Source: Candidatus Woesearchaeota archaeon (GTDB lineage Archaea > Nanobdellota > Nanobdellia > UBA10117 > GCA-020343615). Taken from it: a DNA stretch of 60,797 bases. The notes under the pieces were generated by a model. The model searched no databases, was not told the DNA's origin, and saw only the letters and a program-made list of their open reading frames with translations. Below, one piece after another: positions 1 to 60,797 of the stretch (its first letter is position 1; the number at the start of each line of letters is the position of its first letter). The position numbers and the translations under genes are program-made. The DNA lies in assembly GCA_020343615.1 (NCBI GenBank), contig CP070803.1:469709-530505 (forward strand), in the 5' to 3' direction.

Positions 1-177
1 AAAATTACTGAGACTCATCCTCTCTTTAGCGTTTTCTATAAGATAGTCGATTTTCTTGTCTAAGGCAGAAATTAGGTCCTTAATTTCCTTAATTTCGCCA
101 TCGTGCGTAGATATATCTTTTTTTACCTTAGAAAAACTTTCTCTTAAGGATTGTCTCAATTCTTCTAAATCTTCCAT
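1..177 (-). CDS. hypothetical coiled-coil protein, N-terminal fragment (ORF runs off the left edge)
   Basis: ATG (complement of 175-177) opens an unbroken 59-codon frame to base 1: MEDLEELRQSLRESFSKVKKDISTHDGEIKEIKDLISALDKKIDYLIENAKERMSLSNF. Absent from the ORF track because it is <60 aa. No family recognised. Confidence 0.4.
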   Translation of the reverse strand, partial: MEDLEELRQSLRESFSKVKKDISTHDGEIKEIKDLISALDKKIDYLIENAKERMSLSNF

Positions 178-204
178 ATTTTGTCTCAAATATTGTCTCA
201 AATA

Positions 205-218
205 AAAAGTTTATTATA
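205..218 (+). promoter_or_regulatory. candidate BRE/TATA element upstream of nreA
   Basis: AAAAGTTTATTATA is centred ~29 nt upstream of ATG 241. Similar AAAGTTT(T)TA elements sit at the same distance before other operon-first genes (7218, 30795, 31783). Confidence 0.4.
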
Positions 219-240
219 CTTAACTCAACACTTAACCAAC

Positions 241-1440
241 ATGAAAACTCCTAAATTATGTGTATATTGTAAAGGATCAAGACACTTATGTGGCCATGCC
301 CCTTGCCCTTTATTAGCAAGATATAGGATTATGCCGACGATAAACAAAGCAATAAAAAAAGAGTTTTTCGGCCCATCGCCATCTATTTTTATAGGATATT
401 CAGGTTATCCTAACGTAGCAATAGGACCTATGGCTAGCTTAGAGGAAAAGCCGCAAGTAGATGATCCTTCTCAGTGGTTTGGTCAGAATTATTCAGATAT
501 AATCAAAGCAAGGAGCTTAAATCTCAGGTCTAAACACAAAGAAAGCGTAAGATCGTACTCTAAATTAGTACAGATGGTCCAAGAAATAGCCTTGGCTACA
601 AAACCAACGGACGTAGAGCTACATTTTAAGAACAAACCCACGTATAAAGTGAGCTTTTCAAATATAACTCAGCCAGAAGGTCCAGTAGCTGATTTAAGGA
701 AGGCCTATTTAACAGGAAATGTCAGAGTGGCAAGACATGTTGACAGGATAGTGTCAGACGAGTTAAAAGCTGCACAATCTGCTAATTTATTGTACAATAG
801 AGGCGAAGATGTGTACAAAATCAACACAATTCTGAGTTCAGGAATCCTAGGTGTAAAAGACAAAAGAATGGTTCCTACGAGATGGTCTATTACAGCTACG
901 GATGATATAATTGCTAAAGAATTACTGAAAAAAGTAAGGGATTTTCCAAGTATAAATGAATATCTAGTATTTAAATCAAATTACCTGGACAATAAATTCA
1001 TTATTTTAATGATTCCTGGAAACTGGGAATATGAGAATTTTGAAGCGTGGCATCCTGGTTCAACATGGTATCAGGGTAAATATTCAGAGCCGATAATAAT
1101 AGAGGAATATGAGCCATTCAAGGGAAGAACAGCTTATGCTGATAAAGAAGCAGGCGGTTATTACGCAGCAAGATTAGCTACTATAGAAGCCTTGCATAAC
1201 ATGAAAAGACAAGCTAGAGTTGTTGTTTTCAGAGAAATCAGCTCAGGCTACACAATCCCGATGGGCGTATGGGTTGTAAGAGAAACAGCTAGAAATGCTT
1301 TCAAAACTGACCCTCAAAAATTCAATAATCTGGATTCAGCTTTAAAATACATTGGAACACAACTGAAGAATCCTCTAGATGCATATATAACCCAAAGTAA
1401 TATTCTAAAACAAAAAAGATTAAGTGATTTCTTTAACTAG
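241..1440 (+). CDS. nreA: archaeal DNA repair protein NreA (Nre_N/Nre_C family)
   Basis: The N-terminal Cys cluster CVYCKGSRHLCGHAPCPLL resembles archaeal Nre proteins. The C-terminus carries a canonical PCNA-interacting PIP box, QKRLSDFF. The track ORF starts at TTG 181; I prefer the first ATG (241, MKTPKL), which lies ~29 nt after the TATA-like element. Confidence 0.7.
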   Translation: MKTPKLCVYCKGSRHLCGHAPCPLLARYRIMPTINKAIKKEFFGPSPSIFIGYSGYPNVAIGPMASLEEKPQVDDPSQWFGQNYSDIIKARSLNLRSKHKESVRSYSKLVQMVQEIALATKPTDVELHFKNKPTYKVSFSNITQPEGPVADLRKAYLTGNVRVARHVDRIVSDELKAAQSANLLYNRGEDVYKINTILSSGILGVKDKRMVPTRWSITATDDIIAKELLKKVRDFPSINEYLVFKSNYLDNKFIILMIPGNWEYENFEAWHPGSTWYQGKYSEPIIIEEYEPFKGRTAYADKEAGGYYAARLATIEALHNMKRQARVVVFREISSGYTIPMGVWVVRETARNAFKTDPQKFNNLDSALKYIGTQLKNPLDAYITQSNILKQKRLSDFFN

Positions 1441-1822
1441 CTTTAGTTTTTAAATAATTAGAAAGATCTTTAGCGTTTTCTCGTAAAATTTTTAATGTTG
1501 GATACGTACCGTTATAATTTATAGGTTTTAATCTATAAGCAAACGTTTCTTTACCTAAAACTGGCTCATAAAAAAGAAGATATTCCTTTCTTAATTCCCA
1601 TTTAACGTTGGAATTCTTATTCCATTCAGAGATATATTTTATGAGTTGAGAGAGATCTTGAGCATCATGAACATCAACCCAAGGGTAAGGACGTCCATGA
1701 GATTTATGGCCCTCGCATGATAGAGTAGGTTCTAGACCTAATTTTAATATAGACCTTACTAGAGGTTTTATTTTATCATCTATACCTCTTCCTAAACCAT
1801 CTGTAACTTTGTTTAGATTCAT
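1433..1822 (-). CDS. hypothetical protein
   Basis: 129-aa ORF convergent with nreA (8-nt overlap of 3' ends), with normal amino-acid composition. No family recognised. Confidence 0.5.
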   Translation of the reverse strand: MNLNKVTDGLGRGIDDKIKPLVRSILKLGLEPTLSCEGHKSHGRPYPWVDVHDAQDLSQLIKYISEWNKNSNVKWELRKEYLLFYEPVLGKETFAYRLKPINYNGTYPTLKILRENAKDLSNYLKTKAS

Positions 1823-1858
1823 TTTTGAGTAATCTTAATTTAGATTGATATATAAATC

Positions 1859-3133
1859 TTATGAAGAAGGATTAGACATCCTTCCTATAAATAAAATATT
1901 TCCAGTTTCTCTGTCTTGTATTATGAATATAAACGGATGATCTGCTCTGAAAACTTTTTGTTCTATAGGGAGAGAAGTAAGTGCCATTCCCACGCCAGTT
2001 GCTGCAGCAGCTTCTGTGCCTTCTTCATTAACTTCAACAAATGCCTGGTGTATTACAAAATCAATGAATAACATTCTTGTTCCATCCATTCCAGAGAAGT
2101 CTGCATTTTCTGAAAAAGCAACAGTCATCCCCATTTTCTTAAGATCGTTTGACATAAAATACTTAGTTTCAAAGGTAAATTTAGGAATGTAGATATCTAC
2201 TCTTTGATTCTCCAACATGTTTTTCCATTTATTTAGGTTTTCAACAGTAAACTCGTTCTCTATTGAAGCTAAATCATCTTTCGGAAGAAGGATTAACATG
2301 GATAAGTCATTACCATCGTAAGGAAGCTCAAGAACCTGTAATTTATCTGTTTCAGCGTAACTGAATTTAGCTTCTTCTCCAGTCAAACGCATCATTTCAG
2401 CTTTTACACTACCTTCACTTGTTGTAAAGTCCTCTTCTCTAGTGTTTTTCTCATCGAATTGTTTAACCCAAGTTCCCTTGAAGTAAATAGCATTAGTAAG
2501 AACTAAACGAGTCATATCATGAAGAAAACCTTTAGGAATCAGATTCTTTATTTTATCATTTGTTTGCTCTTCTACCCATTTATTTATCGTCTGCCTTGAA
2601 TTTTCAGTGTCTTCTACGAAGTCAAGGTTAGTGACTTTTCCCCCATAATATGTCTCCATAGTTTTTAGGTAACTTTCTAAAAAAGTATAATCCTTTTGAG
2701 CCCATAAAGCATTGGCAGTGCTTAAGGCATAACTTTTATTCTCTTTGTTTATTTCATTGTAGATTCTTGCAAAAGAAGGCCTTCTAGCGTCATTATCTTC
2801 TGGGAAATGAAAAACATCTACAATTTCTTCTGCAGTTTGACCTTTGGCTCCTTCATAAACCATTGCTAAAGCTGTTGAAATGCTGTATGGAGAAAAGAAT
2901 ATGTTTCCTCCATCGTCTTTGATTTCAGAATAATACTCTAATGCGAATAAATTATTAGCTTCTACAATACTTTCTACGCTTCCGACAGTTGCTCCAATAT
3001 CACTAAGCCTGCTTGTTCCAGTTCCAGAACCTATATCTCCTGTGCCTACTTCAAAATTTGTAAGATATAGAACACAGCTTAGAACAATAGCGAATATTAC
3101 TATACCTATAAGGATTATATTTTTATCTTCCAT
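1859..3133 (-). CDS. serpin (serine protease inhibitor) with N-terminal membrane anchor/signal
   Basis: Serpin motifs: FFSPYSISTALAMVYEGAKGQTAEEI, reactive-centre hinge EEGTEAAAATGVGMALTS, and C-terminal FRADHPFIFIIQDRETGNILFIGRMSNP. The hydrophobic N-terminus is NIILIGIVIFAIVLSCVLYL. Start trimmed to ATG 3133 (MEDKNI). Confidence 0.9.
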   Translation of the reverse strand: MEDKNIILIGIVIFAIVLSCVLYLTNFEVGTGDIGSGTGTSRLSDIGATVGSVESIVEANNLFALEYYSEIKDDGGNIFFSPYSISTALAMVYEGAKGQTAEEIVDVFHFPEDNDARRPSFARIYNEINKENKSYALSTANALWAQKDYTFLESYLKTMETYYGGKVTNLDFVEDTENSRQTINKWVEEQTNDKIKNLIPKGFLHDMTRLVLTNAIYFKGTWVKQFDEKNTREEDFTTSEGSVKAEMMRLTGEEAKFSYAETDKLQVLELPYDGNDLSMLILLPKDDLASIENEFTVENLNKWKNMLENQRVDIYIPKFTFETKYFMSNDLKKMGMTVAFSENADFSGMDGTRMLFIDFVIHQAFVEVNEEGTEAAAATGVGMALTSLPIEQKVFRADHPFIFIIQDRETGNILFIGRMSNPSS

Positions 3134-3177
3134 TCTAATTGTTAACAAAAAAGTCCAAATATATAAAATTAATTGAA

Positions 3178-4377
3178 TCAAAAAATATCTTCTAGTTGGT
3201 CCACAACATCTAGAATAACTTTAAATTCTTCAGAAATGCCTTTTCTGAGGACTCTTTTATCAGGATACCTACCATCAATCATCTGATCCTTAACTTCAGC
3301 ACACCATTGTTTTAACGAAGGCTTTGTTTTTTCTATCCCCTTTAGAAAATCTGAGTAATTTATTTTACTATTTTCACTATTATTTCTCTTTCTTTCATAA
3401 GCAAGCAATCCAGCATCCTTGCATATTTTTTCAAGGTCAGCACCAGAGTAACCCTTAGTTAAGCCAGCAAGTTTATTGAAATCAATCTCATTGTCTATTT
3501 CCCTACCTTTAGTGTGTATTTCAAGAATCTTAGCCCTTGCTTCCAAATCAGGAGGAGGAACAAATATCAACTCCTCAAATCTCCCAGGTCTGACAAATGC
3601 AGAATCAATATTCCAAGGATGATTTGTTGCTCCTATGACTAATATTGTTTTATCAGTAATATCGTCAAAATCAGACTTAAATTCATTAGCTAGGTCTTTT
3701 CTATGACCAGATAGGTCCTTTCCTCTAGTACCTGCTAATGAATCAACTTCGTCGAAAAATATTATTGCTGGTTGGTTTTTAGCAGCATTTTCAAACAAAT
3801 TCCGCATATTTTGTTCTGAATTACCAACATACATGTTTTTTATGTCACTTTGATCTACTTTGTAGAATTTTACAGAGCTTCCTGATTTGTTAGCTTCTCC
3901 AGCTGCAGCTTTAGCAAGAAGAGTTTTTCCACATCCTGGAGGACCATACATTATGACTCCTCTACATCCACCGCCAACATATTTACGATAATCTTCAGGA
4001 TCAGTTACAGGCCAGATTATTTTCTTCTCAATATCTTTCTTTATGCTTTGCATGCCAGCAACATCTTCAAAAGTCTTAGAAGGAATATCAAAAGCTGTTA
4101 TATCTTTAATCTCCTTTTTACTGTTACTCTTACCTTTGCTTACCGTAGCTTCTTTTTTTGCAGGATTATAATATCTAGCCAGGTCTATATTATTTCTAAT
4201 AAAGTCCTCTAAGTATTCTTTTTCTTCGTTGTCGTGTGTTTTCTTATAAGCCTCTAAGGCAGATTCAGCAGCCTTGAAATATAGAGCACTAGCAACCTTT
4301 AGTTTGTTTTCCCGTACTGCTTTATTAGCTAATTTGACATAGCTTTGAGGCAAGCTTAGAAGTATAAAAGAGTCCAT
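3178..4377 (-). CDS. single-module AAA+ ATPase with MIT-like N-terminal domain (Vps4/CdvC-like architecture)
   Basis: Walker A GPPGCGKT, Walker B IIFFDEVDS, second region of homology ATNHPWNIDSAFVRPGRF. The helical N-terminal ~75 aa (LANKAVRENKLKVASALYFKAAESALEAYKK...IDLARYY) resembles an MIT three-helix bundle. Its ATG lies 1 nt after the stop of the upstream gene. Confidence 0.8.
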   Translation of the reverse strand: MDSFILLSLPQSYVKLANKAVRENKLKVASALYFKAAESALEAYKKTHDNEEKEYLEDFIRNNIDLARYYNPAKKEATVSKGKSNSKKEIKDITAFDIPSKTFEDVAGMQSIKKDIEKKIIWPVTDPEDYRKYVGGGCRGVIMYGPPGCGKTLLAKAAAGEANKSGSSVKFYKVDQSDIKNMYVGNSEQNMRNLFENAAKNQPAIIFFDEVDSLAGTRGKDLSGHRKDLANEFKSDFDDITDKTILVIGATNHPWNIDSAFVRPGRFEELIFVPPPDLEARAKILEIHTKGREIDNEIDFNKLAGLTKGYSGADLEKICKDAGLLAYERKRNNSENSKINYSDFLKGIEKTKPSLKQWCAEVKDQMIDGRYPDKRVLRKGISEEFKVILDVVDQLEDIF

Positions 4378-4378
4378 T

Positions 4379-4969
4379 TTAAGTTATAACTACTTTCTCC
4401 TCATCGATTTTTTTCTCCAAGCCAGCAGCAGTTTGTTGAGAACTCTGAATTTTAGCACTCACTTTTTTCATGTATTCTTCAGCCTTCTTTTCTATTTCAG
4501 GTCCTGGAACGTAATAACTCTCTTTCATCTCACCTCTTACACTGGACTCTCTTTCCTGAAGTCTATTTAATCTACCTAAAGTTTCTTCTAAGGCGTTTCT
4601 TTCCTCACTTTCTAGAGGGCCAGTCTTCTCTTTTTTATTTATTATATCTGTTGTGACTCTGTTTATTTTCCTGTAATCTCTCTTTCTATGAGGGTCAAAA
4701 TCTCTTCCTGATATTCTTATGTTAATAGCTAAGTCATCTAATACAGATGCTTCTTCCTTCAAGTATTCTAATCTATCTTCTGCTCTTGCAGCGAGTGTTG
4801 CGTATTTTTTAGCTAAATCATTCCTACCCATTAATTGATATTCTTCTATTAATTGTTCATTTCTGAGAACTATTTTTTTGACTTCTTGAATTTCCTGTAT
4901 TACTTTTCCTTTGTTATCAAAGACTGCAGCTAAAGCCTGCTGCGTTTTTTTAGACATGGAATTATACAT
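4379..4969 (-). CDS. coiled-coil protein, candidate ESCRT-III/PspA-superfamily member (weak)
   Basis: 196 aa, predicted all-helical and rich in E/K/R/L heptads. The segment MGRNDLAKKYATLAARAEDRLEYLKEE recalls the hairpin helix of PspA/ESCRT-III. It sits directly upstream of the MIT-AAA ATPase and overlaps the upstream gene by 8 nt. The family assignment is inference only. Confidence 0.5.
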   Translation of the reverse strand: MYNSMSKKTQQALAAVFDNKGKVIQEIQEVKKIVLRNEQLIEEYQLMGRNDLAKKYATLAARAEDRLEYLKEEASVLDDLAINIRISGRDFDPHRKRDYRKINRVTTDIINKKEKTGPLESEERNALEETLGRLNRLQERESSVRGEMKESYYVPGPEIEKKAEEYMKKVSAKIQSSQQTAAGLEKKIDEEKVVIT

Positions 4970-5948
4970 TTTTTACACCTCCTATTTGAGAATAATACAG
5001 AATCTCCTCTACTGAAAGTGGAGATTTTTTAGGATCGAAATATCTAGAATAAATATCAGATTTAGGGTGAGGAGAAGTATATAATTTCTCCTCACACATG
5101 CTGTACGAAAAAAGAAGTTTATCTGGTCTGTTAAATTTTTTTACAAAATCCTTAAAAGGGGTGCTTATTTCGCCAGCAACATAACAAATTACGTTAGGTT
5201 TTCTTTTTACTTTTGTATGCTCTAAATCCAGAATATTCCCCTTATAAGAACATTCAAGATTTATCTTACCTCGTTTGTATCTAATTCCATCTTGGTAACT
5301 TCTGATTTTGTAATTTTTATTGATAATATCGCCATTGAGGTCATAACTTGGAGGTGTTTGAATCAGATCATTTAGAACTGAGTTGAAATAATTGATTTTT
5401 TCATATTCGTCTGATTTTTTCAATTCGTTCTTCCTACAATTCCTACTTGTAACAGTTCCCTTATGCTTTTTTTCAAAATTCTTAAATAATTCGGTAGATT
5501 CTTTATACAAATCAGTATACAAACAATTGATATATTGCTCTAATGCGTTTATTTCTTGCTGCTCCACCTTAGACTCGCTAAGATCCTGAAGCGAGCTTTC
5601 TACTACACTGAAATTGTTTTCCAATCTTAAAAAAGCCTTAAAGGAAGCTTTAGATACCTTTATTTTCTCTATTGTATTCTTATTCGTAATATCAACGTCC
5701 GATTGCGATATTTTATGCAATCCATATTCACAATCTTTGATTTTGTCCCATTTTTCATTAGATGAAGTCCCAGTTCGTATATCGGATAGTATACCAATAG
5801 AATTTTTTATTCTAACTTCTAAATTCTCCTTACTAATACTCTGTTTTCTTAGATAATGCCTGTATGAAACATAATTTTTAAGGCGTAGTAGTGCACTTAG
5901 AGAGACAAATTCAATAGGCTGCATAAATATATCTATCTTAGACATCAT
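4962..5948 (-). CDS. hypothetical protein (operon partner of the MIT-AAA ATPase)
   Basis: ~328-aa ORF. ATG 5948 overlaps the stop (5938-5940) of the upstream gene. No family recognised. Confidence 0.55.
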   Translation of the reverse strand: MMSKIDIFMQPIEFVSLSALLRLKNYVSYRHYLRKQSISKENLEVRIKNSIGILSDIRTGTSSNEKWDKIKDCEYGLHKISQSDVDITNKNTIEKIKVSKASFKAFLRLENNFSVVESSLQDLSESKVEQQEINALEQYINCLYTDLYKESTELFKNFEKKHKGTVTSRNCRKNELKKSDEYEKINYFNSVLNDLIQTPPSYDLNGDIINKNYKIRSYQDGIRYKRGKINLECSYKGNILDLEHTKVKRKPNVICYVAGEISTPFKDFVKKFNRPDKLLFSYSMCEEKLYTSPHPKSDIYSRYFDPKKSPLSVEEILYYSQIGGVKNV

Positions 5949-6717
5949 AATCAACCAATAATTTTAAGCCATTACTTTTGGCTTCGTTTATAATCTTATC
6001 ACCTTCTTTATTCATAAGATACTTAGAAGGTTTCATACCAGGATTTAATGAAGAAAATCTAGCAACAGCTCTTATCATTCTACCAAGAGTTTTTGCTCTT
6101 AATCTACTGTTGTAATTAGTATAAGCTAAAATGTCCTCTTCTAGTTTTTTTGCGTCTTTTTCTAAGTTTTTCAAGAAGTCGTTTATACTCATATTTCCAG
6201 CTTCCTTGTTTAATTTAGCCAAAAAATCTTCTAAACAATCTCCCACCCATGAAAATTCTGAAAAAATTTCCCATTTACTTGTAATTTTATAAGGACTTAT
6301 TCCTTTTTTTAATAAAGTGATTTTAGATCTTTTTTCAATTTCAGCTTCCAAGCACCTCTTTGTATCATCATTTCCTAAGCTTTTACTATTATATTCAGAA
6401 ATTACTCCAGATAAATCATAGCTGATCTCTCTGCTTAATTTTTCTCCAAGTTCCTCAACACTCTCTTCACACTCATTTAAAGATTTGAGATAATCCGGAA
6501 GATTCAAGTTATATTTTAAAATACAACTCCCTATCACTCTTTGACCATCTCTAGTTTTTCCAATTATGTTTAAGTTTAAATCGTAAGAATTAACGTGAAA
6601 TTTAGCTTTTTTTGGTCCTTGATATTTTTTTATCACTCTACCTTTTTTATAAATTCCATATATTGTTCCAGTAGCTACCCCTTTTTTCGAAATTATTTTA
6701 CTAATTAATCTACTCAA
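5938..6717 (-). CDS. hypothetical protein, first gene of the MIT-AAA ATPase operon
   Basis: 259-aa ORF with a TTG start at 6717, preceded by the strong Shine-Dalgarno GGGGGTGA (complement of 6723-6730) at 5-nt spacing. A beta-rich N-terminal ~80 aa is followed by a helical region. No family recognised. Confidence 0.55.
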   Translation of the reverse strand: MSRLISKIISKKGVATGTIYGIYKKGRVIKKYQGPKKAKFHVNSYDLNLNIIGKTRDGQRVIGSCILKYNLNLPDYLKSLNECEESVEELGEKLSREISYDLSGVISEYNSKSLGNDDTKRCLEAEIEKRSKITLLKKGISPYKITSKWEIFSEFSWVGDCLEDFLAKLNKEAGNMSINDFLKNLEKDAKKLEEDILAYTNYNSRLRAKTLGRMIRAVARFSSLNPGMKPSKYLMNKEGDKIINEAKSNGLKLLVDYDV

Positions 6718-6887
6718 TTAGTTCACCCCCTAGAATATAGAATATATACTTGTATTTTAATGAACGTAAATTAATAGCGCTGTATAACGATTATTCTCGC
6801 TGAAAGGTCCCTCATTAATAAAAATATAGGACTACTTTTAAATAATATTTTAAAGTTTTCTTTGTTTAGTGAAAATTGAGGAATAAT

Positions 6888-7202
6888 ATGCCATTTGGCG
6901 CAGGTGGAGGATCAAATAGTAGAAAAGAATCTGATAGCCTTGAGACTTTTGACTGTAGATTTTATAATATCCATAATCAGTGTCCAGGAATTAAATTAAT
7001 TAAGTCATTAGGTATGGATTTAGAATCAGTTAAAAATAAATATTGTTCACAAAATCATGTAAAAGCATGTCCAGTTTATAAAGTATTAGAAGATCACAGA
7101 ACACTAAGCAACTTAGAAGGGGAGATACTAGCAAGCCTTTCAAAGTTGAGACCTAAAAAAGTTAAGGTAAATAATACACACAAATACTATTCAGAACTCT
7201 AA
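6888..7202 (+). CDS. small Cys-containing hypothetical protein
   Basis: ATG 6888 is preceded by GAGGAA. 104 aa with four Cys (CRFYNIHNQCPG...KYCSQNHVKACP). Divergent from the 6717 operon. Confidence 0.45.
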   Translation: MPFGAGGGSNSRKESDSLETFDCRFYNIHNQCPGIKLIKSLGMDLESVKNKYCSQNHVKACPVYKVLEDHRTLSNLEGEILASLSKLRPKKVKVNNTHKYYSEL

Positions 7203-7217
7203 TTCTAATAAACCTCA

Positions 7218-7230
7218 AAGTTTTTAAAGT
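7218..7230 (+). promoter_or_regulatory. candidate BRE/TATA element for rps6e operon
   Basis: AAAGTTTTTAAAG is centred ~29 nt upstream of ATG 7254. It is near-identical to the element at 30795 (AAAGTTTTTAAAC). Confidence 0.45.
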
Positions 7231-7253
7231 CAAATTCTCAATACCGTAGTAAA

Positions 7254-7817
7254 ATGGTAGAAGTTAGATTAGAGATTGGAGACCCGAAATCAAAGAAAAC
7301 ATATTCAAAAAAACTTTCAGAGGAAGAAGCCGGCAAGTTCGTAGGCTTAAGGTTAGGCGATAATTTCAGAGGAGAAGTAATAGGTTTAACAGGTTATGAG
7401 TTCTTAATCACAGGAGGTTCTGACTTAGCAGGCTTCCCAATGAAATCCAGCATACCTGGAAGAATAAGAAAAAGATTCTTAGTTACAGGAGGCATTGGAT
7501 TCAGACCTGAAAGAAAAGGTGAAAGAAGAAGAAAAACCCTAAGAGGTAACGAAATAGGTCCTGATATTGCTCAAATAAATTGTAAAATTGTTAAAGTAGG
7601 CAGTAAGCCTATAGAAAAAGCCTTGGGTGCAGAAACAGAAGAAAAACCAGCTGAACAATCAAAGGAAGAGAAGAAAGAGGAGCCTAAAGCTGAAGAAAAG
7701 CCTAAGGAAGAAGCTCCAAAGGAAGAAAAACCTAAGGAAGAAGAAAAGGCTCCTGAAGCTGAAAAGAAAGAAGAGCCTAAGGAAGAAGCTCCTAAAGCAG
7801 AAGAAAAGAATGATTAG
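7254..7817 (+). CDS. rps6e: 30S ribosomal protein S6e with K/E/P-rich C-terminal extension
   Basis: S6e-like core: GDNFRGEVIGLTGYEFLITGGSDLAGFPMKSSIPGRIRKRFLV...GERRRKTLRGNEIGPDIAQIN. A ~60-aa tail of EEKPKEEAPKEEKPKEE-type repeats follows. Confidence 0.9.
   Translation: MVEVRLEIGDPKSKKTYSKKLSEEEAGKFVGLRLGDNFRGEVIGLTGYEFLITGGSDLAGFPMKSSIPGRIRKRFLVTGGIGFRPERKGERRRKTLRGNEIGPDIAQINCKIVKVGSKPIEKALGAETEEKPAEQSKEEKKEEPKAEEKPKEEAPKEEKPKEEEKAPEAEKKEEPKEEAPKAEEKND
7640..7811 (+). repeat. imperfect tandem coding repeat (CCTAAGGAAGAAG units) encoding the S6e K/E/P tail
   Basis: CCTAAGGAAGAAG occurs at 7701, 7731 and 7776, with degenerate copies in between. The alternative frame gives the spurious K/R-rich N-terminus of track ORF 7627. 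Confidence 0.7.
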
Positions 7818-8256
7818 TCAAAGTTCCATACAATATGGGCAGGAAGCGGCTATTAAAGCGCGATTAGATGATCATAAAATTGTTAGGAAAATGAGTTGTG
7901 CTTTTGTTGGGGAAGAACCCGAGTCAACTCCTAACTTAAAAAATATTAGCGATGAAGCTGTAAAAAATCTCAAAAAAGGGATAATAATTCGCAGATTAGT
8001 AAATATGAACTATCCTGAGAATATAAAAAAAGCTGAACATCTAAGCAAATATGGTGCCGAATATAGACATTACCCAGTTTACGGCTTTACTATGAGCATA
8101 ATTGATGAGGAAAAAGTTAGAATAGAGCTACCCGATAAGGAAAAGGACAGAATATTAATCTGGATTAACAACAATAATTTTGCTGAAAAAATGCAAGATT
8201 ATTTCGATATGTGCTGGAAGTCAGCTGAAAACCTGGAGGTACAAAAAGATGAGTAA
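7810..8256 (+). CDS. hypothetical protein
   Basis: ATG 7810 overlaps the rps6e stop by 8 nt, giving 148 aa (MISQSSIQYGQEAAIK...). No confident family. Confidence 0.5.
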   Translation: MISQSSIQYGQEAAIKARLDDHKIVRKMSCAFVGEEPESTPNLKNISDEAVKNLKKGIIIRRLVNMNYPENIKKAEHLSKYGAEYRHYPVYGFTMSIIDEEKVRIELPDKEKDRILIWINNNNFAEKMQDYFDMCWKSAENLEVQKDE

Positions 8257-9475
8257 GATTCTACCAGAGGCAAATATAGGCCTCGTCGGTCATGTAGATC
8301 ATGGCAAAAGCACAGTAGTGCAAGCTTTAACAGGAAAATGGACTGCTGTTCATTCTGAAGAATTAAAGAGAGGGATTACCATAAAATTAGGTTATGCTGA
8401 CTTGACAATCAAAAAGTGTCCCAAATGCAAAGATCCAGATTCATGGACCACTGAAGATACATGCCCTCATTGCAAGAGCAAGTCTAAGATAGTGAGAATG
8501 ATTTCTTTTGTTGATGCTCCAGGTCATGAAACTCTAATGGCAGTTATGATGTCAGGGGCTGCCATAATGGATGGCGCTATTCTTGTTATAGCAGCAAATG
8601 AAGAGTGTCCCCAACCACAGACAAGAGAACACTTAATGGCCTTAAATGCTCTTGATATAAAAAACATAATAGTTGTACAGAATAAGGTTGATTTAGTAAA
8701 AAAGGAAGAAGCTATTAAGAATTACAATCAAATAAAGGAATATTCTACAAAAATACTTGGTTTTGAACCAACTGTAATTCCTATTTCTGCTCAACAAAAA
8801 GTAAATATTGATTTGTTATTAGAAGCAATTGAAGAGCTTGTACAGACACCTAAGCGTGATTTAAAAACAGATCCTGAAATGTTTGTTGCTAGAAGTTTTG
8901 ACGTTAATAAGCCTGGAACAGAGATTGAGAAATTAAAGGGCGGAGTTATAGGTGGAGCAATAATTAAGGGAATTTTTAAAGTAGAGCAAGAAGTAGAAAT
9001 ACGACCTGGAAGAGAAGTTAAAGAACACGATAGGTCTAATTGGGTTCCTATCAAAACCAAGATAATGAGTATAATGTGCGGAAATACATTAATCAAAGAA
9101 AAAGGACCTGGCGGTTCTATCGCAATAGCTACACTATTAGATCCTTATTTAACAAAAGGCGACTCTTTAGTTGGTAGTATTGTAGGAACTCCTGGAAAAA
9201 TGCCTGAAACACGAAGACAATTGATTATTGAACCTCACTTATTCAACAAGGTTATAGGAACAAAGAAAGAAGTAGAAGTAGAGCCAGTTAAGATTAATGA
9301 ACCTTTGTTAATCTCTTCAGGTACAGCAACAACATTAGGAGTTGTAGCTAAAGTAGGAGATAAAATCACTCTTAATTTAAGAAGACCTGTTTGCGCAAGT
9401 AAAGGAAGTAAAGTCTCCATAGGAAGACAAATAATGAATAAATGGAGATTAATTGGTTATGGTATAATCTCTTAA
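8249..9475 (+). CDS. eif2g: translation initiation factor aIF2 gamma subunit
   Basis: G1 motif GHVDHGKST, DAPGHE, NKVD, and a zinc ribbon CPKCKDP...CPHCKSK in the G domain. Start trimmed to ATG 8249 (MSKILPEANIGLVGH). Confidence 0.95.
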   Translation: MSKILPEANIGLVGHVDHGKSTVVQALTGKWTAVHSEELKRGITIKLGYADLTIKKCPKCKDPDSWTTEDTCPHCKSKSKIVRMISFVDAPGHETLMAVMMSGAAIMDGAILVIAANEECPQPQTREHLMALNALDIKNIIVVQNKVDLVKKEEAIKNYNQIKEYSTKILGFEPTVIPISAQQKVNIDLLLEAIEELVQTPKRDLKTDPEMFVARSFDVNKPGTEIEKLKGGVIGGAIIKGIFKVEQEVEIRPGREVKEHDRSNWVPIKTKIMSIMCGNTLIKEKGPGGSIAIATLLDPYLTKGDSLVGSIVGTPGKMPETRRQLIIEPHLFNKVIGTKKEVEVEPVKINEPLLISSGTATTLGVVAKVGDKITLNLRRPVCASKGSKVSIGRQIMNKWRLIGYGIIS

Positions 9476-9476
9476 G

Positions 9477-9683
9477 ATGGAAGAAGCATATTGGATTACA
9501 TCAAAAAATAATAACGAATTCGTAGATATTTGTATTCCTTCCTTAGGACTTTTAAAGACAAGAGATAAAAAACCTCAACGATTTTTATCGTCTGAGGGAG
9601 AACATGCTCCATATATTCTTAAATTACTCAAAACATTAGTCAACGTATGTCTCATTATGCTACTTTTTACGTGTATAAAATAA
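9477..9683 (+). CDS. hypothetical small protein (doubtful; may be the 5' part of a frameshifted gene with 9647-9922)
   Basis: 68-aa ORF starting 2 nt after eif2g. Its last ~12 codons (VCLIMLLFTCIK) look non-coding and overlap the next ORF by 37 nt. Confidence 0.25.
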   Translation: MEEAYWITSKNNNEFVDICIPSLGLLKTRDKKPQRFLSSEGEHAPYILKLLKTLVNVCLIMLLFTCIK

Positions 9684-9922
9684 AAGTACCAAAAAAGGAA
9701 ATACATTTAGCAGCGCCTGACTACGAAAAGACATACAAAAATACTCTAGAATGTATGATAGAAAATATTAATGAACTAAATAACGCAAAGAAAGTAATTG
9801 ATTCTTTATCTAAAGCAATATCAAAATGCGAACAAAGCGTTATTAAGGAAGGACAAAAGCATTGTAATTCCTACATAAAGGAGCTGAATACGATTAAACA
9901 GAAAAAAGATACGAAAAACTAA
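9647..9922 (+). CDS. hypothetical protein
   Basis: 91-aa K/E-rich helical ORF. No family recognised. Confidence 0.4.
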   Translation: MSHYATFYVYKIKVPKKEIHLAAPDYEKTYKNTLECMIENINELNNAKKVIDSLSKAISKCEQSVIKEGQKHCNSYIKELNTIKQKKDTKN

Positions 9923-9937
9923 TTACCTATTTGTTTT

Positions 9938-10198
9938 TTAACTAATAATTACTTTTTTACCAAGAGCTTGTCCTGGCAACCCTTTCTCAGCAAAAATAGC
10001 CCTTACAGCACCCTTATTTCCATGAGCAGCTGATATTTTCCCGCTGATATCCTTGTTGGTTTTTGTTTTCCAAGTTACTTTTTTACCAACTAGCTTAGCT
10101 GCTTTCTCTTTAGTATCAACGTCCTTTACTTTTATTATCATCTGCTTTGGATGTTGAGTTTTGTAAGAACCCCTATAGTTAACAATTATTCCTTCCAT
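9938..10198 (-). CDS. rpl35ae: 50S ribosomal protein L35Ae
   Basis: MEGIIVNYRGSYKTQHPKQMIIKV...LVGKKVTWKT...GKISAAHGNKGAVRAIF matches the L35Ae pattern. The start lies 1 nt after the stop of the upstream nucleotidyltransferase gene. Confidence 0.9.
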   Translation of the reverse strand: MEGIIVNYRGSYKTQHPKQMIIKVKDVDTKEKAAKLVGKKVTWKTKTNKDISGKISAAHGNKGAVRAIFAEKGLPGQALGKKVIIS

Positions 10199-10199
10199 T

Positions 10200-11978
10200 T
10201 TAACCTACCACTAATTTCATATCTTTTCCTAGTATATCTTTTAGGCTTTTAATAGTATGTTTTGTAAGCTTTGTCGGAGTTCCAGCAAACTTATTCAAGG
10301 CATTCTCAATTTCCTTCAAAGTTGCTTTTTTCTTGTTTCTAAGTTCTCCTTTTTTATCTATAGTAAACTTCCATATTGAAGTGTCTGCTTTAGAAACATC
10401 CTTGATTATATAAGCATGCTTGGTTAACAACCATATTGCAGCTGTCTTTTTGTCACCATAATTACAAGATATCCTGTACTTGTCTAATTTCTTCCCTTTC
10501 TCTATTCTTATTCTCTCAAAGAGATCCTCACTTAATCTTGCCTCTTCACATCTTAATGAACTTAATTCCTTTCTGCTTGTTTTGTAAGTCTTACTCAACT
10601 CTTGTATCTTCTTTAATATTTCAAGGTATCTTGTTCCTGCTAAACTTCTATCAACAAATACCTTCTTGAAAGATGCTATGATATCTTTTCCTGCTTGTTC
10701 ATCCATCATTGATAACGCAGCAAGAACATCTTCTTTAGCATCTCTGTAAAGAGCCTTGGCCTCTTCTTTTACTTGAGTTTTTTCAAGAGTTTCAAATAAT
10801 TTTTCCAATCTTTTCAAGTATTCCCGAGATTCGTCAATTCTTTTTAGAACAACATTAGGATCAACATCTTCTATTTTTCCATACTCTATATCCTTTCTTA
10901 GCTGGATATTTTTTTCCAAAACCTTTACCCATTTTTCTTCAAGTAATTTAGATTTCACGAATTCTTCTCTTAGTAATTTAGGAGTTTGCTTTGGATCTGG
11001 AGGTGGTAGACCTTTTAACATTAAAGCGCCCTGTGAAGGATATATAGTTGACCAGAATGGGTCTTCACTAGCTATTTCCTTCATCTTATTTTTAACGTTG
11101 TCAAGTATGCTAGTACCCATGTTCATGTATTTGTCAATTGCTTCAGGTGTAGGCGTTATCCTACCCATTTTTAGAAGTAATTTCCAAGGCATGAACATTC
11201 CTCTGTCGTAAAGGGGAATACCATCTCTTAAGAAAGTGAAAATAACAGGGTGAGCTTCCTTTATAGAATCCCACATGTCTGTAAGAATATAAACTTGAAC
11301 ATTAAGCTTGTTATTGATTCCAGCCTGAATGCAGGCTTCCCTAGCTTTTCCTAGAATTATAGCCCTTAACTTATCTTTTATCTCTCTTCTAGTCATTCTA
11401 GAAACATCAGTATCATCAATAACAACATAGGTGTCTATGTCAGAGTCAGGAGTTGCTTCTCCTCTGACCATGGAACCTGCTAGAACGTAACATACAATAT
11501 AGTTCTCAAATTTCTGTAATAGTTGCACTTTATGTATCTCTGCTGCTTTTAATGCACCTATCCAGCCAGTATCATGTATAGGCAGGCTTAAGGTAATTAA
11601 TTTTAGAATTTCATACCTTCCCTTGTAACAAGCATCCCATAATTGATCAATGAAAGTAGAGTTTACCTTGACCTTAGGAATCTTTTGACTACCTATTTTT
11701 TCTATTTTTTCACCTAATTCTTGACTTTTCTTAATCTTCTTTTCAAAGTCTTCTTCATCGATTTCTTCTAGTAAAACGAGAATTTCAGGATCTTTACCAT
11801 TTTCTTGAGGAGGAATTACAGTAATACCGATTAACTCTTTTGCGTATTTCTTTAGAATCTCATCTTTGAAAGGCTTAGCTTTCTTACTTACTTTTTCCAA
11901 GTCTTTTTGGATTTTATCAGCTAGCTCTTTACGCTTTTTCAATTCATCTTCTAACTTTTTTTGACTTTCTTCTTCCAT
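10200..11978 (-). CDS. Pol-beta-type nucleotidyltransferase domain protein, long form (coiled-coil N-extension, C-terminal extension)
   Basis: NTase motif GSMVRGEATPDSDIDTYVVIDD. The downstream region is paralogous to ORF 12986-13777 (GRITPTPEAIDKY / GRIRPSVEAVYNA; PPPDPKQTPKLLREEFV / PPSPEHVPKLLRHVFV). Start trimmed to ATG 11978 (MEEESQKK), because the track extension overlaps gene 12089. Confidence 0.75.
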   Translation of the reverse strand: MEEESQKKLEDELKKRKELADKIQKDLEKVSKKAKPFKDEILKKYAKELIGITVIPPQENGKDPEILVLLEEIDEEDFEKKIKKSQELGEKIEKIGSQKIPKVKVNSTFIDQLWDACYKGRYEILKLITLSLPIHDTGWIGALKAAEIHKVQLLQKFENYIVCYVLAGSMVRGEATPDSDIDTYVVIDDTDVSRMTRREIKDKLRAIILGKAREACIQAGINNKLNVQVYILTDMWDSIKEAHPVIFTFLRDGIPLYDRGMFMPWKLLLKMGRITPTPEAIDKYMNMGTSILDNVKNKMKEIASEDPFWSTIYPSQGALMLKGLPPPDPKQTPKLLREEFVKSKLLEEKWVKVLEKNIQLRKDIEYGKIEDVDPNVVLKRIDESREYLKRLEKLFETLEKTQVKEEAKALYRDAKEDVLAALSMMDEQAGKDIIASFKKVFVDRSLAGTRYLEILKKIQELSKTYKTSRKELSSLRCEEARLSEDLFERIRIEKGKKLDKYRISCNYGDKKTAAIWLLTKHAYIIKDVSKADTSIWKFTIDKKGELRNKKKATLKEIENALNKFAGTPTKLTKHTIKSLKDILGKDMKLVVG

Positions 11979-12088
11979 TATAGTTAAATTACAAATTCGA
12001 ATGACTTTTAAACGTTTCGGAAAGATAGCATGAATTACTAATGAATTACTAAGAAATTTTTTAAATTTAAGAGAGTATAAATAACAAC

Positions 12089-12337
12089 ATGAAATTCGAA
12101 GAACTAACAAAAATAGAAAAATTAGTTATAATCGGGCTTATTTGTGCAGGATTAAGTCTAGTATTCTATACTCCGATTTTTGCATTCTTGGGAATAATAT
12201 TGGGAGCTCTTGCATTTAAAGAAGGTGCAAGAACAAAAGGAACAGTAGTTATCCTAGTAAGTGTGATTTTCGGAGTTATTGGGTTGCTTCTCCTAGCTCT
12301 AAAAATACCATTGGATGCTTATAGCGCTTTTTTATAA
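12089..12337 (+). CDS. small membrane protein (two TM helices)
   Basis: 82 aa with hydrophobic stretches LVIIGLICAGLSLVFYTPIFAFLGIILGALAF and VVILVSVIFGVIGLLLLAL. AAATTTTTTAAATTT lies ~30 nt upstream. Confidence 0.6.
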   Translation: MKFEELTKIEKLVIIGLICAGLSLVFYTPIFAFLGIILGALAFKEGARTKGTVVILVSVIFGVIGLLLLALKIPLDAYSAFL

Positions 12338-12393
12338 AGTAGAAATACGATAGTTTTTTAAAGAGAAGCACTAGTTATAGTATTATAACTTAC

Positions 12394-12414
12394 ATGTGCA
12401 CTAATGCATATGCA
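12394..12414 (+). promoter_or_regulatory. operator-like motif ATGTGCA-N4-TGCATATGCA
   Basis: ATGTGCActaaTGCATATGCA follows a TATA-like GTATTATAA (12380-12388). 18 of 21 positions are identical to the motif at 49765-49785, and the 4-nt spacer length is the same. Confidence 0.45.
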
Positions 12415-12493
12415 ACAACGCACAACATTAGATAATAAAACGAAAGCTTTATATATAAGTGTGTTACTACTAAGTTGTGAGGTGAAAATTAAA

Positions 12494-12973
12494 ATGGCAA
12501 AAGAAGTACCAATGGGAAGTCAGCCTGTTATTAAAGACGCTGTAAATAAACAGTATGAAACAGTACTTAAAGGTAAAGGAACAAAAGCAGTTGTAAGTTC
12601 TGTAGCTGATTCTGGTAAAGCATCTACCTATGGAGAAGCAGGTAACGGAAAATTCAACAAATTCGGATACTTTGCAAAGTGGATACTTGATAACTCAAAA
12701 ATGCAAGCATATGTATCTGAGAACATTAAAAGTAGAAACTACAAGGCAGCTATAGACTTAATTAGAAGTCAACCTTTCGGAAACGAGATTAAACCAGCTC
12801 AAGTTGCTCTACAGGGAATTATACTTGCTACAAACCCTGGATTAGAAAATAAGATTAATGCTGGTGACGAAGCTCAAGTTACAGTACAAAAAAAGATGGG
12901 CGAACTATCAGGCGTTGATCCAAAAACAATAGACCAAAGAATTACAGACGTATATAAAGGATACGCTTCTTAA
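12494..12973 (+). CDS. hypothetical protein
   Basis: ATG 12494 is preceded by GAGGTGA, giving a 159-aa soluble-looking protein (MAKEVPMGSQPVIK). The alternative ATG 12404 lies inside the operator motif and would add MHMQQRTTLDNKTKALYISVLLLSC, a lipoprotein-signal-like peptide. The start is therefore uncertain. Confidence 0.55.
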   Translation: MAKEVPMGSQPVIKDAVNKQYETVLKGKGTKAVVSSVADSGKASTYGEAGNGKFNKFGYFAKWILDNSKMQAYVSENIKSRNYKAAIDLIRSQPFGNEIKPAQVALQGIILATNPGLENKINAGDEAQVTVQKKMGELSGVDPKTIDQRITDVYKGYAS

Positions 12974-12985
12974 TTTTTTCCTTTA

Positions 12986-13777
12986 TTATTTTTTAAATTT
13001 TTCATCAACCAAGTTCTTCATTTTATTTGTAAATTCTTCAGCCTTGTGTCTGTACTCATCAAGTTCCCCACGATCTAATCTAACAACGTGGCCGTGAACT
13101 ATTTTCTTCTCTAAATCAAATATTTCTTCATACCACTCTACATATTTATGATGTAATTTACGTTTTTTTACGAATACGTGCCGTAATAACTTAGGAACGT
13201 GCTCGGGCGAAGGTGGTGTTACTTTATAAGCCATTAATGCAGCATGAGCAGAATCAACAAAAGCCCAGTATACGTCACTTATTGCTGCTAATTCTTTTTG
13301 ATCAGCTCTGAATATATGAGCAGTAGTTCTACTTATAGCATTATAAACAGCTTCTACACTAGGTCTTATCCTCCCGTTAGCTAGTAATCTTTTGATTGGA
13401 TCAAAGAAGAAACCAGGGTCAATTATTGCTACACCATATCTTACTACATTAACAACAGTAGGTTCTCCCTTTAGTAAATGCTCCCAGAAAGTTGTTAGCG
13501 TTACTGTGTTTATATGTAATTTTTTCTTGTATTCTTGTTCATTAACTAACTTAGCTAACTCTTTTCTATACCAAAGAATAAATGCGTTATCAGTAGTTAC
13601 AGTAGTATCGTCTATGACAATAACGATGTCTACATCGCTATCATCCATAATCATTTTTTTAGCTACAGAACCAAATAATATTACAGAAGTTATTAAACCT
13701 CTAAAACGATTTTCAACTTTACCCGCAAAATCATACGCAATTCTGTAGTTCTCTCCTTCGAGAGTTTCATCAGCCAT
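12986..13777 (-). CDS. Pol-beta-type nucleotidyltransferase domain protein, short paralog
   Basis: NTase motif GSVAKKMIMDDSDVDIVIVIDD. The helical C-terminal half is paralogous to 10200-11978. Confidence 0.75.
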   Translation of the reverse strand: MADETLEGENYRIAYDFAGKVENRFRGLITSVILFGSVAKKMIMDDSDVDIVIVIDDTTVTTDNAFILWYRKELAKLVNEQEYKKKLHINTVTLTTFWEHLLKGEPTVVNVVRYGVAIIDPGFFFDPIKRLLANGRIRPSVEAVYNAISRTTAHIFRADQKELAAISDVYWAFVDSAHAALMAYKVTPPSPEHVPKLLRHVFVKKRKLHHKYVEWYEEIFDLEKKIVHGHVVRLDRGELDEYRHKAEEFTNKMKNLVDEKFKK

Positions 13778-13823
13778 ATTTAATATATCAACCTATTCTT
13801 TTAATTAATTTTTTAACTACTGC

Positions 13824-15611
13824 TTACGAATAAGGAGTTCCAGATAAACCTGATTTCTCTTTTTTGTCAACGCCAGCTGCAGGGGGTAAATTACCGAAAC
13901 CACTAGTACCATACATCTGTTGATGATGATAAGGCATAGGAATACCCGGGGCAGCATAACCGCTAGAGCCAAAGAAGTATTCTCCAACTTCTGTCCATGA
14001 GGGTTTTGCAGTCCATGAATATATTCCTGAGTTGAAATACTCTAAAGTAGGAAGATAAGGCGCGTATCCCAGTGCTTCAGCTCCGCCTGCCTCAACTATT
14101 GTTCTACCCTTGAATCCGCCTCTTTTCAGCATTTCTATTATCTCACCAGAAGGTAAGTCTCCCCATCCTGGAGGTAGATGAGCATCTGCGCTTCCAAAAT
14201 TATCTGTAATATGTAAATGACCAGCAATTGGAGCTATCTTTTTAGCCATTTCAACAATGTCTTCGTTCTTGTAACCATACTGTCTCCATAGACCAAAATG
14301 TCCAACATCTAGGGTAGCTTGAATTAGTTTGTTAGCTTTCTCCCTACTTACTCCGTAATCTTTTACTAACGTATCTCTAGCTTTTTCTACTAATTTTTTA
14401 TGCTGATCAGGTCTACTAAATGCACCTGGAGCAGGCGCATTCTCAATCATAACATATGGAGCATTATCTCCATATTTCTTATAAGCTTTAAAAGCAGTTT
14501 CTGCAAAAGTCTTGGCAGCATGAGGAAGAGTATAATCTTCAACTGTAGTGTACCTTCGAGGAGTTAGGCCTCTTCTACCTGCTTCAGAGAATAATGTTTG
14601 CCAATTGTCAATATCCTGGAGAGATAGCTCAGTCATTTTCATACTAGCTAGAGCTCCTTTAGTTTGGTCGTTTTCTCTAGCAGCCTCCACCATTTCATGA
14701 AAGGCCTTTCTCTTTTCGTCCTGTATCTTATTATGTTCTTTTACTAGCCTGTCCCTCTCTTTGTAAATATACTCTACAAGGTACTTCTCATCAGGGTCTT
14801 TAACCTCTTCAGGCTTGGGCATGTACTTAGCAAAATCATGATATATGTTTAGTATATTTGCGTCTGTGTTACTTATAAGAGTTTTAATTGCAGCAGCAGA
14901 CCACTTTGATTTCTCAGCTTCTTGAAGAGGTTTACCTGTCATACTGGCAATCTTATTGATTTCTTCAATTTGTTTTCGATTATTTGCTAGCTTTCTTATG
15001 TTATCAGACCAAAAGGTTCTGTTTATCATCTCAAGCTGCATTTCAGGCGTAAAATCTATTTCTTCACCAGATCTGTCAAGCTTTTTTTCTCTTTCTGCGA
15101 TATACATAAATTTTCCAGTTTCTCTGTCCATTATTCCTGAAGCTTCCTTTACTTCTTCATTTGTTTTACTGTCTTTGGTATACACGTCTCCAGGAAGATA
15201 ATTAGAAGCATGAAATACAACAGGAGTTCCTGCACCACCAGTATCATGTGCGGTTTTCATAGCAGTAAAGAACTTATTAACAACACCCTTTCTAGCATAT
15301 TCTTTCTGTTCTTTTTTCATTTCATCAAAACCCGCAGGATCTTCTACTGGTCCATGAACTGAAGGTTGCGCTCCAGTTAATTTAGAAAGTCTTCTCACTT
15401 CTTCTGCAGCAGGTTTAGGAAAAGCTTCAAGTTCCCTATTTGATAAGAAACCAATTTCTATGTTTTTAGCACCCCAGTTAGCATCAAGATTGAACTCCTT
15501 TAACTGGTCAGCCTTAGGATTAGTAGAAGGACCCATTCTATATGCCTCTAGCTGCCAAGAACCGTAAGGGTCCATTGTTCCATCATATTTCTTATAAAAA
15601 TAATCTACCAT
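13824..15611 (-). CDS. xylose-isomerase-like (AP endonuclease 2 family) TIM-barrel protein with large helical insertion and G/Y/P-rich tail
   Basis: Barrel-type motifs: NIEIGF, PSVHGP, VVFHASNY (aa ~50-138), then YVMIENAP, LDVGHFG, GHLHITDNFGSADAHLPPGWGDLP, TIVEAGG (aa ~385-510). They are separated by ~245 K/E-rich residues. The C-terminal tail is YFFGSSGYAAPGIPMPYHHQQMYGTSGFGNLPP. Confidence 0.65.
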   Translation of the reverse strand: MVDYFYKKYDGTMDPYGSWQLEAYRMGPSTNPKADQLKEFNLDANWGAKNIEIGFLSNRELEAFPKPAAEEVRRLSKLTGAQPSVHGPVEDPAGFDEMKKEQKEYARKGVVNKFFTAMKTAHDTGGAGTPVVFHASNYLPGDVYTKDSKTNEEVKEASGIMDRETGKFMYIAEREKKLDRSGEEIDFTPEMQLEMINRTFWSDNIRKLANNRKQIEEINKIASMTGKPLQEAEKSKWSAAAIKTLISNTDANILNIYHDFAKYMPKPEEVKDPDEKYLVEYIYKERDRLVKEHNKIQDEKRKAFHEMVEAARENDQTKGALASMKMTELSLQDIDNWQTLFSEAGRRGLTPRRYTTVEDYTLPHAAKTFAETAFKAYKKYGDNAPYVMIENAPAPGAFSRPDQHKKLVEKARDTLVKDYGVSREKANKLIQATLDVGHFGLWRQYGYKNEDIVEMAKKIAPIAGHLHITDNFGSADAHLPPGWGDLPSGEIIEMLKRGGFKGRTIVEAGGAEALGYAPYLPTLEYFNSGIYSWTAKPSWTEVGEYFFGSSGYAAPGIPMPYHHQQMYGTSGFGNLPPAAGVDKKEKSGLSGTPYS

Positions 15612-15612
15612 A

Positions 15613-17040
15613 TTAACCTCTGAAAGTTATGTATCCGTGAGCTTTTCTGTATATCTTGAATAACTTATATATGTCATCTAACACCTTTTCTCTTGCTTGC
15701 TCCTTAAGTAACTTAATTAACCATCTATCCTTCCTGCTTACTTTCTTTTCACCCTCCTTCTTTTTAGGAAGGCGGGGGACTAATGGGCCGAACATTTCTT
15801 TAAGTCCTTTTACTGGAGCACCAAAGATATCAAAAAAACCTCCTAGGATATTAATTGAAGGAGTCTTTTCTTTATCATCTGGCTCATTTAAGTATTCATC
15901 CAAATCGTCAGCTATAGCGTCTAATGACTCCTTTGTCATTTGATCTATGAATCCAAAAATCTCTCTATCCTGCGCCTCCTTTATTTTTTCCAGCTCAGAT
16001 TTTGTAAAAACGTAAGCATAGAAGTCAACTATTATCTGTCCCATATGCCTATAGCTTTTTCCAGATTCACTCTGGTTAACTATGATAGGCTTGCTACTGA
16101 AGATAAAAACCATCTCAATAGCTTGATATACAGTATCTGAAGGCTCCCTGACTCTCTGGCTACCTTTTAAGCCCATGGGATTCTTACCTATCCTAGTAAG
16201 GCCATAAAAATAAGATGAAGCTTTTGATTCCTTTCTTCCCATAATAGATACAGAGACAGTAGAAGTGTCGAAAAAATTAACTACATCTATTGCAGCCTCT
16301 TCGTATAGTTCTTCACTTTGCCTCAATCTATGAGCAGCTAATAGGTACGGTCTTGCCCATTTACTGTATTGTTTTAATGATGCTACTTGTGCTTTTAAGT
16401 AAGATTTTTCTATTTTCCTTCTTTGACGTAGGTCTTTTTCATATCTATCTCTCCATTTTTCATATTCCTCAATTCTAGCACCTACTATCCTCTTTACTCT
16501 TTCATTTAGGTCTAGGCTTTCTACGTCTTTTACACTCTTAGCTTGTAAAAACGCATCTCTTAGAGTTACAAATTCCAACTTGCCGCTGGCTGTAAGCTGG
16601 TTTATACTACCCACACCTCTTTTAGTATCTACCTCATCCATCCATACAGATTTTATAGCAATTTCAGCAGCATCTTTGTTCTCACCACCTAATTTACGTA
16701 AATCATCAAAAATTTCCAGTCTTCTGTCAAATTCCTTTAGGTCATAAACTAATTGTAGAATGCTCTTTATTACGGTGTTCACATCTGCCATTATTTCTTT
16801 AGCCCTTTGCTCCATCCTCGTTTTTTTCATACCTAGGTCTGAAAAGAAGGAGCTAGCTACAGCTACAGCTACAGCTTCGTCAGTCTTCTCAAGCTGGTAT
16901 CCTTGAACATTTTTTAGATAATCTGTTAACCAGTAGTAAGTTGGCTCTAAACCTGCTGCTGGAAGATCCAAAACTAATTTCCTATGATCAACACGACGTT
17001 TTTCTTTGAATTTCTTTACATTGAACTCTTTTTCGTCCAT
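15613..17040 (-). CDS. hypothetical protein coupled to the TIM-barrel gene
   Basis: 475-aa ORF whose stop lies 1 nt before the downstream ATG. No family recognised. Confidence 0.6.
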   Translation of the reverse strand: MDEKEFNVKKFKEKRRVDHRKLVLDLPAAGLEPTYYWLTDYLKNVQGYQLEKTDEAVAVAVASSFFSDLGMKKTRMEQRAKEIMADVNTVIKSILQLVYDLKEFDRRLEIFDDLRKLGGENKDAAEIAIKSVWMDEVDTKRGVGSINQLTASGKLEFVTLRDAFLQAKSVKDVESLDLNERVKRIVGARIEEYEKWRDRYEKDLRQRRKIEKSYLKAQVASLKQYSKWARPYLLAAHRLRQSEELYEEAAIDVVNFFDTSTVSVSIMGRKESKASSYFYGLTRIGKNPMGLKGSQRVREPSDTVYQAIEMVFIFSSKPIIVNQSESGKSYRHMGQIIVDFYAYVFTKSELEKIKEAQDREIFGFIDQMTKESLDAIADDLDEYLNEPDDKEKTPSINILGGFFDIFGAPVKGLKEMFGPLVPRLPKKKEGEKKVSRKDRWLIKLLKEQAREKVLDDIYKLFKIYRKAHGYITFRG

Positions 17041-17148
17041 TTATCACTATTTAATACGCTTCTATTATTAATAAGAATTATGTTTCTACTTTTTAGATAT
17101 CATTATTTTAATAAAACAAAGGAGATTTAGAATTAAAAGAAGTTAATT

Positions 17149-17541
17149 TTATTGTTCAATAACTTTAGTTATTCTCTTTTCTAATAGATTTATATTACTC
17201 TTATTTATTTCTTCATCTGGAACTTTATAATGCTGTATATCAAAATACAAACCACCATTTGAAAAGAAAATAGATATATCATAAGTATAGTCGTCTCCTC
17301 CTCCACTAACTTTACATTTTTTTGCTGGGTAAATATCAGCACGCCAGTTCCCCGGAGAATCAGAAAAAGGTTCCGATATAGTAAAGATACTAGAAATATT
17401 TTTTTCTATTTTTTTGACTATATCATCAAGTTTTTGAAAGTCTTTAGGAGTGGGGGACGTAGCTTTTACGAATGATTCTCGCGTGTTTTTCCCATAACCT
17501 ACGAGATAGTGTATTTCTGTAGAAAGTTTATCAGCAGCCAT
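17149..17541 (-). CDS. hypothetical protein
   Basis: 130-aa ORF with normal composition. No family recognised. Confidence 0.5.
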   Translation of the reverse strand: MAADKLSTEIHYLVGYGKNTRESFVKATSPTPKDFQKLDDIVKKIEKNISSIFTISEPFSDSPGNWRADIYPAKKCKVSGGGDDYTYDISIFFSNGGLYFDIQHYKVPDEEINKSNINLLEKRITKVIEQ

Positions 17542-17599
17542 TTCAATAAAATTAAAGCAAAGAAATATTTATAAATCTTATTAGTTAATAATAGTTTTT

Positions 17600-17910
17600 A
17601 TGCAAAAAGTAATAATTTATGCGAGTAAGGATAATATGCAATTTTCTGATATATTTTTAAACCTGTAGGATTTGCTTACTTAAGAATCTCAAAAAAAGAA
17701 ATTGATAAGTTATTAAATAAAGGGTCTTTCTTGAAGGAACTAACTAAACCAATTAAACCTTCTCCATTAGAAAAATTAATCGGGGAAGAATCTATGCCTA
17801 CAATTATAGGAGTTATGGCTTCTAATAAGAAACGTTTAGATAAATTCAGAAAGACGTCAGATTATGATACTAATAGTTTCCCTATAGATTTTTATACCCC
17901 AGAAAGCTGA
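17600..17910 (+). pseudogene. frameshifted small ORF (about 103 codons if repaired)
   Basis: ATG 17600 gives MQKVIIYASKDNMQFSDIFLNL, stopping at 17666. A second frame is open from 17650 to TGA 17908-17910 (YIFKPVGFAYLRISKKEIDKLLNKG...FYTPES) but lacks an early start codon. The two frames join at the T5 run 17654-17658, and one extra T would fuse them. Confidence 0.35.
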
Positions 17911-17999
17911 TATAATAAACCAGAGCGTATTTCTTCTTAGATTTTTTATGTATTATAAAACAATAAAATTTTTAACTAAAACTATGCTTAATTTTTATT

Positions 18000-18530
18000 A
18001 TGAGTAGTAAAATTCTAATGATAATTGCTCAACGTAACTTTAGAGACGAGGAGCTATCTGTTACAAAAAAATTTCTTGAACAAAATGGATATAGCGCTGA
18101 TGTGGCTTCTTTTACAACTGAAATAGCAAAAGGTATGTTTGGATTAACCATAAAACCCGATCTTTCTATAGAAGAAGCAATAGATGAACTAGAGAAGTAT
18201 ACTGTAGTAATTGTAGTTGGGGGTTCTGGTTCTTTAGAATTAGCTAAAAGAGAAGATGTTTTAGAACTTTTAAGGAAAGCAAAAGACGAAGATAAAATAA
18301 TAGCTGCTATTTGCTCAGGACCATTGTCATTAGCCAATGCGGGCTTATTGAGAAATAAGGAAGCAACAGTATGGTCCTCTGACACAAATCAAGAACAAAT
18401 ATTAGAAATAGAAGAAAAGGGAGCAAAGTATAATAAAGGTCCAGTTGTTGTAGATGGAAATATAATAACTGCAAATGGACCAGAAGCTGCTGAAGCTTTT
18501 GCTAAAAAAATAGTAGAGAGGTTAGAATAA
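18000..18530 (+). CDS. DJ-1/PfpI family protein
   Basis: Nucleophile-elbow motif IAAICSGPLSLANAGLL, VVIVVGG, and a size of 176 aa are typical of the PfpI/DJ-1 family. Confidence 0.85.
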   Translation: MSSKILMIIAQRNFRDEELSVTKKFLEQNGYSADVASFTTEIAKGMFGLTIKPDLSIEEAIDELEKYTVVIVVGGSGSLELAKREDVLELLRKAKDEDKIIAAICSGPLSLANAGLLRNKEATVWSSDTNQEQILEIEEKGAKYNKGPVVVDGNIITANGPEAAEAFAKKIVERLE

Positions 18531-18531
18531 G

Positions 18532-18885
18532 ATGGTTAATTTAAAATTTTGGAAAAAGGAAAAAGAAAGAGGAGGTTATGAAGATTTTGAAGGTTTTGGA
18601 GGAGTTAAAGGAGGATTTGGACCTGCAGGAGAAACCGGAGCTCCTATAGGTGGCGAACCATTTCCACAAGGTACTGCTGGCATGGGTCTACCTGGAGCCC
18701 CTGTTACACCATCAATATCGGGCGGAAGTGAAATGGACATAGTGAAGAAAGACATTGAAGTGTTAAACTCTAAGATGGACTCTTTAAAAGCATCTTTGGA
18801 GGCAATAAATCAAAAATTGATTAACATTGAAAGTAAGCTGAAAGGTACAGACGAAGGATCTACTGAACCTTCTTGGCACTACTAA
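18532..18885 (+). CDS. hypothetical protein with G/P-rich N-terminus and coiled-coil C-terminus
   Basis: 117 aa. GGFGPAGETGAPIGGEPFPQGTAGMGLPGAP is followed by a heptad region DIEVLNSKMDSLKASLEAINQKLINIESKL. The start lies 1 nt after the DJ-1 stop. Confidence 0.5.
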   Translation: MVNLKFWKKEKERGGYEDFEGFGGVKGGFGPAGETGAPIGGEPFPQGTAGMGLPGAPVTPSISGGSEMDIVKKDIEVLNSKMDSLKASLEAINQKLINIESKLKGTDEGSTEPSWHY

Positions 18886-19679
18886 TGGACATAAATTCCT
18901 TTTTTGATACTTACTTCTCCTGGAATCAAGCTGGATTTAATTATGTAAATACTGTTACATATGCAATAATAGCTCTCGTAGCTATTTACGTAATTTACAA
19001 GATATTCAATAGAATAAAAGTAAAATTTAACATGGAATTCTTTGCAGGAATGTTCCCCTTTATTTTGCTAGGGTCTGGATTAAGAGCATTAGTGGACAAT
19101 GGATACGTTGAAGAAAGCTTCTGGGTGGTAACCCCAGGGATATATCTAATAACTGCTGTACTGTTCTTAGTTACCTACTTAACCTGCTTTTTCCTTGCTA
19201 AAAAGGTTAGGTTTAGCGAGTGGAAATTATGTGGGGCTATAGGAATAATCTTTTTCATATTCCTATTTGGAATAAACGGAGTAAGATTTAATCAACCATG
19301 GGTGTTTCTTGCCATTATAGGCCTAGCAATTGTAATCTCAATAGTCCTTAAAATCATTCTAAAATTATTAAAACAGAAAAAGCTATCAAGGAAATTTAGT
19401 TTTCTACCTATTTTCGGGCATATGGTAGACGCTAGCGCTACTTTTATAGCAGTAGATTTTTTTGGTAGCTGGGAAAAACACCCGATAACTAGGGGTTTTA
19501 ATGAGTTTATGGGAACAGGAGCAGCACTGTTTATATTAAAACTAATAGTGTTACTTCCAGCAGTATATTTGATAGCTACGGAAATAAAAGACAAGAATTT
19601 TAGAAATTTTTTGTTAATAGTTCTTGCAACCCTTGGTTTTGCTGAAGGTCTAAGAAATGCTCTAACTCTCATTATATAG
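18885..19679 (+). CDS. polytopic membrane protein, possibly DUF63 family
   Basis: TAATG overlap with the upstream gene. About 7 hydrophobic segments, and GHMVDASATFIAVDFFGSWEKHPITRGF is reminiscent of archaeal DUF63. Confidence 0.55.
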   Translation: MDINSFFDTYFSWNQAGFNYVNTVTYAIIALVAIYVIYKIFNRIKVKFNMEFFAGMFPFILLGSGLRALVDNGYVEESFWVVTPGIYLITAVLFLVTYLTCFFLAKKVRFSEWKLCGAIGIIFFIFLFGINGVRFNQPWVFLAIIGLAIVISIVLKIILKLLKQKKLSRKFSFLPIFGHMVDASATFIAVDFFGSWEKHPITRGFNEFMGTGAALFILKLIVLLPAVYLIATEIKDKNFRNFLLIVLATLGFAEGLRNALTLII

Positions 19680-19745
19680 TAGTAAACTTTTTATACTTCT
19701 GTATTTTTTAAATCTAAAACTAAAACGAGCATATAAGAGGATAGA

Positions 19746-19907
19746 ATGAACGGAACAACTAACGGGTTAACTGAAATAAAAAAAGAAGATTTAGGCGAGG
19801 AGCACTTGCAATATTTTAAGAGAGAATCAGACGGATGCCCAATTATTCGCTATAAAGAATCTACACCAATAGATAAACCAGGACCTTCAACGAGGTACAT
19901 TGGTTAA
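19746..19907 (+). CDS. possible small ORF (53 aa)
   Basis: ATG 19746 to TAA 19905-19907: MNGTTNGLTEIKKEDLGEEHLQYFKRESDGCPIIRYKESTPIDKPGPSTRYIG. Below the track cutoff, with no homology evidence. Confidence 0.25.
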   Translation: MNGTTNGLTEIKKEDLGEEHLQYFKRESDGCPIIRYKESTPIDKPGPSTRYIG

Positions 19908-19928
19908 CTTAGACTTATCTTATATATA

Positions 19929-20246
19929 ATGACAAAAGACAAAAAAATTAGCAGAGAAGAATGTGAAAAAGCCTTACGGAATCTTATTAAAGAGCAACAT
20001 AAGACCTTGTCTAACATCTTAAAAATAACAGAAAGTAAGCCTGAGGAAGTACTCTTATATCTAGAGTCATTTGATACTAATTATGATGCTATTGTTAGCA
20101 ATTCTCAACTGTTACATGATTTAAGAGTAAATGGAAGAAATTATGAATTCAGTATTAATAATCGCGGGATTCCATCACTTCATATTAAACCTGTTAATAA
20201 TAAAATTAGACTAAAAGATCGGAGTGATATCAGTCCTTATGCCTGA
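19929..20246 (+). CDS. hypothetical protein
   Basis: 105-aa ORF. No family recognised. Confidence 0.45.
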   Translation: MTKDKKISREECEKALRNLIKEQHKTLSNILKITESKPEEVLLYLESFDTNYDAIVSNSQLLHDLRVNGRNYEFSINNRGIPSLHIKPVNNKIRLKDRSDISPYA

Positions 20247-20795
20247 TTATTTTAACCTACATATACACTCTTCACAAAGGAAGTCCCCTTCCTTATAGGA
20301 TAAATTTCCTTTGCTTCCACACCCATCACAAGCCCCTATTGCTATGGGTTCTATATCATCAGGACCCTTAATCTTTGCTTGTTCTATTAATACGTCTATC
20401 AATCTTGGACAATTTTCCATCATGTCTTTATTTGTAACAATACCTACTAATTTTCCATCATCAGTTGTTATTGGAACTCTTGTTATATCATACTTAGCCA
20501 TCTTCTTGGCTACCCAGTTCATATCGTCATTGGGTTTTGCACTAAACATTTCAGGAGGTGAAGTCATTATATCTTTTACTTTAACACTAGCAGGCTTTTT
20601 ATTCAATGCAACAACTTTTCTCATAACGTCTCTTTCAGTTACTATTCCAACTAATTTTCTGTTCTTATCAATAACTGGTAATCCGCCGATCCTGTACTTG
20701 TTTCCTAGCTTAGCGGCCTTCTCTATCGTAGTATTTGGTGTGACTGTAACTACCTTCACGTTCATTATTTCACCTACATCTATTCCAGACTTCAT
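20247..20795 (-). CDS. CBS-domain pair protein with C-terminal zinc ribbon
   Basis: Two CBS repeats (IMNVKVVTVTP...GGLPVIDKNRKLVGIVTERDV; IMTSPPEMF...RVPITTDDGKLVGIVTNKDM) plus CDGCGSKGN...FLCEEC. Confidence 0.85.
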   Translation of the reverse strand: MKSGIDVGEIMNVKVVTVTPNTTIEKAAKLGNKYRIGGLPVIDKNRKLVGIVTERDVMRKVVALNKKPASVKVKDIMTSPPEMFSAKPNDDMNWVAKKMAKYDITRVPITTDDGKLVGIVTNKDMMENCPRLIDVLIEQAKIKGPDDIEPIAIGACDGCGSKGNLSYKEGDFLCEECICRLK

Positions 20796-21070
20796 TAAAG
20801 CAATTTCCTCATATTCTGAAGCTCAAATAGCCTGTCTCTTATCCTCTTCTGTTTTTCAACAAGCTCTTTTTTCAAGTCCAATACTACGGACTTTTCTTGG
20901 GACGAAAAAAACCAACGGGTGTTTTCTACCTGGGTTTCTATCGTTACTCCGCAAGCTTCACAATTTATTTTTTCACCTTCTTTTTTTAGTGCTCTTTTTC
21001 CACATTGAGGGCAGGATTTTGGAATAACTATCTGGAATAACTTCTTTATTTTAGATTCCTTTTCGCGCAT
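20795..21070 (-). CDS. small zinc-ribbon protein
   Basis: CPQCGKRALKKEGEKINCEACG followed by a helical tail. Start is ATG 21070 (or GTG 21079). The stop overlaps the CBS gene start by 1 nt (TAATG). Confidence 0.55.
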   Translation of the reverse strand: MREKESKIKKLFQIVIPKSCPQCGKRALKKEGEKINCEACGVTIETQVENTRWFFSSQEKSVVLDLKKELVEKQKRIRDRLFELQNMRKLL

Positions 21071-21145
21071 ACTCAGCACCCCCAGTATCTACGTAATAAA
21101 ATGTATTTAAATATGTTTTTGTATTAGAGTATATAAATCAGTTTA

Positions 21146-22903
21146 TTATTCGAAATACCAGTAATGGTTTTTACTCTTTTGTTCCCTATCTAATCTGGAA
21201 TTAAGCTTGTTAACCCTAGGCCTACCGGAATCAGGGTCTTTTCGCAAGGTGACGTCCAATTCTTTAAGAAAAGAGTTCATACCCTCTTTTACTCCGGCTA
21301 TTTCCTTAGCAACGCCTTTTTTAGCTGGTTCTCCTGTAAAAACCAAGAATCTACTAGAGAAATAACTTAGAAATAGAAGATCATGATCTATTATTATGAA
21401 GCTAGCATTCTTTTTTTTACTGATTTTCCTCAATGTTTTAGCTACATGCAGTCTTTGCTCTACGTCTAAATAATTAGAGGGCTCGTCTAATAGGTATAAA
21501 TCTGCATCTCTTCCCAAACACGCAGCTATGGCTACTCTTTGTAATTCTCCACCAGATAATTCAGTTAGGTCTTTTTCAAGTAATGGAATGACTTCTAATG
21601 GTTCTAATATCTCATTTTTTCCCTCTATTGTTAGTAATTTCTTGTTTATTTTTTTGAGAACATCCAGAACCAAACCCTTGTTTGCTTCTATATATTGCGG
21701 TTTATACGAAATTTTTAGGGTAAAATTCAATTTTCCTTCATCAGGCTTTAGTTCTCCTGCTAGCATTTTCATAAAAGTGGTTTTCCCAATGCCGTTTGCA
21801 CCGATTATTCCTACAATTTCGCCTAATTTAATCTCAGAAGGCTCAACCTCAAGGTTAAATTTGCCTAATTTTTTGGCCATTTTAGGCCATAGTATCAACG
21901 TTTCCTGGCTTAATTCGGATTTTAAAGCGCCAGGATCAAACTTTATAGGCTTATCCCTAAACCTTATGTTCTCATCAGACAAATATCCGTCTAAATAGGT
22001 ATTTAATCCCCTTCTTTCTGACAAAGGATGAGATACTATACCATATGCTCCTGATTTTCCGAATAATAGGTGAGTAGAATCAGTTAAGTAGTCTAAAATA
22101 AGCAAGTCGTGCTCAATTACAATTACTGGTTTTCCTTTTTCAGCAAGTTCTCTGATAACCTTAGCCACCCTAATCCTCTCTTTTATGTCTAAATATGAAG
22201 CAGGCTCGTCAAAGAAGTATAAGTCAGCTTCTTTAAGAATAGCAGCAGCAACTACCACTTTTTGTAGTTCCCCACCAGATAACTTTGATAATTTACTGTT
22301 TAAAATGTCATCCAAACCCAATTTTTTAGATATGTTTTTAATATTCTTAGAGAATTTATTCAATAATTGCTTAGCAGTGCCCTTAAATTGCTTTGAAATT
22401 AGGTTAATTTCTTGGATTTTATAAGAAACTTTGATTTTATCTGAATTCAAGTTCTTAAAGTAAGCTTGCAATTCAGTTCCTTTGAAATGATCTAAGATAT
22501 CCTTTTCTTCTACTGATTCTCTGCCTAGGTTAGGTTTTAATAAATTTGATAGTAATTTTAACGCAGTTGTCTTACCTACACCGTTTCTTCCCAAAAGACC
22601 AACAACTTCTTTTTTCTTAGGGATAGGCAATCTAAATAGTTCAAAAGCATTAGGACCATATCTAAAGATAGGATCTTCCTTTAATGCTTCTGGAAGATTT
22701 ATTATTGAAATAGCTCCAAATGGGCATTTTTTAATGCAAATCGCACATCCAACGCAGAGACCTTCGTCTATTATTGGCTTGCCATCAGGGCCAATAACTA
22801 CTGCTTCTTCTCCTACACGTACTCTTGGACATGCTTTTTTACACTCCTGAGCACATTTCTTAGGTTGGCATTTATCTCTGTCTAAAATAGCTATTCTTGT
22901 CAT
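21146..22903 (-). CDS. abce1: ABCE1 / RNase L inhibitor-type ribosome recycling ATPase
   Basis: N-terminal 4Fe-4S region (CQPKKCAQECKKACP...CVGCAICIKKCP). Two ABC modules with Walker A GRNGVGKTT / GANGIGKTT and signature LSGGELQ twice. Confidence 0.95.
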   Translation of the reverse strand: MTRIAILDRDKCQPKKCAQECKKACPRVRVGEEAVVIGPDGKPIIDEGLCVGCAICIKKCPFGAISIINLPEALKEDPIFRYGPNAFELFRLPIPKKKEVVGLLGRNGVGKTTALKLLSNLLKPNLGRESVEEKDILDHFKGTELQAYFKNLNSDKIKVSYKIQEINLISKQFKGTAKQLLNKFSKNIKNISKKLGLDDILNSKLSKLSGGELQKVVVAAAILKEADLYFFDEPASYLDIKERIRVAKVIRELAEKGKPVIVIEHDLLILDYLTDSTHLLFGKSGAYGIVSHPLSERRGLNTYLDGYLSDENIRFRDKPIKFDPGALKSELSQETLILWPKMAKKLGKFNLEVEPSEIKLGEIVGIIGANGIGKTTFMKMLAGELKPDEGKLNFTLKISYKPQYIEANKGLVLDVLKKINKKLLTIEGKNEILEPLEVIPLLEKDLTELSGGELQRVAIAACLGRDADLYLLDEPSNYLDVEQRLHVAKTLRKISKKKNASFIIIDHDLLFLSYFSSRFLVFTGEPAKKGVAKEIAGVKEGMNSFLKELDVTLRKDPDSGRPRVNKLNSRLDREQKSKNHYWYFE

Positions 22904-23535
22904 TTTAGCTCTTCTATATTGATTTCATTGAAATTTGAGATAATAATATCCGCAGGCAAGTCTTTATTTACTTTTCTATTTACATATCCAATACAAAACA
23001 TATTTGCCCTTTTAGCAGCAACCATCCCATTTACTCCGTCCTCAATAACAATACATTCTTCCGGCTTTAAACCTAGTCTTTTAGCAGCTAGTAAGAACAC
23101 ATCAGGACTTGGTTTTCCATGTTCTACCTCCGTTGAACTTGTAATAACATCAAATTTATCTTTCAGATTCAATTTAGATAGAACAAATTCTATAAAATTG
23201 ACTGGGGAAGCGGATGCTATTGCTAATTTAAAGCCACTAGTTCTTAATTTATCTATAAACTCTATTACCCCGGGCATGGCATCTATACCATCCTTTACAA
23301 GAAGAAACAATTTTTCCCATTTTTCTTCTAAGGTCTTATCTATATCGATAAAAACCCCATATTCTTCAGATAGTTTTTTTAACCATTCTCTGTCTGAAAC
23401 TCCTGCATAAGTTTCAGTTAGTTCGTCGGTAGTCATCTCTATTCCATATTTCTTAAGTAATTCTGACTCCACCTGTACTTGTAATTTTTGAGTATCTGAA
23501 ACAACTCCATCCATATCAAAGATAACGGCCTTCAT
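22900..23535 (-). CDS. HAD-superfamily hydrolase (beta-phosphoglucomutase-like subfamily IA)
   Basis: Motif I VIFDMDGVVSDT, motif II IASAS, motif III/IV KPSPD...IEDGVNG. 4-nt overlap with abce1. Confidence 0.85.
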   Translation of the reverse strand: MKAVIFDMDGVVSDTQKLQVQVESELLKKYGIEMTTDELTETYAGVSDREWLKKLSEEYGVFIDIDKTLEEKWEKLFLLVKDGIDAMPGVIEFIDKLRTSGFKLAIASASPVNFIEFVLSKLNLKDKFDVITSSTEVEHGKPSPDVFLLAAKRLGLKPEECIVIEDGVNGMVAAKRANMFCIGYVNRKVNKDLPADIIISNFNEINIEELK

Positions 23536-23536
23536 T

Positions 23537-24070
23537 TTAATCTACCAATCCCATATATTCTTCATACTTATACTCGTCTAGAACAATTAAAATCTCAAAA
23601 TCCTTTATTACTTCTGCAAATTTATGTCTAATTGCCTTTACAATCTTATTTAGTTCTATAGTATCTTTAGCAGAAATATACACTATATAATCCCATTTTC
23701 CTGAAGAAGTAGCTAAATAAGTTATTCTTTTATCTCTCATAAGGTTATTCATGAATTCATCTTCCTGTTTTTTGTTTATATTATACAAAGAAAATAAAAC
23801 ATAACTTATTATTGGAAATCCCATTTTAGGGGGATTTACTACAGGCATAAAACCAGAAATAACATCCAGGTCTATCATTCTTTTGATCCTGTACCTTATA
23901 ACGTCTCTAGATAACTTTGTTATTTTTGATAATTTAGCTAGAGAGTATCGGGCATTTTTATTTAGAGCATGTAAAATCAATCTATCTTTTCTATCTAAGT
24001 CTGCTTTTTTTCCATAGGAGAAATTTGTTCTTCTACGTAAAAGTTCTTTTTCGAATGCTTCAGGTTCCAT
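23537..24070 (-). CDS. Lrp/AsnC family transcriptional regulator
   Basis: HTH segment DRKDRLILHALNKNARYSLAKLSKITKLSRDVIRYRIKRM followed by a RAM/ACT-like C-terminal domain. Divergent from the 24176 operon. Confidence 0.8.
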   Translation of the reverse strand: MEPEAFEKELLRRRTNFSYGKKADLDRKDRLILHALNKNARYSLAKLSKITKLSRDVIRYRIKRMIDLDVISGFMPVVNPPKMGFPIISYVLFSLYNINKKQEDEFMNNLMRDKRITYLATSSGKWDYIVYISAKDTIELNKIVKAIRHKFAEVIKDFEILIVLDEYKYEEYMGLVD

Positions 24071-24175
24071 ATTACTTATTATATGTAATATTATTTAAAA
24101 ATTTTACTATTTTAAGTAATTTTTAATAAAAAATTATTTATTATACTTATTTTAACGATTTTGTAGCAGTAAAAA

Positions 24176-24385
24176 ATGTTAGAAAATGAGCATAAGTTAT
24201 GTTACCGTCATAAGAATGTTAGGTGTAATGAGAAGTGTGCCGCCTATTCAACAATAGGGATGAGCATAGACAAAGGTCCCCTCAGTGAAGGTACAACACA
24301 TTGCATCGCTCTATTTAACGAGAATAGTATTGGAGATGCTCTAAAGGAAATAAACAAAACTCTAGAACATAAATTAGGTAAATAA
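24176..24385 (+). CDS. small Cys/His-containing protein, first gene of paralog-array operon
   Basis: 69 aa (CYRHKNVRCNEKCAAY...THC). The stop lies 1 nt before the next ATG. Confidence 0.45.
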   Translation: MLENEHKLCYRHKNVRCNEKCAAYSTIGMSIDKGPLSEGTTHCIALFNENSIGDALKEINKTLEHKLGK

Positions 24386-24386
24386 A

Positions 24387-24749
24387 ATGGTAAAAATAGA
24401 ATATATCTCTTTAAAAAATCTTCAAGTAGGAAGAGTAAAAATAGAAGTAAAAACTAAAGGTGCTCGAACATCATGGCAACCTTTAACGCATGAAGAAAAT
24501 GCATTTACTGTAAAAGGATTATCCGATCGTGTTTATCAAGTAACTCCCGCACCAGCACCATATTCTCCAAAGTTAAGAGCAGTAGACGTAGCTTCCGATG
24601 TAGTAAAGAAAGAGTATGGCGATGACACTATCTATATTTCTCAACAGATTAGATTTAATCCAGATAGAATCGAGGAATCATTAAACAAGCCAGTAGATGT
24701 TTTGACAGGTACATTAACTTTGGAAGGGCTAATAATAAAGAAAAAGTAA
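24387..24749 (+). CDS. family-A small protein, copy 1
   Basis: 120 aa: MVKIEYISLKNLQVGRVKIEV...KKEYGDDTIYISQQIRF...GTLTLEGLIIKKK. Paralogous to 24751 and 25100. Confidence 0.6.
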   Translation: MVKIEYISLKNLQVGRVKIEVKTKGARTSWQPLTHEENAFTVKGLSDRVYQVTPAPAPYSPKLRAVDVASDVVKKEYGDDTIYISQQIRFNPDRIEESLNKPVDVLTGTLTLEGLIIKKK

Positions 24750-24750
24750 A

Positions 24751-25131
24751 ATGGTAGAAACAAATTATAACCCTTTAAAAAACAAAGAAGTTGGAACAAT
24801 AGAGATAAAAGTAGAAACCACGCCTTTTGGCCATCCAAAAGACCGATGCGCGTTTATTATAAAAAACAAAGACCTAAAAAAAGACCATATTTATCATATT
24901 CGTATTTCTAGAATCGCTGATCCACAGCCTCTTTCCCCTCAAACAGTGGAATATATAGGTAAAAACATTATAAGGCAAGAATATGGAGAAGAAGCCATAT
25001 ACATACACCAAAGCTATCGATATGTCCCTCTAAAAAAAGGTATCAGCAATTTAGAGGGGAATCTAACTCTACAAGGTCTTCTAATTAAAGAAAAAGATGA
25101 TGGTAGAAATAAAAGAGACTTCGATAAATGA
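24751..25131 (+). CDS. family-A small protein, copy 2
   Basis: 126 aa: MVETNYNPLKNKEVGTIEIKV...RQEYGEEAIYIHQSYRY...GNLTLQGLLIKEK. The tail overlaps the next gene. Confidence 0.6.
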   Translation: MVETNYNPLKNKEVGTIEIKVETTPFGHPKDRCAFIIKNKDLKKDHIYHIRISRIADPQPLSPQTVEYIGKNIIRQEYGEEAIYIHQSYRYVPLKKGISNLEGNLTLQGLLIKEKDDGRNKRDFDK

Positions 25132-25492
25132 TAATTTAACCGAAGTAAAGATAGAAGCAGAAGTTAGACGAGCGCATAAAGGTATTAAGAGAATACTATT
25201 AGAGAATATATTTAGAGAATGTATATTTAAAGTAGAGGGCATAGACTTTACATATTTTTCCGTTAAACCTATTAAATTTAAAAGCGGTGGTCTCCTTACA
25301 AAACATAAACTTCTAGATCCTGGAATGAGGGCTGAAGAAATAGGTAGGTATATTCTAGCAAATCACTATGATGGACCCTTTAAGTTCATTTCTAAAAACG
25401 AATACAGGTTTAAACCAGATGAAGGTAAAGAACATCCTACTCTAGATGGAAAATTAACCATATATGGATTTATAGTCAAGGGGGTAGAATAG
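25100..25492 (+). CDS. family-A small protein, copy 3 (divergent)
   Basis: 130 aa: MVEIKETSINDNLTEVKIEAEV...ANHYDGPFKFISKNEYRF...GKLTIYGFIVKG. Start taken at the second ATG to match the MV(E/K) starts of its paralogs. Confidence 0.55.
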   Translation: MVEIKETSINDNLTEVKIEAEVRRAHKGIKRILLENIFRECIFKVEGIDFTYFSVKPIKFKSGGLLTKHKLLDPGMRAEEIGRYILANHYDGPFKFISKNEYRFKPDEGKEHPTLDGKLTIYGFIVKGVE

Positions 25493-25496
25493 AAAA

Positions 25497-25799
25497 ATGA
25501 AATGGAAATTTGAAGATTCTAAATTAGAAAAAGTAGTAGATAGAACTGTAATTAGATTATACGGTATATTTACAGATCCAACAGATACAACATTGCTTGC
25601 TAGACGAGGCGATAGTAGAGGAATAGAACCGACGAAGCGCATAATTGAGATTCTTCCATTGGACGGAAAAATCACTAACCTTGAAAAATACAAAGACTAT
25701 ATTGTTCCTAGCTTCGAAGAGTTAGAAGAAACTGATGAATATATCACATTTCAGGCTCTTAAGGAAAAGTTTCGGATTTATTATCAGCCGCAGAAATAA
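25497..25799 (+). CDS. family-B small protein, copy 1 (divergent)
   Basis: 100 aa ending EKFRIYYQPQK. The internal segment RIIEILPLDGKITNLE aligns with IMIYPSQGEINIDI and IVVSPSEGKVAYSI in the other two copies. Confidence 0.55.
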   Translation: MKWKFEDSKLEKVVDRTVIRLYGIFTDPTDTTLLARRGDSRGIEPTKRIIEILPLDGKITNLEKYKDYIVPSFEELEETDEYITFQALKEKFRIYYQPQK

Positions 25800-25800
25800 A

Positions 25801-26094
25801 ATGAAATGTAAAATTGAGAACAATGATCTGGATCTGGAAGAGAAAGTGGGAAAAATATTAGATAAATTACTTCAAGTAAATCCTAGTTCATCAGGAACAG
25901 AATTAATTGCTGAGTGGGGTAAAAAATACGGACGTAAAGGCCGTAAAAAGTCAATCATGATTTACCCTTCCCAGGGAGAAATAAATATTGATATTATTGC
26001 AAGATGTTCTAATGGTAATTCAAGTCATAAGAGACTTGAAGTTTTCTATAAAGATGATCTATACGATATTTTTTATCTTCCTCAAAAACAATAG
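25801..26094 (+). CDS. family-B small protein, copy 2
   Basis: 97 aa. ATG 25801 lies 1 nt after the previous stop. ELIAEWGKKYGRKGRKKSIMIYPSQGEINIDI...HKRLEVFYKDDLYDIFYLPQKQ. Confidence 0.6.
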   Translation: MKCKIENNDLDLEEKVGKILDKLLQVNPSSSGTELIAEWGKKYGRKGRKKSIMIYPSQGEINIDIIARCSNGNSSHKRLEVFYKDDLYDIFYLPQKQ

Positions 26095-26102
26095 AATAGA
26101 AA

Positions 26103-26426
26103 ATGGTAAATTTCAAGATTAAAGGTTACGGAAAAGAAAAATTAGAAGGAATAATATTCAGAGATTTAAGTAAATTAATCGAAATATCCAAAGATTCAGA
26201 TAATCCTAGTACAGATTTAGTTGTTAAATTCGGTAGAACCTGGGGAGGAAAAAATAAACAAACAATAGTAGTTTCTCCCTCTGAAGGAAAAGTCGCATAT
26301 AGTATTAATACTCCTAGAGGCTACAACGCGATTGGGTTTCAAGTAGATAATATAACTCACAAAAGTTTTCGGATATTCTACAAAGGTAAGAAATTCGATT
26401 TTTACTATAATCCACGTAAACGATAA
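26103..26426 (+). CDS. family-B small protein, copy 3
   Basis: 107 aa: DLVVKFGRTWGGKNKQTIVVSPSEGKVAYSI...HKSFRIFYKGKKFDFYYNPRKR. Confidence 0.6.
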   Translation: MVNFKIKGYGKEKLEGIIFRDLSKLIEISKDSDNPSTDLVVKFGRTWGGKNKQTIVVSPSEGKVAYSINTPRGYNAIGFQVDNITHKSFRIFYKGKKFDFYYNPRKR

Positions 26427-26465
26427 AATTAAAAATACTTCTTTATTTCATCTTTTTTATGTTAA

Positions 26466-27815
26466 TCATTCTTCAATCTTCCAAAGTATAGCAGGATTTG
26501 CTCTAGTTTTCGCTTTACCATATCTGGAGATTAATCCTTCTTTTTCTAAGTTATGTAGAAAATGCATGACAGTAGATTTATAGATATTTAATTCATTAGC
26601 AAGCCAAACAGATGTTCGCGGTTTTTCTTTAAGAAATTCTAAAATTTTCTTTTTAGTTACTCCCTTTTGCCTACTAACACCTTTTCTTTTCACTTCAAAT
26701 TTATGCATCCTTCTTAATTTGTAAATTATTGCCGAATCTTTAGCTACTCCGATTTTAGAAATAATTCCTAGAGAATATAATTTTTTAATATGAGATCTTA
26801 CTCCTTGCCTTGATATCTTTAATATTCTCGCTAATTCATTTATAGTCCTTGGTTTCTCCTTAATTAATTTTATAATTATATTTTTAGTTTGTCCCTGACT
26901 TTTACTTCTCCACAGCTTATTTTTCCGAATTATAAAATCTTCAATCTGTTTCTCTTTATAACCTAAGCCTACACATGGGAATTTCCTCTTTAGATTTGAG
27001 TAATCTTTCCATAACTCTCTGACACCTTCACCTAAAATATATAGTTTTCGAGGTTTTAGGGAAGATTTATAATTACATCTATCGCATATAGTCTTTAAAT
27101 CTCGTAATAGTTCTTCGTTATGAAGTCCAATAACAATTTGCCCAGAATCAACGTGTCCTTCATCTATTATAAACGCTAAAATAACGGCAAATAGCTCATC
27201 TTTTTTTAAATTAAACCATTCTTTTGGAATCCTTGCTCTGTCTGAAAGAAATTCTTCAGGTTTAATATCTACTTTATTTGCCATTGCCATAGATAAAGAT
27301 GAGGGTAGATATACTCTACTTTTCGCTACATTCACGTCTATTTTTCCAAATTGTGAGTTAACCTTATTAATAAATAAAGTAAGTAATTCTCGATTATATT
27401 GTACGTAACCGAAATAAGGAGTTTTATTTTTTATTCGTATACAATTTCCATCAGCCATTATATGCGCAAGAGTCATATAGAATAAAGGAGATATTTCAAT
27501 AGGAAGTTTAGGCCTTTTTACATTTATTCTCCCCCTAGAAGATCGATAGCTAATTATATTTCTTTCCATTCTAGATAATGGGATATCTAGGCATACACAA
27601 CATTTTGTTAAAATGTCAACAGGAATAAAATAAGGGTTAGAGAATTTAAGCATATTTTTAAAGTAAGTAAATGAAACTTCTAAATCTAAGTTAGAATAAA
27701 ACTTTCCCTGAGTTTTGTATTTGTTCTTTATCTTTTGTTTTATTTCTTTTAAAAAAGTTTTATAAACTCTTACAGATACGTTAGGAAAATCGAAAATATG
27801 AATGCACTTAACCAT
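26466..27815 (-). CDS. free-standing double-motif LAGLIDADG endonuclease-like protein fused to two C-terminal winged-HTH domains
   Basis: LAGLIDADG-like motifs TLAHIMADGN and ILAFIIDEGHVD lie ~100 aa apart. The C-terminus has two ArsR/MarR-like wHTH units (KPRTINELARILKISRQGVRSHIKKLYSLGIISK; KPRTSVWLANELNIYKSTVMHFLHNLEKEGLISR). It is not embedded in an intron or intein host gene. Confidence 0.7.
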   Translation of the reverse strand: MVKCIHIFDFPNVSVRVYKTFLKEIKQKIKNKYKTQGKFYSNLDLEVSFTYFKNMLKFSNPYFIPVDILTKCCVCLDIPLSRMERNIISYRSSRGRINVKRPKLPIEISPLFYMTLAHIMADGNCIRIKNKTPYFGYVQYNRELLTLFINKVNSQFGKIDVNVAKSRVYLPSSLSMAMANKVDIKPEEFLSDRARIPKEWFNLKKDELFAVILAFIIDEGHVDSGQIVIGLHNEELLRDLKTICDRCNYKSSLKPRKLYILGEGVRELWKDYSNLKRKFPCVGLGYKEKQIEDFIIRKNKLWRSKSQGQTKNIIIKLIKEKPRTINELARILKISRQGVRSHIKKLYSLGIISKIGVAKDSAIIYKLRRMHKFEVKRKGVSRQKGVTKKKILEFLKEKPRTSVWLANELNIYKSTVMHFLHNLEKEGLISRYGKAKTRANPAILWKIEE

Positions 27816-27867
27816 AGAAAAACTTAAGTAACCGTAGTTTATAAAATTTACTAGAGGTGTTTACCTA

Positions 27868-29067
27868 ATGGTCCTTATAGGAATAGTAGGCGGTCCTAAT
27901 AAAGGCAAGAGCACTTTTTTTAAGGCAGCTACCTTAGCTGATGCTGAGATTGCTAATTACCCATTCACGACTATAAAACCAAACAGTGGCGTGAGCTTTG
28001 TACGAGTAAAATGCCCTGAGAAGGAATTTAACTTAAAATGTAGCCCAAATCACGGTTTCTGTATAAGAGGAAACAGGTTTCTTCCTGTAAAATTATTAGA
28101 TGTAGCAGGTCTCGTACCTGATGCACATCTAGGTAAAGGACTGGGTAATGAATTCCTTAGTGACTTGAGTCAGGCAGATGCTTTGATTCACATAGTTGAC
28201 GTTTCAGGATCAACTACTGAAAAAGGTGAACCTTGTGAGGCAGGAACTTATGACCCTTGTAATGATATTAGATTCTTAGAAGAAGAAATAGACCTCTGGT
28301 TTGATAATATTCTAGTTAAAAGCTGTAGCAAGTTTGCCAAAAGAACAACCTTAGAATCAAAAGACGAAGATAAGGAAATAGCTGAACAATTCTCTGGTTT
28401 GAAAATAGACCTAGGAATGGTCAAGGATGCTAGAAAGAAAACAGAGCTTACCAAGAAAATAAAGGATTGGAGTGAAGATGAAGTTAAGAATTTTGCAAAG
28501 CAATTAAGAATCGTTTCCAAACCAATAATAATTGCTGCCAATAAAGTAGATATTCCTTGTGCTGAAGCTAATCTGAAGATTATCAAAGAGAAATTCCCAG
28601 ATTTAAAGATAATTCCTTGTTCTTCAGAAGCTGAATTAGCACTTAAGGAAGCTGCTAAGCATGAATTAGTCGAGTATATTCCTGGAGAAAAGGAGTTCAA
28701 AGTACTAGCAGAAGATAAGCTAAATGAAAAGCAAAAGAAGGGCTTAGAATTCGTTAAGAAATTCTTAGATAAATGGGGCTCTACAGGAGTTCAGGATTGT
28801 CTGAATTTAGCTGTTTTCGAAGAACTAGATTATATTGTAGCATATCCAGTAGAAGATGGTAATAAATTCTCAGATAATAAAGGAAACGTATTTCCTGATG
28901 GCTTTTTATTGCGTAAAGGAAGCAATGCTCTGGATTTAGCCTATGCTGTTCATAGTGCTATTGGAGACAAGTTCATCAAGGCTATAGATGCTAGAACAAA
29001 GCAGGTAATTGGAAAAGAGCATACTCTAAAAAATAACGATATAATTGAAATTGTAAGTGGAAAGTGA
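27868..29067 (+). CDS. Obg/YchF-type P-loop GTPase/ATPase with C-terminal TGS domain
   Basis: G1 GGPNKGKST, G2 YPFTTI, G3 DVAGLV, NKVD, and a C-terminal TGS-like segment GSNALDLAYAVHSAIGDKFIKAIDARTKQVIGKEHTLKNNDIIEIV. Confidence 0.85.
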   Translation: MVLIGIVGGPNKGKSTFFKAATLADAEIANYPFTTIKPNSGVSFVRVKCPEKEFNLKCSPNHGFCIRGNRFLPVKLLDVAGLVPDAHLGKGLGNEFLSDLSQADALIHIVDVSGSTTEKGEPCEAGTYDPCNDIRFLEEEIDLWFDNILVKSCSKFAKRTTLESKDEDKEIAEQFSGLKIDLGMVKDARKKTELTKKIKDWSEDEVKNFAKQLRIVSKPIIIAANKVDIPCAEANLKIIKEKFPDLKIIPCSSEAELALKEAAKHELVEYIPGEKEFKVLAEDKLNEKQKKGLEFVKKFLDKWGSTGVQDCLNLAVFEELDYIVAYPVEDGNKFSDNKGNVFPDGFLLRKGSNALDLAYAVHSAIGDKFIKAIDARTKQVIGKEHTLKNNDIIEIVSGK

Positions 29068-29103
29068 ACGATAAATTTTTATAATTTTTACTATTAGATA
29101 AGT

Positions 29104-29292
29104 ATGGCAAATAAGACATTAGAAAAAAGAATAGGTAGAGATCCAAGGACTAAAGCAATACTTCCTATCGCAATAGTAGATAAAGTAAATTATAATCCTT
29201 TAAATAATAAAATTCATATTAATGACAAAGGATATAATAAAATCAAAAAAACTCATAAATATCATACTCGAGAGAGTAAACCAATAGGTTAA
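29104..29292 (+). CDS. hypothetical small protein
   Basis: 62-aa basic ORF. It contains VNYNPLNNKIHI, resembling the N-terminus of family-A copy 2 (TNYNPLKNKEVG). Significance unknown. Confidence 0.35.
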   Translation: MANKTLEKRIGRDPRTKAILPIAIVDKVNYNPLNNKIHINDKGYNKIKKTHKYHTRESKPIG

Positions 29293-29307
29293 ATAATAAG
29301 TAAGATA

Positions 29308-30690
29308 TTAAACTGTAGTTTTATTATACACTTTAACTAATTCTGGTAAATAAGTCCCAGAGTATAATGAATCTTCAAATGCTATTTTAAATGGTTCTTC
29401 TAAATGTAATTTCTTACCCGCTCTATTATATTCTGGGTACCTATTAACATTCCCGAATACATCTTTTTTCTTTATGACTGGAACATAGGCTTCAGGTATT
29501 ACATTCCATACGAACTCATCCAACCAGTCTTCAGGTAATTTATCCTTAAACTTATCTTTAAGATGAATAGCTTGAACGCAGATATCGAACAGCTTTTTGG
29601 AATAATCTTCTTCACTAAATCCACTTCTAGGTTTACTTACTTTATCTGATAAACCACTAATTCTACCGTATTTTTGAAGAAGTCTACTAATATATGTTGG
29701 ATGAGGAAAATTATCTAAAACTGGTTCTTCCATCATGACCGAATAGAGAAGTAATTCATTAGGAACGCATCCTTTTTTTACAAGTTTTTCCTTGGCTAAA
29801 TCTGCAAAGGTTTCGTAGCTGATATATTCTACTTCTTTTTCACCATCAAGATGAGTCCAGATGGTAGTAGTACCCATTTTTCCAGAATTTTCAAATTCAT
29901 TCACAAAATTAACAAGAGATCTAGGACTTCTGTCACTATTATTATAAAAAAAAGTAACAATAAAGTCATCTACTCTAACATTAGAGTCTTCAAAAAGCGA
30001 TCCAAATTGATTTACTTTAAATTTTGGAAATAATATTTTAGATAAATAATTCTTAGAATCACGTAGGTATCTTACTTCTTCCTTACTTTTAGTACTATGT
30101 GATTTACTAGGTCTTACTTCTCCGAATTTTAAGAGAACGTCATCAAGTGTTTTAATTCCTGCTTTGTCCAAATAATGTGAAAGTTGTGCTTCCGAAACAA
30201 GCATAATATTTTTTCCTCTATTTGCTTCATAAATTGTACCTTGTAAAAGATTTTCAAATTTTTTAGGTTCAAGAGTACCTTCTACTATTGAATCTCCCAT
30301 ATAATGTATATCATCAATAATTATAGGATTACAATAATTTAACAGATCACTTACTGAATTTTTTTGATATAATTCTTTAATTATGTCGAATCTTTCTCCC
30401 CATGTTTCTTTTGTGGCTATTTTTTCAGGGTCTAATGCTTCGATTTTATTTGATTTTTTATAAATAAACATAACTGGAAAAGGATTAGATTTATCTTTCG
30501 CAATGTTAGATAAAGCTTTTCTAATATGGAAAGTTTTACCTATACCTTTCGGAGCAAGTAAGTATTTAGGATATCTTTTATTATAACTTGTTAAATTTAC
30601 TACGAGATTATCAACAAAATCTTGAGAGATAGGTCTTAATGTCTCAAGTTCTTCCAGAGTGTAATCTTCAGCTCGGGGTTTCATAGCCAT
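29308..30690 (-). CDS. P-loop NTPase (archaeal ATPase/AAA-like) with large uncharacterised C-terminal region
   Basis: Walker A LLAPKGIGKTF and Walker B-like NPIIIDDIHYMGD in the N-terminal ~170 aa. The remaining ~290 aa are unassigned. Confidence 0.6.
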   Translation of the reverse strand: MAMKPRAEDYTLEELETLRPISQDFVDNLVVNLTSYNKRYPKYLLAPKGIGKTFHIRKALSNIAKDKSNPFPVMFIYKKSNKIEALDPEKIATKETWGERFDIIKELYQKNSVSDLLNYCNPIIIDDIHYMGDSIVEGTLEPKKFENLLQGTIYEANRGKNIMLVSEAQLSHYLDKAGIKTLDDVLLKFGEVRPSKSHSTKSKEEVRYLRDSKNYLSKILFPKFKVNQFGSLFEDSNVRVDDFIVTFFYNNSDRSPRSLVNFVNEFENSGKMGTTTIWTHLDGEKEVEYISYETFADLAKEKLVKKGCVPNELLLYSVMMEEPVLDNFPHPTYISRLLQKYGRISGLSDKVSKPRSGFSEEDYSKKLFDICVQAIHLKDKFKDKLPEDWLDEFVWNVIPEAYVPVIKKKDVFGNVNRYPEYNRAGKKLHLEEPFKIAFEDSLYSGTYLPELVKVYNKTTV

Positions 30691-30794
30691 TCTATACCTA
30701 ATTACTACAAATTAGTTACGATTATATTTATAAGTTTTTCTATTAATTAATTCTAGAATGTCCTAAACATCTACTGGTTTTTATAATAACAACA

Positions 30795-30807
30795 AAGTTT
30801 TTAAACT
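30795..30807 (+). promoter_or_regulatory. candidate BRE/TATA element for rps17e
   Basis: AAAGTTTTTAAAC lies ~35 nt upstream of ATG 30836, and a second TTTTATAAATT lies at 30810-30820. AAGGA precedes the ATG. Confidence 0.4.
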
Positions 30808-30835
30808 CCTTTTATAAATTAGACTAAGGAAAATA

Positions 30836-31024
30836 ATGGGTAGAGTTAGAACGAGTTCGGTGAAGAGAGCAGCAGAAGAACTAATGTTAGAGTTCCCTAA
30901 TCAGTTTACTAAAAAATTTGAAGAAAACAAGAAAAAAGTAGCCGAATTAGCAGATGTGGGGACAAGGAAATTGAGAAACATGATCGCTGGGTATATTACA
31001 AAGAAAGTGAAATCAGCAAAGTAA
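30836..31024 (+). CDS. rps17e: 30S ribosomal protein S17e
   Basis: MGRVRTSSVKRAAEELMLEFPNQFTKKFEENKKKV...RKLRNMIAGYITK matches the S17e pattern. Confidence 0.9.
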   Translation: MGRVRTSSVKRAAEELMLEFPNQFTKKFEENKKKVAELADVGTRKLRNMIAGYITKKVKSAK

Positions 31025-31062
31025 TGGTCCTCTTGGACAATATTGAATGAGGTGAAAGGAAA

Positions 31063-31362
31063 ATGCCAGGAAAACAAGGAAGAAAAGAAGAAGACGCAAT
31101 TTTTGTTGGCGGAAAGCCCTTCATGAATTATGTAACCGCCGTTGTTATGCAGTTTTCTAGCGAAGGCGCAGACACAGTAACCATAAAATCTAGAGGTAAG
31201 TTTATTTCCAGAGCTGTTGATGTAGCAGAAGTCGTTAGAAATAGATTCATGAAAGACAAAGTAGACATAACAAAAATAGAAATTGGATCAGAAGAATTCG
31301 AAAATGAAGAAGGTAAGAATGTACGAGTTTCTACTATGGAAATTACATTGAAGAAGAAGTAA
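31063..31362 (+). CDS. albA: DNA/RNA-binding protein Alba
   Basis: [19 protein letters not shown]...[24 protein letters not shown]...[16 protein letters not shown] precedes the ATG. Confidence 0.9.
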
Positions 31363-31395
31363 ATTTTCTTCTTCATTTATTTTTTTATTTTTTAT
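31350..31395 (+). terminator. hairpin plus oligo-T tract after albA
   Basis: GAAGAAGAAG (31350-31359) pairs with TTTCTTCTTC (31365-31374) around a ~5-nt loop, followed by ATTTATTTTTTTATTTTTT. The stem includes the albA stop codon. Confidence 0.5.
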
Positions 31396-31481
31396 AAAAA
31401 GAAATAACAAGTATTAAAGAATTTAAAGATAATCTAGAAGGAATATTAAAAGATACAAAAGTAGATTTTAAAGGTTCTCGC

Positions 31482-31754
31482 GTGAGTATTTCTAATCCGT
31501 GGTATTCAGTATTTATCACAAAAAGAGTGATTAGGGAAGAAAGCAAGGGTCTTATTTTCAAGGTTCCTGAAGTAGTTGCAGTATACGATCCTCCAATAAA
31601 AATTGAAGTAAATCATCATCCTCCTGATATGTACAGTGATATAATTATATCTAGAACCTACACTAATGCTAAGGATTACAACCCTATTTCAGACTTTTCT
31701 ATTTACAGACCATTAGCGGATGCAGTTATATCTGCCAATAATAAAGAAAATTAA
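31482..31754 (+). CDS. hypothetical protein (start uncertain)
   Basis: 90-aa ORF from GTG 31482. The frame is open upstream to 31398 without an ATG, so the gene may be N-terminally degraded or use an unusual start. Confidence 0.3.
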   Translation: MSISNPWYSVFITKRVIREESKGLIFKVPEVVAVYDPPIKIEVNHHPPDMYSDIIISRTYTNAKDYNPISDFSIYRPLADAVISANNKEN

Positions 31755-31782
31755 CCTTCTTTTAATTCTAAATCACTAACCG

Positions 31783-31797
31783 CTATTTTTTTAAAGC
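31783..31797 (+). promoter_or_regulatory. candidate BRE/TATA element for infB
   Basis: CTATTTTTTTAAAGC is centred ~28 nt upstream of ATG 31818. Confidence 0.4.
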
Positions 31798-31817
31798 AAA
31801 GGTTATAGGAGTATAAA

Positions 31818-33581
31818 ATGGCAGTTAGATGTCCAGTTATATCAGTTTTAGGTCATGTTGACCATGGGAAGACCTTGCTTCTTGATAAGATTAGAGGCAC
31901 TGCTGTCGCTGATAAAGAAGCTGGAAAAATAACACAAGCCATAGGAGCTACAGAAGTTCCCTTAGATACTATCAAGAGCATATGTGGTTCTTTACTGGAC
32001 AGATTTAAGGTTCAGTTTAATATTCCAGGCCTACTTTTCATAGACACACCAGGACATGAAGCTTTTACATCTCTAAGAAGGAGAGGTGGCTCTATTTCTG
32101 ATTTAGCGATTCTTATAATTGATATAAATCAAGGAGTTCAACCACAGACCAAAGAGGCCATTGAAATTATAAAAACATTCAAAGTCCCATTTGTTATTGC
32201 AGCAAGCAAAGTAGACATAGTTCCCAATTGGAAAACCCATTCAAAAATTTTCATAGAAAATATAGCTCAACAAACTGATTTATCTAGGGAAGAATTTGAA
32301 AAGAGAATATACCGACTAATGGGCGCGATTTCAGAGTTAGGTTTTAGTTCTAATCTCTATAACAAAATAGAAGATTATCAGAAGGAAATTGCCATAATTC
32401 CAACTTCTGGAAAAACAGGAGAAGGCATAGCTGAATTACTTGCTTTATTAACAGGTTTAAGTCAAAAATTCTTAGAAAAGAATTTGAATATAGAAGTTAA
32501 GGGCCCAGCTAAAGGTACTGTTCTAGAGATAAAAGAAACAGAAGGTTTGGGAACTACTGCAGACGTAATTATCTATGACGGTACTCTAAGTGTCGGAGAA
32601 GAGATTCTTATTGGTGGACTAGATGATATTGTAAAAACAAAGGTTAAGGCCTTATTGAAACCTTCAGCTTTATCTGAGATTAGAGATTCTAAAACAAGAT
32701 TTACTCATGTTAAATCAGTTACAGCTGCTACAGGTATCAAGATTAGTGCTCTAGATTTAGATAAGGTAAATGCAGGATCTCCAGTTGTATCTATTAAAGC
32801 CAAAGATGCAGAAAAGGAGATAAGAAAAGAACTTGAAGAAGTTAAATTAGAAACACAGGATAAAGGAGTTATAATAAAAGCAGACACTTTAGGATCACTA
32901 GAAGCCTTCCTTAACATACTCGAACAAAACGATATCCCAGTAAAAAAAGCAAGAATTGGGAATGTGAATAAAAAGGATATTGCTGATGCTTCAGCTTCAA
33001 TGGAAAAGGATCCTTTTTACGGAGTCATTCTTGGATTCAACGTGAAATGCGATGATACTATCGCTAGAGATGCTAACAAATGTAAGGTTGATGTTGTAAC
33101 GCATCCGGTTATCTATAAAGTACTAGAAGAATACCAGGAGAAATGTGAAAAAAAGAGAAAGCAAATGGAATTAGAGGAACTGGAAGGAGTCAAGTGGCCA
33201 GCTAAGATTAAGTCACTTTCAGGTTATGTTTTTAGACAATCTAATCCAGCAATTTTCGGCGTCGAAGTTATGGCTGGAGAATTAAGAAATAATGTTGATG
33301 TGATGAATGAAAATGGTACTATTTTAGGAGAAATAAAGACCATAGAGTCCGAAGGTAATAAGTTAGATTCTGCTAAAACTGGAGAGAAAGTAGCAATAGC
33401 ATTAATGGGTCCTACATTCGGAAGACAGATAAAAGAAGGCGATACCTTAATTGTCAGTGTTCCTGAATCAGATTTTAAGAAGTTAAAGAAAAAGAAAAAT
33501 CTCCTTTGTGGAGCAGAAATCAGTTTATTACAAGAAATTGCAAGAATAAAAAGAAAAACTGATGAAATGTGGGGAGTATGA
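31818..33581 (+). CDS. infB: translation initiation factor aIF5B
   Basis: VLGHVDHGKTLLLDKIRGT, DTPGHEAF and SKVD motifs, plus a four-domain length (587 aa) typical of aIF5B. Confidence 0.95.
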   Translation: MAVRCPVISVLGHVDHGKTLLLDKIRGTAVADKEAGKITQAIGATEVPLDTIKSICGSLLDRFKVQFNIPGLLFIDTPGHEAFTSLRRRGGSISDLAILIIDINQGVQPQTKEAIEIIKTFKVPFVIAASKVDIVPNWKTHSKIFIENIAQQTDLSREEFEKRIYRLMGAISELGFSSNLYNKIEDYQKEIAIIPTSGKTGEGIAELLALLTGLSQKFLEKNLNIEVKGPAKGTVLEIKETEGLGTTADVIIYDGTLSVGEEILIGGLDDIVKTKVKALLKPSALSEIRDSKTRFTHVKSVTAATGIKISALDLDKVNAGSPVVSIKAKDAEKEIRKELEEVKLETQDKGVIIKADTLGSLEAFLNILEQNDIPVKKARIGNVNKKDIADASASMEKDPFYGVILGFNVKCDDTIARDANKCKVDVVTHPVIYKVLEEYQEKCEKKRKQMELEELEGVKWPAKIKSLSGYVFRQSNPAIFGVEVMAGELRNNVDVMNENGTILGEIKTIESEGNKLDSAKTGEKVAIALMGPTFGRQIKEGDTLIVSVPESDFKKLKKKKNLLCGAEISLLQEIARIKRKTDEMWGV

Positions 33582-33585
33582 CTTC

Positions 33586-33888
33586 TTATTTATAGAGGTT
33601 CTTTTTTGCTTCATTAACAAGTGTAGAAGAATAATCATCTAATTTTTTATCGAATACGTTGTCACCTGTTCTCTTATTCTTACCAACATAGGTTACACTC
33701 CCTCCTGTATTTTTTGAAAGCGCGTCTCCTAGTTTTTTTGTATCGTCTTTACTTAGAGGCAGTTTTACCCGTATTATATTTGACTCCAAACTTGCATTCT
33801 CAGGAAGCTTTTCGTCTCCTGTAGATTTTGCTCTAGCTTCTCTTTTTTTAACCAAATCCATTAAATTTGCTGTAATCTTGCTTACCAT
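33586..33888 (-). CDS. hypothetical protein
   Basis: 100-aa ORF convergent with infB. No family recognised. Confidence 0.45.
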   Translation of the reverse strand: MVSKITANLMDLVKKREARAKSTGDEKLPENASLESNIIRVKLPLSKDDTKKLGDALSKNTGGSVTYVGKNKRTGDNVFDKKLDDYSSTLVNEAKKNLYK

Positions 33889-33995
33889 AAAACAGTTTTA
33901 ATTTGAAAGTGATTTATAATACTTTTGTATATACTACTTATAAGAAATAGCAAATAGTAAGTTTTATATATTTCTTTAAATGACGTTGGAATACT

Positions 33996-34439
33996 ATGGA
34001 AGTATTAAAGAAAAGAATAGAGAAACGTCGTGAAGAATTCGAAAAAGAAGTAGAGGATCTAGTTAATAAAGTAAAAGGCCTTATAGATGAAAAAACTAAT
34101 GAATTATTGGAAGAGATAAAAGAGTACGAATCTTTGATGGATATGAATAATTATGATCCAGATATAGAGAAACTGGGGTTAGATATAGTAGTATGGGGAG
34201 ATGATAGTCCTAATGATATATATATTAAAGTGAATAATCCTTCGCTAGCATTACTAAAAATGTCACAAATAGCACTAGAAGATAGAAGTGAACAAAGTTA
34301 TTCTAAGGAAAATCTTATGACTATAAAAAAGTTATTTGATGGTCTACCTAAAGATATGAAAGATAACGTAAGAGAATGGTACCAAGGTACTGTCTGTGAG
34401 TACATCCAAACTGGGAAAGTACATGATAAGAAAAAGTGA
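33996..34439 (+). CDS. hypothetical coiled-coil protein
   Basis: 147 aa, E/K-rich. AGTTTTATATATT lies ~30 nt upstream. Confidence 0.5.
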   Translation: MEVLKKRIEKRREEFEKEVEDLVNKVKGLIDEKTNELLEEIKEYESLMDMNNYDPDIEKLGLDIVVWGDDSPNDIYIKVNNPSLALLKMSQIALEDRSEQSYSKENLMTIKKLFDGLPKDMKDNVREWYQGTVCEYIQTGKVHDKKK

Positions 34440-34497
34440 TAATGTATTTCTTTAATATGGAAAGAAATATAAATTATAACTGAGACAAAAAGATAAA

Positions 34498-34920
34498 ATG
34501 GGTATTTTTGATGGAGAAAAAGAGCCAAAAAAAGCCTTCTTAGATTTAGATATGAAGGAAGAAGAGTTAATCAAAGAGATAGAAAAAGAGGCTGATAGAG
34601 AAATACAAGAATTACTAGAAACTATAAGATTAATCAAGGACGTAAAGAACAGGGGTCTCTACATTCTAGAAAAAATGAATGATCTTGATAGCGTTCTAAA
34701 AGGAGAAGCAAAGACATCCAAACTGGAATTCAATAGAAGAGAATACATAGCAGGTACTCTAGAGATATTGGACAGACAATTAGAAAAGCTCAAGACAGAA
34801 GAATTGGTAGCTCTTCAAGAGGAAAAAGAAGAAGATAAGCTTGAAAAATTCATTTTAAGCTTAACAAAAAAAGCTGATAAGATATTAGGTGATGCTAAAA
34901 AAGAACTTGAAAGTAAATAA
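34498..34920 (+). CDS. hypothetical coiled-coil protein
   Basis: 140 aa, E/K/L-rich heptads. Confidence 0.5.
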   Translation: MGIFDGEKEPKKAFLDLDMKEEELIKEIEKEADREIQELLETIRLIKDVKNRGLYILEKMNDLDSVLKGEAKTSKLEFNRREYIAGTLEILDRQLEKLKTEELVALQEEKEEDKLEKFILSLTKKADKILGDAKKELESK

Positions 34921-34945
34921 TAACCCATTATTATAATAGAGAATA

Positions 34946-35290
34946 ATGAAACCATTATCTCCCACTTTAAAAGAAAAAAAGAGATACATTTTGATTAAAT
35001 TAATCTCAGACTCCAGCTTCAGATTTTCAGTTATTGAAAGCGAGCTAAGACAGAAAATCAAGGAGTTTTTAGGAGAATTAGAGACCTCAAAAGCAGGCTT
35101 AATATTCTTTAAAGAGACTTGGGAGCCAAAGAGTAAAACTTTTATATTAAGGGTAGGAATTAAGCAAGTAGATAAGGTAAAAGGAGCTATAACCCTAATA
35201 AAAAGTATTAAAAACAAGCCAGTAATGTTTAGTAGTTTAAAGACATCTGGAAAATTGAATAAATTGAAAAATTTTCAAAAGGTGAAATAA
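34946..35290 (+). CDS. rnp2: RNase P protein component 2 (Pop5/Rpp14)
   Basis: LSPTLKEKKRYILIKLISD...FLGELETSKAGL...FILRV...LKTSGKLNKLK matches the archaeal Pop5 pattern. It occupies the conserved position directly upstream of psmA. Confidence 0.85.
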   Translation: MKPLSPTLKEKKRYILIKLISDSSFRFSVIESELRQKIKEFLGELETSKAGLIFFKETWEPKSKTFILRVGIKQVDKVKGAITLIKSIKNKPVMFSSLKTSGKLNKLKNFQKVK

Positions 35291-35971
35291 ATGGTAGAAG
35301 TACCCCAAAAGATGGGCTATGATCGGGCAACATCTGTTTTTAGTCCCGATGGAAGATTATTACAAGTCGAATATGCTAAAACAGCAGTAAATAAAGGAGC
35401 TTTAGCTTTAGGAATCGTCTGTAAGGATTCAGTACTCTTAATGGCTGATAGGAGATTAGCAAGTAAATTATTGACAAAAGACTCAGTCAAGAAAGTACTA
35501 AAAATAGACGATCATGTTATAGCTACAGCTTCTGGTTTAATATCAGACGCCAGAGTTTTGGTAAAGAAATGTAGAATAAAATCGCAGCAGAATAAATTGG
35601 TATATGGAAAGGAAATCGATATCGAGTCATTGATAAAATACGTGGCAGATATCGAGCAACTTTATACTCAATATGGAGGAATAAGACCTTTTGGAATTTC
35701 CTTCCTTATAGCAGGTGTAGATTCAAAGCCTAGGTTGTTTATGACAGAACCTAGTGGAATTTATTTTGGTTATAAGGCCAGAGCTATCGGTCAAAAGGCA
35801 GATGAGGCTAATAAATTATTAGAGAAGAAGTACAAAACAGACCTGAAGTTAAACGAAGGAATCGAGTTAGCTAAATCTGTATTCAAAAAAGTTTTAGGAA
35901 AAGAGTATTCTGCTGAAAGAATTGAGGCAATGAGTGTAACTCCAAAAGGCATAGAGAGAATAAAAGTATAG
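35291..35971 (+). CDS. psmA: proteasome alpha subunit
   Basis: YDRATSVFSPDGRLLQVEYA signature and RPFGISFLIAG. Confidence 0.95.
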   Translation: MVEVPQKMGYDRATSVFSPDGRLLQVEYAKTAVNKGALALGIVCKDSVLLMADRRLASKLLTKDSVKKVLKIDDHVIATASGLISDARVLVKKCRIKSQQNKLVYGKEIDIESLIKYVADIEQLYTQYGGIRPFGISFLIAGVDSKPRLFMTEPSGIYFGYKARAIGQKADEANKLLEKKYKTDLKLNEGIELAKSVFKKVLGKEYSAERIEAMSVTPKGIERIKV

Positions 35972-35976
35972 ATAAA

Positions 35977-36693
35977 ATGGCACATCCTCAGCAGACTTAT
36001 GACAAAGAGAGACTATCATTAAATCTTGCAAGATTAAAGAGAGGCGGAGATAATTTTGAAATAATTCTTGAAGATCCTAAATCAGCGTTAGAGTTTAAGG
36101 AAGGTAAAAAGATTTCTCCTCGCGAGTTTCTCAGAAGTGAAGAGGTTTTTAAGGACGCTAAAAAAGGTAAAGAAGCATCAGAACACGAGATGGAAAAGAT
36201 ATTTGGAACTTCTAATCCTTTAGAAGTGGCCAAAGTTATAATTATGGAAGGTGAGATGCAACTAACAACAGAGATACGAAAGGAAATGTATGAAGCTAAG
36301 AGGAAAATGATAATTGATTATATTCATATGAATACTATTGATCCTAAGACTAAGACACCGCATCCTCATCAAAGAATTGAGCTAGCTATGGAGCAAGCCA
36401 AGGTCAAGATAGACCCTTATGATAGCGTAAAATATCAAATTAAGAAAATATTACCTGAACTAAGGACTATAATTCCTTTAGCTGTTGAGTCCTCTAAGTT
36501 ATACATTCTAGTTCCAAATAGATACGCTGCAAAGGCATATTCTGTTTTGAAAGGGAAGTATGATGTTAGCCAAGAGCAATGGAATAATGACGGTTCTGTG
36601 AATTTTCAGGTGGAGTGTAAACCCGGTATAAAACCGGAAATAATAGACATTGTTAATAAATTAACAGATGGAGAAGCAGAGGTTAAAGAATAA
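35977..36693 (+). CDS. SBDS/Sdo1 family ribosome maturation protein
   Basis: ARLKRGGDNFEIILEDP...EVFKDAKKGKEASE pattern, in the conserved superoperon position. Confidence 0.88.
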   Translation: MAHPQQTYDKERLSLNLARLKRGGDNFEIILEDPKSALEFKEGKKISPREFLRSEEVFKDAKKGKEASEHEMEKIFGTSNPLEVAKVIIMEGEMQLTTEIRKEMYEAKRKMIIDYIHMNTIDPKTKTPHPHQRIELAMEQAKVKIDPYDSVKYQIKKILPELRTIIPLAVESSKLYILVPNRYAAKAYSVLKGKYDVSQEQWNNDGSVNFQVECKPGIKPEIIDIVNKLTDGEAEVKE

Positions 36694-36694
36694 A

Positions 36695-37417
36695 ATGGTA
36701 GAAAAATTATTAGTAGAAAATAAAAATATAGTTGTTCCTGGAGAAGTTCTGGCAGAAGGAATGAATTTCTTACCAGGTAAAAGAGCATTTAGAGAGAAAG
36801 AAAAGATATGCGCTTCGATACTAGGATTAGTAAACATAAATGGAAGGGTGATAAGTGTAATACCCTTGTCTGGAGCGTATATGCCAAACAAGGACGATGT
36901 AGTTATCGGCCAGATAGAAGATGTTGGTTTTTCTGGTTGGCATGTGAATATATTCTGCCCATATCCGGCAGACCTCAACGTAGCTGAGGCAACAAGAAAA
37001 TACCTAGATACAAACAAAACAGAACTTACAAGATTTTTAGACATAGGCGAGTATATTTTTGCCAAAGTCATAAAGGTAAGTAGTTCTAAATTTGTAATAC
37101 TAACCATGAAAGACAGACCCTATAGGAAACTTAAGGAAGGAACTATAATCAAGATATGTTCCACAAAAATACCAAGGTTGATAGGAAAGAAAGGAAGCAT
37201 GGTAAATATGTTGAAACAATCTTCTGGCTGTGAAATATTAATTGGTCAGAACGGGTTAGTATGGATCAGTGGAGACCCAGAAAAAGAACAAATGGTAGTA
37301 AGAGCAATCAGTAAAATCGAAGAAGAAGCCCATAGAGAAGGTCTAACAGATAGAATAAAAACTATGTTAGGTGGAGAAAATGGTAAAAAAAGGACAGCCA
37401 GAGAAACTAATAGTTAA
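36695..37417 (+). CDS. rrp4: exosome complex RNA-binding protein Rrp4 (S1 + KH)
   Basis: VVPGEVLAEG..., an S1-like core (DDVVIGQIEDV...W.V) and KH GKKGSMVNMLKQSSGCEILIGQNGLVWI. Start trimmed to ATG 36695 (MVEKLL), 1 nt after the SBDS stop. Confidence 0.9.
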   Translation: MVEKLLVENKNIVVPGEVLAEGMNFLPGKRAFREKEKICASILGLVNINGRVISVIPLSGAYMPNKDDVVIGQIEDVGFSGWHVNIFCPYPADLNVAEATRKYLDTNKTELTRFLDIGEYIFAKVIKVSSSKFVILTMKDRPYRKLKEGTIIKICSTKIPRLIGKKGSMVNMLKQSSGCEILIGQNGLVWISGDPEKEQMVVRAISKIEEEAHREGLTDRIKTMLGGENGKKRTARETNS

Positions 37418-38102
37418 GGGTAAGAGACTGGATGGTCGAGGATTTGACCAGATGCGAGATGTTTCTATCAAGGCAGGAGTCATTCCAGAAGCAGAAGGAT
37501 CTGCAGAATTAAGCCTTGGTGAAACTAAAGTCATAGCAGCAGTCTATGGCCCTCGTGAAGTTATACCAAAGCATCTAGCTAATCCTGAGAAAGGGATTAT
37601 CAAGTGTGTTTATACGATGGCGAGTTTTGCCACACCTGATAGAAATAGACCAGGACCATCAAGAAGATCAGTAGAGATATCAAAGGTAATGGCAGAAGCA
37701 TTAACACCAGTTGTCAATTTGGAAAAATATCCGAAAACATCAATAGATGTTTTTGTAGAAGTAACTAATGCCAATGCAGGAACAAGAACTGCGGCAATAA
37801 ACGCAGCTTCTGTAGCATTAGCAGATGCTGGCATAGAGATGAATGATTTGGTGACTAGCATTGCCGGAGGTAAGGCTGATGGTCAGCTTATCTTAGACCT
37901 ATTCAATCCAGAAGATAACTATGGAGAAGCAGATCTTCCAATAGCATATCTTCCTAGAACTGGCGAAGTTAGCTTACTTCAGATGGACGGTGAGTTAACA
38001 CCAGCAGAGATAGAGAAACTATTGAAGATGATAAAAAAGGCATGTGAAGAACTTTACAAAAAACAAAAAAATGCCTTAAGAGAGAGGTACAAGTTAAAAT
38101 GA
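37380..38102 (+). CDS. rrp41: exosome complex exonuclease Rrp41 (RNase PH domain)
   Basis: RLDGRGFDQMRDV...AEGSAELSLGETKVIAAVYGPRE...NAGTRTAAINAASVALADAGI. Overlaps the rrp4 3' end. Confidence 0.9.
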   Translation: MVKKGQPEKLIVKGKRLDGRGFDQMRDVSIKAGVIPEAEGSAELSLGETKVIAAVYGPREVIPKHLANPEKGIIKCVYTMASFATPDRNRPGPSRRSVEISKVMAEALTPVVNLEKYPKTSIDVFVEVTNANAGTRTAAINAASVALADAGIEMNDLVTSIAGGKADGQLILDLFNPEDNYGEADLPIAYLPRTGEVSLLQMDGELTPAEIEKLLKMIKKACEELYKKQKNALRERYKLK

Positions 38103-38875
38103 AAATACTCAAATCTCATTTAAAATCAGTTATAAGCAAGGGAAAAAGAGACGATGGCAGAGAGCTAGTGGAATATAGAGACATAAAAATTGAAGTTAAT
38201 CCTATTCAAAGAGCTAATGGCTCAGCAAGGGTAAGATTAGGTAACACAGATGTTATCGTCGGCGTAAAGATAGAGCTAGGTGAACCATTCCCAGATACAC
38301 CGGAAGATGGAGTACAAATAGTTAACGCAGAATTAAACTCTATAGCGAGTCCAGATTTTGAAGAAGGTCCTCCAAGACCAGAAGCAATAGAACTCGCCAG
38401 AGTTGTGGATAGAGGTATAAGAGAAGGAAAAGCAATAGATACTGGTAAATTATGCATTACTCCTGGAGAGAAGGTTTGGTGTGTATTCATGGATATCTAC
38501 CCAATGAATGCAGATGGTAATTTATTTGATGCTAGTGCTTTAGCAGCAATAATTGCATTGAAGAATGCTAGATTCCCTAAATACGATAAGAAAACAGATG
38601 AAATTAAATACGATGAACTTACTAATGAAAAATTACCAATTAAGACCACCCCGATACTAAACACATACGGGAAGATAAATAACAGTATATTTTTAGACCC
38701 ATCGTCAAGTGAAGAGAAAGTTTTAGATGCTAGGATTTCAGTAGCAACATTAGAGAATGGAAATGTGTGCGCAATGCAAAAAGGAGAAACTGGCACATTC
38801 ACTATAGACGAAATAAATAAAATTACGAAAGACTCTAAGAAGTATGCAGAAAAATTGAGAAAGCTGGTAAAATGA
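38099..38875 (+). CDS. rrp42: exosome complex component Rrp42
   Basis: KRDDGRELVEYRDIKIEVNPIQRANGSARVRLGNTDVIVGVK...DGNLFDASALAAIIALKNARFP. ATGA overlap with rrp41. Confidence 0.9.
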   Translation: MKILKSHLKSVISKGKRDDGRELVEYRDIKIEVNPIQRANGSARVRLGNTDVIVGVKIELGEPFPDTPEDGVQIVNAELNSIASPDFEEGPPRPEAIELARVVDRGIREGKAIDTGKLCITPGEKVWCVFMDIYPMNADGNLFDASALAAIIALKNARFPKYDKKTDEIKYDELTNEKLPIKTTPILNTYGKINNSIFLDPSSSEEKVLDARISVATLENGNVCAMQKGETGTFTIDEINKITKDSKKYAEKLRKLVK

Positions 38876-39072
38876 AAAAGAAATATACTAAGTATGAAAA
38901 AGCAAGAATTATAGGAGCAAGAGCTCTACAACTGGCTATGGGCGCTCCTCTTTTGATTAAAAAATCTAAGAGTATAGTATCAGTAATAGACTTAGCCCGA
39001 AAAGAATTTGAATCTGAAGTGCTACCTATTACTGTAAATAGACCAAAACCAACAAAATCAGTGATAGAATGA
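38872..39072 (+). CDS. rpoK: DNA-directed RNA polymerase subunit K (Rpo6)
   Basis: KYTKYEKARIIGARALQLAMGAPLLI...PITVNR. 4-nt overlaps on both sides. Confidence 0.85.
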   Translation: MKKKYTKYEKARIIGARALQLAMGAPLLIKKSKSIVSVIDLARKEFESEVLPITVNRPKPTKSVIE

Positions 39073-40244
39073 GTATACTAGATATAAAAGCCTTTAAGGT
39101 ACTGAACTCAAGGTCAGACCCGACTATAGGAGTTCAGGTTAAAACTGAAAAAGGCAAGGCTTGGGCAGCTGCTCCTAGTGGAGCGAGTGTTGGTAAGGCA
39201 GAAGCAAAAGCTTACCCTCATGGTATTGACGCAGCAATAGCACATATTAATTCTAAGGCAGATAAATTAAAGAAAATAGACATAGAAGAATTTAAGGACC
39301 TTAAGAAAATAGAGTCTGAGATAAATATTTCTAAATCAGGAGCAAATGCAACAATAGCCTTAGAATATGCATTCCTTAAAGGTCTAGCTCTTGAAAAACA
39401 AGAACCAATATGGAGAGTAATTAATCCAAAGGCCAAGAAAATGCCTAAGTTGCTGAGCAATGTGGTTGGTGGAGGTTCTCATGCTGCAGGTGGTCTAGAT
39501 ATACAAGAGATATTGGTTTATTCTAATTCTAAGACTTTTGCTGATGGAGCCTTTCTTAATGCAGAAATACATAAAAAAATAAAGTTAAAGCTCGAAAAGA
39601 AAGACAGTTATTTCATAGGTGGCAAGACTGATGAAGGAGCGTGGACAACTTACCTTTCTGACTTAGAAGCGCTAAGACTGGTAAGAGATGTAATAGACCA
39701 TGAAAAGACAAAGATGTATATGGGAATTGATCTTGCAGCATCACAGCTTTACAAAAATGAACAGTATATCTGGAAAAATTATGCTTACAAAAGCAGGAAA
39801 AAGAGCTTTACACAACAGGAACATATTGATTTAGTTAAGGACGTGATCAAAAGATTCAAGTTAAAATACGTAGAAGATCCTGTATATGAAGACGACTTTA
39901 AAGGATTTGCAGAACTCAATAAGTTAGATACAGATGTTTGTGGTGATGATCTAACAGCCACAAATGTAGAGAGAATAAGAAGAGCAATAAGAACCAAGTC
40001 TATTAGCGCCATTATAATAAAGCCAAATCAAGTTGGTAGCGTAGTAAAAACAATAGATGCTATTAACCTGGCTAAAAGAGCTGGCTTGAAGATAGCATTC
40101 TCTCACAGATCAGGTTCTACAGAAGATGCTACCCTAGTTCACATTGCCAAGGCTTTCGAAGCTGACTTTGTGAAGATTGGGATTTCCGGTGGCGAGAGAA
40201 CAGTTAAGATAAACGAATTAATCAGAATAGAACAAGGTTTATAA
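39069..40244 (+). CDS. eno: enolase (compact, 391 aa)
   Basis: APSGASVGKAEA, GGGSHA...DIQEIL, TDEGAW, IDLAAS, VEDPVYEDD, CGDDLTATN, IIKPNQVG, SHRSGSTED and a C-terminal GGERTVKINELIRIE. All residue positions I associate with catalysis and metal binding appear present. Confidence 0.85.
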   Translation: MSILDIKAFKVLNSRSDPTIGVQVKTEKGKAWAAAPSGASVGKAEAKAYPHGIDAAIAHINSKADKLKKIDIEEFKDLKKIESEINISKSGANATIALEYAFLKGLALEKQEPIWRVINPKAKKMPKLLSNVVGGGSHAAGGLDIQEILVYSNSKTFADGAFLNAEIHKKIKLKLEKKDSYFIGGKTDEGAWTTYLSDLEALRLVRDVIDHEKTKMYMGIDLAASQLYKNEQYIWKNYAYKSRKKSFTQQEHIDLVKDVIKRFKLKYVEDPVYEDDFKGFAELNKLDTDVCGDDLTATNVERIRRAIRTKSISAIIIKPNQVGSVVKTIDAINLAKRAGLKIAFSHRSGSTEDATLVHIAKAFEADFVKIGISGGERTVKINELIRIEQGL

Positions 40245-40289
40245 ATGATTCATCAAAAAGAAGTGTCTATAGAAATATAGTAGCTTACT

Positions 40290-40835
40290 ATGACATACCT
40301 AATTGAAGGAACAGTGATTAGAGAAGAGAAACCGGATAAATACATTAATAATTATGTTTCAAAAACAGTTAAGAAATTTGGACCAACAACAGAAATAGAT
40401 ACTATAATTACAAATTCTGAGAAGTTTACTCATAGATCAGATCGTAAGTTTGAATATATAGATACTCTAAAAAAAGCAGTTAAACTATGTGAAAAAAAAG
40501 AAGTAGACGTTTCTAAGTCAAAGTTATTTGTGCCAAGTAGAGGCTGGGAGAGCTATTTAGATATGCTCTTTAGGGAGACAAAAGAGTATAAAACTTTATC
40601 AGGGGAGCTTGAATTATGGAAAGAATTTAGAGTTCCATCCCCGTGGTTATACTTCTATGCACGTGGAAAATTAGAGAATAGTTTTGCTTATGATTCTGAA
40701 TCAAAAAGTTTTGTAAATACCCCTCTTAAGGGTAAAACAAAGAAAACAAGTTACGGAATTATGAGTCCTATTAGATCCTGGGAAAGAACTAACGTAATAG
40801 TTAGAGTAGAACAAGGTTATAGAATCAACTATTGA
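40290..40835 (+). CDS. hypothetical protein
   Basis: 181-aa ORF. No family recognised. Confidence 0.5.
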   Translation: MTYLIEGTVIREEKPDKYINNYVSKTVKKFGPTTEIDTIITNSEKFTHRSDRKFEYIDTLKKAVKLCEKKEVDVSKSKLFVPSRGWESYLDMLFRETKEYKTLSGELELWKEFRVPSPWLYFYARGKLENSFAYDSESKSFVNTPLKGKTKKTSYGIMSPIRSWERTNVIVRVEQGYRINY

Positions 40836-41917
40836 GAGATATTAATTATCTTATCAACGTTTTTCATAGCTTCATTATATCCTTCTTTAAGTTGTTTAGA
40901 TAGTCCAAATCTAATTAAATCCTTAAACGCACCGAGTAACTCATAATCTTTTCTTAGTAAAGAAAAATATGACCTTGCAAGAGCATACATATCCTCTATT
41001 CCTTCTTCAATATTATGTCTGTATTTTTTCGGATTACTAAAGAAACCATCAACATAAAAATCAGGATCATTGTCAATTGCATGCTTCATACCTTGAAGGA
41101 TCATAGGAGTTGTCTTTCTGTCATACCAGTCCCCTCTAAATTTCCTGTCCTTGTCTTTAAGGTCCTTACCATCATCAAGTGTTAGCTGTAATGCTCCAGA
41201 ACCCACCTTAGAAAAAAAATCCGTGCTTTCTGCATACTTTTTAAGAGAAGTATCGTTAAACCAGGTTTCAGCTCCAATTCTAAAAGCAGCTTGATAAAGT
41301 GCAGAAAGTCTCCTATGAGTTAATTCTGAATATGTTTTAGGATTAAAAGTGTATATGTCTTCGATATCAAAATCTAGAGTTTTTAAGTCATTTAATTCAA
41401 GTTCTGTATCATAATTACTTATTATCCTTTCAAGATCTTTACTAAGGACCCCTTTCCTTAATTTCTCCATCTGGGCATCTTCCCAGTTTTCATAAACCAT
41501 AGAATAATTCATAGCCTTGTTGAAAATATGAAGAACATCTAGCTCTTCTGCTATAGATTTTGCCTTGTTTAAAGCCCAATCTCGTGATTCCTCTAACTCT
41601 CTTCTTTTTTCACTACTTAAATCCTTTTCATCTTTTAATATATTTATAAGATCCCCGCCATAAAGTCCGAAAGCTATACCTGCAGTTGAGGAATCAAACT
41701 TACCAACTGTTTTTGCATCGTCAGAGGAGTTTAGCGTATCATGAGCTATATATATAGGAATAAGGCCCACACTTAATAGAGTAGTTTCATGGGTTTGCTT
41801 CCGACCAAGTTCTCGTTCATGAAGTTCGTTTATACTGTGAATCATATGCTCGATTTGCTTCTTTACTTTAGACTTAGATACTCTCGCTATTGGAACATAA
41901 GCTGTTAATCGTAACAT
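40829..41917 (-). CDS. hypothetical protein
   Basis: 362-aa ORF with normal composition. No family recognised. Confidence 0.55.
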   Translation of the reverse strand: MLRLTAYVPIARVSKSKVKKQIEHMIHSINELHERELGRKQTHETTLLSVGLIPIYIAHDTLNSSDDAKTVGKFDSSTAGIAFGLYGGDLINILKDEKDLSSEKRRELEESRDWALNKAKSIAEELDVLHIFNKAMNYSMVYENWEDAQMEKLRKGVLSKDLERIISNYDTELELNDLKTLDFDIEDIYTFNPKTYSELTHRRLSALYQAAFRIGAETWFNDTSLKKYAESTDFFSKVGSGALQLTLDDGKDLKDKDRKFRGDWYDRKTTPMILQGMKHAIDNDPDFYVDGFFSNPKKYRHNIEEGIEDMYALARSYFSLLRKDYELLGAFKDLIRFGLSKQLKEGYNEAMKNVDKIINISQ

Positions 41918-41972
41918 AGTAATTAATTATCCAGAAAGGTTTATATTATTTTTTATTTATTTTCTCTTTATA

Positions 41973-42467
41973 ATGAATCTCGAAAAAGCTCATTATGTTG
42001 TTGCTACCGCAATTGTAATTAAATATAATAAATATCTAGTTATAAAAAGAGCTCCACATGAAAAAGTTCGACCAAATTACTGGACTGTTCCTGGTGGAAA
42101 GATAGAAAAATCAGACTACATAAACAGGAAAGTAGACATCGGAGTTCATTGGTATAATATTATCGAAGATGTTCTAAGAAGAGAAGTTTTAGAAGAAACT
42201 GGATTGAAAATTAAGAATATAAGGTATCTTACAAGTCTAGTTTTTGTAAGACCTGACAATATTCCGACAATAGTTCTTAGCATGTATGCTGATTATGAGT
42301 CTGGTGAGATTAAACTCGACAAAGACCACACAGATTATGCTTGGGTAACTTTAGAAGAAGCAAAAGACTATAAATTAATCGAAGGAATCTATGAAGAAAT
42401 AGAAATGTTAGACAGAAAACTAAAAGGAGAAGACGTTGATGAGTGGTCTAAATCTAAGAATAAATAA
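41973..42467 (+). CDS. NUDIX hydrolase
   Basis: Nudix box GGKIEKSDYINRK...DVLRREVLEETGL. Confidence 0.85.
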   Translation: MNLEKAHYVVATAIVIKYNKYLVIKRAPHEKVRPNYWTVPGGKIEKSDYINRKVDIGVHWYNIIEDVLRREVLEETGLKIKNIRYLTSLVFVRPDNIPTIVLSMYADYESGEIKLDKDHTDYAWVTLEEAKDYKLIEGIYEEIEMLDRKLKGEDVDEWSKSKNK

Positions 42468-42480
42468 GCTCTGGTTTTAC

Positions 42481-42864
42481 TCAACAATTCACACCATAAG
42501 GAATATTTATCCTATCTACAGATTCTACTTCTTTTTTTATACTTTTTTCATTTTCCTTATAACATGATAAGGCTTTAAAATGCTCTTTAATAGCACTAAT
42601 CACATTTGAATTTCTATTAGTGTAGAATACTTCAGGTACTTTTTCTCCTTCTACATATATGAAACCCATAGTTTCCCATGGATATTTGCTGAAGATTGGT
42701 TCTGTTCTAGAGAATTTTATAGTAGATACATGCACTTTTTCTCCAGGAAATGAACTGAGGTGGAACGCTTTTCGTAGTATCTCTGTAACTATATTCTCTA
42801 AATGTCCTTTCACAGATAATTCTTTTACCATTTTAACCTCTAAGGTATTACCACTATCTAACAA
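42481..42864 (-). CDS. hypothetical protein
   Basis: 127-aa ORF (alternative start at MVKELS). No family recognised. Confidence 0.45.
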   Translation of the reverse strand: MLDSGNTLEVKMVKELSVKGHLENIVTEILRKAFHLSSFPGEKVHVSTIKFSRTEPIFSKYPWETMGFIYVEGEKVPEVFYTNRNSNVISAIKEHFKALSCYKENEKSIKKEVESVDRINIPYGVNC

Positions 42865-42898
42865 TAAGTATATAAAGATTTCTTTGAAGAGAAGAATT

Positions 42899-43207
42899 AT
42901 GAAAAAAGAAGATATTCCGAAGATAGCTAAGTATGAAGTGGGCTGGTGGCAGGCTCATCATAAAAAAGATTGGGATAAAATAGTAGATTTCATGGCTAAA
43001 GAGTATTCTCACTTATATGAGATACCCTACAAAAATGCAGTGAAGTGTGTAAACTATAGAATAAAGGCAGGCAGAGAGCATGATATTGCTGAGAAGTTAG
43101 AAGATGAAGGGAAACCAGAAGAAGCAAAGGTTCATTGGAATAAAGCACTAGGCCATATGGTAAAGCATTTTCAAACACTCTGTGATAAAGTGAATACTAA
43201 AAATTAA
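42899..43207 (+). CDS. hypothetical protein
   Basis: Start trimmed to ATG 42899 (MKKEDIPKIAKYEVGWWQAHHKKDW), because the track ORF's upstream 80 codons are antisense to 42481-42864. Confidence 0.5.
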   Translation: MKKEDIPKIAKYEVGWWQAHHKKDWDKIVDFMAKEYSHLYEIPYKNAVKCVNYRIKAGREHDIAEKLEDEGKPEEAKVHWNKALGHMVKHFQTLCDKVNTKN

Positions 43208-43298
43208 CCTTCATTTAATTATAAATCTCTTTCTATTATTTTACTGTAATCTTTATTTAGAAAATTATAAAAGGAAAATATAGCATATTATTATAAAT

Positions 43299-43934
43299 AT
43301 GACTAAAAAATCTAGAGAGTATGATACCTGGGTTCCTGATATATTTATAAGATACGCTACTAAAAACAGAAAAAAATTCTATAGCCTTGAGTTAGAATTT
43401 GATAGATCTCAGATTGATCAACCTTTTGTTGTATACTTAGGCAGTTTACTTTTTTACTTCCTTATTTTGTGTATGTTCTATCTCCTTGTTATATTTTACA
43501 TATTTAGCAATAGTTTTACAAGTTTTAGGGTAATTGATTTTATCTTATCACTGGGTTTTTTCTTTGTTGTAGCTCCATTATCTTTCTTAGTCTTGTACAG
43601 TCATCCACGTGTGGTAGCTTTCCTAAACAAAATTAGGATAGACCCTGAAATAGAAAAAGTGGCTGAAATTTTTATACAAGAACTTGATAAAGGAAAACCT
43701 TCTACAGAGGTATTTAAAACATTGGCAAGTTCTGATTTGAAGGCAGCTTCAAAAGAATTTAAGTATATTGTTTATCTAATTGAAAAGGAAAGAGTGAGTT
43801 TACTAAAGGCTATTATGACTTGTGCTAAGCAAACTCCTTCAGATAAGTTCAGAGAATTTTTACACGAATTGAATTTAACTATAAGAACTGAAAGTGCTCT
43901 AAGGAGAACCTTAAGAAAATACGCGAAGAGATAA
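43299..43934 (+). CDS. membrane protein with a single T2SS-F (ArlJ/TadC-like) cytoplasmic domain, orphan paralog
   Basis: FKYIVYLIEKERVSLLKAIMTCAKQTPSDKFREFLHELNLTIRTE aligns with AKYIVYLMEERNYGLMNALAKCASITPSQSFKEFILSLVMTIKYG of ORF 55788-56675. It is preceded by two hydrophobic helices. Confidence 0.55.
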   Translation: MTKKSREYDTWVPDIFIRYATKNRKKFYSLELEFDRSQIDQPFVVYLGSLLFYFLILCMFYLLVIFYIFSNSFTSFRVIDFILSLGFFFVVAPLSFLVLYSHPRVVAFLNKIRIDPEIEKVAEIFIQELDKGKPSTEVFKTLASSDLKAASKEFKYIVYLIEKERVSLLKAIMTCAKQTPSDKFREFLHELNLTIRTESALRRTLRKYAKR

Positions 43935-44795
43935 TTAGAATTCTATAGCCGCATAAGAAACTGAATTAGAATATGAGCTTACTACATCCCCAGAAGTATA
44001 GTATTTGAGTAATTTCGCTCCTTTTGAACCTAATTTTTTTGCTAGCGAGATGACTACAGATATGGGAAAAGCACCGCAAATTGTGGCCTCTGTTTTATTA
44101 ACATACTCAACAAATCCTTTAAGGTCTAATTTTTCTATGTATTCTATTGCTTTCTTATCAAGATCGTATATCTTATCTTTAACATTTAGGCCAACAAATG
44201 GTAGGTAACCATAACCTATACCATAATGGGTGAAATCAGAGGAAACTACTATTTTAACATCCTTATCTTTTATCTTGGAATAAATAATCTCTGCAAATTT
44301 TTCCGCTAAGTCTGCATTCAAAGTTGAAGAGAATAATATTGGAACTATCTTAGGTAATTTTAGCTTGTGCTTTTGAGAGAAGTATTGTATAAATGGTAGC
44401 TGAACTTCTAGAGAATGTTCGCTTACATGCGAATCTGGATTTATATCGAATAATTCATCTTGCGCTATTTCCCTACCTAGTTCTCTATCAACCTCTACTT
44501 TTCCTATAGGAGTGGACCAGTCTGAACCTAGCCATATTGAATTAGCTCCTATCATATGAGCTGGTCCTAGTAGAATTAAGGTTTCAGGATATCCTGACTC
44601 TGCTAGAGCTTTGTGAGCATATGCTGCACCAACACCTGAATAAGAATAGCCAGCATGAGGTGAGATTATTCCATGAATATTTCTAGTCTTTAATTCCTCT
44701 CCTGGACCGTCCTTTATACATTTTTTTATTTCAGCTTTTAATTCTTCAGGACTATCAGGATAGAAAGTCCCAGCAACAGCAGGCTCTCTTATCAT
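43935..44795 (-). CDS. MEMO1-family protein (AmmeMemoRadiSam system protein B)
   Basis: MIREPAVAGTFYPDSPEEL...ISPHAGYSYSG...GPAH...SSDFTHYG are characteristic motifs. Confidence 0.85.
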   Translation of the reverse strand: MIREPAVAGTFYPDSPEELKAEIKKCIKDGPGEELKTRNIHGIISPHAGYSYSGVGAAYAHKALAESGYPETLILLGPAHMIGANSIWLGSDWSTPIGKVEVDRELGREIAQDELFDINPDSHVSEHSLEVQLPFIQYFSQKHKLKLPKIVPILFSSTLNADLAEKFAEIIYSKIKDKDVKIVVSSDFTHYGIGYGYLPFVGLNVKDKIYDLDKKAIEYIEKLDLKGFVEYVNKTEATICGAFPISVVISLAKKLGSKGAKLLKYYTSGDVVSSYSNSVSYAAIEF

Positions 44796-45289
44796 AGTAT
44801 GCTCCTTAATTGAGCTCTTACATTCTCAATATCCTTATCAGTTATTTCTTCAAGTTTCTCTTTTATGAAGAGTACAAAATTCTTAGCTTCTGTAACCTCT
44901 TCTAAGATTTTTTCTTTACTTAATGACTCTTTTATGTAATATTGAGCATTTATTCTGTTTTGTTTGGCCTTTTTTAGTTCTTCATGTACATCTTCAGGAA
45001 TTATTCCTGCCTTTACAAATGTCTCTGACAATGCAACCATGCATTCATGTATTTCGCACTTTATACCACATCTTAAAGCAAGAGAATAAAACGCAAAATA
45101 TTCTGTATAATATGCAGCTATAGTAACCCAATTAGATAATCCTTCTTTTAAATGTACATCCATGGCCTGTCTGGATTCCTCTGCTTTTTCAAGGTAAGAT
45201 TTACTCATATTTATGTTAGGCTCTACTAATTTTATACCTCTGTTCTGGTGCAAACACCATTTTATTTCATGAATGTCTGATTCGTTCAT
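44792..45289 (-). CDS. HEPN domain protein (putative toxin of HEPN/MNT pair)
   Basis: All-helical 165 aa. AAYYTEYFAFYSLALRCGI and NRINAQYY fit the HEPN pattern (aYY..h...ALL..G; R..A.Y). Overlaps the upstream MNT gene by 23 nt. Confidence 0.6.
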   Translation of the reverse strand: MNESDIHEIKWCLHQNRGIKLVEPNINMSKSYLEKAEESRQAMDVHLKEGLSNWVTIAAYYTEYFAFYSLALRCGIKCEIHECMVALSETFVKAGIIPEDVHEELKKAKQNRINAQYYIKESLSKEKILEEVTEAKNFVLFIKEKLEEITDKDIENVRAQLRSIL

Positions 45290-45890
45290 AGTACCTCCAT
45301 ATTATATCTACAAATGAACTAGAGTTTTTTAGGATAACATGATTTTTTAATATTTCTAATGCCAAATAATCTTTGGCTCTTAATCCTCTTGAGAACTCAT
45401 CATGCTTAGCAATTTTAACATTTATCTTTAGATTGGTCTTGCTCTCTGTGTCATTAATAAAACTCCTATGTTCTAGTTTTCCTAAAATAAAGATATCTAC
45501 GTCTGAGCTCTTGGTAGCGCCGCCTCCTGCTCTGCTTCCGAATAATATGATGGAAGATTCAGGGGTAACATTCTTTTCAAAATCTCTTAGTATCTCTCGC
45601 ATTATGAAATTATTAGATAAATAACTCACAGAAACATAATGTTCTGCTAAGCAAATGAAATGTTCTGTTAGTAAGTTATCCATGTTAAGGAAAAATTCCT
45701 TGTTCCTCCCCACGAATTCTGAGTTGAAAACCTTTAAGTTCTCGAGTTTCTTTATGTTTAGAGCTATAGTCCTGTGATTTGTCTTGAGTAAAGATGCTAT
45801 TCTTCTCAGATGTATCCTCTTATCATATTGATTTAAGAACAAAGAAATGACTCTTAGTTGGGTCTCATTAATGGATACTTTTTTAACCAT
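45267..45890 (-). CDS. minimal nucleotidyltransferase (MNT) with N-terminal wHTH
   Basis: ILFGSRAGGGATKSSDVDIFILG NTase motif. N-terminal HTH-like IHLRRIASLLKTNHRTIALNIKKLENLKVF. Confidence 0.75.
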   Translation of the reverse strand: MVKKVSINETQLRVISLFLNQYDKRIHLRRIASLLKTNHRTIALNIKKLENLKVFNSEFVGRNKEFFLNMDNLLTEHFICLAEHYVSVSYLSNNFIMREILRDFEKNVTPESSIILFGSRAGGGATKSSDVDIFILGKLEHRSFINDTESKTNLKINVKIAKHDEFSRGLRAKDYLALEILKNHVILKNSSSFVDIIWRYYERIRHS

Positions 45891-45926
45891 ATGGAGTATA
45901 GTTAATCCAGTTATATATAAATCTTT

Positions 45927-47243
45927 CTAAATTGTTGGTAAATATTTATCTCTTTCCCACCTAGTCACATGCATTCTATACTCTTCCCACTCTTTCTTTT
46001 TGATATGTAGGAAATGTTTGAAAACATGTTCGCCTAATACATCCCTAACTAATCCGCTACCCTCCATAAAAGATAAAGCGTGGCTAAGATTATTTGGTAA
46101 GTCTTTTATGCCCAGTTCCTCTTTCTGTTTTTTAGATAAAGTGTATACATTAACTTCTACTTTTTTAGGAGGCTCTATTTTTTCTTGAATACCTTTTAAA
46201 CCAGCTCCTAACATTACTGCGAATTGTAGATAAGGATTTCCAGAACAATCTAATGACCTTAATTCACATCTTGTTCCTTCGCCTCTTGCAGGAGGAATTC
46301 TAACAAGAGCACTCCTATTTTTATCAGCCCAAGAAATATAAGTAGGAGCTTCATAACCCGGTACAAGTCTCTTATATGAATTCACTGTAGGGTTCAAGAC
46401 TGCTGTAATTTCTTTAACATATTTAAGCAAACCTCCAATAAAGTATTCGCCAACTTCACTTAATTCATCTCCTCCATTGAACATATTTTTTCCCTGAGAA
46501 TTAACTAAACATTGGTGTACATGCATTCCGCTTCCAATAAGTCCATGAATCGGTTTAGGCATAAAAGAAGCATGTAAGTTTTGTAAAGAAGCAACCAATT
46601 TAGTCACATATTTTAGAGTTATCACCCAGTCTGCGTTTTTTATAGCTTCTCCGTGTTTCAAGTCTATCTCATGTTGCCCTGTTCCAACTTCATGGTGTGT
46701 TGAATGAACATGAATCTTCATTTTTTCTAGGACTAGGGAAATATCTGCCCGAATATCTTCAGCTAAATCTATATGCGAAAGATCAAAATATCCAGCATAA
46801 TCATTCGGCTCTAGAGTAGGTTTATTATCTGCTTTTTTGAATAAATAGAACTCACATTCCGGACCAGTTAAGTAGTTGTATCCTAATTTCTTAGCCTTTT
46901 CAACGACTCTTTCTAAAGCATATTTAGGATCTCCTAAATACCTTTTTCCATCAGGACAATAAATATCACAATTAAATTTGGCAGCTGCTCTTTCATTCGT
47001 TATCTTAGGTATTATCACAAAACTTTCTGCAATTGGTTTAGCAATGTAATCTGATTCTTCAATTGTAGCATAACCTGCTACAGAGGAGCCATCAAAATTT
47101 ACTCCTTCCTTAAATGCTGATTCTACTGAATCAACGGGAATTGTAATGTTCTTTGGGTGGCCTAAAATATCTACAAATTGGAGCCTAACAAATCTAATTT
47201 TATTTTCTTGAAGTTTTTTAAAAATACTATCTAAAAGGTGCAT
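45927..47243 (-). CDS. glnA: glutamine synthetase, type I
   Basis: FDGSSV, GPECEFYLF, HHEVGTGQHEI, KPIHGLIGSGMHVHQCL, NSYKRLVPGYEAP and ADKNRSALVRIP motifs. Confidence 0.95.
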   Translation of the reverse strand: MHLLDSIFKKLQENKIRFVRLQFVDILGHPKNITIPVDSVESAFKEGVNFDGSSVAGYATIEESDYIAKPIAESFVIIPKITNERAAAKFNCDIYCPDGKRYLGDPKYALERVVEKAKKLGYNYLTGPECEFYLFKKADNKPTLEPNDYAGYFDLSHIDLAEDIRADISLVLEKMKIHVHSTHHEVGTGQHEIDLKHGEAIKNADWVITLKYVTKLVASLQNLHASFMPKPIHGLIGSGMHVHQCLVNSQGKNMFNGGDELSEVGEYFIGGLLKYVKEITAVLNPTVNSYKRLVPGYEAPTYISWADKNRSALVRIPPARGEGTRCELRSLDCSGNPYLQFAVMLGAGLKGIQEKIEPPKKVEVNVYTLSKKQKEELGIKDLPNNLSHALSFMEGSGLVRDVLGEHVFKHFLHIKKKEWEEYRMHVTRWERDKYLPTI

Positions 47244-47274
47244 GATATTCAGTGTTACTACTTATATAAAAAGT

Positions 47275-47880
47275 TTATTCATAGAAAGAATCTATAGAAG
47301 CCTTGATTGTTTTATTCTTAGCAATGTAACCTTTAGCTTTTGCGTATTCGTTAGCTAGAATCCAGTATACTAAACCTAATGCTTTATTACCTCTGTTATT
47401 GCATGGAATTACTAAATCTACACTCTTGAAATCATTATTAGAATCGCACATTGCAATTACAGGAATGCCTACAATCGCTGCATCATTAATTGCATTCTTG
47501 TCAGGCCACGGATCTGTTACAATAATTAATTTTGGTTCAATGTAATTGTCTAAATTAGGATTTGTGGTTACACCTGCTGGATATCTTCCTATAAAATATT
47601 TAACTCCGGGTATTGTTTCTGCGAACTTCTTGACTGCTAACCATCCATTCTCTCTTCGGCATACAATTAGAATGTCTTCAGAATTGTATTGAGATACTAA
47701 TTTAGCAGCTACTGCTAACCTCTCGTTTATCTTCTCTACATTAAGGATTGCTAATTTGTTTTGGTGGACTTTGTAGATAAAATCTTCCATGTCCTTAGTT
47801 CTAGATTTAGTTCCGACTTGGATACCTGCGGATAGATATTCTTTCAATGGGACCAACAGTTCACTTTTTTGAGCTGCCAT
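47275..47880 (-). CDS. rps2: 30S ribosomal protein S2
   Basis: LLVPLKEYLSAGIQVGT...IVTDPWPDKNAINDAAIVGIPVIAMCDSNN...VDLVIPCNNRG matches the archaeal uS2 pattern. Confidence 0.9.
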   Translation of the reverse strand: MAAQKSELLVPLKEYLSAGIQVGTKSRTKDMEDFIYKVHQNKLAILNVEKINERLAVAAKLVSQYNSEDILIVCRRENGWLAVKKFAETIPGVKYFIGRYPAGVTTNPNLDNYIEPKLIIVTDPWPDKNAINDAAIVGIPVIAMCDSNNDFKSVDLVIPCNNRGNKALGLVYWILANEYAKAKGYIAKNKTIKASIDSFYE

Positions 47881-47981
47881 TTTATTTCCATTAATCCTTT
47901 AATTAGAGTATTTAAAGTTTACGTTAATAATGCAAAAAATTAATTTAGAATTAAAAGAAGTTTAAGACTTAAATAAGATCA

Positions 47982-48344
47982 TTAACTTAAGTTATAATAT
48001 TTCGCCTTTAAAAGTTGGATTTCCGCTTTAGGAGTATAATCTATTTTTAGATAAGGAACTGATTTTAAAGTTGTGTAAGGTATACCTACATCATCTATTT
48101 TCTTCCTAATATGATCAAAATTTGGAAAACTAAAATCTAATAATACAACATCTGGTTTTGAGTTAGTATAGTTTTTTGGTTTTCTTTTAATGTCTGTTAA
48201 AAGCCATATAGCATCATCATAATTTGTTGCTTCTAGTATTTCAACTGATTTTTCATCAGTTAAAAAAGAAATTAATTTTTTATGTATTTCAGGATGCTCG
48301 GCTAATAAAAGCACTCTCTCCAAAGTTTTCTTTTCCCTTAGCAT
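47982..48344 (-). CDS. hypothetical protein, possibly a degenerate receiver (CheY-like) domain
   Basis: RVLLLAEH...ATNYDDAIWLL...KPDVVLLDFSFPNF follows the receiver beta1-beta3 layout, but the N-terminal acidic pair is replaced (AEH). Confidence 0.35.
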   Translation of the reverse strand: MLREKKTLERVLLLAEHPEIHKKLISFLTDEKSVEILEATNYDDAIWLLTDIKRKPKNYTNSKPDVVLLDFSFPNFDHIRKKIDDVGIPYTTLKSVPYLKIDYTPKAEIQLLKAKYYNLS

Positions 48345-48404
48345 AGTAAAATATTAAGCAAAGAAATCTTTATATATTTTATTGGTTAGTGGTGATTTGA
48401 GAAA

Positions 48405-48722
48405 ATGGAAAAAACACTAGATAACATAGTAAATAAAATTAAATTTGCAGGTAAGCTTATTGTTGATTATCCTGAGTTTCTTATAGAAAAGAGCGCAAAA
48501 TCAGAAAGGGAGGGATTGTATACTATTGCAATACCTGCTGCTGTTATAACAGAAGGTTGTATCTATGGGGCTATTACTTCTGCATTAGCCAACCCAAATT
48601 TGGGAGGTATAATCACTTTAGACACAATAGGATTTAGGACTTTGGAATCTGTACTACCACTTTTAAGAAAGACCTTGAGATATAAGCCTTATTTCAATGT
48701 GAACAGCAGCAAGACTTACTAA
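48405..48722 (+). CDS. hypothetical protein
   Basis: 105-aa ORF. No family recognised. Confidence 0.4.
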   Translation: MEKTLDNIVNKIKFAGKLIVDYPEFLIEKSAKSEREGLYTIAIPAAVITEGCIYGAITSALANPNLGGIITLDTIGFRTLESVLPLLRKTLRYKPYFNVNSSKTY

Positions 48723-48810
48723 AACCAGAGCTTATTTCTTCTTAGATAAATATTCGAAGCTTTTAAATAAAAAAGATTTAAAAAGGGCACTTAATCATAT
48801 AACAAAAATA

Positions 48811-49026
48811 ATGGGTACAAAAAAATTAGGTTCTGTAGGACGTTTCGGAACCAGATACGGAAGAAAATTAAAGGATAAAGTTCTAGATATAGAGAAAATA
48901 CAGAAGTCTAAACATACATGTCCTCACTGTAAGAAAAAAGGAGGGGTTAAAAGAGTAGCTTCTGGAATTTGGTATTGCAAGAAATGTAATACTAAGTTTA
49001 CAGGAAAAGCTTACAAACCTGAATAA
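48811..49026 (+). CDS. rpl37ae: 50S ribosomal protein L37Ae (eL43)
   Basis: GRFGTRYGRKLKDKV...HTCPHCKKKG.VKRVASGIWYCKKCNTKFTG zinc-ribbon pattern. Confidence 0.9.
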   Translation: MGTKKLGSVGRFGTRYGRKLKDKVLDIEKIQKSKHTCPHCKKKGGVKRVASGIWYCKKCNTKFTGKAYKPE

Positions 49027-49027
49027 A

Positions 49028-49168
49028 ATGGTAATATACAAATGTCCTAATTGTAAGAATGATATTGAAGGTGAACAAATACTTAGAAGAGTTATTTGTC
49101 CGCATTGCGGTTCTAGAATTGTAATGAAAAGCAGACCCAAGACAATAAAGAAAGTAAAAGCACGATGA
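49028..49168 (+). CDS. rpoP: DNA-directed RNA polymerase subunit P (Rpo12)
   Basis: 46-aa ORF missed by the track: MVIYKCPNCKNDIEGEQILRRVICPHCGSRIVMKSRPKTIKKVKAR (CxxC...CxxCG zinc ribbon + K.RP). It starts 1 nt after the rpl37ae stop and has an ATGA overlap with the next gene. This is the conserved superoperon position. Confidence 0.85.
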   Translation: MVIYKCPNCKNDIEGEQILRRVICPHCGSRIVMKSRPKTIKKVKAR

Positions 49169-49404
49169 ATTTTAATTCAGAAATAAGAATAAAAGGAAAT
49201 AAAACAGATTTAGAGCCCTATTATTCTGCTCTAAAACCTGAAGAGGAAGAAACTAACAGGGCAAAGTATACAGTTGAGATTAAACCAAAAGAGTTATTAA
49301 TAAAAATTGAGGCAAAAGATAGTACAGCCCTAAGGGCTATGATCAACTCCATAACTGGAATAATTTCAATTGTGGATAAGACCAAAAATGGCAGATTTAG
49401 ATAA
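49165..49404 (+). CDS. pcc1: KEOPS complex subunit Pcc1
   Basis: ELLIKIEAKDSTALRAMINSITGIISIVDKT matches the archaeal Pcc1 pattern (I.A.DS.ALR...NS). It lies between rpoP and prefoldin beta, as in the conserved superoperon. Confidence 0.8.
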   Translation: MNFNSEIRIKGNKTDLEPYYSALKPEEEETNRAKYTVEIKPKELLIKIEAKDSTALRAMINSITGIISIVDKTKNGRFR

Positions 49405-49723
49405 GAAAGCTCAGGAAGAATTAGCTCAATTACAGTTAATACAACAACAATTGCAAATATTAGTGTCTCAGAAGCAAGTTTTACAGCAAAGAAGCAATGA
49501 AATAGAAGATACTCTTAAAGAACTGGACAAAGCCAAAGAGCCAGTGTATAAACTAGTTGGCGAAGCTCTGATTCAGAAAGACAAGAAAGAAATAATCACA
49601 GACCTGAAAAAAGAGAAAGATAAAATGGAAATCAGATTAAAGAGCGTAGAAACACAGGAAAATAAGATTAGAGACAAAGCCAAGGAATTACAAGAAAAAG
49701 TAACTAAAGAGCTTAAGAAATAA
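49388..49723 (+). CDS. pfdB: prefoldin beta subunit
   Basis: Start at ATG 49388 (MADLDKKAQEELAQLQLIQQQLQIL...). The layout is two coiled-coil arms flanking a beta-hairpin region (PVYKLVGEALIQKDK). Confidence 0.85.
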   Translation: MADLDKKAQEELAQLQLIQQQLQILVSQKQVLQQRSNEIEDTLKELDKAKEPVYKLVGEALIQKDKKEIITDLKKEKDKMEIRLKSVETQENKIRDKAKELQEKVTKELKK

Positions 49724-49764
49724 CTTTTTCTATTATTCTAAAACAAAATATTTTTAAAGGTAAA

Positions 49765-49799
49765 ATGTGCATTGTTGCATATGCATTATTGCATATGCA
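49765..49799 (+). promoter_or_regulatory. operator-like array ATGTGCA-N4-TGCATATGCA-N4-TGCATATGCA between TATA box and start of the HTH-FIST gene
   Basis: The perfect 10-bp palindrome TGCATATGCA occurs at 49776-49785 and 49790-49799. A TATA-like ATATTTTTAAAGG lies at 49748-49760, and the GTG start is at 49810. Confidence 0.5.
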
Positions 49800-49809
49800 T
49801 TAAAACCAG

Positions 49810-51336
49810 GTGAGTAAATTGGAAAAAATAAAGCAAGATATTCTAAAAGTGTTAGAAGACCATCCATCTGGATTGAGTATAAATGATATAGCAAAATACT
49901 GTAAATATCACAGAAACACGATTTCACCAAGATTAAGGTCCCTTTTGAGAAAGGGTAACATAAAAGTTAAAACTACCGGTAAGTCTAAGTTATATTATCT
50001 AAAACATCATGCTATGATAGCAGAAGGTGCTAAACACAAAGAAATCAAAAGTAAAAAGAATATATTCGTAGGCACAGGTATTTCTAAGGCTGAGGATCCT
50101 TATAAAGCAGGCAAAGAAGCAGTAGAAATGGCTATAAAGAAGGCAGGGAAAGCTCCAGATTTCGGATTAGTTTTTTTCTCCGCTGCAAAATATGGTAAAA
50201 AAGATAAAGATGTTAATGCATTGGCAAAAGGAGCAGATGATGCTTTCAAGAAAATTAACCCCAAATGCAAATGGGTTGGAGCATCTGCAAGAGCCGAAGT
50301 ATCAGATTATGGTTTTAGTGAAAATTCTGTTGTAGCAGCAGCCATATCTTCAAATTATATACGATTTGGAGTTGGTGTTGGAATAAATTCAGACAAGGAT
50401 CCGGAAGGAGCAGGAAGAAAAGCTGCAGCACAAGCAGTAAGTGATGTTCAAATGGATAAATATGTAGATCCTTATATGCAATTCTTAGCAGTAAAAAAGA
50501 AGAATGTACAAGGACTTTTGAAAATGAAGCCATACTTTATTATGACTATATTCCCAGGGCCTACAATGACCTATCTCCCAAGAGATAACGCAATTATAAA
50601 CGGTATAGAGAGAGTTACAGGCGTTCAGCCGACATTTGGTGGTGATGCAGGTGAAGATTGGTCGCTAACACAAACATATACGTTAGTAAATGGTAGAGCA
50701 TACAAAACAGGCGTTGTTGTGGTTAGCATAGTTTCTGATTTAAAGATGGGTTTTGGTGTTGCTCACGGTTACAAAAAAGACAGCGAAGTTTTAGTTGTAA
50801 CAAAAGCTAAAGGTAATATTGTTTATGAATTAAATGGAGAAGCTGCAGCACAACTCTACATTAAACGGACAGGTACAAGCATGGCACAATTAAAGAAATT
50901 TTTCCTTCCAACAATGGCAAAGGCACCAATGGGTATTACAGATATAGCAGGTAACTATTGGATAAATTGTCCATATGCTGTTGGAGATAAAGAGGGTTTA
51001 GTTTTCTTTGAGCCGGTGAAGGAAGGTACAGCTATGTGCATCATGAAAACAAATCCAGCTAGAGTTTTAAAGTCTGCAGAATCTGCAATAAAGCAATCTA
51101 CGGAGGGTATGAGAGATTTAGCTGTGCTGTTTGTATTTACATGTAGCACACGTATGTTGAGTTTAAAAGAGCAAGTACCTAAAGAAACTCAATTATTGAA
51201 GAAGGTATCAAAGAATAAGCCGTTCGTCGGTTTTTACACATACGCAGAACATGCTATGTTGCCGACAGGTTCGGTTCAAAAGCACGGTTTCACATTCGTA
51301 TGTGGTGCAATTTCAAACAAGATGATAACTGAGTGA
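49810..51336 (+). CDS. wHTH + FIST (FIST_N/FIST_C) domain regulator/sensor
   Basis: N-terminal wHTH ILKVLEDHPSGLSINDIAKYCKYHRNTISPRLRSLLRKGNI. FIST-like hallmarks PDFGLVFFSAAKY, VVAAAISS, LFVFTCSTRM and FVGFYTYAEHA. GTG start (no in-frame ATG before the HTH). Confidence 0.7.
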   Translation: MSKLEKIKQDILKVLEDHPSGLSINDIAKYCKYHRNTISPRLRSLLRKGNIKVKTTGKSKLYYLKHHAMIAEGAKHKEIKSKKNIFVGTGISKAEDPYKAGKEAVEMAIKKAGKAPDFGLVFFSAAKYGKKDKDVNALAKGADDAFKKINPKCKWVGASARAEVSDYGFSENSVVAAAISSNYIRFGVGVGINSDKDPEGAGRKAAAQAVSDVQMDKYVDPYMQFLAVKKKNVQGLLKMKPYFIMTIFPGPTMTYLPRDNAIINGIERVTGVQPTFGGDAGEDWSLTQTYTLVNGRAYKTGVVVVSIVSDLKMGFGVAHGYKKDSEVLVVTKAKGNIVYELNGEAAAQLYIKRTGTSMAQLKKFFLPTMAKAPMGITDIAGNYWINCPYAVGDKEGLVFFEPVKEGTAMCIMKTNPARVLKSAESAIKQSTEGMRDLAVLFVFTCSTRMLSLKEQVPKETQLLKKVSKNKPFVGFYTYAEHAMLPTGSVQKHGFTFVCGAISNKMITE

Positions 51337-51439
51337 CATGTAGAAATATTTATAAATATAAGATATATATGCTACTATATAGTAGTATTAGAAATAAAAG
51401 AGGACTTTGAACTCTCGTCTGATAGTCTATGAAGTAAAA

Positions 51440-52870
51440 ATGGCAAATAAAACAACAAATTATAATGGAATATGGAATGATCCGATAAAAGGTCTAAAGG
51501 ATCTGGGAACAATTCTAGAAAAAAATGAGGAACCTTTAACTAGAGCATTAACTGATTCTACTCAAGTTCCAATAAAATTCGCAAATCTAGATATAAAATA
51601 TGGCGCTTATATTCTCAATGATTTTGAAAAATATCTTAAATTCTTAGAAAAAAAAGGCTTATCCCTACAAAATAGAGCAGGAGTAGGAAAAATAGCTTCA
51701 TTAATACCTTTTAATATGCCTGCGTGGGGATTTACTAATAGTCTTTCACATGCAATTATCTTTCCAGAAAATTCAGTAACAATAAATCTTCCATCTAAGA
51801 GTCAAGCATTTAATGAGAAACTTGTTCATTTAATAGGTACAGAAGAACCATATTACCTTATAAACAGAGATAATAGTCCAATTTTTTCAAATACTTCTGG
51901 TAGAGATTTCATTAAAGATAATATTGATAAGACGGACGTTATACAAATTTACGGACATCCAGCCTACTTTCATCCTAGTGTAAAAGAAGCAGCATGGAAG
52001 TTCAACACAACTCTTATTTTAGAAGGTCCGGGGAATAATCCTGGAATAGTATGTAATGATGCTGATTTAAAAGCTGCAGCAAAAACCATGGCAGATGAAA
52101 GAACAATGAATTCTGGACAAGTTTGTATGGGTTTAGAAGAACTATTTATACATGAAGATATCTATGATACCTTCTCTAATTTATTAAAAAAAGAGCTTGA
52201 TCAAAAAGTTGTAGGTGCTGCTGAAGATCCTAATACAGATGTTGGACCAATAGGAAAAGGAATCGCAAACGCTGCAGCAAATAGTCTATATAGAGCTGTT
52301 AAAGCTGGAGCTAAAATAATATACGAAAAACCGGATTTAGGAGTCGCAGAGAAACTAAAAAATCCTAAGATAAAAGAATTTGAATTTCCAGATTATGAAG
52401 CAAGACCAGGTTTTAAAAAAGTTCCAATAATCTTACTAGAAGGAACTAATCCAAATATGCTAATTATGCAAGAAGAAAAATTCTCCCCTATACTTCCTCT
52501 TCTAAAATTCAGGTCTGATAAGGAAGTTATAAATACAATAAATAAAAATAGAAATTATTACTTAGCTACAACTATCTATGGTAAAAAAGATGCTCATAAC
52601 GACTTATATAAATTTGGTAGCAAAAATTTTGGAAATCTATTCTGGAATAGAAATATTTTTGGCTTCGAAACAGACGATTATTATGATGTTCTTAAGGATG
52701 GTACTGGAGGATATAAATTTTCTAGATACAAATTAATACCTAATAGATCAAATCCTAAATATGATCCTGAAAAACCCGATGCACGTAATTTTAATATAAA
52801 AGATGGTAAAACACATTGGGTACATGATGATTTCAGTAAGCCAGCTTACAGTAGACCAAAAAGATCCTAA
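51440..52870 (+). CDS. aldehyde dehydrogenase superfamily protein (divergent)
   Basis: LILEGPGNNPGIVCNDADL (cf. ELGGKSP.IV..DAD), catalytic-Cys region NSGQVCMGLEELFIHE, EEKFSPILPLLKF (cf. EEiFGPV). Start trimmed to ATG 51440 (MANKTT). Confidence 0.7.
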   Translation: MANKTTNYNGIWNDPIKGLKDLGTILEKNEEPLTRALTDSTQVPIKFANLDIKYGAYILNDFEKYLKFLEKKGLSLQNRAGVGKIASLIPFNMPAWGFTNSLSHAIIFPENSVTINLPSKSQAFNEKLVHLIGTEEPYYLINRDNSPIFSNTSGRDFIKDNIDKTDVIQIYGHPAYFHPSVKEAAWKFNTTLILEGPGNNPGIVCNDADLKAAAKTMADERTMNSGQVCMGLEELFIHEDIYDTFSNLLKKELDQKVVGAAEDPNTDVGPIGKGIANAAANSLYRAVKAGAKIIYEKPDLGVAEKLKNPKIKEFEFPDYEARPGFKKVPIILLEGTNPNMLIMQEEKFSPILPLLKFRSDKEVINTINKNRNYYLATTIYGKKDAHNDLYKFGSKNFGNLFWNRNIFGFETDDYYDVLKDGTGGYKFSRYKLIPNRSNPKYDPEKPDARNFNIKDGKTHWVHDDFSKPAYSRPKRS

Positions 52871-52943
52871 TGACATAATATTATCTAAGAATACTCTGAG
52901 AACTCATAAAAATTTATAAATACCTTAACTCTCTATTTTCTAT

Positions 52944-53408
52944 ATGTTAAAAGTAAAACATTATTATGTTAATATTTTGGATAGCCCAGAAATAACTCCT
53001 TTTACTATTAAATTAGAAAAAGACCTTACTGCTAGCTTAAAGCAGCAAGAAAAAGCCAGGCAAGAGCTTGATAAGTTCATAAGTATTCTAAAGAAGGAGT
53101 TTAAGGAACCTATCTGGTACATAGGTTTCGATGTTATAGGTGAAAAATTCTTTGAGAGATTTATCTTTGAAAATGGTGGGTTTCTAGAAGTTATGATGGA
53201 AGCACCTCTAGCTATTAATGCTCATTTTGTACACGAAGACAGGGCTGAAAAGTTTGCTAAAGCATTAAAGAAAACTCTAAGCAAGATCTTACCTAAGAAA
53301 CCAATAACTAAGATATTCTTAGATAACATAGAAATCGGATCAGAAGAAGCAACAGAGTTAAAGGTAGAAGAGTGGGATAAGTTAAAGAAAATTAGAGAAG
53401 AGACTTAA
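52944..53408 (+). CDS. hypothetical protein
   Basis: 154-aa ORF. No family recognised. Confidence 0.5.
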   Translation: MLKVKHYYVNILDSPEITPFTIKLEKDLTASLKQQEKARQELDKFISILKKEFKEPIWYIGFDVIGEKFFERFIFENGGFLEVMMEAPLAINAHFVHEDRAEKFAKALKKTLSKILPKKPITKIFLDNIEIGSEEATELKVEEWDKLKKIREET

Positions 53409-54109
53409 GGATATTTAAAATAATCGTGTAAATAAGAATTCTTACATCTTACAGTAAGATTAATACCAGTATTTGGACCAAAGAATACAGTAGGTTCTCC
53501 ACCAACACATCCATCATCTGCTTGATAATTATCACTTTTTCCACCAAAATTAACTTTATAACCTCCACAGTCATCAAAATTTACTCTATAAGCGAAGAAA
53601 CAGAAAGCACCTACTACATAGTATGTTCCATTAGCTATTATAGCATCAGGATCGCAGCTTCCCGGAAGACCTTTAATTTCCCAAAAGTAATATCCTGGAG
53701 TAAATCCTCCGCCATTAATGTAAACAGAGTCATTGAGACAGAATTTATTTACGTTCTTGTCTTCAGTACCACAATCCTCTCTAGTTGTCCAAACAGCAGG
53801 TCCACCAGGTCCTGCTCCAGATACATTATTTATTGAATAATTAAGGAAACAGTCTATGGAATTTCCAGCGCAAAAAGAATCTAGAAGTACGGAAAAATTA
53901 TCTAAATTCTGTTTTATAGTACTACCAAAACCATTGTATTCTATTGAGATATCTACGGTATTTTTAACCCCGTCTTTTATATTTTGAAATAAATTTATAC
54001 ATAAATCTGAATTTTGTTCTCTAGGTACTGCCTTGAAGAACCATAGAGAAGGGAGTATTATTAATGCGATTAATACTACAGCTATTATAAAGTATTGAGC
54101 CTTTTTCAT
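53405..54109 (-). CDS. pilin-like protein with class III signal peptide and Cys-rich globular domain
   Basis: N-terminus MKKAQ-YFIIAVVLIALIILPSLWFF. 10 Cys in the extracellular part. Last gene of the filament operon. Confidence 0.6.
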   Translation of the reverse strand: MKKAQYFIIAVVLIALIILPSLWFFKAVPREQNSDLCINLFQNIKDGVKNTVDISIEYNGFGSTIKQNLDNFSVLLDSFCAGNSIDCFLNYSINNVSGAGPGGPAVWTTREDCGTEDKNVNKFCLNDSVYINGGGFTPGYYFWEIKGLPGSCDPDAIIANGTYYVVGAFCFFAYRVNFDDCGGYKVNFGGKSDNYQADDGCVGGEPTVFFGPNTGINLTVRCKNSYLHDYFKYP

Positions 54110-54110
54110 T

Positions 54111-54488
54111 TTAACTTAACAATAATTGAACCTCTACCGCAGTGTAATTACCATCATCAATATACGTATATATTGATTTACATATTAATACCCTATCTTT
54201 GAGTTTTGAGCATCCGTAATTATTAATATTTTGATTATCTATTCTCAAACAGTATATTATATTATTCGGTAAAAGAGTGTCCAATTCACTTAATGATTCA
54301 GTATTATCTTGTAAAAGATCCCTTTTAGTTAAAACTTGCAAAGAATCTTCACAGTAATTATTCAGCAAGTAATCATCAGAAGAAGTATACCCTAAGTTTC
54401 CAGAGTAAATAATAGAGCTTATTACAACTATCAATACTACGCCCGCTAGGGTCGCTTCTATTATGTAAAACTGAGCTTTCTTTACCAT
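54111..54488 (-). CDS. pilin-like protein (class III signal peptide)
   Basis: MVKKAQ-FYIIEATLAGVVLIVVISSIIY. 125 aa. Confidence 0.6.
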   Translation of the reverse strand: MVKKAQFYIIEATLAGVVLIVVISSIIYSGNLGYTSSDDYLLNNYCEDSLQVLTKRDLLQDNTESLSELDTLLPNNIIYCLRIDNQNINNYGCSKLKDRVLICKSIYTYIDDGNYTAVEVQLLLS

Positions 54489-54952
54489 ATTCCCACTGTA
54501 ACAGTAGCTGTTTGATCATTTAGAACAGCATATCTTTTTACCATTGCCACATTCTGTATGTTATTAGGTAAGTTACCAATACTTACATTAATACTAGGAC
54601 TATTGACTCTGAGGAAAAATTGATAATTGTCCAAATCTAACGAATTCTTTATTTGAGAGTAATTCAATGAATATTTTGTAGCGTTGACTTTATCTATATC
54701 TAGAACCCATGGTTCTGAAGCTAAACCTAGTCTCCCTACATTATCTGGATCAGTTTCCCAATTCTCTGGTTGTCCTTTTGTTTTTATCAGCAATTCAGAA
54801 ACTCTGTTGCTTGTTTCAACAAACTTTGTTTCTTTTACATAACCACTACTTTCAGTTATGGGCCTAAAAGTGATAAAAGCAACAAAAAATACGACTATCA
54901 AGAATATAAAAAAAGCTACTATGTAATCAAACTGAACTTGTGCTTTTTTCAT
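54482..54952 (-). CDS. pilin-like protein (class III signal peptide)
   Basis: MKKAQ-VQFDYIVAFFIFLIVVFFVAFITF. 156 aa. Confidence 0.6.
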   Translation of the reverse strand: MKKAQVQFDYIVAFFIFLIVVFFVAFITFRPITESSGYVKETKFVETSNRVSELLIKTKGQPENWETDPDNVGRLGLASEPWVLDIDKVNATKYSLNYSQIKNSLDLDNYQFFLRVNSPSINVSIGNLPNNIQNVAMVKRYAVLNDQTATVTVGIW

Positions 54953-55788
54953 AGTATTATCATGTTTACTATTATTGTGAATAGGAAAAATCCTATGGAT
55001 GAAAGAGCAATTGTATGAATTATACCTCCAGCTACACTACCTTCAGAAGTCTTTCCTATTGCAAGTCCTGTAAAAATTCCCTGGATTATGATAAGGTACT
55101 GGAATATTCTGAAATATTCAGTAATACTAATATTACTTCCCATACCAATAGTAGAGAAGTCTTCTACAGATACAGCGACAACAAAAGAATTTAATATCCT
55201 TAGCAAAACAAGTAGTACTGCTACTAGTATAAGGAATATTACATACGATGTAGCTACAAAACTTTGGGATCGACTTCTCCTTTCTTTTTTCAAATCTTCC
55301 AGTATATAAACAGATTTTGCAATGGAGTTCAAAGTCTTGAATAAATTACCTCCTGCTCTCTCTGCTTCAAGTATTGAGGTTATACTCCTTTTTATTGAAG
55401 GAATATTCCATCTATCGCCAAAATTTCTAAGAGCTTGTTCAACGTTAATTCCAAGAGATATTTCATAAACCATCTTTTTTATCTCATTGGTTAGTAAACC
55501 ATAACTACCAGTAGAAGCAGATCTTATTGCTATAGGTAATGTGGCTCCAGCTTCACATTCCTGCGCAACATCTCTCAAAAATACGGGGAAATTCTTCTCA
55601 ATATCTTTTTTCTTTTTATGGAATATATAAAATGGAACTGAGACAGAAGTCATCAGTATATATAATCCCAAAGGTATTAAATATAGTTGTAAATCTGGAC
55701 TCGTGAATAAGAAAGAGTAGAAAGATATTATTAACCCTAAGACAGCTGGTCCGACTACTTTCCAATCGAATTTTACTTCTTCTACCAT
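54949..55788 (-). CDS. type IV filament platform protein, T2SS-F domain (ArlJ/TadC-like half)
   Basis: TM helices flank a cytoplasmic domain FLRDVAQECEAGATLPIAIRSAS...FGDRWNIPSIKRSITSILEAERAGGNLFKTLNSIA, typical of GspF/TadC/FlaJ repeats. Confidence 0.75.
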   Translation of the reverse strand: MVEEVKFDWKVVGPAVLGLIISFYSFLFTSPDLQLYLIPLGLYILMTSVSVPFYIFHKKKKDIEKNFPVFLRDVAQECEAGATLPIAIRSASTGSYGLLTNEIKKMVYEISLGINVEQALRNFGDRWNIPSIKRSITSILEAERAGGNLFKTLNSIAKSVYILEDLKKERRSRSQSFVATSYVIFLILVAVLLVLLRILNSFVVAVSVEDFSTIGMGSNISITEYFRIFQYLIIIQGIFTGLAIGKTSEGSVAGGIIHTIALSSIGFFLFTIIVNMIIL

Positions 55789-56675
55789 TACAATTCTGGT
55801 TGGGTTATATGTAAATAATATATATACATAGTATTAACTAAAGGTAAACCAAATAGTATCATCTCCTTAAGAATATCAACTCCTCCAATTGGTGAAAAGA
55901 AGTTCATTAAGGAGAACATACTTATGAAAAGCACTGGTGCTGCAATAAATAATCCAGTATATATAGTTGAGTACATAGTAAGTTTTTCTTGGTACTCCTT
56001 TGCTTTTAATCTGTAATCCATTTCTTTTCTATTAGCTTCTGTTTTTAGGAACAGCTCGATGTCACCGCCGTATTTTATAGTCATTACTAATGAAAGTATG
56101 AATTCTTTGAATGATTGTGATGGAGTGATACTAGCACATTTAGCCAGAGCATTCATTAATCCATAATTTCTTTCTTCCATTAAGTATACAATGTATTTTG
56201 CTTCTTCACTAACCTCTCCGAAACCCTCGGCTTTTGACAACATCTTAAATATATTTTGAGGTGGGACTCCAGACTCAGACACGCCAGCCATGTAGATTAT
56301 AGCAAAAGGTAAATTAACTTCTATATCTTGTTTTCTAGCATCCCCTTTCATTTTTGGATACTTATACATTATGAGGAAAGTTGCTAGAGCACAGATAAGA
56401 GAGATCAATATTGCGAATGAAATAGAAAAGAAAAGAGGATACCCTAAGAGACTTAAGAATAATAAAATTGCAAAAGTTAATATTACAAAAACCAAAATAG
56501 ATGTAAAGTATATTGTAGATAAATATACCTCAAAAAGAGCTTTCATCCGGGCATTCATATACTCTCCAGTAATTTTTTCATAATCTCGTATATTCTTACT
56601 TACGAATTTTAAAAAAAGTCTAGCTGAAATTTTTCTGTATAGACTAGGACTTTCTTTTTCCTTTTTTAATTTCAT
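55788..56675 (-). CDS. type IV filament platform protein, T2SS-F domain (ArlJ/TadB-like half)
   Basis: LPFAIIYMAGVSESGVPPQNIFKMLS...LMNALAKCASITPSQSFKEFILSLVMTIKYGGDIELFL with flanking TM helices. 1-nt overlap with the next gene. Confidence 0.75.
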   Translation of the reverse strand: MKLKKEKESPSLYRKISARLFLKFVSKNIRDYEKITGEYMNARMKALFEVYLSTIYFTSILVFVILTFAILLFLSLLGYPLFFSISFAILISLICALATFLIMYKYPKMKGDARKQDIEVNLPFAIIYMAGVSESGVPPQNIFKMLSKAEGFGEVSEEAKYIVYLMEERNYGLMNALAKCASITPSQSFKEFILSLVMTIKYGGDIELFLKTEANRKEMDYRLKAKEYQEKLTMYSTIYTGLFIAAPVLFISMFSLMNFFSPIGGVDILKEMILFGLPLVNTMYIYYLHITQPEL

Positions 56676-58398
56676 TTAGGAATTCCTCTCTATCTTCCCG
56701 GAATCTATTAATATGCTGAGACATTTCCTTTAAGTCCTCAATATTGTTATCAATCATCCAGCTTAATACTAGTTTTCTGTCTTCTATTTCCTCATTTGAA
56801 TCTGAAATTAGGGTTCCAGTTTTAGGCTTAAAATTCTTTAAAGGATCAACTACTCTCTTCTCAAACTTATCATTTATAATATTCCACACGTAAACTTTCT
56901 CGGTGTTTATCTTACTAAGATGGGTATCATAACCTGCGACTTCTGAAATCTCCCGGATTCTTCTAGCACTCGGACCTTCTTTCATAGCTCTTGTAAGACA
57001 TACTAGTATATCTAGATTAGATAATAACTCAGACGATACGTTTATAGGAGGTAGAGTCAAACGGTCTATAACTGATTGAATATCTGCTGCATGTATTGTT
57101 CCTAAACATGCGTGACCACTGGCCATGCCTTGGAATAGTACAGTAGCTTCTTTACCTCTCACTTCCCCAACTATTACACAATCAGGATTCTGCCTAAAGG
57201 ATTCTTTTAGAAGTTCAAACATGGTAACTTCTCCATATCTTTTACCCGTAACATCAGGAGGACCAAAACCATATTTTTCTATAGCTGGGATCCAATGTTC
57301 ATGAGGTAAATTTAGCTCCCTAGTGTCTTCAATAGAGACTATTTTGAAGTCAAGAGGTATAAATATAGATACAGCATTTAGTATTGTTGTTTTACCCGTA
57401 GCTGTTCCCCCAGCAATTAATATAGAAGCTCCATTTTCAACAGAAAGCCAAAGGTAAGCCATTAAATCCTTACTACATGTGCCATTTTTTATTAGATCTA
57501 GGGGCGTCAGAGGTATTTCTTTGAATTTCCTTATAGTAAATGTAGAACCTCTAGTTGTGATTTCTTTTTCAAAAGTGGCATTAACTCTACTTCCATCGGG
57601 AAGCTTTCCGTCCATATACGGTCTTGCATAAGAAATATACCTACCACATCTTTGTGAAAGGTTTACTACAAAGTTATTGAGAACTTCAGCATCCTCAAAT
57701 ATAATATTGGTTCTTAGAGGTCCGTATTTTCTATGTAGAATATATATAGGAACATCTGTACCATCGCATGATATATCTTCGATATATGGATCATGCATTA
57801 TTGGTTCTAATCTTTCTAACCCTACAAAATCTCTGTATAAGTAATATAAGAGATAGTTATATTCTTTTGAGTCAATGTCATAATTCAACTCGTCCAATAT
57901 TGCAGAAGCTCTTTCAAATATATAGTTCTTTGCATCTTTAACTTCTTTTCTACTTAAGTCAATATCTACTGTATCAATTAGCTTGTTTTTTAACATATAA
58001 AGATGTGCTTCTTGTTCTTTATTCAATTTAGGCTCTATTACTTCATATGTTAATTCTTCAATTTCAGGATCAAAATGAATATGAGCTTTAGCCATCGGTA
58101 GAATCAGAGGATATATCCAAGAGAATTTCTCCATGTCTTTTCCAATTTCAGGAGGTTTTTGAATTGCAGGTTTAAGATTTAATGAAGGGTACTTGTAGTG
58201 CTTTTTTTCTTTTTTAAAAAGTGATCCTAGAACCCTTTCTACATTTATAGCTAAAGAAAAACCTTTTTTTGCCTTTTCCCCCTTTTCCTTAGGCTCCTTC
58301 TTATGTTCTTTCTTTCTTTTCCTAAATTTAGGTTCTTTTTTAATTATCGAAAAGTATAATTCTTCAATATCATCTTCTCTTTTACTATCTTTAAACAT
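56644..58398 (-). CDS. type IV filament assembly ATPase (ArlI/FlaI-PilB-VirB11 superfamily)
   Basis: Walker A GGTATGKTT, Walker B/Asp box PDCVIVGEVRGKEA, His box GHACLGTIHA, plus an N-terminal K/E-rich extension. Confidence 0.9.
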   Translation of the reverse strand: MFKDSKREDDIEELYFSIIKKEPKFRKRKKEHKKEPKEKGEKAKKGFSLAINVERVLGSLFKKEKKHYKYPSLNLKPAIQKPPEIGKDMEKFSWIYPLILPMAKAHIHFDPEIEELTYEVIEPKLNKEQEAHLYMLKNKLIDTVDIDLSRKEVKDAKNYIFERASAILDELNYDIDSKEYNYLLYYLYRDFVGLERLEPIMHDPYIEDISCDGTDVPIYILHRKYGPLRTNIIFEDAEVLNNFVVNLSQRCGRYISYARPYMDGKLPDGSRVNATFEKEITTRGSTFTIRKFKEIPLTPLDLIKNGTCSKDLMAYLWLSVENGASILIAGGTATGKTTILNAVSIFIPLDFKIVSIEDTRELNLPHEHWIPAIEKYGFGPPDVTGKRYGEVTMFELLKESFRQNPDCVIVGEVRGKEATVLFQGMASGHACLGTIHAADIQSVIDRLTLPPINVSSELLSNLDILVCLTRAMKEGPSARRIREISEVAGYDTHLSKINTEKVYVWNIINDKFEKRVVDPLKNFKPKTGTLISDSNEEIEDRKLVLSWMIDNNIEDLKEMSQHINRFREDREEFLNEIKKGKRKS

Positions 58399-58399
58399 T

Positions 58400-58864
58400 T
58401 TAACTTATTTGGATTCTTTTATCAGTCTGGTTTCTATAGTAGGCTATAGTTATTATATTTCTACCTACAGCTGTTCCTTCAACTTCTATATTAATTAGGT
58501 TATGCATGTTTATTTCTTTTTTCTCGTTCTGATGAGTGATAACAATCTTATCAGAAGTGGCTTTCACTACATATTTAACATACTCTTCAGGAATAATTAT
58601 ATCCATACTGTATAACAACTTAGATTCAGTTCCATTGTAACTCATACTCTCACCAGTAGTGTAAACTTTGACTATAGAAGATGTTATTTTCTCTCCTAGA
58701 ATATTAAGCTGATTATCTTGTGAAAATAACTCGTTTTTGTCTTTAATCTCATTGAATATAATAAATATAGCGCTTATAAGTGCCACACTTAAACCAGCAA
58801 TTACAACAATAAGTAGGAATTGCGATTGAGCTCTTCTAAACTTTTCTAACTTCAATTTTTCCAC
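58400..58864 (-). CDS. pilin-like / ArlF-G-like membrane-anchored protein
   Basis: EKFRRAQ-SQFLLIVVIAGLSVALISAIFIIF N-terminus. 154 aa. Confidence 0.5.
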   Translation of the reverse strand: MEKLKLEKFRRAQSQFLLIVVIAGLSVALISAIFIIFNEIKDKNELFSQDNQLNILGEKITSSIVKVYTTGESMSYNGTESKLLYSMDIIIPEEYVKYVVKATSDKIVITHQNEKKEINMHNLINIEVEGTAVGRNIITIAYYRNQTDKRIQIS

Positions 58865-59672
58865 CTTTATTCGTCAAAACTAAAGAACATTGTTCCCTAC
58901 AATGAGCAGAGCCTATTATGTCTAACTCATCAAAATGTTCTATATTATCACAAGATCCAGTATATACTGGATTCTTATACTTTAGATAGATTGTATAATC
59001 AGTAAGCGAAGCACCTGACCCACAGATATGATATATATTATCTTCTTTTTTTGCAGTTGGGGTAAAGATAGCATCCATCTCGTTCCCTTTTTCCTTAACA
59101 TGCGAGAAGAAAATACCGAATTTATTATCTTCTGTTATAATCATATCATCAAATGTGTATCTCTCAAAACAAGAAGAGTTTTGTAAAGAAGCTATATACA
59201 AGTCATCGTACTCCCACCTATTTTCAGTATCTGCTACTATAATATGCCTAGTATCATTATCAAGCGTGTGATTTTCTTTGAATATTTCACCAGACAAGGA
59301 TGTCACTCCAGAAGGTACAGATGTCGATTTATTCAATGTTAGATTAAGCATAGTCACTTCATCACATAGTCTATCACCTATTTCTAAAGTATATCTAAAG
59401 AGATCTTCGTTTTCATCTACAATTAGAGAACCTCTTTTTATCTGAAAATTTATTTTGCGAGAAGAAAGGTTTCCCTCCATAGATACTACATCAACTTTAG
59501 ATTTAAGTTCAGGAAATTTTGACGTGATGTCGCGTAGTTCTATAGTATCTTTATTTGTCTCCATAATGGGTACTCCCCACCTGTAAGCAAATAATACTGA
59601 AACTAGAATTATCCCGATTATTATTACTAGAGATAATATAACTGATACGCCTTTCTTATTTTTTTTATTCAT
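58836..59672 (-). CDS. pilin-like protein with archaeal type IV pilin N-terminus
   Basis: MNKKNKKG-VSVILSLVIIIGIILVSVLFAY (KG/VS class III signal as in archaeal pilin_N). 6 Cys in the globular part. Confidence 0.6.
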   Translation of the reverse strand: MNKKNKKGVSVILSLVIIIGIILVSVLFAYRWGVPIMETNKDTIELRDITSKFPELKSKVDVVSMEGNLSSRKINFQIKRGSLIVDENEDLFRYTLEIGDRLCDEVTMLNLTLNKSTSVPSGVTSLSGEIFKENHTLDNDTRHIIVADTENRWEYDDLYIASLQNSSCFERYTFDDMIITEDNKFGIFFSHVKEKGNEMDAIFTPTAKKEDNIYHICGSGASLTDYTIYLKYKNPVYTGSCDNIEHFDELDIIGSAHCREQCSLVLTNKGGKIEVRKV

Positions 59673-60357
59673 ACATATCTTTTTTTACATGAACTACTAT
59701 TCCCTTACTAGTGATTTCCATTGGAAATAGTCCCTTTTTTTGATTAATTTCTCTACTCTTAATTACTCTTAATGTTCTGTCTGAATGACCTCCTAAACCT
59801 GCAAAATATAATAAAGTAACTGAATCTGATACAAATTCTTCAACGCCAAATCTACTTAAACTTCCTGCTCCTGAGACATCACCGCCGCCTATTATCTCTG
59901 AAGTTAAAATAGAAACGCAATCTATTTTTTTTAGAGCAGCAATTAACTCGTATAATTTTCTTCTTACCTCATAATCATCTTTCAAAGCCATTCCGAAAGT
60001 AGAAGTAGAATCTATGACAACTCTCTTGGCTTTAAGCTGATTAATTTCTTTTTCTAATCTATCTACAAAATTCTCTATCTCATAAGGAGCATGATATATA
60101 CATTTAAGCTTTTTAGGATATTTACTGAAGTCCCAACCCATAGCTAAAGCATCTGCTTCTAAATCTCTTATATTTTCTTCAAAAGAAACATATAAACCTG
60201 GTTCTAAAAATCTAGTTACCCCATTCCAAATAAACTGAAGTCCGAATATGGTTTTACCAGTACCAGCTCCGCCTGAAACAAGGTTTACAGATTTGGGTAT
60301 ATATCCTCCTTGAATAATAGTATCATAACCAGGAATTCCTGTTTTTATTCTGTCCAT
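59665..60357 (-). CDS. KaiC/RecA-like ATPase (ArlH/FlaH-like)
   Basis: RIKTGIPGYDTIIQGGYIPKSVNLVSGGAGTGKTIFGLQF (Walker A) and RVVIDSTS (Walker B). Start chosen at ATG 60357 (MDRIKTG), ~28 nt downstream of TTATAAAAG. The track start 60375 is also possible. Confidence 0.8.
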   Translation of the reverse strand: MDRIKTGIPGYDTIIQGGYIPKSVNLVSGGAGTGKTIFGLQFIWNGVTRFLEPGLYVSFEENIRDLEADALAMGWDFSKYPKKLKCIYHAPYEIENFVDRLEKEINQLKAKRVVIDSTSTFGMALKDDYEVRRKLYELIAALKKIDCVSILTSEIIGGGDVSGAGSLSRFGVEEFVSDSVTLLYFAGLGGHSDRTLRVIKSREINQKKGLFPMEITSKGIVVHVKKDMYE

Positions 60358-60462
60358 ACTTATAATATAGTACATTTTTTTCTTTTATAATTTACTTTTC
60401 ACTTATATTTGATTAAAACAAGACTAGAAAGATTTTTAATAAGACTAGTTCTATAATTAAAC

Positions 60463-60789
60463 ATGCTTTCACCATTATTAAAAAAACTGATATTTGCAAG
60501 ACAATTTAGTGTAGAGAACGGTGAAATTCAACTTATTCAATTAAGAAATATGTTGATTTCTCCTGATCTTATATTGAAACTACAAGAAGTAGATGCAACT
60601 CGTCTATACAAAGTAAGTAAAAAAGTAATGAAAAGAGACCTTGATTTTTTGAGAGGAAAAATCTCTTTAGAAGGACAAGGGAATATCCAAAGATTAGAAG
60701 AACTTTACGAACTTTTTGGATTTGGAAACATAAAGATTGTAGATTTGGATAGGAAGAAAAAAAGAGGAGTTGTTAATATTAACAATTAA
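60463..60789 (+). CDS. hypothetical protein, possibly V4R-like domain
   Basis: 108 aa. FSVENGEIQLIQLRNMLISPDLILKL...ELFGFGNIKIVDLDRKKKRGVVNINN is loosely reminiscent of V4R small-molecule-binding domains. Divergent from the filament operon. Confidence 0.35.
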   Translation: MLSPLLKKLIFARQFSVENGEIQLIQLRNMLISPDLILKLQEVDATRLYKVSKKVMKRDLDFLRGKISLEGQGNIQRLEELYELFGFGNIKIVDLDRKKKRGVVNINN

Positions 60790-60797
60790 CCAATTGA

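Follow-up and report, generated by a model that had tools for sequence, protein, structure and literature searches.

A conserved four-gene operon encoding an AAA ATPase and an ESCRT-III/PspA-like candidate protein in a DPANN archaeon

Four genes, here g1 to g4, lie in a row on the minus strand at positions 3178-6717 of the window, the 60,797-nucleotide stretch of archaeal DNA that was analyzed. The first, g1 (5938-6717, 259 aa), opens with a TTG codon (6717-6715) that has the Shine-Dalgarno sequence GGGGGTGA 5 nt upstream (6723-6730, minus strand). It is followed by g2 (4962-5948, 328 aa, protein P0006), whose open reading frame extends over 4962-5954 and whose likely start is the internal ATG at 5948, by g3 (4379-4969, 196 aa), and by g4 (3178-4377, 399 aa), which encodes an AAA ATPase. 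The stop codon of g1 (5940-5938) and the ATG of g2 (5948-5946) give an overlap of 5938-5948, the stop of g2 and the ATG of g3 overlap as ATGTATAA (4962-4969), and a 1-nt gap separates the stop of g3 (4381-4379) from the ATG of g4 at 4377. An earlier note on this DNA had described translational coupling of the four genes, a TTG start behind a Shine-Dalgarno sequence, and a series of motifs in g3 and g4; all of these are present in the sequence, the motifs at the residues checked. A serpin gene downstream of g4 (1859-3181) reaches into the g4 stop only when an upstream TTG is taken as its start. It lies outside the operon, since it likely has its own Met start near 3133 with its own AT-rich box before it and is missing from the related locus L001.

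The locus was recovered in five further environmental contig sets, making six lineages in all. In L001, the gene products share 45, 40, 59, and 65% identity with g1, g2, g3, and g4 and measure 259, 303, 197, and 397 aa. The gene order, whose conservation the earlier note had proposed as a check, is kept in L001 and, over the reach of their short contigs, in L002 and L004/L091, while the most distant copy, L086, has three of the four genes, in the order g1, g3, an 83-aa open reading frame, and g4, with g2 absent. Strong purifying selection acts on the operon genes, with dN/dS near 0.1 against the closest relative (0.094 for g1, 0.098 for g4). The TTG start of g1 is kept in four of the six lineages, and the GGTG core of its Shine-Dalgarno sequence is invariant at all six loci. 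Because of the L001 orthologs, the low dN/dS, and this conserved start region, g1 to g4 are genuine genes and not chance open reading frames. Upstream of g1, a six-locus alignment revealed a conserved non-coding block, TTCAG..AATAATCGTTATACAGCGCTATTAATTTACGTTCATTAAAATA (6751-6805, minus strand), whose features are a TATA-like TTAAAATA (6753-6760) and, around AGCGCT, an imperfect palindrome. It is conserved where the proteins share only ~45% identity, and partly so in L086; the block is a putative promoter/operator.

The family is extremely rare, with a handful of matches among 5.8 billion proteins, and no members were found in GTDB representatives, JGI metagenomes, or IMG/VR. The host is a Woese/Pacearchaeota-like DPANN archaeon with a small genome. 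Its ABCE1 protein is closest to those of Woese/Pacearchaeota, bearing out the earlier remark that the genome is not TACK-like. The best explanation for these observations is that the operon belongs to the core genome, is inherited vertically, and is preceded by a conserved promoter/operator. Orphan partner proteins and a very patchy distribution might also be expected of an anti-virus defence system, composed of an IetA-like AAA ATPase and three effector or sensor proteins, and g4 does match PADLOC IetA (2e-32) and NCBIfam IteA (1.4e-28). Such a system is nevertheless very improbable: the IetA scores are far under those of generic AAA families, bona fide VPS4B also matches IteA (6e-31), and the operon lacks both an IetS-like protease and any effector domain, nuclease or otherwise. 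In addition, the locus is native in composition, has no relatives in IMG/VR and no mobile-element genes nearby, and sits between housekeeping genes that recur as neighbours in distant relatives (Nre in L001 and L086, S6e in L002).

The g4 protein consists of a helical N-domain, a basic linker of ~25 aa, an AAA domain with its lid (Pfam AAA, 2.4e-37; AAA_lid_3, 7.7e-13), and a conserved C-terminal extension of ~60 aa (..TKPSLKQWC..DGRYP..KGISEEF..). P0009 and P0142, with 86% and 41% identity, are its orthologs over the full length, and among 1.84 billion representatives these two alone have the g4-specific N-domain and C-terminal extension. On the minus strand, the Walker A motif GPPGCGKT (3922-3945, residues 145-152) is followed by pore loop 1, M-Y-V-G (3823-3834), an aromatic-hydrophobic-Gly element that reads FVG in P0142, by the Walker B motif IIFFDEVD (3742-3765, residues 205-212), and by the second region of homology, ATNHPWNIDSAFVRPGRF (3577-3630), in which N252 is sensor 1 and R263 and R266 are the arginine fingers. 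The earlier note had taken the PW..D element in ATNHPWNIDSAF (residues 250-261) as a Vps4 flavour. This holds for the first half of the second region of homology, which is Vps4-like (PW.xDSA), but the second half has RPGRF as in Cdc48, PAN, and FtsH rather than RRRF; BLASTP aligns SAFVRPGRFEE of g4 with SAIRR--RFEK of verified VPS4B, and p97 D2 has AILRPGRLDQ.

The AAA core is closest to p97-D2, at 181 bits compared with 154 for VPS4B, and to tandem TPR-AAA proteins, with 236 bits for P0021. For g4, VPS4B (154 bits) comes close to p97-D2 at 157 bits and lies above p97-D1 (140) and FtsH (124). Among NCBIfam models, FtsH (213), CDC48 (205), and PAN (201) precede CdvC (NF041006), which comes fourth, its 195 bits falling short of the 650 cutoff, and g4 and its orthologs score 13-14 bits with Vps4_C, below the cutoff of 21.3. 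Judged by sequence, the AAA core does not lie nearer to Vps4 than it does to Cdc48-D2. The p97-D2 and P0021 scores, together with the RPGR(F/L) motif and AAA_lid_3, are what g4 has in common with Cdc48/VAT/p97 (D2) and the TPR-AAA tandem ATPases, although g4 differs from them in its single cassette, the lack of CDC48_N or a TPR array, and its own N-domain and C-terminal extension. The assignment of g4 to the Vps4 type rather than the CDC48 type stands for the architecture (helical N-domain, linker, single cassette), but not for the core, where p97-D2 scores at least as well as VPS4B. Makarova et al. derive Vps4 from Cdc48 through loss of one cassette and count an ATPase as Vps4 given an MIT domain or ESCRT neighbours (PMC11188069).

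A serious, if rather unlikely, alternative follows from the core: g4 may be a Cdc48-D2-lineage AAA+ unfoldase that acts in the cytosol with three lineage-specific adaptors or substrates in coiled-coil filament or scaffold turnover, protein quality control, or complex disassembly. There would then be no ESCRT-III homology and no membrane role, and the ESCRT and MIT resemblances described below would be those of generic helical bundles.

The N-terminal ~75 aa of g4 (4153-4377, minus strand), in which three helices can be read from the sequence and which hold LANKAVRENKLK...AYKK at residues 16-46, appear MIT-like. With a profile of four orthologs, the top match among 177,635 PDB sequences was 2V6Y, the MIT domain of S. 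solfataricus Vps4, aligned without gaps (8-62 with 9-63) at E = 0.088. In hhalign, the domain aligned with the human VPS4B MIT domain at P = 0.0068, and the BLASTP alignment of g4 with VPS4B, which begins at residue 11 against 9, agrees in register on the MIT domain. CdvC is the sole NCBIfam model collinear with g4 from the N-domain on (three of three orthologs). The MIT-like N-terminus proposed earlier is thus favoured by its best PDB match but not by that match's E-value, nor by Pfam MIT, which matched none of the four g4 orthologs. PaREP1 matches the N-domain in three of four orthologs at E = 0.006-0.02, a strength similar to that of the MIT-type signals, and this equally weak alternative speaks for the unfoldase.

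The g3 protein, with MGRNDLAKKYATLAARAEDRLEYLKEE at residues 47-73, was modelled by AF2 from a two-sequence alignment as five helices: alpha1 (7-47) and alpha2 (50-87), which form a hairpin (4709-4951, minus strand), alpha3 (94-116), alpha4 (121-150), and alpha5 (157-195), with a pLDDT of 72.8 overall and ~90 in the hairpin. When this model was compared with 350,542 PDB chains by Foldseek, ranks 1-9 were CdvB2, CdvB, and CHMP1B; nine of the top ten matches belonged to the ESCRT-III superfamily, and 22 of the top 50 were ESCRT-III, PspA, or Vipp1, with BAR and other helical bundles interspersed. The best E-value was 0.036, with a TM score of ~0.40, probability up to 0.99, and ~180 of 196 columns aligned. 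The proposed ESCRT-III/PspA likeness of the 196-aa protein is therefore visible in the hairpin and the folds it retrieves, but at an E-value below significance. Two orthologs independently gave sub-threshold Pfam alignments that are near full-length: P0002 with PspA_IM30 (E = 0.0074, 4-192 with 36-217 of 220) and the L086 protein with Snf7 (E = 0.2, 31-200 with 2-163 of 171). The latter begins MGLLSGAKKFWGEL, an MGLL..F.. N-terminus, and has a basic N-half and an acidic C-half. The window g3 has neither this charge asymmetry nor an MGLF-type N-terminus, matched neither PspA nor Snf7 in Pfam, and has no winged-helix extension; its profile searches of PDB sequences found no ESCRT-III, and hhalign with E. 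coli PspA gave nothing. Its C-terminal helix carries the motif LE[KS][KR][IL]xxx[KR] (LEKKIDEEK; 4394-4420, minus strand), conserved in four orthologs. At four of five positions it resembles the consensus of the MIM1-type MIT-interacting helix, and it is a candidate helix of that type.

These results bear on the cytosolic unfoldase from both sides. It is favoured by the fact that every ESCRT and MIT similarity is below formal significance (Foldseek E = 0.036, MIT E = 0.088, hhalign probabilities of 5-7%), and by the lack of any membrane-binding feature, as g1-g4 show neither a transmembrane segment nor a lipid-binding domain. Against it, independent searches with g3 and g4 have as their top matches the partners of one known machine (CdvB/ESCRT-III and the Vps4 MIT domain), which makes chance unlikely for unrelated helical proteins, since both are encoded in the same operon. 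The near full-length PspA_IM30 and Snf7 alignments and the conserved motif, presumably MIM1-like, also argue against it.

The remaining two proteins are orphans. The N-terminal ~70 aa of g1 are very basic (net +14) and beta-rich, with a short amphipathic segment at the N-terminus, and the C-terminal half is helical; GPKK.KF and KKGI.PYKITS.W are invariant. Present in all six lineages, g1 is a core component. It had no match in Pfam, NCBIfam, PADLOC, PHROGs, or PDB and no PRC-barrel or CdvA signal in Pfam, and its AF2 model (pLDDT 40.7) is too low for use. In g2, a helical N-terminal region of ~200 aa precedes a Cys/His-containing alpha/beta C-terminal region of ~125 aa; no family or PDB match was found, and no paralogy with g1 or g3 was seen. 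Being absent from L086, g2 is an accessory, dispensable component. The idea that the gene sizes loosely mirror CdvA, an unplaced gene, CdvB, and CdvC finds no support, given that g1 and g2 match nothing and g2 can be lost.

One signal in g1 is relevant to a different reading, in which the operon is a PspA-type envelope-stress or membrane-maintenance system rather than a Cdv-like division or scission system, g1 is a divergent SPFH-like scaffold on the model of B. subtilis PspA-YdjI or the Meth_adaptin SPFH component, and g4 regulates oligomer turnover. Residues 54-228 of g1 align with the SPFH core of HflK/C (hhalign P = 0.0054), and P0002 matches PspA_IM30, not Snf7. The hairpin arms of g3, ~40 residues each, are presumably nearer in length to ESCRT-III proper than to PspA, however, and its best folds are CdvB and CHMP1B, not PspA or Vipp1. 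At a probability of 6.7% the SPFH match is weak, and weaker still (P = 0.026) once QmcA is added; Pfam Band_7 was never matched. The literature ties PspA/ESCRT-III to SPFH proteins (PMC11188069; PMC7619361), and reviews have DPANN archaea dividing with FtsZ (PMC7617429), both in keeping with such a system. Bacterial PspA/LiaH/Vipp1 with SPFH (e.g., B. subtilis PspA-YdjGHI) likewise encode an ESCRT-III-superfamily protein with a candidate membrane scaffold, but known PspA systems are without a Vps4-like unfoldase (PMC7619361). On balance, the PspA-type reading is distinctly unlikely.

Among known systems, CdvABC of Thermoproteota (Sulfolobus) resembles the operon in its operon-encoded trio, made up of a recruiter that is not itself ESCRT, a subunit of ESCRT-III type, and an ATPase in which a single cassette follows a helical domain, and supplies the best matches of g3 (S. 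islandicus CdvB and CdvB2) and of the g4 N-domain (S. solfataricus CdvC). Nonetheless, g4 is no CdvC ortholog by score or by its RPGRF, g3 is without the winged-helix extension and g1 without PRC-barrel or CdvA signals, g2 is additional, and the host is DPANN rather than TACK. Minimal three-gene systems have been described by Makarova et al. (PMC11188069). One, in Thermoplasmata, combines Vps4, ESCRT-III, and the beta-barrel protein arCOG07400; it is similar in its three-component core (compare g1, g3, and g4 of L086), its lineage-unique, partly beta-rich partner, and its occurrence outside TACK and Asgard, but its ATPase is Vps4, whereas Vps4-clade membership of g4 is unproven. Halo_adaptin, from the same study, offers a precedent: a highly divergent Vps4-like ATPase with Cdc48 traits and no identifiable MIT domain is encoded beside a weakly PspA-like ESCRT-III-superfamily protein (PMC11188069). 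Its ATPase has a VAT/Cdc48-type N-domain, in contrast to the short MIT-like helical domain of g4, and no adaptin-like or Ig-like partners were seen at the operon.

In summary, the earlier observation is confirmed and its interpretation partly supported. We consider it somewhat likelier than even, at roughly 55%, that the locus is a divergent, minimal ESCRT-III/Vps4-like membrane-remodelling module of a new variant, with g4 having the architecture of Vps4; the membrane link of the operon is one that we only infer. In such a module, g3, whose fold likeness is weak, would belong to the ESCRT-III/PspA superfamily and form polymers by way of its alpha1-alpha2 hairpin. The universal partner g1, with its strongly basic N-terminal domain and amphipathic N-terminus, might, purely conjecturally, bring the polymer to the membrane or fix it there, and as such would be a functional analogue of CdvA, the Thermoplasmata beta-barrel protein, or SPFH partners, while g2 may be a lineage-specific adaptor. 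The ATPase g4, in which the Walker A, Walker B, pore-loop, and arginine-finger motifs are all intact, would form a hexameric AAA+ ring. By analogy with Vps4, its MIT-like N-domain could dock on the C-terminal LExKIxxxK helix of g3, and g4 would thread and unfold g3 subunits, disassembling or remodelling the polymer and so driving scission, repair, or vesicle or bridge formation. The module may serve division, the upkeep of the membrane, or contact with a host cell. If this is true, a DPANN archaeon would have the ESCRT-III/Vps4 membrane-cutting pair that reviews call absent from that group.

The four translationally coupled minus-strand genes at 3178-6717 are best read as a minimal and divergent form of an ESCRT-III/Vps4-like machinery for membrane remodelling, with new partner proteins, a reading to which we assign a probability of about 0.55. 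The open reading frames lie exactly where the earlier note had placed them, with the same junctions, and all of the motifs that it quoted were found in the sequence. The first gene, g1 (5938-6717), encodes 259 amino acids from a TTG start 5 nt behind GGGGGTGA. It is followed by g2 (4962-5948; 328 aa), which starts with ATG at 5948, overlaps g1 by 11 nt (5938-5948) and is identical to the database protein P0006. The third gene, g3 (4379-4969; 196 aa), overlaps g2 by 8 nt (ATGTATAA, 4962-4969), and a gap of 1 nt separates it from g4 (3178-4377; 399 aa), the AAA ATPase gene. The GC content of the operon (~0.32-0.34) is that of the rest of the window, and no transmembrane segment was predicted in any of the four proteins.

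Upstream of g1 is a non-coding block of 55 nt (6751-6805, minus strand) that has been kept in lineages with only ~45% protein identity, and is conserved far better than synonymous sites. Counterparts are found in the environmental contigs L001 (at about 650-705), L002, L003 and L004. The block reads TTCAG..AATAATCGTTATACAGCGCTATTAATTTACGTTCATTAAAATA and carries an imperfect palindrome around AGCGCT, adjoining a TATA-like TTAAAATA; it is probably a BRE/TATA element together with an operator for some regulator. The GGTG Shine-Dalgarno core before g1 is kept in every one of the six loci; the TTG start is shared by four of six lineages (window 6715-6717; L001 731; L002 about 1207; L003 730). The called ATG start of g1 in L002 (265 aa) is probably wrong, the true start being the TTG that gives MSKIIAKL. 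The conserved TTG start may set a low g1:g3 stoichiometry. An Rfam search of the window returned no match, and a scan for sigma-70 promoters and terminators was uninformative, the host being an archaeon. Divergent from g1 is a Cys-rich ORF of 108 aa (6876-7202, plus strand) with no family match; in L002 the equivalent position is taken by a different 109-aa ORF, which is why this one may not be a gene.

The housekeeping genes of the window (S6e, aIF2-gamma, ABCE1, aIF5B, enolase and an Obg-like GTPase) are archaeal. The ABCE1 protein (21146-22903) is at most 58-61% identical to that of any of 185,579 GTDB species representatives, the closest matches being Woesearchaeota and Pacearchaeota MAGs. 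The genome was thus correctly described as not TACK-like, and its host is a DPANN archaeon of a lineage without GTDB representation. The source contig measures 919,475 bp; the lineage has no close species genome in GTDB r232, where the operon genes are absent, and a near-complete 0.92-Mb contig is present in public assemblies. Word-indexed searches of 5.8 billion proteins returned, for g3, itself and one relative, for a g1 profile three relatives, and for a g2 profile itself and two others. Scans of GTDB representative genomes and JGI metagenomes found no relatives, and the sole return of a collection scan with the ATPase tail (L005) was a spurious MFS transporter. When 1.84 billion representatives were searched exhaustively with g4 by HMMER, 81,807 AAA proteins were retrieved, among which only P0009 (86% identity) and P0142 (41%) are full-length relatives sharing both the N-domain and the C-tail. 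On present evidence, the operon is confined to a narrow uncultured lineage.

Conservation of the four-gene order in relatives, on which the earlier note had staked its proposal, was borne out. The complete operon is found in L001 (SRR11308167; 259/303/197/397 aa), where the Nre gene that neighbours the operon in the window comes next. Partial contigs carry S6e, g1, g2 and the start of g3 (L002, SRR7615342), g1 (L003, ERZ27248307) and, in a close relative, g1, the start of g2, the end of g3, g4 and a serpin gene (L004 and L091, SRR21285571). The most distant locus, L086 (ERZ27293393), keeps g1-like (264 aa), g3-like (215 aa) and g4-like (413 aa) genes, with an 83-aa ORF and, at the contig end, an Nre fragment. 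The recovered contigs share genes and neighbours, from which we conclude that the locus has a fixed chromosomal place and is passed on vertically. The genes g1, g3 and g4 form its core, with g2 as an accessory. Protein identity to L001 is 45% for g1, 40% for g2, 59% for g3 and 65% for g4. Comparison with the closest relative gave dN/dS values of 0.094 (g1) and 0.098 (g4). The 83-aa ORF of L086 (1655-1906), which lies between the g3-like and ATPase genes and overlaps the ATPase start by 26 nt, was considered as a remnant of g2 and rejected, as profile-profile comparison detected no similarity.

Directly downstream of g4 is a full-length serpin gene (1859-3181, minus strand; Pfam Serpin 4.3e-122) with a hydrophobic N-terminal anchor; a membrane-anchored serpin is unusual in a tiny DPANN genome. 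The gene is also present in the closest relative (L091, 1331-1906). It was rejected as a fifth operon gene and is considered a neighbour: it has an AT-rich box to itself and, internally, a plausible Met, and the orthologous contig L001 lacks it. A gene of the Nre_N/Nre_C family adjoins the operon in three lineages (window 181-1440, plus strand; L001 4836-6029; L086 4272-4463), the family match being on record for the L001 copy only and the other two having been matched to it by eye. Elsewhere in the window, two large minus-strand ORFs at 15613-17040 (475 aa) and 29308-30690 (460 aa) have no Pfam match at E <= 1e-5, and a FIST_N/FIST_C sensor protein is encoded at 49810-51336 (plus strand). A T2SSE-type secretion/pilus ATPase gene (56644-58398, minus strand) belongs to a co-directional gene run at 54-60 kb that is probably a pilus or archaellum-like locus.

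The product of g4 is a single-cassette classical AAA+ protein (one Pfam AAA match at 2.4e-37; AAA_lid_3 at 7.7e-13), in which GPPGCGKT, FFDEVD, pore loop 1 MYVG, sensor 1 ATN and the arginines R263 and R266 are intact and conserved across orthologs. Its proposed assignment to the Vps4/katanin/spastin type holds for one half of the second region of homology (SRH) only. The first half, ATNHPWNIDSA, resembles ATNIPWVLDSA of human VPS4B in its PW.xDSA element, but the second half, VRPGRF, is Cdc48-like. The hallmark of the Vps4/katanin/spastin clade is RRRF, lacking the Pro-Gly of RPGRF, as checked here for VPS4B and p97 only; in the BLASTP alignment g4 has SAFVRPGRFEE against SAIRR--RFEK of VPS4B and is not of the RRRF type. 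NCBIfam scores for g4 were 213 for FtsH, 205 for CDC48, 201 for PAN and 194.7 for CdvC, all far under their cutoffs; the CdvC model (NF041006, cutoff 650) does not outrank the other AAA families, and the L001 and P0142 orthologs behaved in the same way. In the control, human VPS4B, the CdvC model came first (243.5 vs 229); the control sequence matches PDB 7L9X at all positions except the single D135C change of that entry. The Vps4_C model (PF09336; cutoff 21.3) reached 13.2, 14.1 and 12.8 bits in three orthologs, and aligned to the ..DF...I...KPS.. segment only. With g4 as the phmmer query, p97-D2 scored 181, VPS4B 154, FtsH 146 and p97-D1 139, and with VPS4B as the query p97-D2 scored 157 and g4 154; the comparison of g4 with Vps4 and Cdc48 consists of such pairwise scores and of model scores. 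The closest non-orthologous AAA domains are those of tandem TPR-AAA proteins (up to 236 bits). Given the mixed model scores, the RPGRF motif and the sub-threshold Vps4_C matches, g4 cannot be shown to belong to the Vps4/CdvC orthologous group. It sits in the Cdc48-D2/Vps4 neighbourhood, with an ambiguous family affiliation. In the account of Makarova et al., this is where Vps4 arose, as a Cdc48 minus one cassette (PMC11188069). The RPGRF motif and the p97-D2 scores would suit a Cdc48-derived unfoldase working on unrelated helical clients; with the best matches of g3 and of the g4 N-domain pointing elsewhere, we consider this reading unlikely.

The N-domain of g4 (residues 1-75) bears more directly on an ESCRT-III/Vps4-like module. 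A profile of this domain from four orthologs, searched against 177,635 distinct PDB sequences, had 2V6Y as its top match (E = 0.088), in an ungapped alignment of 55 residues (8-62 to 9-63). The entry was deposited as 'AAA family ATPase, p60 katanin', and we take it to be the MIT domain of the S. solfataricus Vps4-like protein. Comparison with the MIT domain of human VPS4B by hhalign matched the same helices (P = 0.0068, probability 5.6%), the BLASTP alignment of full-length g4 with VPS4B begins at residue 11 vs 9, and among the NCBIfam models only CdvC aligns with g4 from the N-domain onward. A mini-alignment of 2V6Y with the VPS4B MIT domain was poor and was dropped. Pfam MIT gave no match in the four orthologs at E <= 10, and PaREP1, an equally weak alternative to MIT, matched the domain in three orthologs at E = 0.006-0.02. 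The MIT-like N-terminus of the earlier note thus found a sub-threshold counterpart among PDB sequences but none in Pfam; the domain is suggestively MIT-like, and unproven. P0091, a tandem-AAA protein of 704 aa from the representative search, combines a Vps4_C match that is significant (1.8e-9) and an N-domain that is weakly MIT-like (Pfam MIT E = 0.016) with SRH motifs of the RSGRF/RPGRF type. Arginine-finger regions of Cdc48 type thus do not preclude MIT-like and Vps4_C features in one protein.

An AlphaFold2 (AF2) model of g3, built from a two-sequence alignment, had a mean pLDDT of 72.8, with helices at 7-47 and 50-87 (a hairpin, pLDDT about 90), 94-116, 121-150 and 157-195. In this model, as in the ESCRT-III/PspA core fold, a long hairpin of alpha1 and alpha2 precedes alpha3, alpha4 and alpha5 in that order. 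In a Foldseek search of 350,542 PDB chains, ranks 1-9 were held by S. islandicus CdvB/CdvB2 and human CHMP1B (nine of the top ten), with ~180 of 196 columns aligned. The ESCRT-III superfamily accounted for 22 of the 50 top matches, including IST1, CHMP2A-CHMP3, Asgard ESCRT-IIIB, E. coli PspA, Synechocystis PspA and Vipp1. The best E value was only 0.036, at a TM score of about 0.40, with none at E <= 1e-3, and BAR domains and designed bundles were interspersed among the matches. The g3 of the window matched neither Snf7 (PF03357) nor PspA_IM30 (PF04012) in Pfam. Its ortholog P0002 matched PspA_IM30 at E = 0.0074 (16.4 bits, cutoff 33.9; 4-192 vs 36-217 of 220), and the L086 ortholog matched Snf7 at E = 0.2 (11.8 bits, cutoff 27.3; 31-200 vs 2-163 of 171). 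Profile searches of PDB sequences with g3 and hhalign against E. coli PspA were negative.

The L086 ortholog begins MGLLSGAKKFWGEL, which resembles the N-terminal motif of ESCRT-III/PspA. It is the only one with a basic N-half and an acidic C-half (+8 and -9); the amphipathic N-terminal motif and the charge asymmetry are absent from the g3 of the window (0 and +2) and from P0002 (+3 and +6). The C-termini of all four g3 orthologs in which this end is known carry LE[KS][KR][IL]xxx[KR]. The MIM1 consensus is (D/E)xxLxxRLxxL(K/R), which this motif fits at four of five positions, making it a putative MIM. The ESCRT-III/PspA fold suggested for the 196-aa protein retains its hairpin and its leading CdvB/CHMP1B matches, but with an E value of 0.036 and no Pfam match for the g3 of the window. 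The same module could serve in PspA-type membrane maintenance, as the P0002 match and the weak SPFH-like alignment of g1 would allow; CdvB and CHMP1B rank first, however, and we hold this to be rather improbable. The ESCRT-III identity of g3, which lies directly upstream of g4 in all loci, is weakly supported. Makarova et al. count an ATPase as Vps4 given either an MIT domain or ESCRT neighbours (PMC11188069).

Less can be said of g1 and g2. No match above threshold for g1, g2, g3 or their orthologs was found in Pfam, NCBIfam, PADLOC or PHROGs, and their profiles gave only chance matches among PDB sequences (CCHFV glycoprotein, interferon, RB1CC1). No paralogy of g1 with g2, g1 with g3 or g2 with g3 was seen in profile-profile comparison. 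The first 70 residues of g1 are very basic (+14); its N-terminus, M..LI.K..SK, is conserved, and GPKK.KF and KKGI.PYKITS.W are invariant. Its AF2 model (pLDDT 40.7) was below use for fold comparison. A CdvA-like g1 with a PRC-barrel N-domain is disfavoured, since neither PRC nor CdvA was among the few sub-threshold Pfam rows of six orthologs, nor was there a match among PDB sequences. By eye g1 resembles an SPFH core. An hhalign comparison with HflK/C covered 145 columns in the register expected from this visual likeness (P = 0.0054, probability 6.7%), and one with HflK/C plus QmcA gave P = 0.026 (probability 1.9%); there was no Band_7 Pfam match in g1. This possible SPFH likeness is a lead only. 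A short stretch, LGR...(G)xxK/ExSxY[VL]xxxE, is common to g1 (residues ~210-245; window ~5983-6090) and g3 (~130-165; window ~4475-4582), with 42% identity over 36 columns and an hhalign P of 0.07. The g3 copy includes a Pro-rich YVPGPE/YVPSPE segment. The stretch could be a shared docking motif or chance.

Every single line of evidence for the ESCRT-III/Vps4 reading is sub-threshold. Independent searches with two proteins of one conserved operon, though, had as their best matches CdvB/ESCRT-III for g3 and the Vps4 MIT domain for g4, which are interacting partners of one known machine, and the domain layout of g4 is that of Vps4; it is for this reason that the ESCRT-III/Vps4-like module is favoured. 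A defence system with an IetA-like ATPase might be suggested by the IetA match on g4 at 2e-32, but that match is generic, with VPS4B yielding a similar one. The locus has no IetS protease partner, the housekeeping flanks of the operon are conserved, and scans of the IMG/VR viral collection with g1, g2 and g3 found no relatives, all of which make a defence role very improbable.

A 2025 review names DPANN as the one major archaeal lineage without ESCRT-III homologues (PMC7619361). Other papers report division by FtsZ for DPANN archaea (PMC7617429), and Cdv proteins in species of only three of the four archaeal superphyla (PMC7617429; PMC8970359). The most thorough archaeal ESCRT census, by Makarova et al., leaves DPANN unmentioned in its main text; it describes minimal Thermoplasmata and highly divergent Halo_adaptin systems, as well as a link between ESCRT and SPFH (PMC11188069). 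A full-text literature search found no published report of ESCRT-III in Woesearchaeota or other DPANN. As reviews exclude DPANN from ESCRT-III, a conserved operon of this kind in a 0.92-Mb DPANN genome would widen the phyletic range of the system.

A more specific proposal, possible but doubtful, is that the operon is an unrecognised DPANN ESCRT system, made up of an ESCRT-III-like subunit, a 'proto-Vps4' (g4), a new recruiter family (g1) and a relative-less accessory (g2). If so, it would contradict the current statement that DPANN are without ESCRT-III. The 'proto-Vps4', an MIT-like domain on a core still of Cdc48-D2 type (RPGRF), would be a relic of the Cdc48-to-Vps4 transition or its independent re-invention, and the system could serve an ultra-small episymbiont as its machinery for division, vesicles or cell bridges.

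More generally, the operon adds two protein families without known relatives. An ESCRT-III-like/Vps4-like operon in DPANN would bear on the gene content of the last archaeal common ancestor, and g4, with an MIT-like N-domain and a single cassette bearing a Cdc48-type SRH, would be a natural intermediate between Cdc48 and Vps4. Together, g1, g3 and g4 would offer a very small three-protein core for reconstitution. In episymbiotic DPANN cells, such a machine would be a candidate for division, vesicle release and the cytoplasmic bridges to hosts.

Follow-up and report, generated by a model that had tools for sequence, protein, structure and literature searches.

What does an archaeal operon do that encodes two unrelated families of small proteins, each in three tandem copies, and do the two families work together? 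The question is raised by a locus within a stretch of 60,797 nucleotides of archaeal DNA (the window). An earlier note, made from the sequence alone, had described a seven-gene operon with the order A-A-A-B-B-B and had taken the equal copy number to suggest a single hetero-oligomeric assembly of A and B subunits.

Organization of the operon

Positions 24176-26426 of the plus strand are a genuine operon on an archaeal chromosome, confined to one narrow lineage. Its seven close-packed genes and their flanks are listed below.

23537..24070, minus strand: Lrp/AsnC-type regulator, 177 aa, divergent from the operon (assigned by Pfam domains)
24071..24175, no strand: divergent control region, 105 nt, with candidate Lrp operators and promoters
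24176..24385, plus strand: 69-aa ORF with four Cys and four His, a singleton; doubtful or recently acquired accessory gene
24387..24749, plus strand: A1, 120 aa, most conserved family-A member
24751..25131, plus strand: A2, 126 aa, fast-evolving middle paralog
25100..25492, plus strand: A3, 130 aa, with MVEIKE start and a 32-nt overlap with A2
25497..25799, plus strand: B1, 100 aa, pI 5.6
25801..26094, plus strand: B2, 97 aa, pI 8.9, with MKCKIE start and basic Gly-rich loop WGKKYGRKGRKK
26103..26426, plus strand: B3, 107 aa, pI 9.95
26427..26466, plus strand: post-operon spacer with a T-run and the orphaned start of an Obg-like GTPase gene (assigned by match to contig L003 of the relative)
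26466-27815, convergent: wHTH/LAGLIDADG-like gene with two wHTH domains

The open reading frames match the earlier description. Successive genes are separated by 1 and 1 nt, by the overlap of A2 and A3, and by 4, 1 and 8 nt, in agreement with the gaps of 1-8 nt or overlaps that had been reported. A TAA-A-ATG stop/start junction is found between the 69-aa ORF and A1, between A1 and A2, and between B1 and B2. The statement that most genes share one start was too broad, as AAAATGGTA begins only A1, A2 and B3. The annotated frame had the best codon score in all seven genes, at values somewhat below those of housekeeping genes (0.14-0.43). The lowest of the seven scores (0.07) belongs to the 69-aa ORF, which also has a GC3 of 0.32 versus about 0.2 in neighbouring genes and matched only itself among 5.8 billion proteins. 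The highest 19-residue Kyte-Doolittle mean of the operon proteins was 0.92, which bears out the absence of transmembrane segments. A1-A3, B2 and B3 are basic (pI 8.9-9.95), and B1 is acidic. The window was found to contain no tRNA and no Rfam element. Promoter and terminator counts in the window were at chance level in a scan of bacterial type, which is not applicable to archaea.

The surroundings of the operon are archaeal housekeeping genes and not a genomic island: ABCE1, HAD, Obg-like GTPase, aIF5B, Alba, Pop5, proteasome alpha and SBDS. Eight of the 20 neighbouring genes scanned (about 40%) lack any Pfam match.

Two families without known relatives

Paralogy within both families is far above chance. 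BLASTP linked A1 to A2 at 3e-18 (33% identity) and to A3 at 1e-7, and linked B3 to B2 at 6e-13 and to B1 at 3e-5. The paralogs are deeply diverged (22-41% identity). When profile HMMs were built with one member left out and run against the six-frame translation of the window, each A and B member was recovered with E-values from 1.6e-5 to 3.8e-15 (A3 1.6e-5, B1 2.2e-5, B2 7e-11), at a noise level of E at least 0.09 for the best non-member. No further copies of either family were found in the six-frame search, and the two families are unrelated to each other (hhalign probability 0.3%).

The motifs described earlier hold in part. The EYG..IYI block and the N-terminal motif of family A fit A1 and A2, but A3 only loosely. 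The C-terminal motif of family B is present in a looser form than claimed, [FY][RD][IF][YF]Y.P[QR]K; B2 and B3 have the basic Gly-rich loop in common. A short ORF at 29104 does carry the NYNPLNNK motif, which matches the 5' end of A2 in 7 of 8 residues and 17 of 18 nt (tblastn E 2e-4 in a very small search space). Its HMM score against family A (E 6.2) is not significant, however, and the ORF is at best a fragment.

Do these proteins belong to any known family? The earlier note had recognised neither, and that judgement holds. Scans of the seven proteins and ORF 29104 against Pfam, NCBIfam, PHROGs and PADLOC reached no curated cutoff, and per-member scans of both family alignments at E up to 10 gave no family common to two paralogs. 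The best curated match was DUF3994 on B2 only (E 0.0027, 18 bits vs a cutoff of 25). The sole PADLOC match was B1 to PDLC01141, a model named 'Unknown' (E 0.0064 over 36 residues), and with its partner genes absent a known anti-phage defence system was rejected. A toxin-antitoxin module was likewise rejected: no toxin-antitoxin family was matched in Pfam, NCBIfam or PADLOC, and seven genes with two triplicated families are not the architecture of such modules. Profile searches against PDB sequences gave only noise for both families (E at least 0.18).

Structure comparison likewise gave no significant match. The AlphaFold2 model of A1 is beta-rich with one helix (pLDDT 62, pTM 0.56), and that of B3 begins with a helix and continues in beta strands (pLDDT 59.5). 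Because these models are of low confidence (pLDDT about 60), even the fold is uncertain. Foldseek searches of the A1 and B3 models against PDB, and of the A model against BFVD, returned nothing at E up to 1e-3; the best matches of the A1 model, at E 0.021 in PDB (TMq 0.22) and E 0.018 in BFVD (maximum TMq 0.38), stay short of significance for a tail-type fold (TM above 0.5 with E below 1e-3), a weak test at pLDDT 62. For family A, identity with a tail terminator or tail tube protein was rejected by hhalign probabilities of 0.08% (gpU) and 0.32% (gpV) and by the housekeeping neighbours. Families A and B thus fit no known family by sequence or by low-confidence structure, and the newness concerns the families and not a mechanism.

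Both families are also very narrowly distributed. Among about 15 billion proteins, family A was found in two organisms, this one and one relative; nothing was found in GTDB species genomes or IMG/VR, and the family-A match in JGI metagenomes was the already known contig of the relative. Family B is known from this genome alone: none was found outside the window in GTDB species genomes, JGI metagenomes or IMG/VR, and B2 and B3 had no match in GenBank phage records.

The conserved core of the operon

The sole relative, from sample JGI 3300027917 (ENA ERZ27279932), is represented by contigs of 0.7-1.6 kb; its assembly breaks inside A2, the middle of which is unassembled. Its gene order is ABCE1, the AsnC regulator (both in one direction), then A1-A2-A3 and an Obg-like GTPase gene in the other. 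A1 and its counterpart (P0004) are 84% identical in amino acids and 88% in nucleotides. The amino acid value equals that of the AsnC regulator (84%), and the nucleotide value equals that of the ABCE1 Fe-S domain (88%). A3 and its ortholog (P0008) are 63% identical. The A genes are under purifying selection (dN/dS 0.21 for A1 and 0.35 for A3). A2 shows 40% amino acid and 59% nucleotide identity to its positional counterpart (P0009), which makes it no closer to this counterpart than to A1. This pattern of divergence suits diversifying or conflict-type evolution as well as a variable subunit. M1, I19, F40 and Y77 are the columns that stay invariant among the six A sequences, and none is of catalytic type. 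Retention of the A1-A2-A3 order and of the regulator in the only known relative, together with purifying selection, indicates at the sequence level that the family-A triplet is the conserved core.

The remainder of the operon is not shared. On contig L001 of the relative, the conserved promoter region adjoins A1 directly, and the 69-aa ORF is absent. Downstream, the GTPase gene starts 32 nt after A3, with no B gene between. The 69-aa ORF, the three B genes and the wHTH/LAGLIDADG-like gene are all missing from the locus of the relative. Traces of the same junction are found behind B3 in this genome: the post-operon spacer matches the spacer behind A3 in L003 at 28 of 32 nt, and it is followed by ATGTTAAT (26459-26466), identical to the first 8 nt of the GTPase gene of the relative. 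The convergent gene lies in the insertion that split the start of this host gene. It had been described as a LAGLIDADG plus wHTH gene. Its two wHTH domains were confirmed; the LAGLIDADG assignment is weakly supported, with a LAGLIDADG_3 match at E 0.015 (16 bits vs a cutoff of 22.5, residues 208-256) and the motif-like stretches LAHIMADGN and LAFIIDEGH readable in the sequence.

These observations bear directly on the proposal that A and B subunits form one A3B3-type cage or filament. In its favour are the equal copy number and the single, tightly coupled transcription unit of this genome. In the relative, however, A1-A2-A3 runs straight into the GTPase gene, and B was detected in no other protein or contig; the earlier note had itself named missing co-occurrence of A and B elsewhere as refuting, and in the sole relative available the two do not co-occur. 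As the relative has A without B, A and B are not obligate partners, the 3+3 symmetry is specific to this genome and no conserved design rule, and the A3B3 assembly is not supported; it must be regarded as very improbable. By the same reasoning, whatever A does requires neither the B triplet nor the 69-aa ORF. Since the assembly of the relative is fragmentary, the absence of B refers to the A locus, and a B copy elsewhere in that genome is possible.

The regulator and its control region

The divergent Lrp/AsnC neighbour that had been noted was confirmed by its Pfam domains (HTH_AsnC-type 1e-10, HTH_24 6e-9; AsnC_trans_reg 1.9e-4 with 21.7 bits, slightly below the cutoff of 25). The same arrangement is found in the relative, where the ortholog on L001 keeps the divergent position and is 84% identical in amino acids and 81% in nucleotides (dN/dS 0.075, dS 1.2). 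The control region between regulator and operon is 90-93% identical to that of the relative, above the level of the flanking coding DNA. It contains two palindromes 32 nt apart, TTACT-N8-GTAAT (24072-24089) and TTACT-N7-GTAAT (24104-24120), and a near-perfect palindrome with 11-nt arms at 24069-24091. The pattern TTACT-N6-8-GTAAT occurs four times in 60.8 kb versus 1.03 expected, and two of the four occurrences fall in the 105-nt control region, where the DNA around the palindromes is very AT-rich. The palindrome arms are kept in the relative, with a single base changed in the first site. The TATA-like TTTATTATA (24137-24145), some 35 nt upstream of the first ATG, is a putative promoter element.

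Archaeal Lrp/AsnC (feast/famine) regulators with a divergent target operon are exemplified by Ss-LrpB and its neighbouring genes. The present locus resembles such systems in its HTH_AsnC plus AsnC_trans_reg gene placed head-to-head with an operon, and in a short AT-rich control region with regularly spaced palindromes and conserved arms. It differs in its putative targets: instead of metabolic or transport genes, these belong to two orphan families.

A tentative explanation

The explanation preferred here, tentatively and short of being probable, is that the operon stands under Lrp/AsnC control and, with its genes translationally coupled, encodes non-enzymatic, beta-rich proteins. In this view the conserved A triplet probably co-assembles, and neither the B triplet nor the 69-aa ORF is more than a dispensable accessory. 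The regulator would bind the palindromes of the control region and govern its own expression along with that of the operon. The A proteins may be non-enzymatic, soluble and beta-rich, with invariant positions that are solely hydrophobic, aromatic, Gly or Pro, and stop/start coupling (TAA-A-ATG junctions or overlap) may lead to their production in fixed proportions. A1-A3 could then act as a three-paralog complex, with A1 as the constrained scaffold and the fast-evolving A2 as the variable subunit; the basis for co-assembly is retention, gene order and translational coupling only. The B proteins would be a second, unrelated set, small and helix-plus-beta-sandwich-like, forming a genome-specific add-on to the same transcript. 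Formation of a structural assembly, binding and participation in genetic conflict are the candidate cellular roles.

A precedent for the logic of such a complex is the crenarchaeal PCNA1/2/3 heterotrimer, a hetero-oligomer of three retained paralogs. The analogy extends to three diverged A paralogs whose order is kept across species. It ends there: sequence and fold are unrelated, the three A genes, unlike the PCNA genes, lie side by side with translational coupling, and the complex is only proposed here. A bolder reading is rather unlikely: A and B would be founders of new folds, and the operon of this DPANN-like small-genome archaeon would be a kind of module not seen before, with an Lrp-switched core whose three paralogs co-assemble, the middle one being hypervariable, and with exchangeable accessory triplets such as B that plug in and serve virus- or host-related conflict or recognition.

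Alternative explanations

Could the locus instead be a genetic-conflict module (defence, toxin/immunity or symbiont-host interaction), in which the paralogs serve as diversified recognition or immunity proteins and an arms race drives rapid turnover of A2 and B? This alternative survives best, and it is nevertheless unlikely. Such turnover would suit the low identity of A2 (40%) between organisms whose AsnC regulator and A1 are 84% identical, the assembly break inside A2, and the presence of the B triplet and the 69-aa ORF in one organism but not the other. The extreme orphan status of both families, the codon scores somewhat under housekeeping level and the mobile-looking wHTH/LAGLIDADG-like gene next door point the same way. 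Conservation of A1 to core-gene level and a dN/dS below 1 wherever measurable argue against it, as do the flanks, which are housekeeping genes and no defence island. No toxin, nuclease, ATPase or protease domain was found with Pfam or NCBIfam, and PADLOC offered nothing beyond the 'Unknown' model on B1 (E 0.006).

It is improbable that the proteins are domesticated remnants of an archaeal virus or mobile element yet to be sampled, for example ring-forming tail-tube or tail-terminator-like proteins retained by the host. Family A does resemble phage tail terminator and tail-completion proteins of the lambda gpU-like fold in size (about 120-130 aa) and in its predicted mixed beta-sheet-plus-helix character. 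Phage neck, tail-terminator and tail-completion proteins keep appearing at the top of the Foldseek matches of the A1 model (BFVD probability up to 0.96), among them lambda gpU, the E217 and Pa193 gateway proteins and the diffocin collar, and the B3 model weakly matches phage baseplate proteins. However, all of these matches are insignificant (E at least 0.018, TM at most 0.38, models with pLDDT about 60), and the hhalign probabilities of family A with gpU and gpV of lambda were below 1%. Deeply diverged paralogs (22-41%), a slow A1 and no homolog beyond one genus-level clade would fit import from an unsampled pool; the searches found no PHROG match, no IMG/VR match for A or B and none in GenBank phage records for B2 and B3. 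Tail, capsid, terminase, integrase and other virus genes are absent from the vicinity, and the relative preserves the synteny with housekeeping genes. Archaeal viruses and variable genome regions contain tandem arrays of orphan paralogs, and the operon is like these arrays in its small, fast-evolving, lineage-restricted paralogs and in gene presence that varies between close relatives. It is unlike them in lying within conserved housekeeping synteny and in an A1 conserved like core genes.

Small basic nucleic-acid- or ribosome-associated factors (chromatin or RNA chaperone-like) among translation genes, as the pI of A1-A3, B2 and B3, the basic Gly-rich loop of B2 and B3, and the neighbours ABCE1, Obg-like GTPase, aIF5B and Alba might suggest, are very improbable, given that at 33% genomic GC a high pI is to be expected of proteins in general, that B1 is acidic, that no nucleic-acid-binding family was matched in Pfam, NCBIfam or PDB sequences, and that restriction to two organisms is unlike core translation factors.

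Significance

These findings will probably have a modest general impact unless further relatives or a phenotype come to light, because A is known from two organisms and B from one, in a neighbourhood where 8 of 20 genes have no Pfam match in any case. If the A triplet is a regulated heteromeric assembly or a conflict module, the operon would contribute two new protein families and possibly new folds. It would also offer a tractable case of small-genome archaea inventing, triplicating and then shedding lineage-specific genes.

Operon Architecture and Genomic Setting

The stretch 24176-26426 is occupied by seven forward-strand ORFs separated, in order, by 1, 1, -32 (an overlap), 4, 1 and 8 nt, which bears out the tight seven-gene operon of the earlier note. 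TAA-A-ATG, a classic termination-reinitiation coupling arrangement, occurs at three junctions. The best-scoring coding frame was the annotated one in all seven genes; the 69-aa ORF has the lowest coding score of these and a deviant GC3. Hydrophobic segments are absent from every operon protein, as the reported lack of transmembrane segments implied.

Features of the operon and its upstream flank
22900-23535, - strand: HAD-family hydrolase gene, between ABCE1 and Lrp/AsnC; absent from the relative
24072-24089: TTACT-N8-GTAAT palindrome, control region
24104-24120: TTACT-N7-GTAAT palindrome, control region
24137-24145: TATA-like TTTATTATA, ~35 nt upstream of the first ATG (read from sequence)
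24176-26426, + strand (ORF reading): 69-aa ORF, first in the operon; A1, A2 and A3 (120, 126 and 130 aa); B1, B2 and B3 (100, 97 and 107 aa)

The window is low-GC DNA (~33%) of an archaeal chromosome; with the 919-kb length of its source contig, this composition suggests a DPANN-like archaeon with a small genome. Around the operon lie genes for ABCE1 (an Fe-S ABC protein of 585 aa, as read from the sequence), the HAD hydrolase, an Lrp/AsnC regulator, an Obg/YGR210-like GTPase and aIF5B; Alba, RNase P Pop5, proteasome alpha and SBDS are encoded farther away. No tRNA or Rfam element was found in the window, and no provirus-like or defence-island-like features near the operon.

Two Families of Paralogs

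By sequence comparison, the paralogy within families A and B is solid, as is the earlier claim of two unrelated tandem triplications. BLASTP linked A1 to A2 (3e-18) and to A3 (1e-7), and B3 to B2 (6e-13) and to B1 (3e-5). In six-frame translation of the whole window, two-member profiles recovered the third paralog at E 1.6e-5 to 3.8e-15, the best unrelated segment scoring E >= 0.09. Comparison of A with B by hhalign gave a probability of 0.3%. The B paralogs are old, since they are only 27-33% identical among themselves. The motifs described earlier were broadly correct, except that A3 deviates from the central EYG..IYI block. Neither extra copies of A or B nor a second tandem small-protein array was found in the window.

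Pfam, NCBIfam, PHROGs and PADLOC scans gave no match at threshold and none common to the paralogs, and PDB sequence profile searches with both families returned only noise. AF2 models, built from few available sequences, were of low confidence. The A1 model (pLDDT 62, pTM 0.56) is beta-rich, its secondary structure including a single helix and three strands of 15-17 residues; the B3 model (pLDDT 59.5) starts with a helix at the N-terminus and continues with about seven strands. Foldseek searches with these low-confidence models, of PDB for both and of BFVD for A1, gave no match at E <= 1e-3. The best matches of the A1 model, which are insignificant, were phage tail-terminator, tail-completion or neck proteins (E >= 0.018, TM <= 0.38), and a tail-terminator-type likeness is a possibility at the fold level only. 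Identity of family A as lambda gpU/gpV-like was rejected (profile comparison probability < 1%). With sequence libraries, PDB profiles and Foldseek all empty or inconsistent, the families are as unrecognised as first reported.

Across a word-indexed search covering 5.8 billion clusters and an exhaustive HMMER run over 1.84 billion representatives (~15 billion proteins), family A turned up only in the window and in a single other organism, which has three such proteins. The word-indexed search placed neither family B nor the 69-aa ORF beyond the window. GTDB genomes, JGI metagenomes and IMG/VR held no further A or B homologs, and GenBank phages no match for B2 or B3. ORFs of 475, 130, 117, 90, 100, 147 and 140 aa near the operon also lack Pfam matches, which makes orphans a common feature of this genome; no A or B paralog is among these neighbours.

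Neighbouring ORFs without a match in the Pfam scan
15613-17541
18532-18885
31482-31754
33586-34920

Comparison with the Relative

The locus of this other organism (the relative) lies on two short contigs of ENA sample ERZ27279932, the first also present as a JGI contig (sample 3300027917). Its order is ABCE1 and AsnC on one strand, then, divergently, A1 and the 5' part of A2 on the first contig, and the 3' end of A2, A3 and the Obg-like GTPase on the second. Four blocks of the window are absent: the HAD gene, the 69-aa ORF, the B triplet and the wHTH/LAGLIDADG-like gene. ABCE1 directly adjoins AsnC (37 nt between), the conserved promoter region leads straight to ATGGTAAAAATAG of A1, and the 32-nt spacer after A3 matches that after the window's B3 at 28/32. 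These four indels, which separate two organisms with core-protein identities of about 84-89%, fall within about 6 kb.

Because the relative has A1-A2-A3 without the B triplet, family A exists and is maintained without B. The earlier note had proposed an A+B hetero-oligomer from the equal 3+3 copy number, and had counted A without B elsewhere against it; an obligate assembly is therefore refuted on that note's own terms. The B block was either lost from the relative or imported whole into this genome.

Identity and dN/dS between window and relative
A1: aa 84%, nt 88%, dN/dS 0.21
A3: aa 63%, nt 76%, dN/dS 0.35
AsnC: aa 84%, nt 81%, dN/dS 0.075

From these values the A genes are real and constrained, and A1 is conserved on par with core genes (ABCE1 N-terminus, 89% aa and 88% nt). 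A2 is only 40% (aa) and 59% (nt) identical to its positional counterpart, no nearer to it than to A1 (41-46%). The relative's assembly is interrupted inside A2. On contig L001 (1552-1624; also at the end of L002) A2 homology ends after ~87 codons, and the next 73 nt are unrelated and richer in GC; the 3' end of A2 resumes at the start of the separate contig L003. The break stems from chimeric assembly, or else from an insertion or from variation among strains in the fast-evolving middle gene.

Over the six A sequences M1, I19, F40 and Y77 are invariant, with near-invariant Gly, Leu, Thr and Pro at other columns. No catalytic-type residue set is conserved across them, a pattern that favours a structural or binding role over an enzymatic one.

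Control Region

The two organisms share 90-93% identity over the 105-nt interval that separates AsnC from the operon, although AsnC dS is 1.2 (near saturation). Its two palindromes, spaced 32 nt (three helical turns), are putative operators for the adjacent Lrp/AsnC regulator. The window's 60.8 kb contain four instances of the pattern where 1.03 would be expected, and two of the four are here; the arms are conserved in the relative but for one first-site base (TTACG for TTACT), and several spacer bases are changed. The operon transcript is predicted to have a short leader. The dS of A1 (24387-24749 versus L001 924-1289) is 0.34, far below AsnC (1.2) and the GTPase (1.8), and A1 with the control region forms a block unusually conserved at the nucleotide level. 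Possible causes are strong constraint on codons or at the RNA level, or a recent exchange between the lineages.

Elements Downstream of the Operon

The wHTH/LAGLIDADG-like gene (26466-27815, - strand) lies inside a ~1.41-kb insertion (26459-27876) that splits the start of the GTPase gene. The original start ATGTTAAT and its upstream spacer are retained at 26427-26466; the gene now starts at a new ATGGTCCTT (27868) and regains ancestral sequence at ATAGGAATAGT (27877). In the relative the start is uninterrupted (ATGTTAATAGGAATAGT). The insertion looks like a free-standing homing-endonuclease-type element with a replacement 5' end and promoter. Two clear wHTH domains uphold part of the earlier description of this convergent gene; LAGLIDADG is a sub-threshold match only.

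Features after the GTPase gene
29104-29292, + strand: 62-aa ORF directly after the GTPase gene; contains NYNPLNNK
29308-30690, - strand: 460-aa protein, no Pfam match; convergent with the GTPase gene

The family-A-like motif noticed earlier in the 62-aa ORF fared unevenly. The NYNPLNNK-type motif (7/8 residues) is not seen elsewhere in six-frame translation, a 17/18-nt match to the A2 5' end was found, and a tblastn alignment with A2 spans 52 columns at 31% identity (E 2e-4, the space searched being very small); the family-A HMM, however, scored the ORF at E 6.2. The ORF may be what is left of an A-type gene, or the resemblance may be coincidental. In the 460-aa protein, Walker A (APKGIGKT) and Walker B-like (IIIDD) motifs can be read, making it an unclassified P-loop NTPase.

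Proposed Mechanism

Tentatively, the operon would be controlled by Lrp/AsnC and its genes translationally coupled. The conserved core would be the A triplet, non-enzymatic soluble beta-rich proteins that act jointly and probably assemble into a three-paralog complex, with A1 constrained and A2 variable. On the transcript they share with this core, the 69-aa ORF and the B triplet would be accessories specific to this genome. A module for conflict or recognition would fit the fast evolution of A2, the flux in gene content and the orphan status of A and B; it is unlikely given the housekeeping gene context, dN/dS below 1 and the finding of no toxin or defence domain. Still less probable are virus-derived, domesticated proteins whose fold is tube- or terminator-like. 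An A3B3 assembly and nucleic-acid- or ribosome-associated factors are both very improbable.

The significance of the operon is tempered: its families occur in two organisms only, no function emerges, the 3+3 symmetry is unconserved and orphans are common here. Families A and B fit no known kind of protein family and are in that sense unclassifiable.
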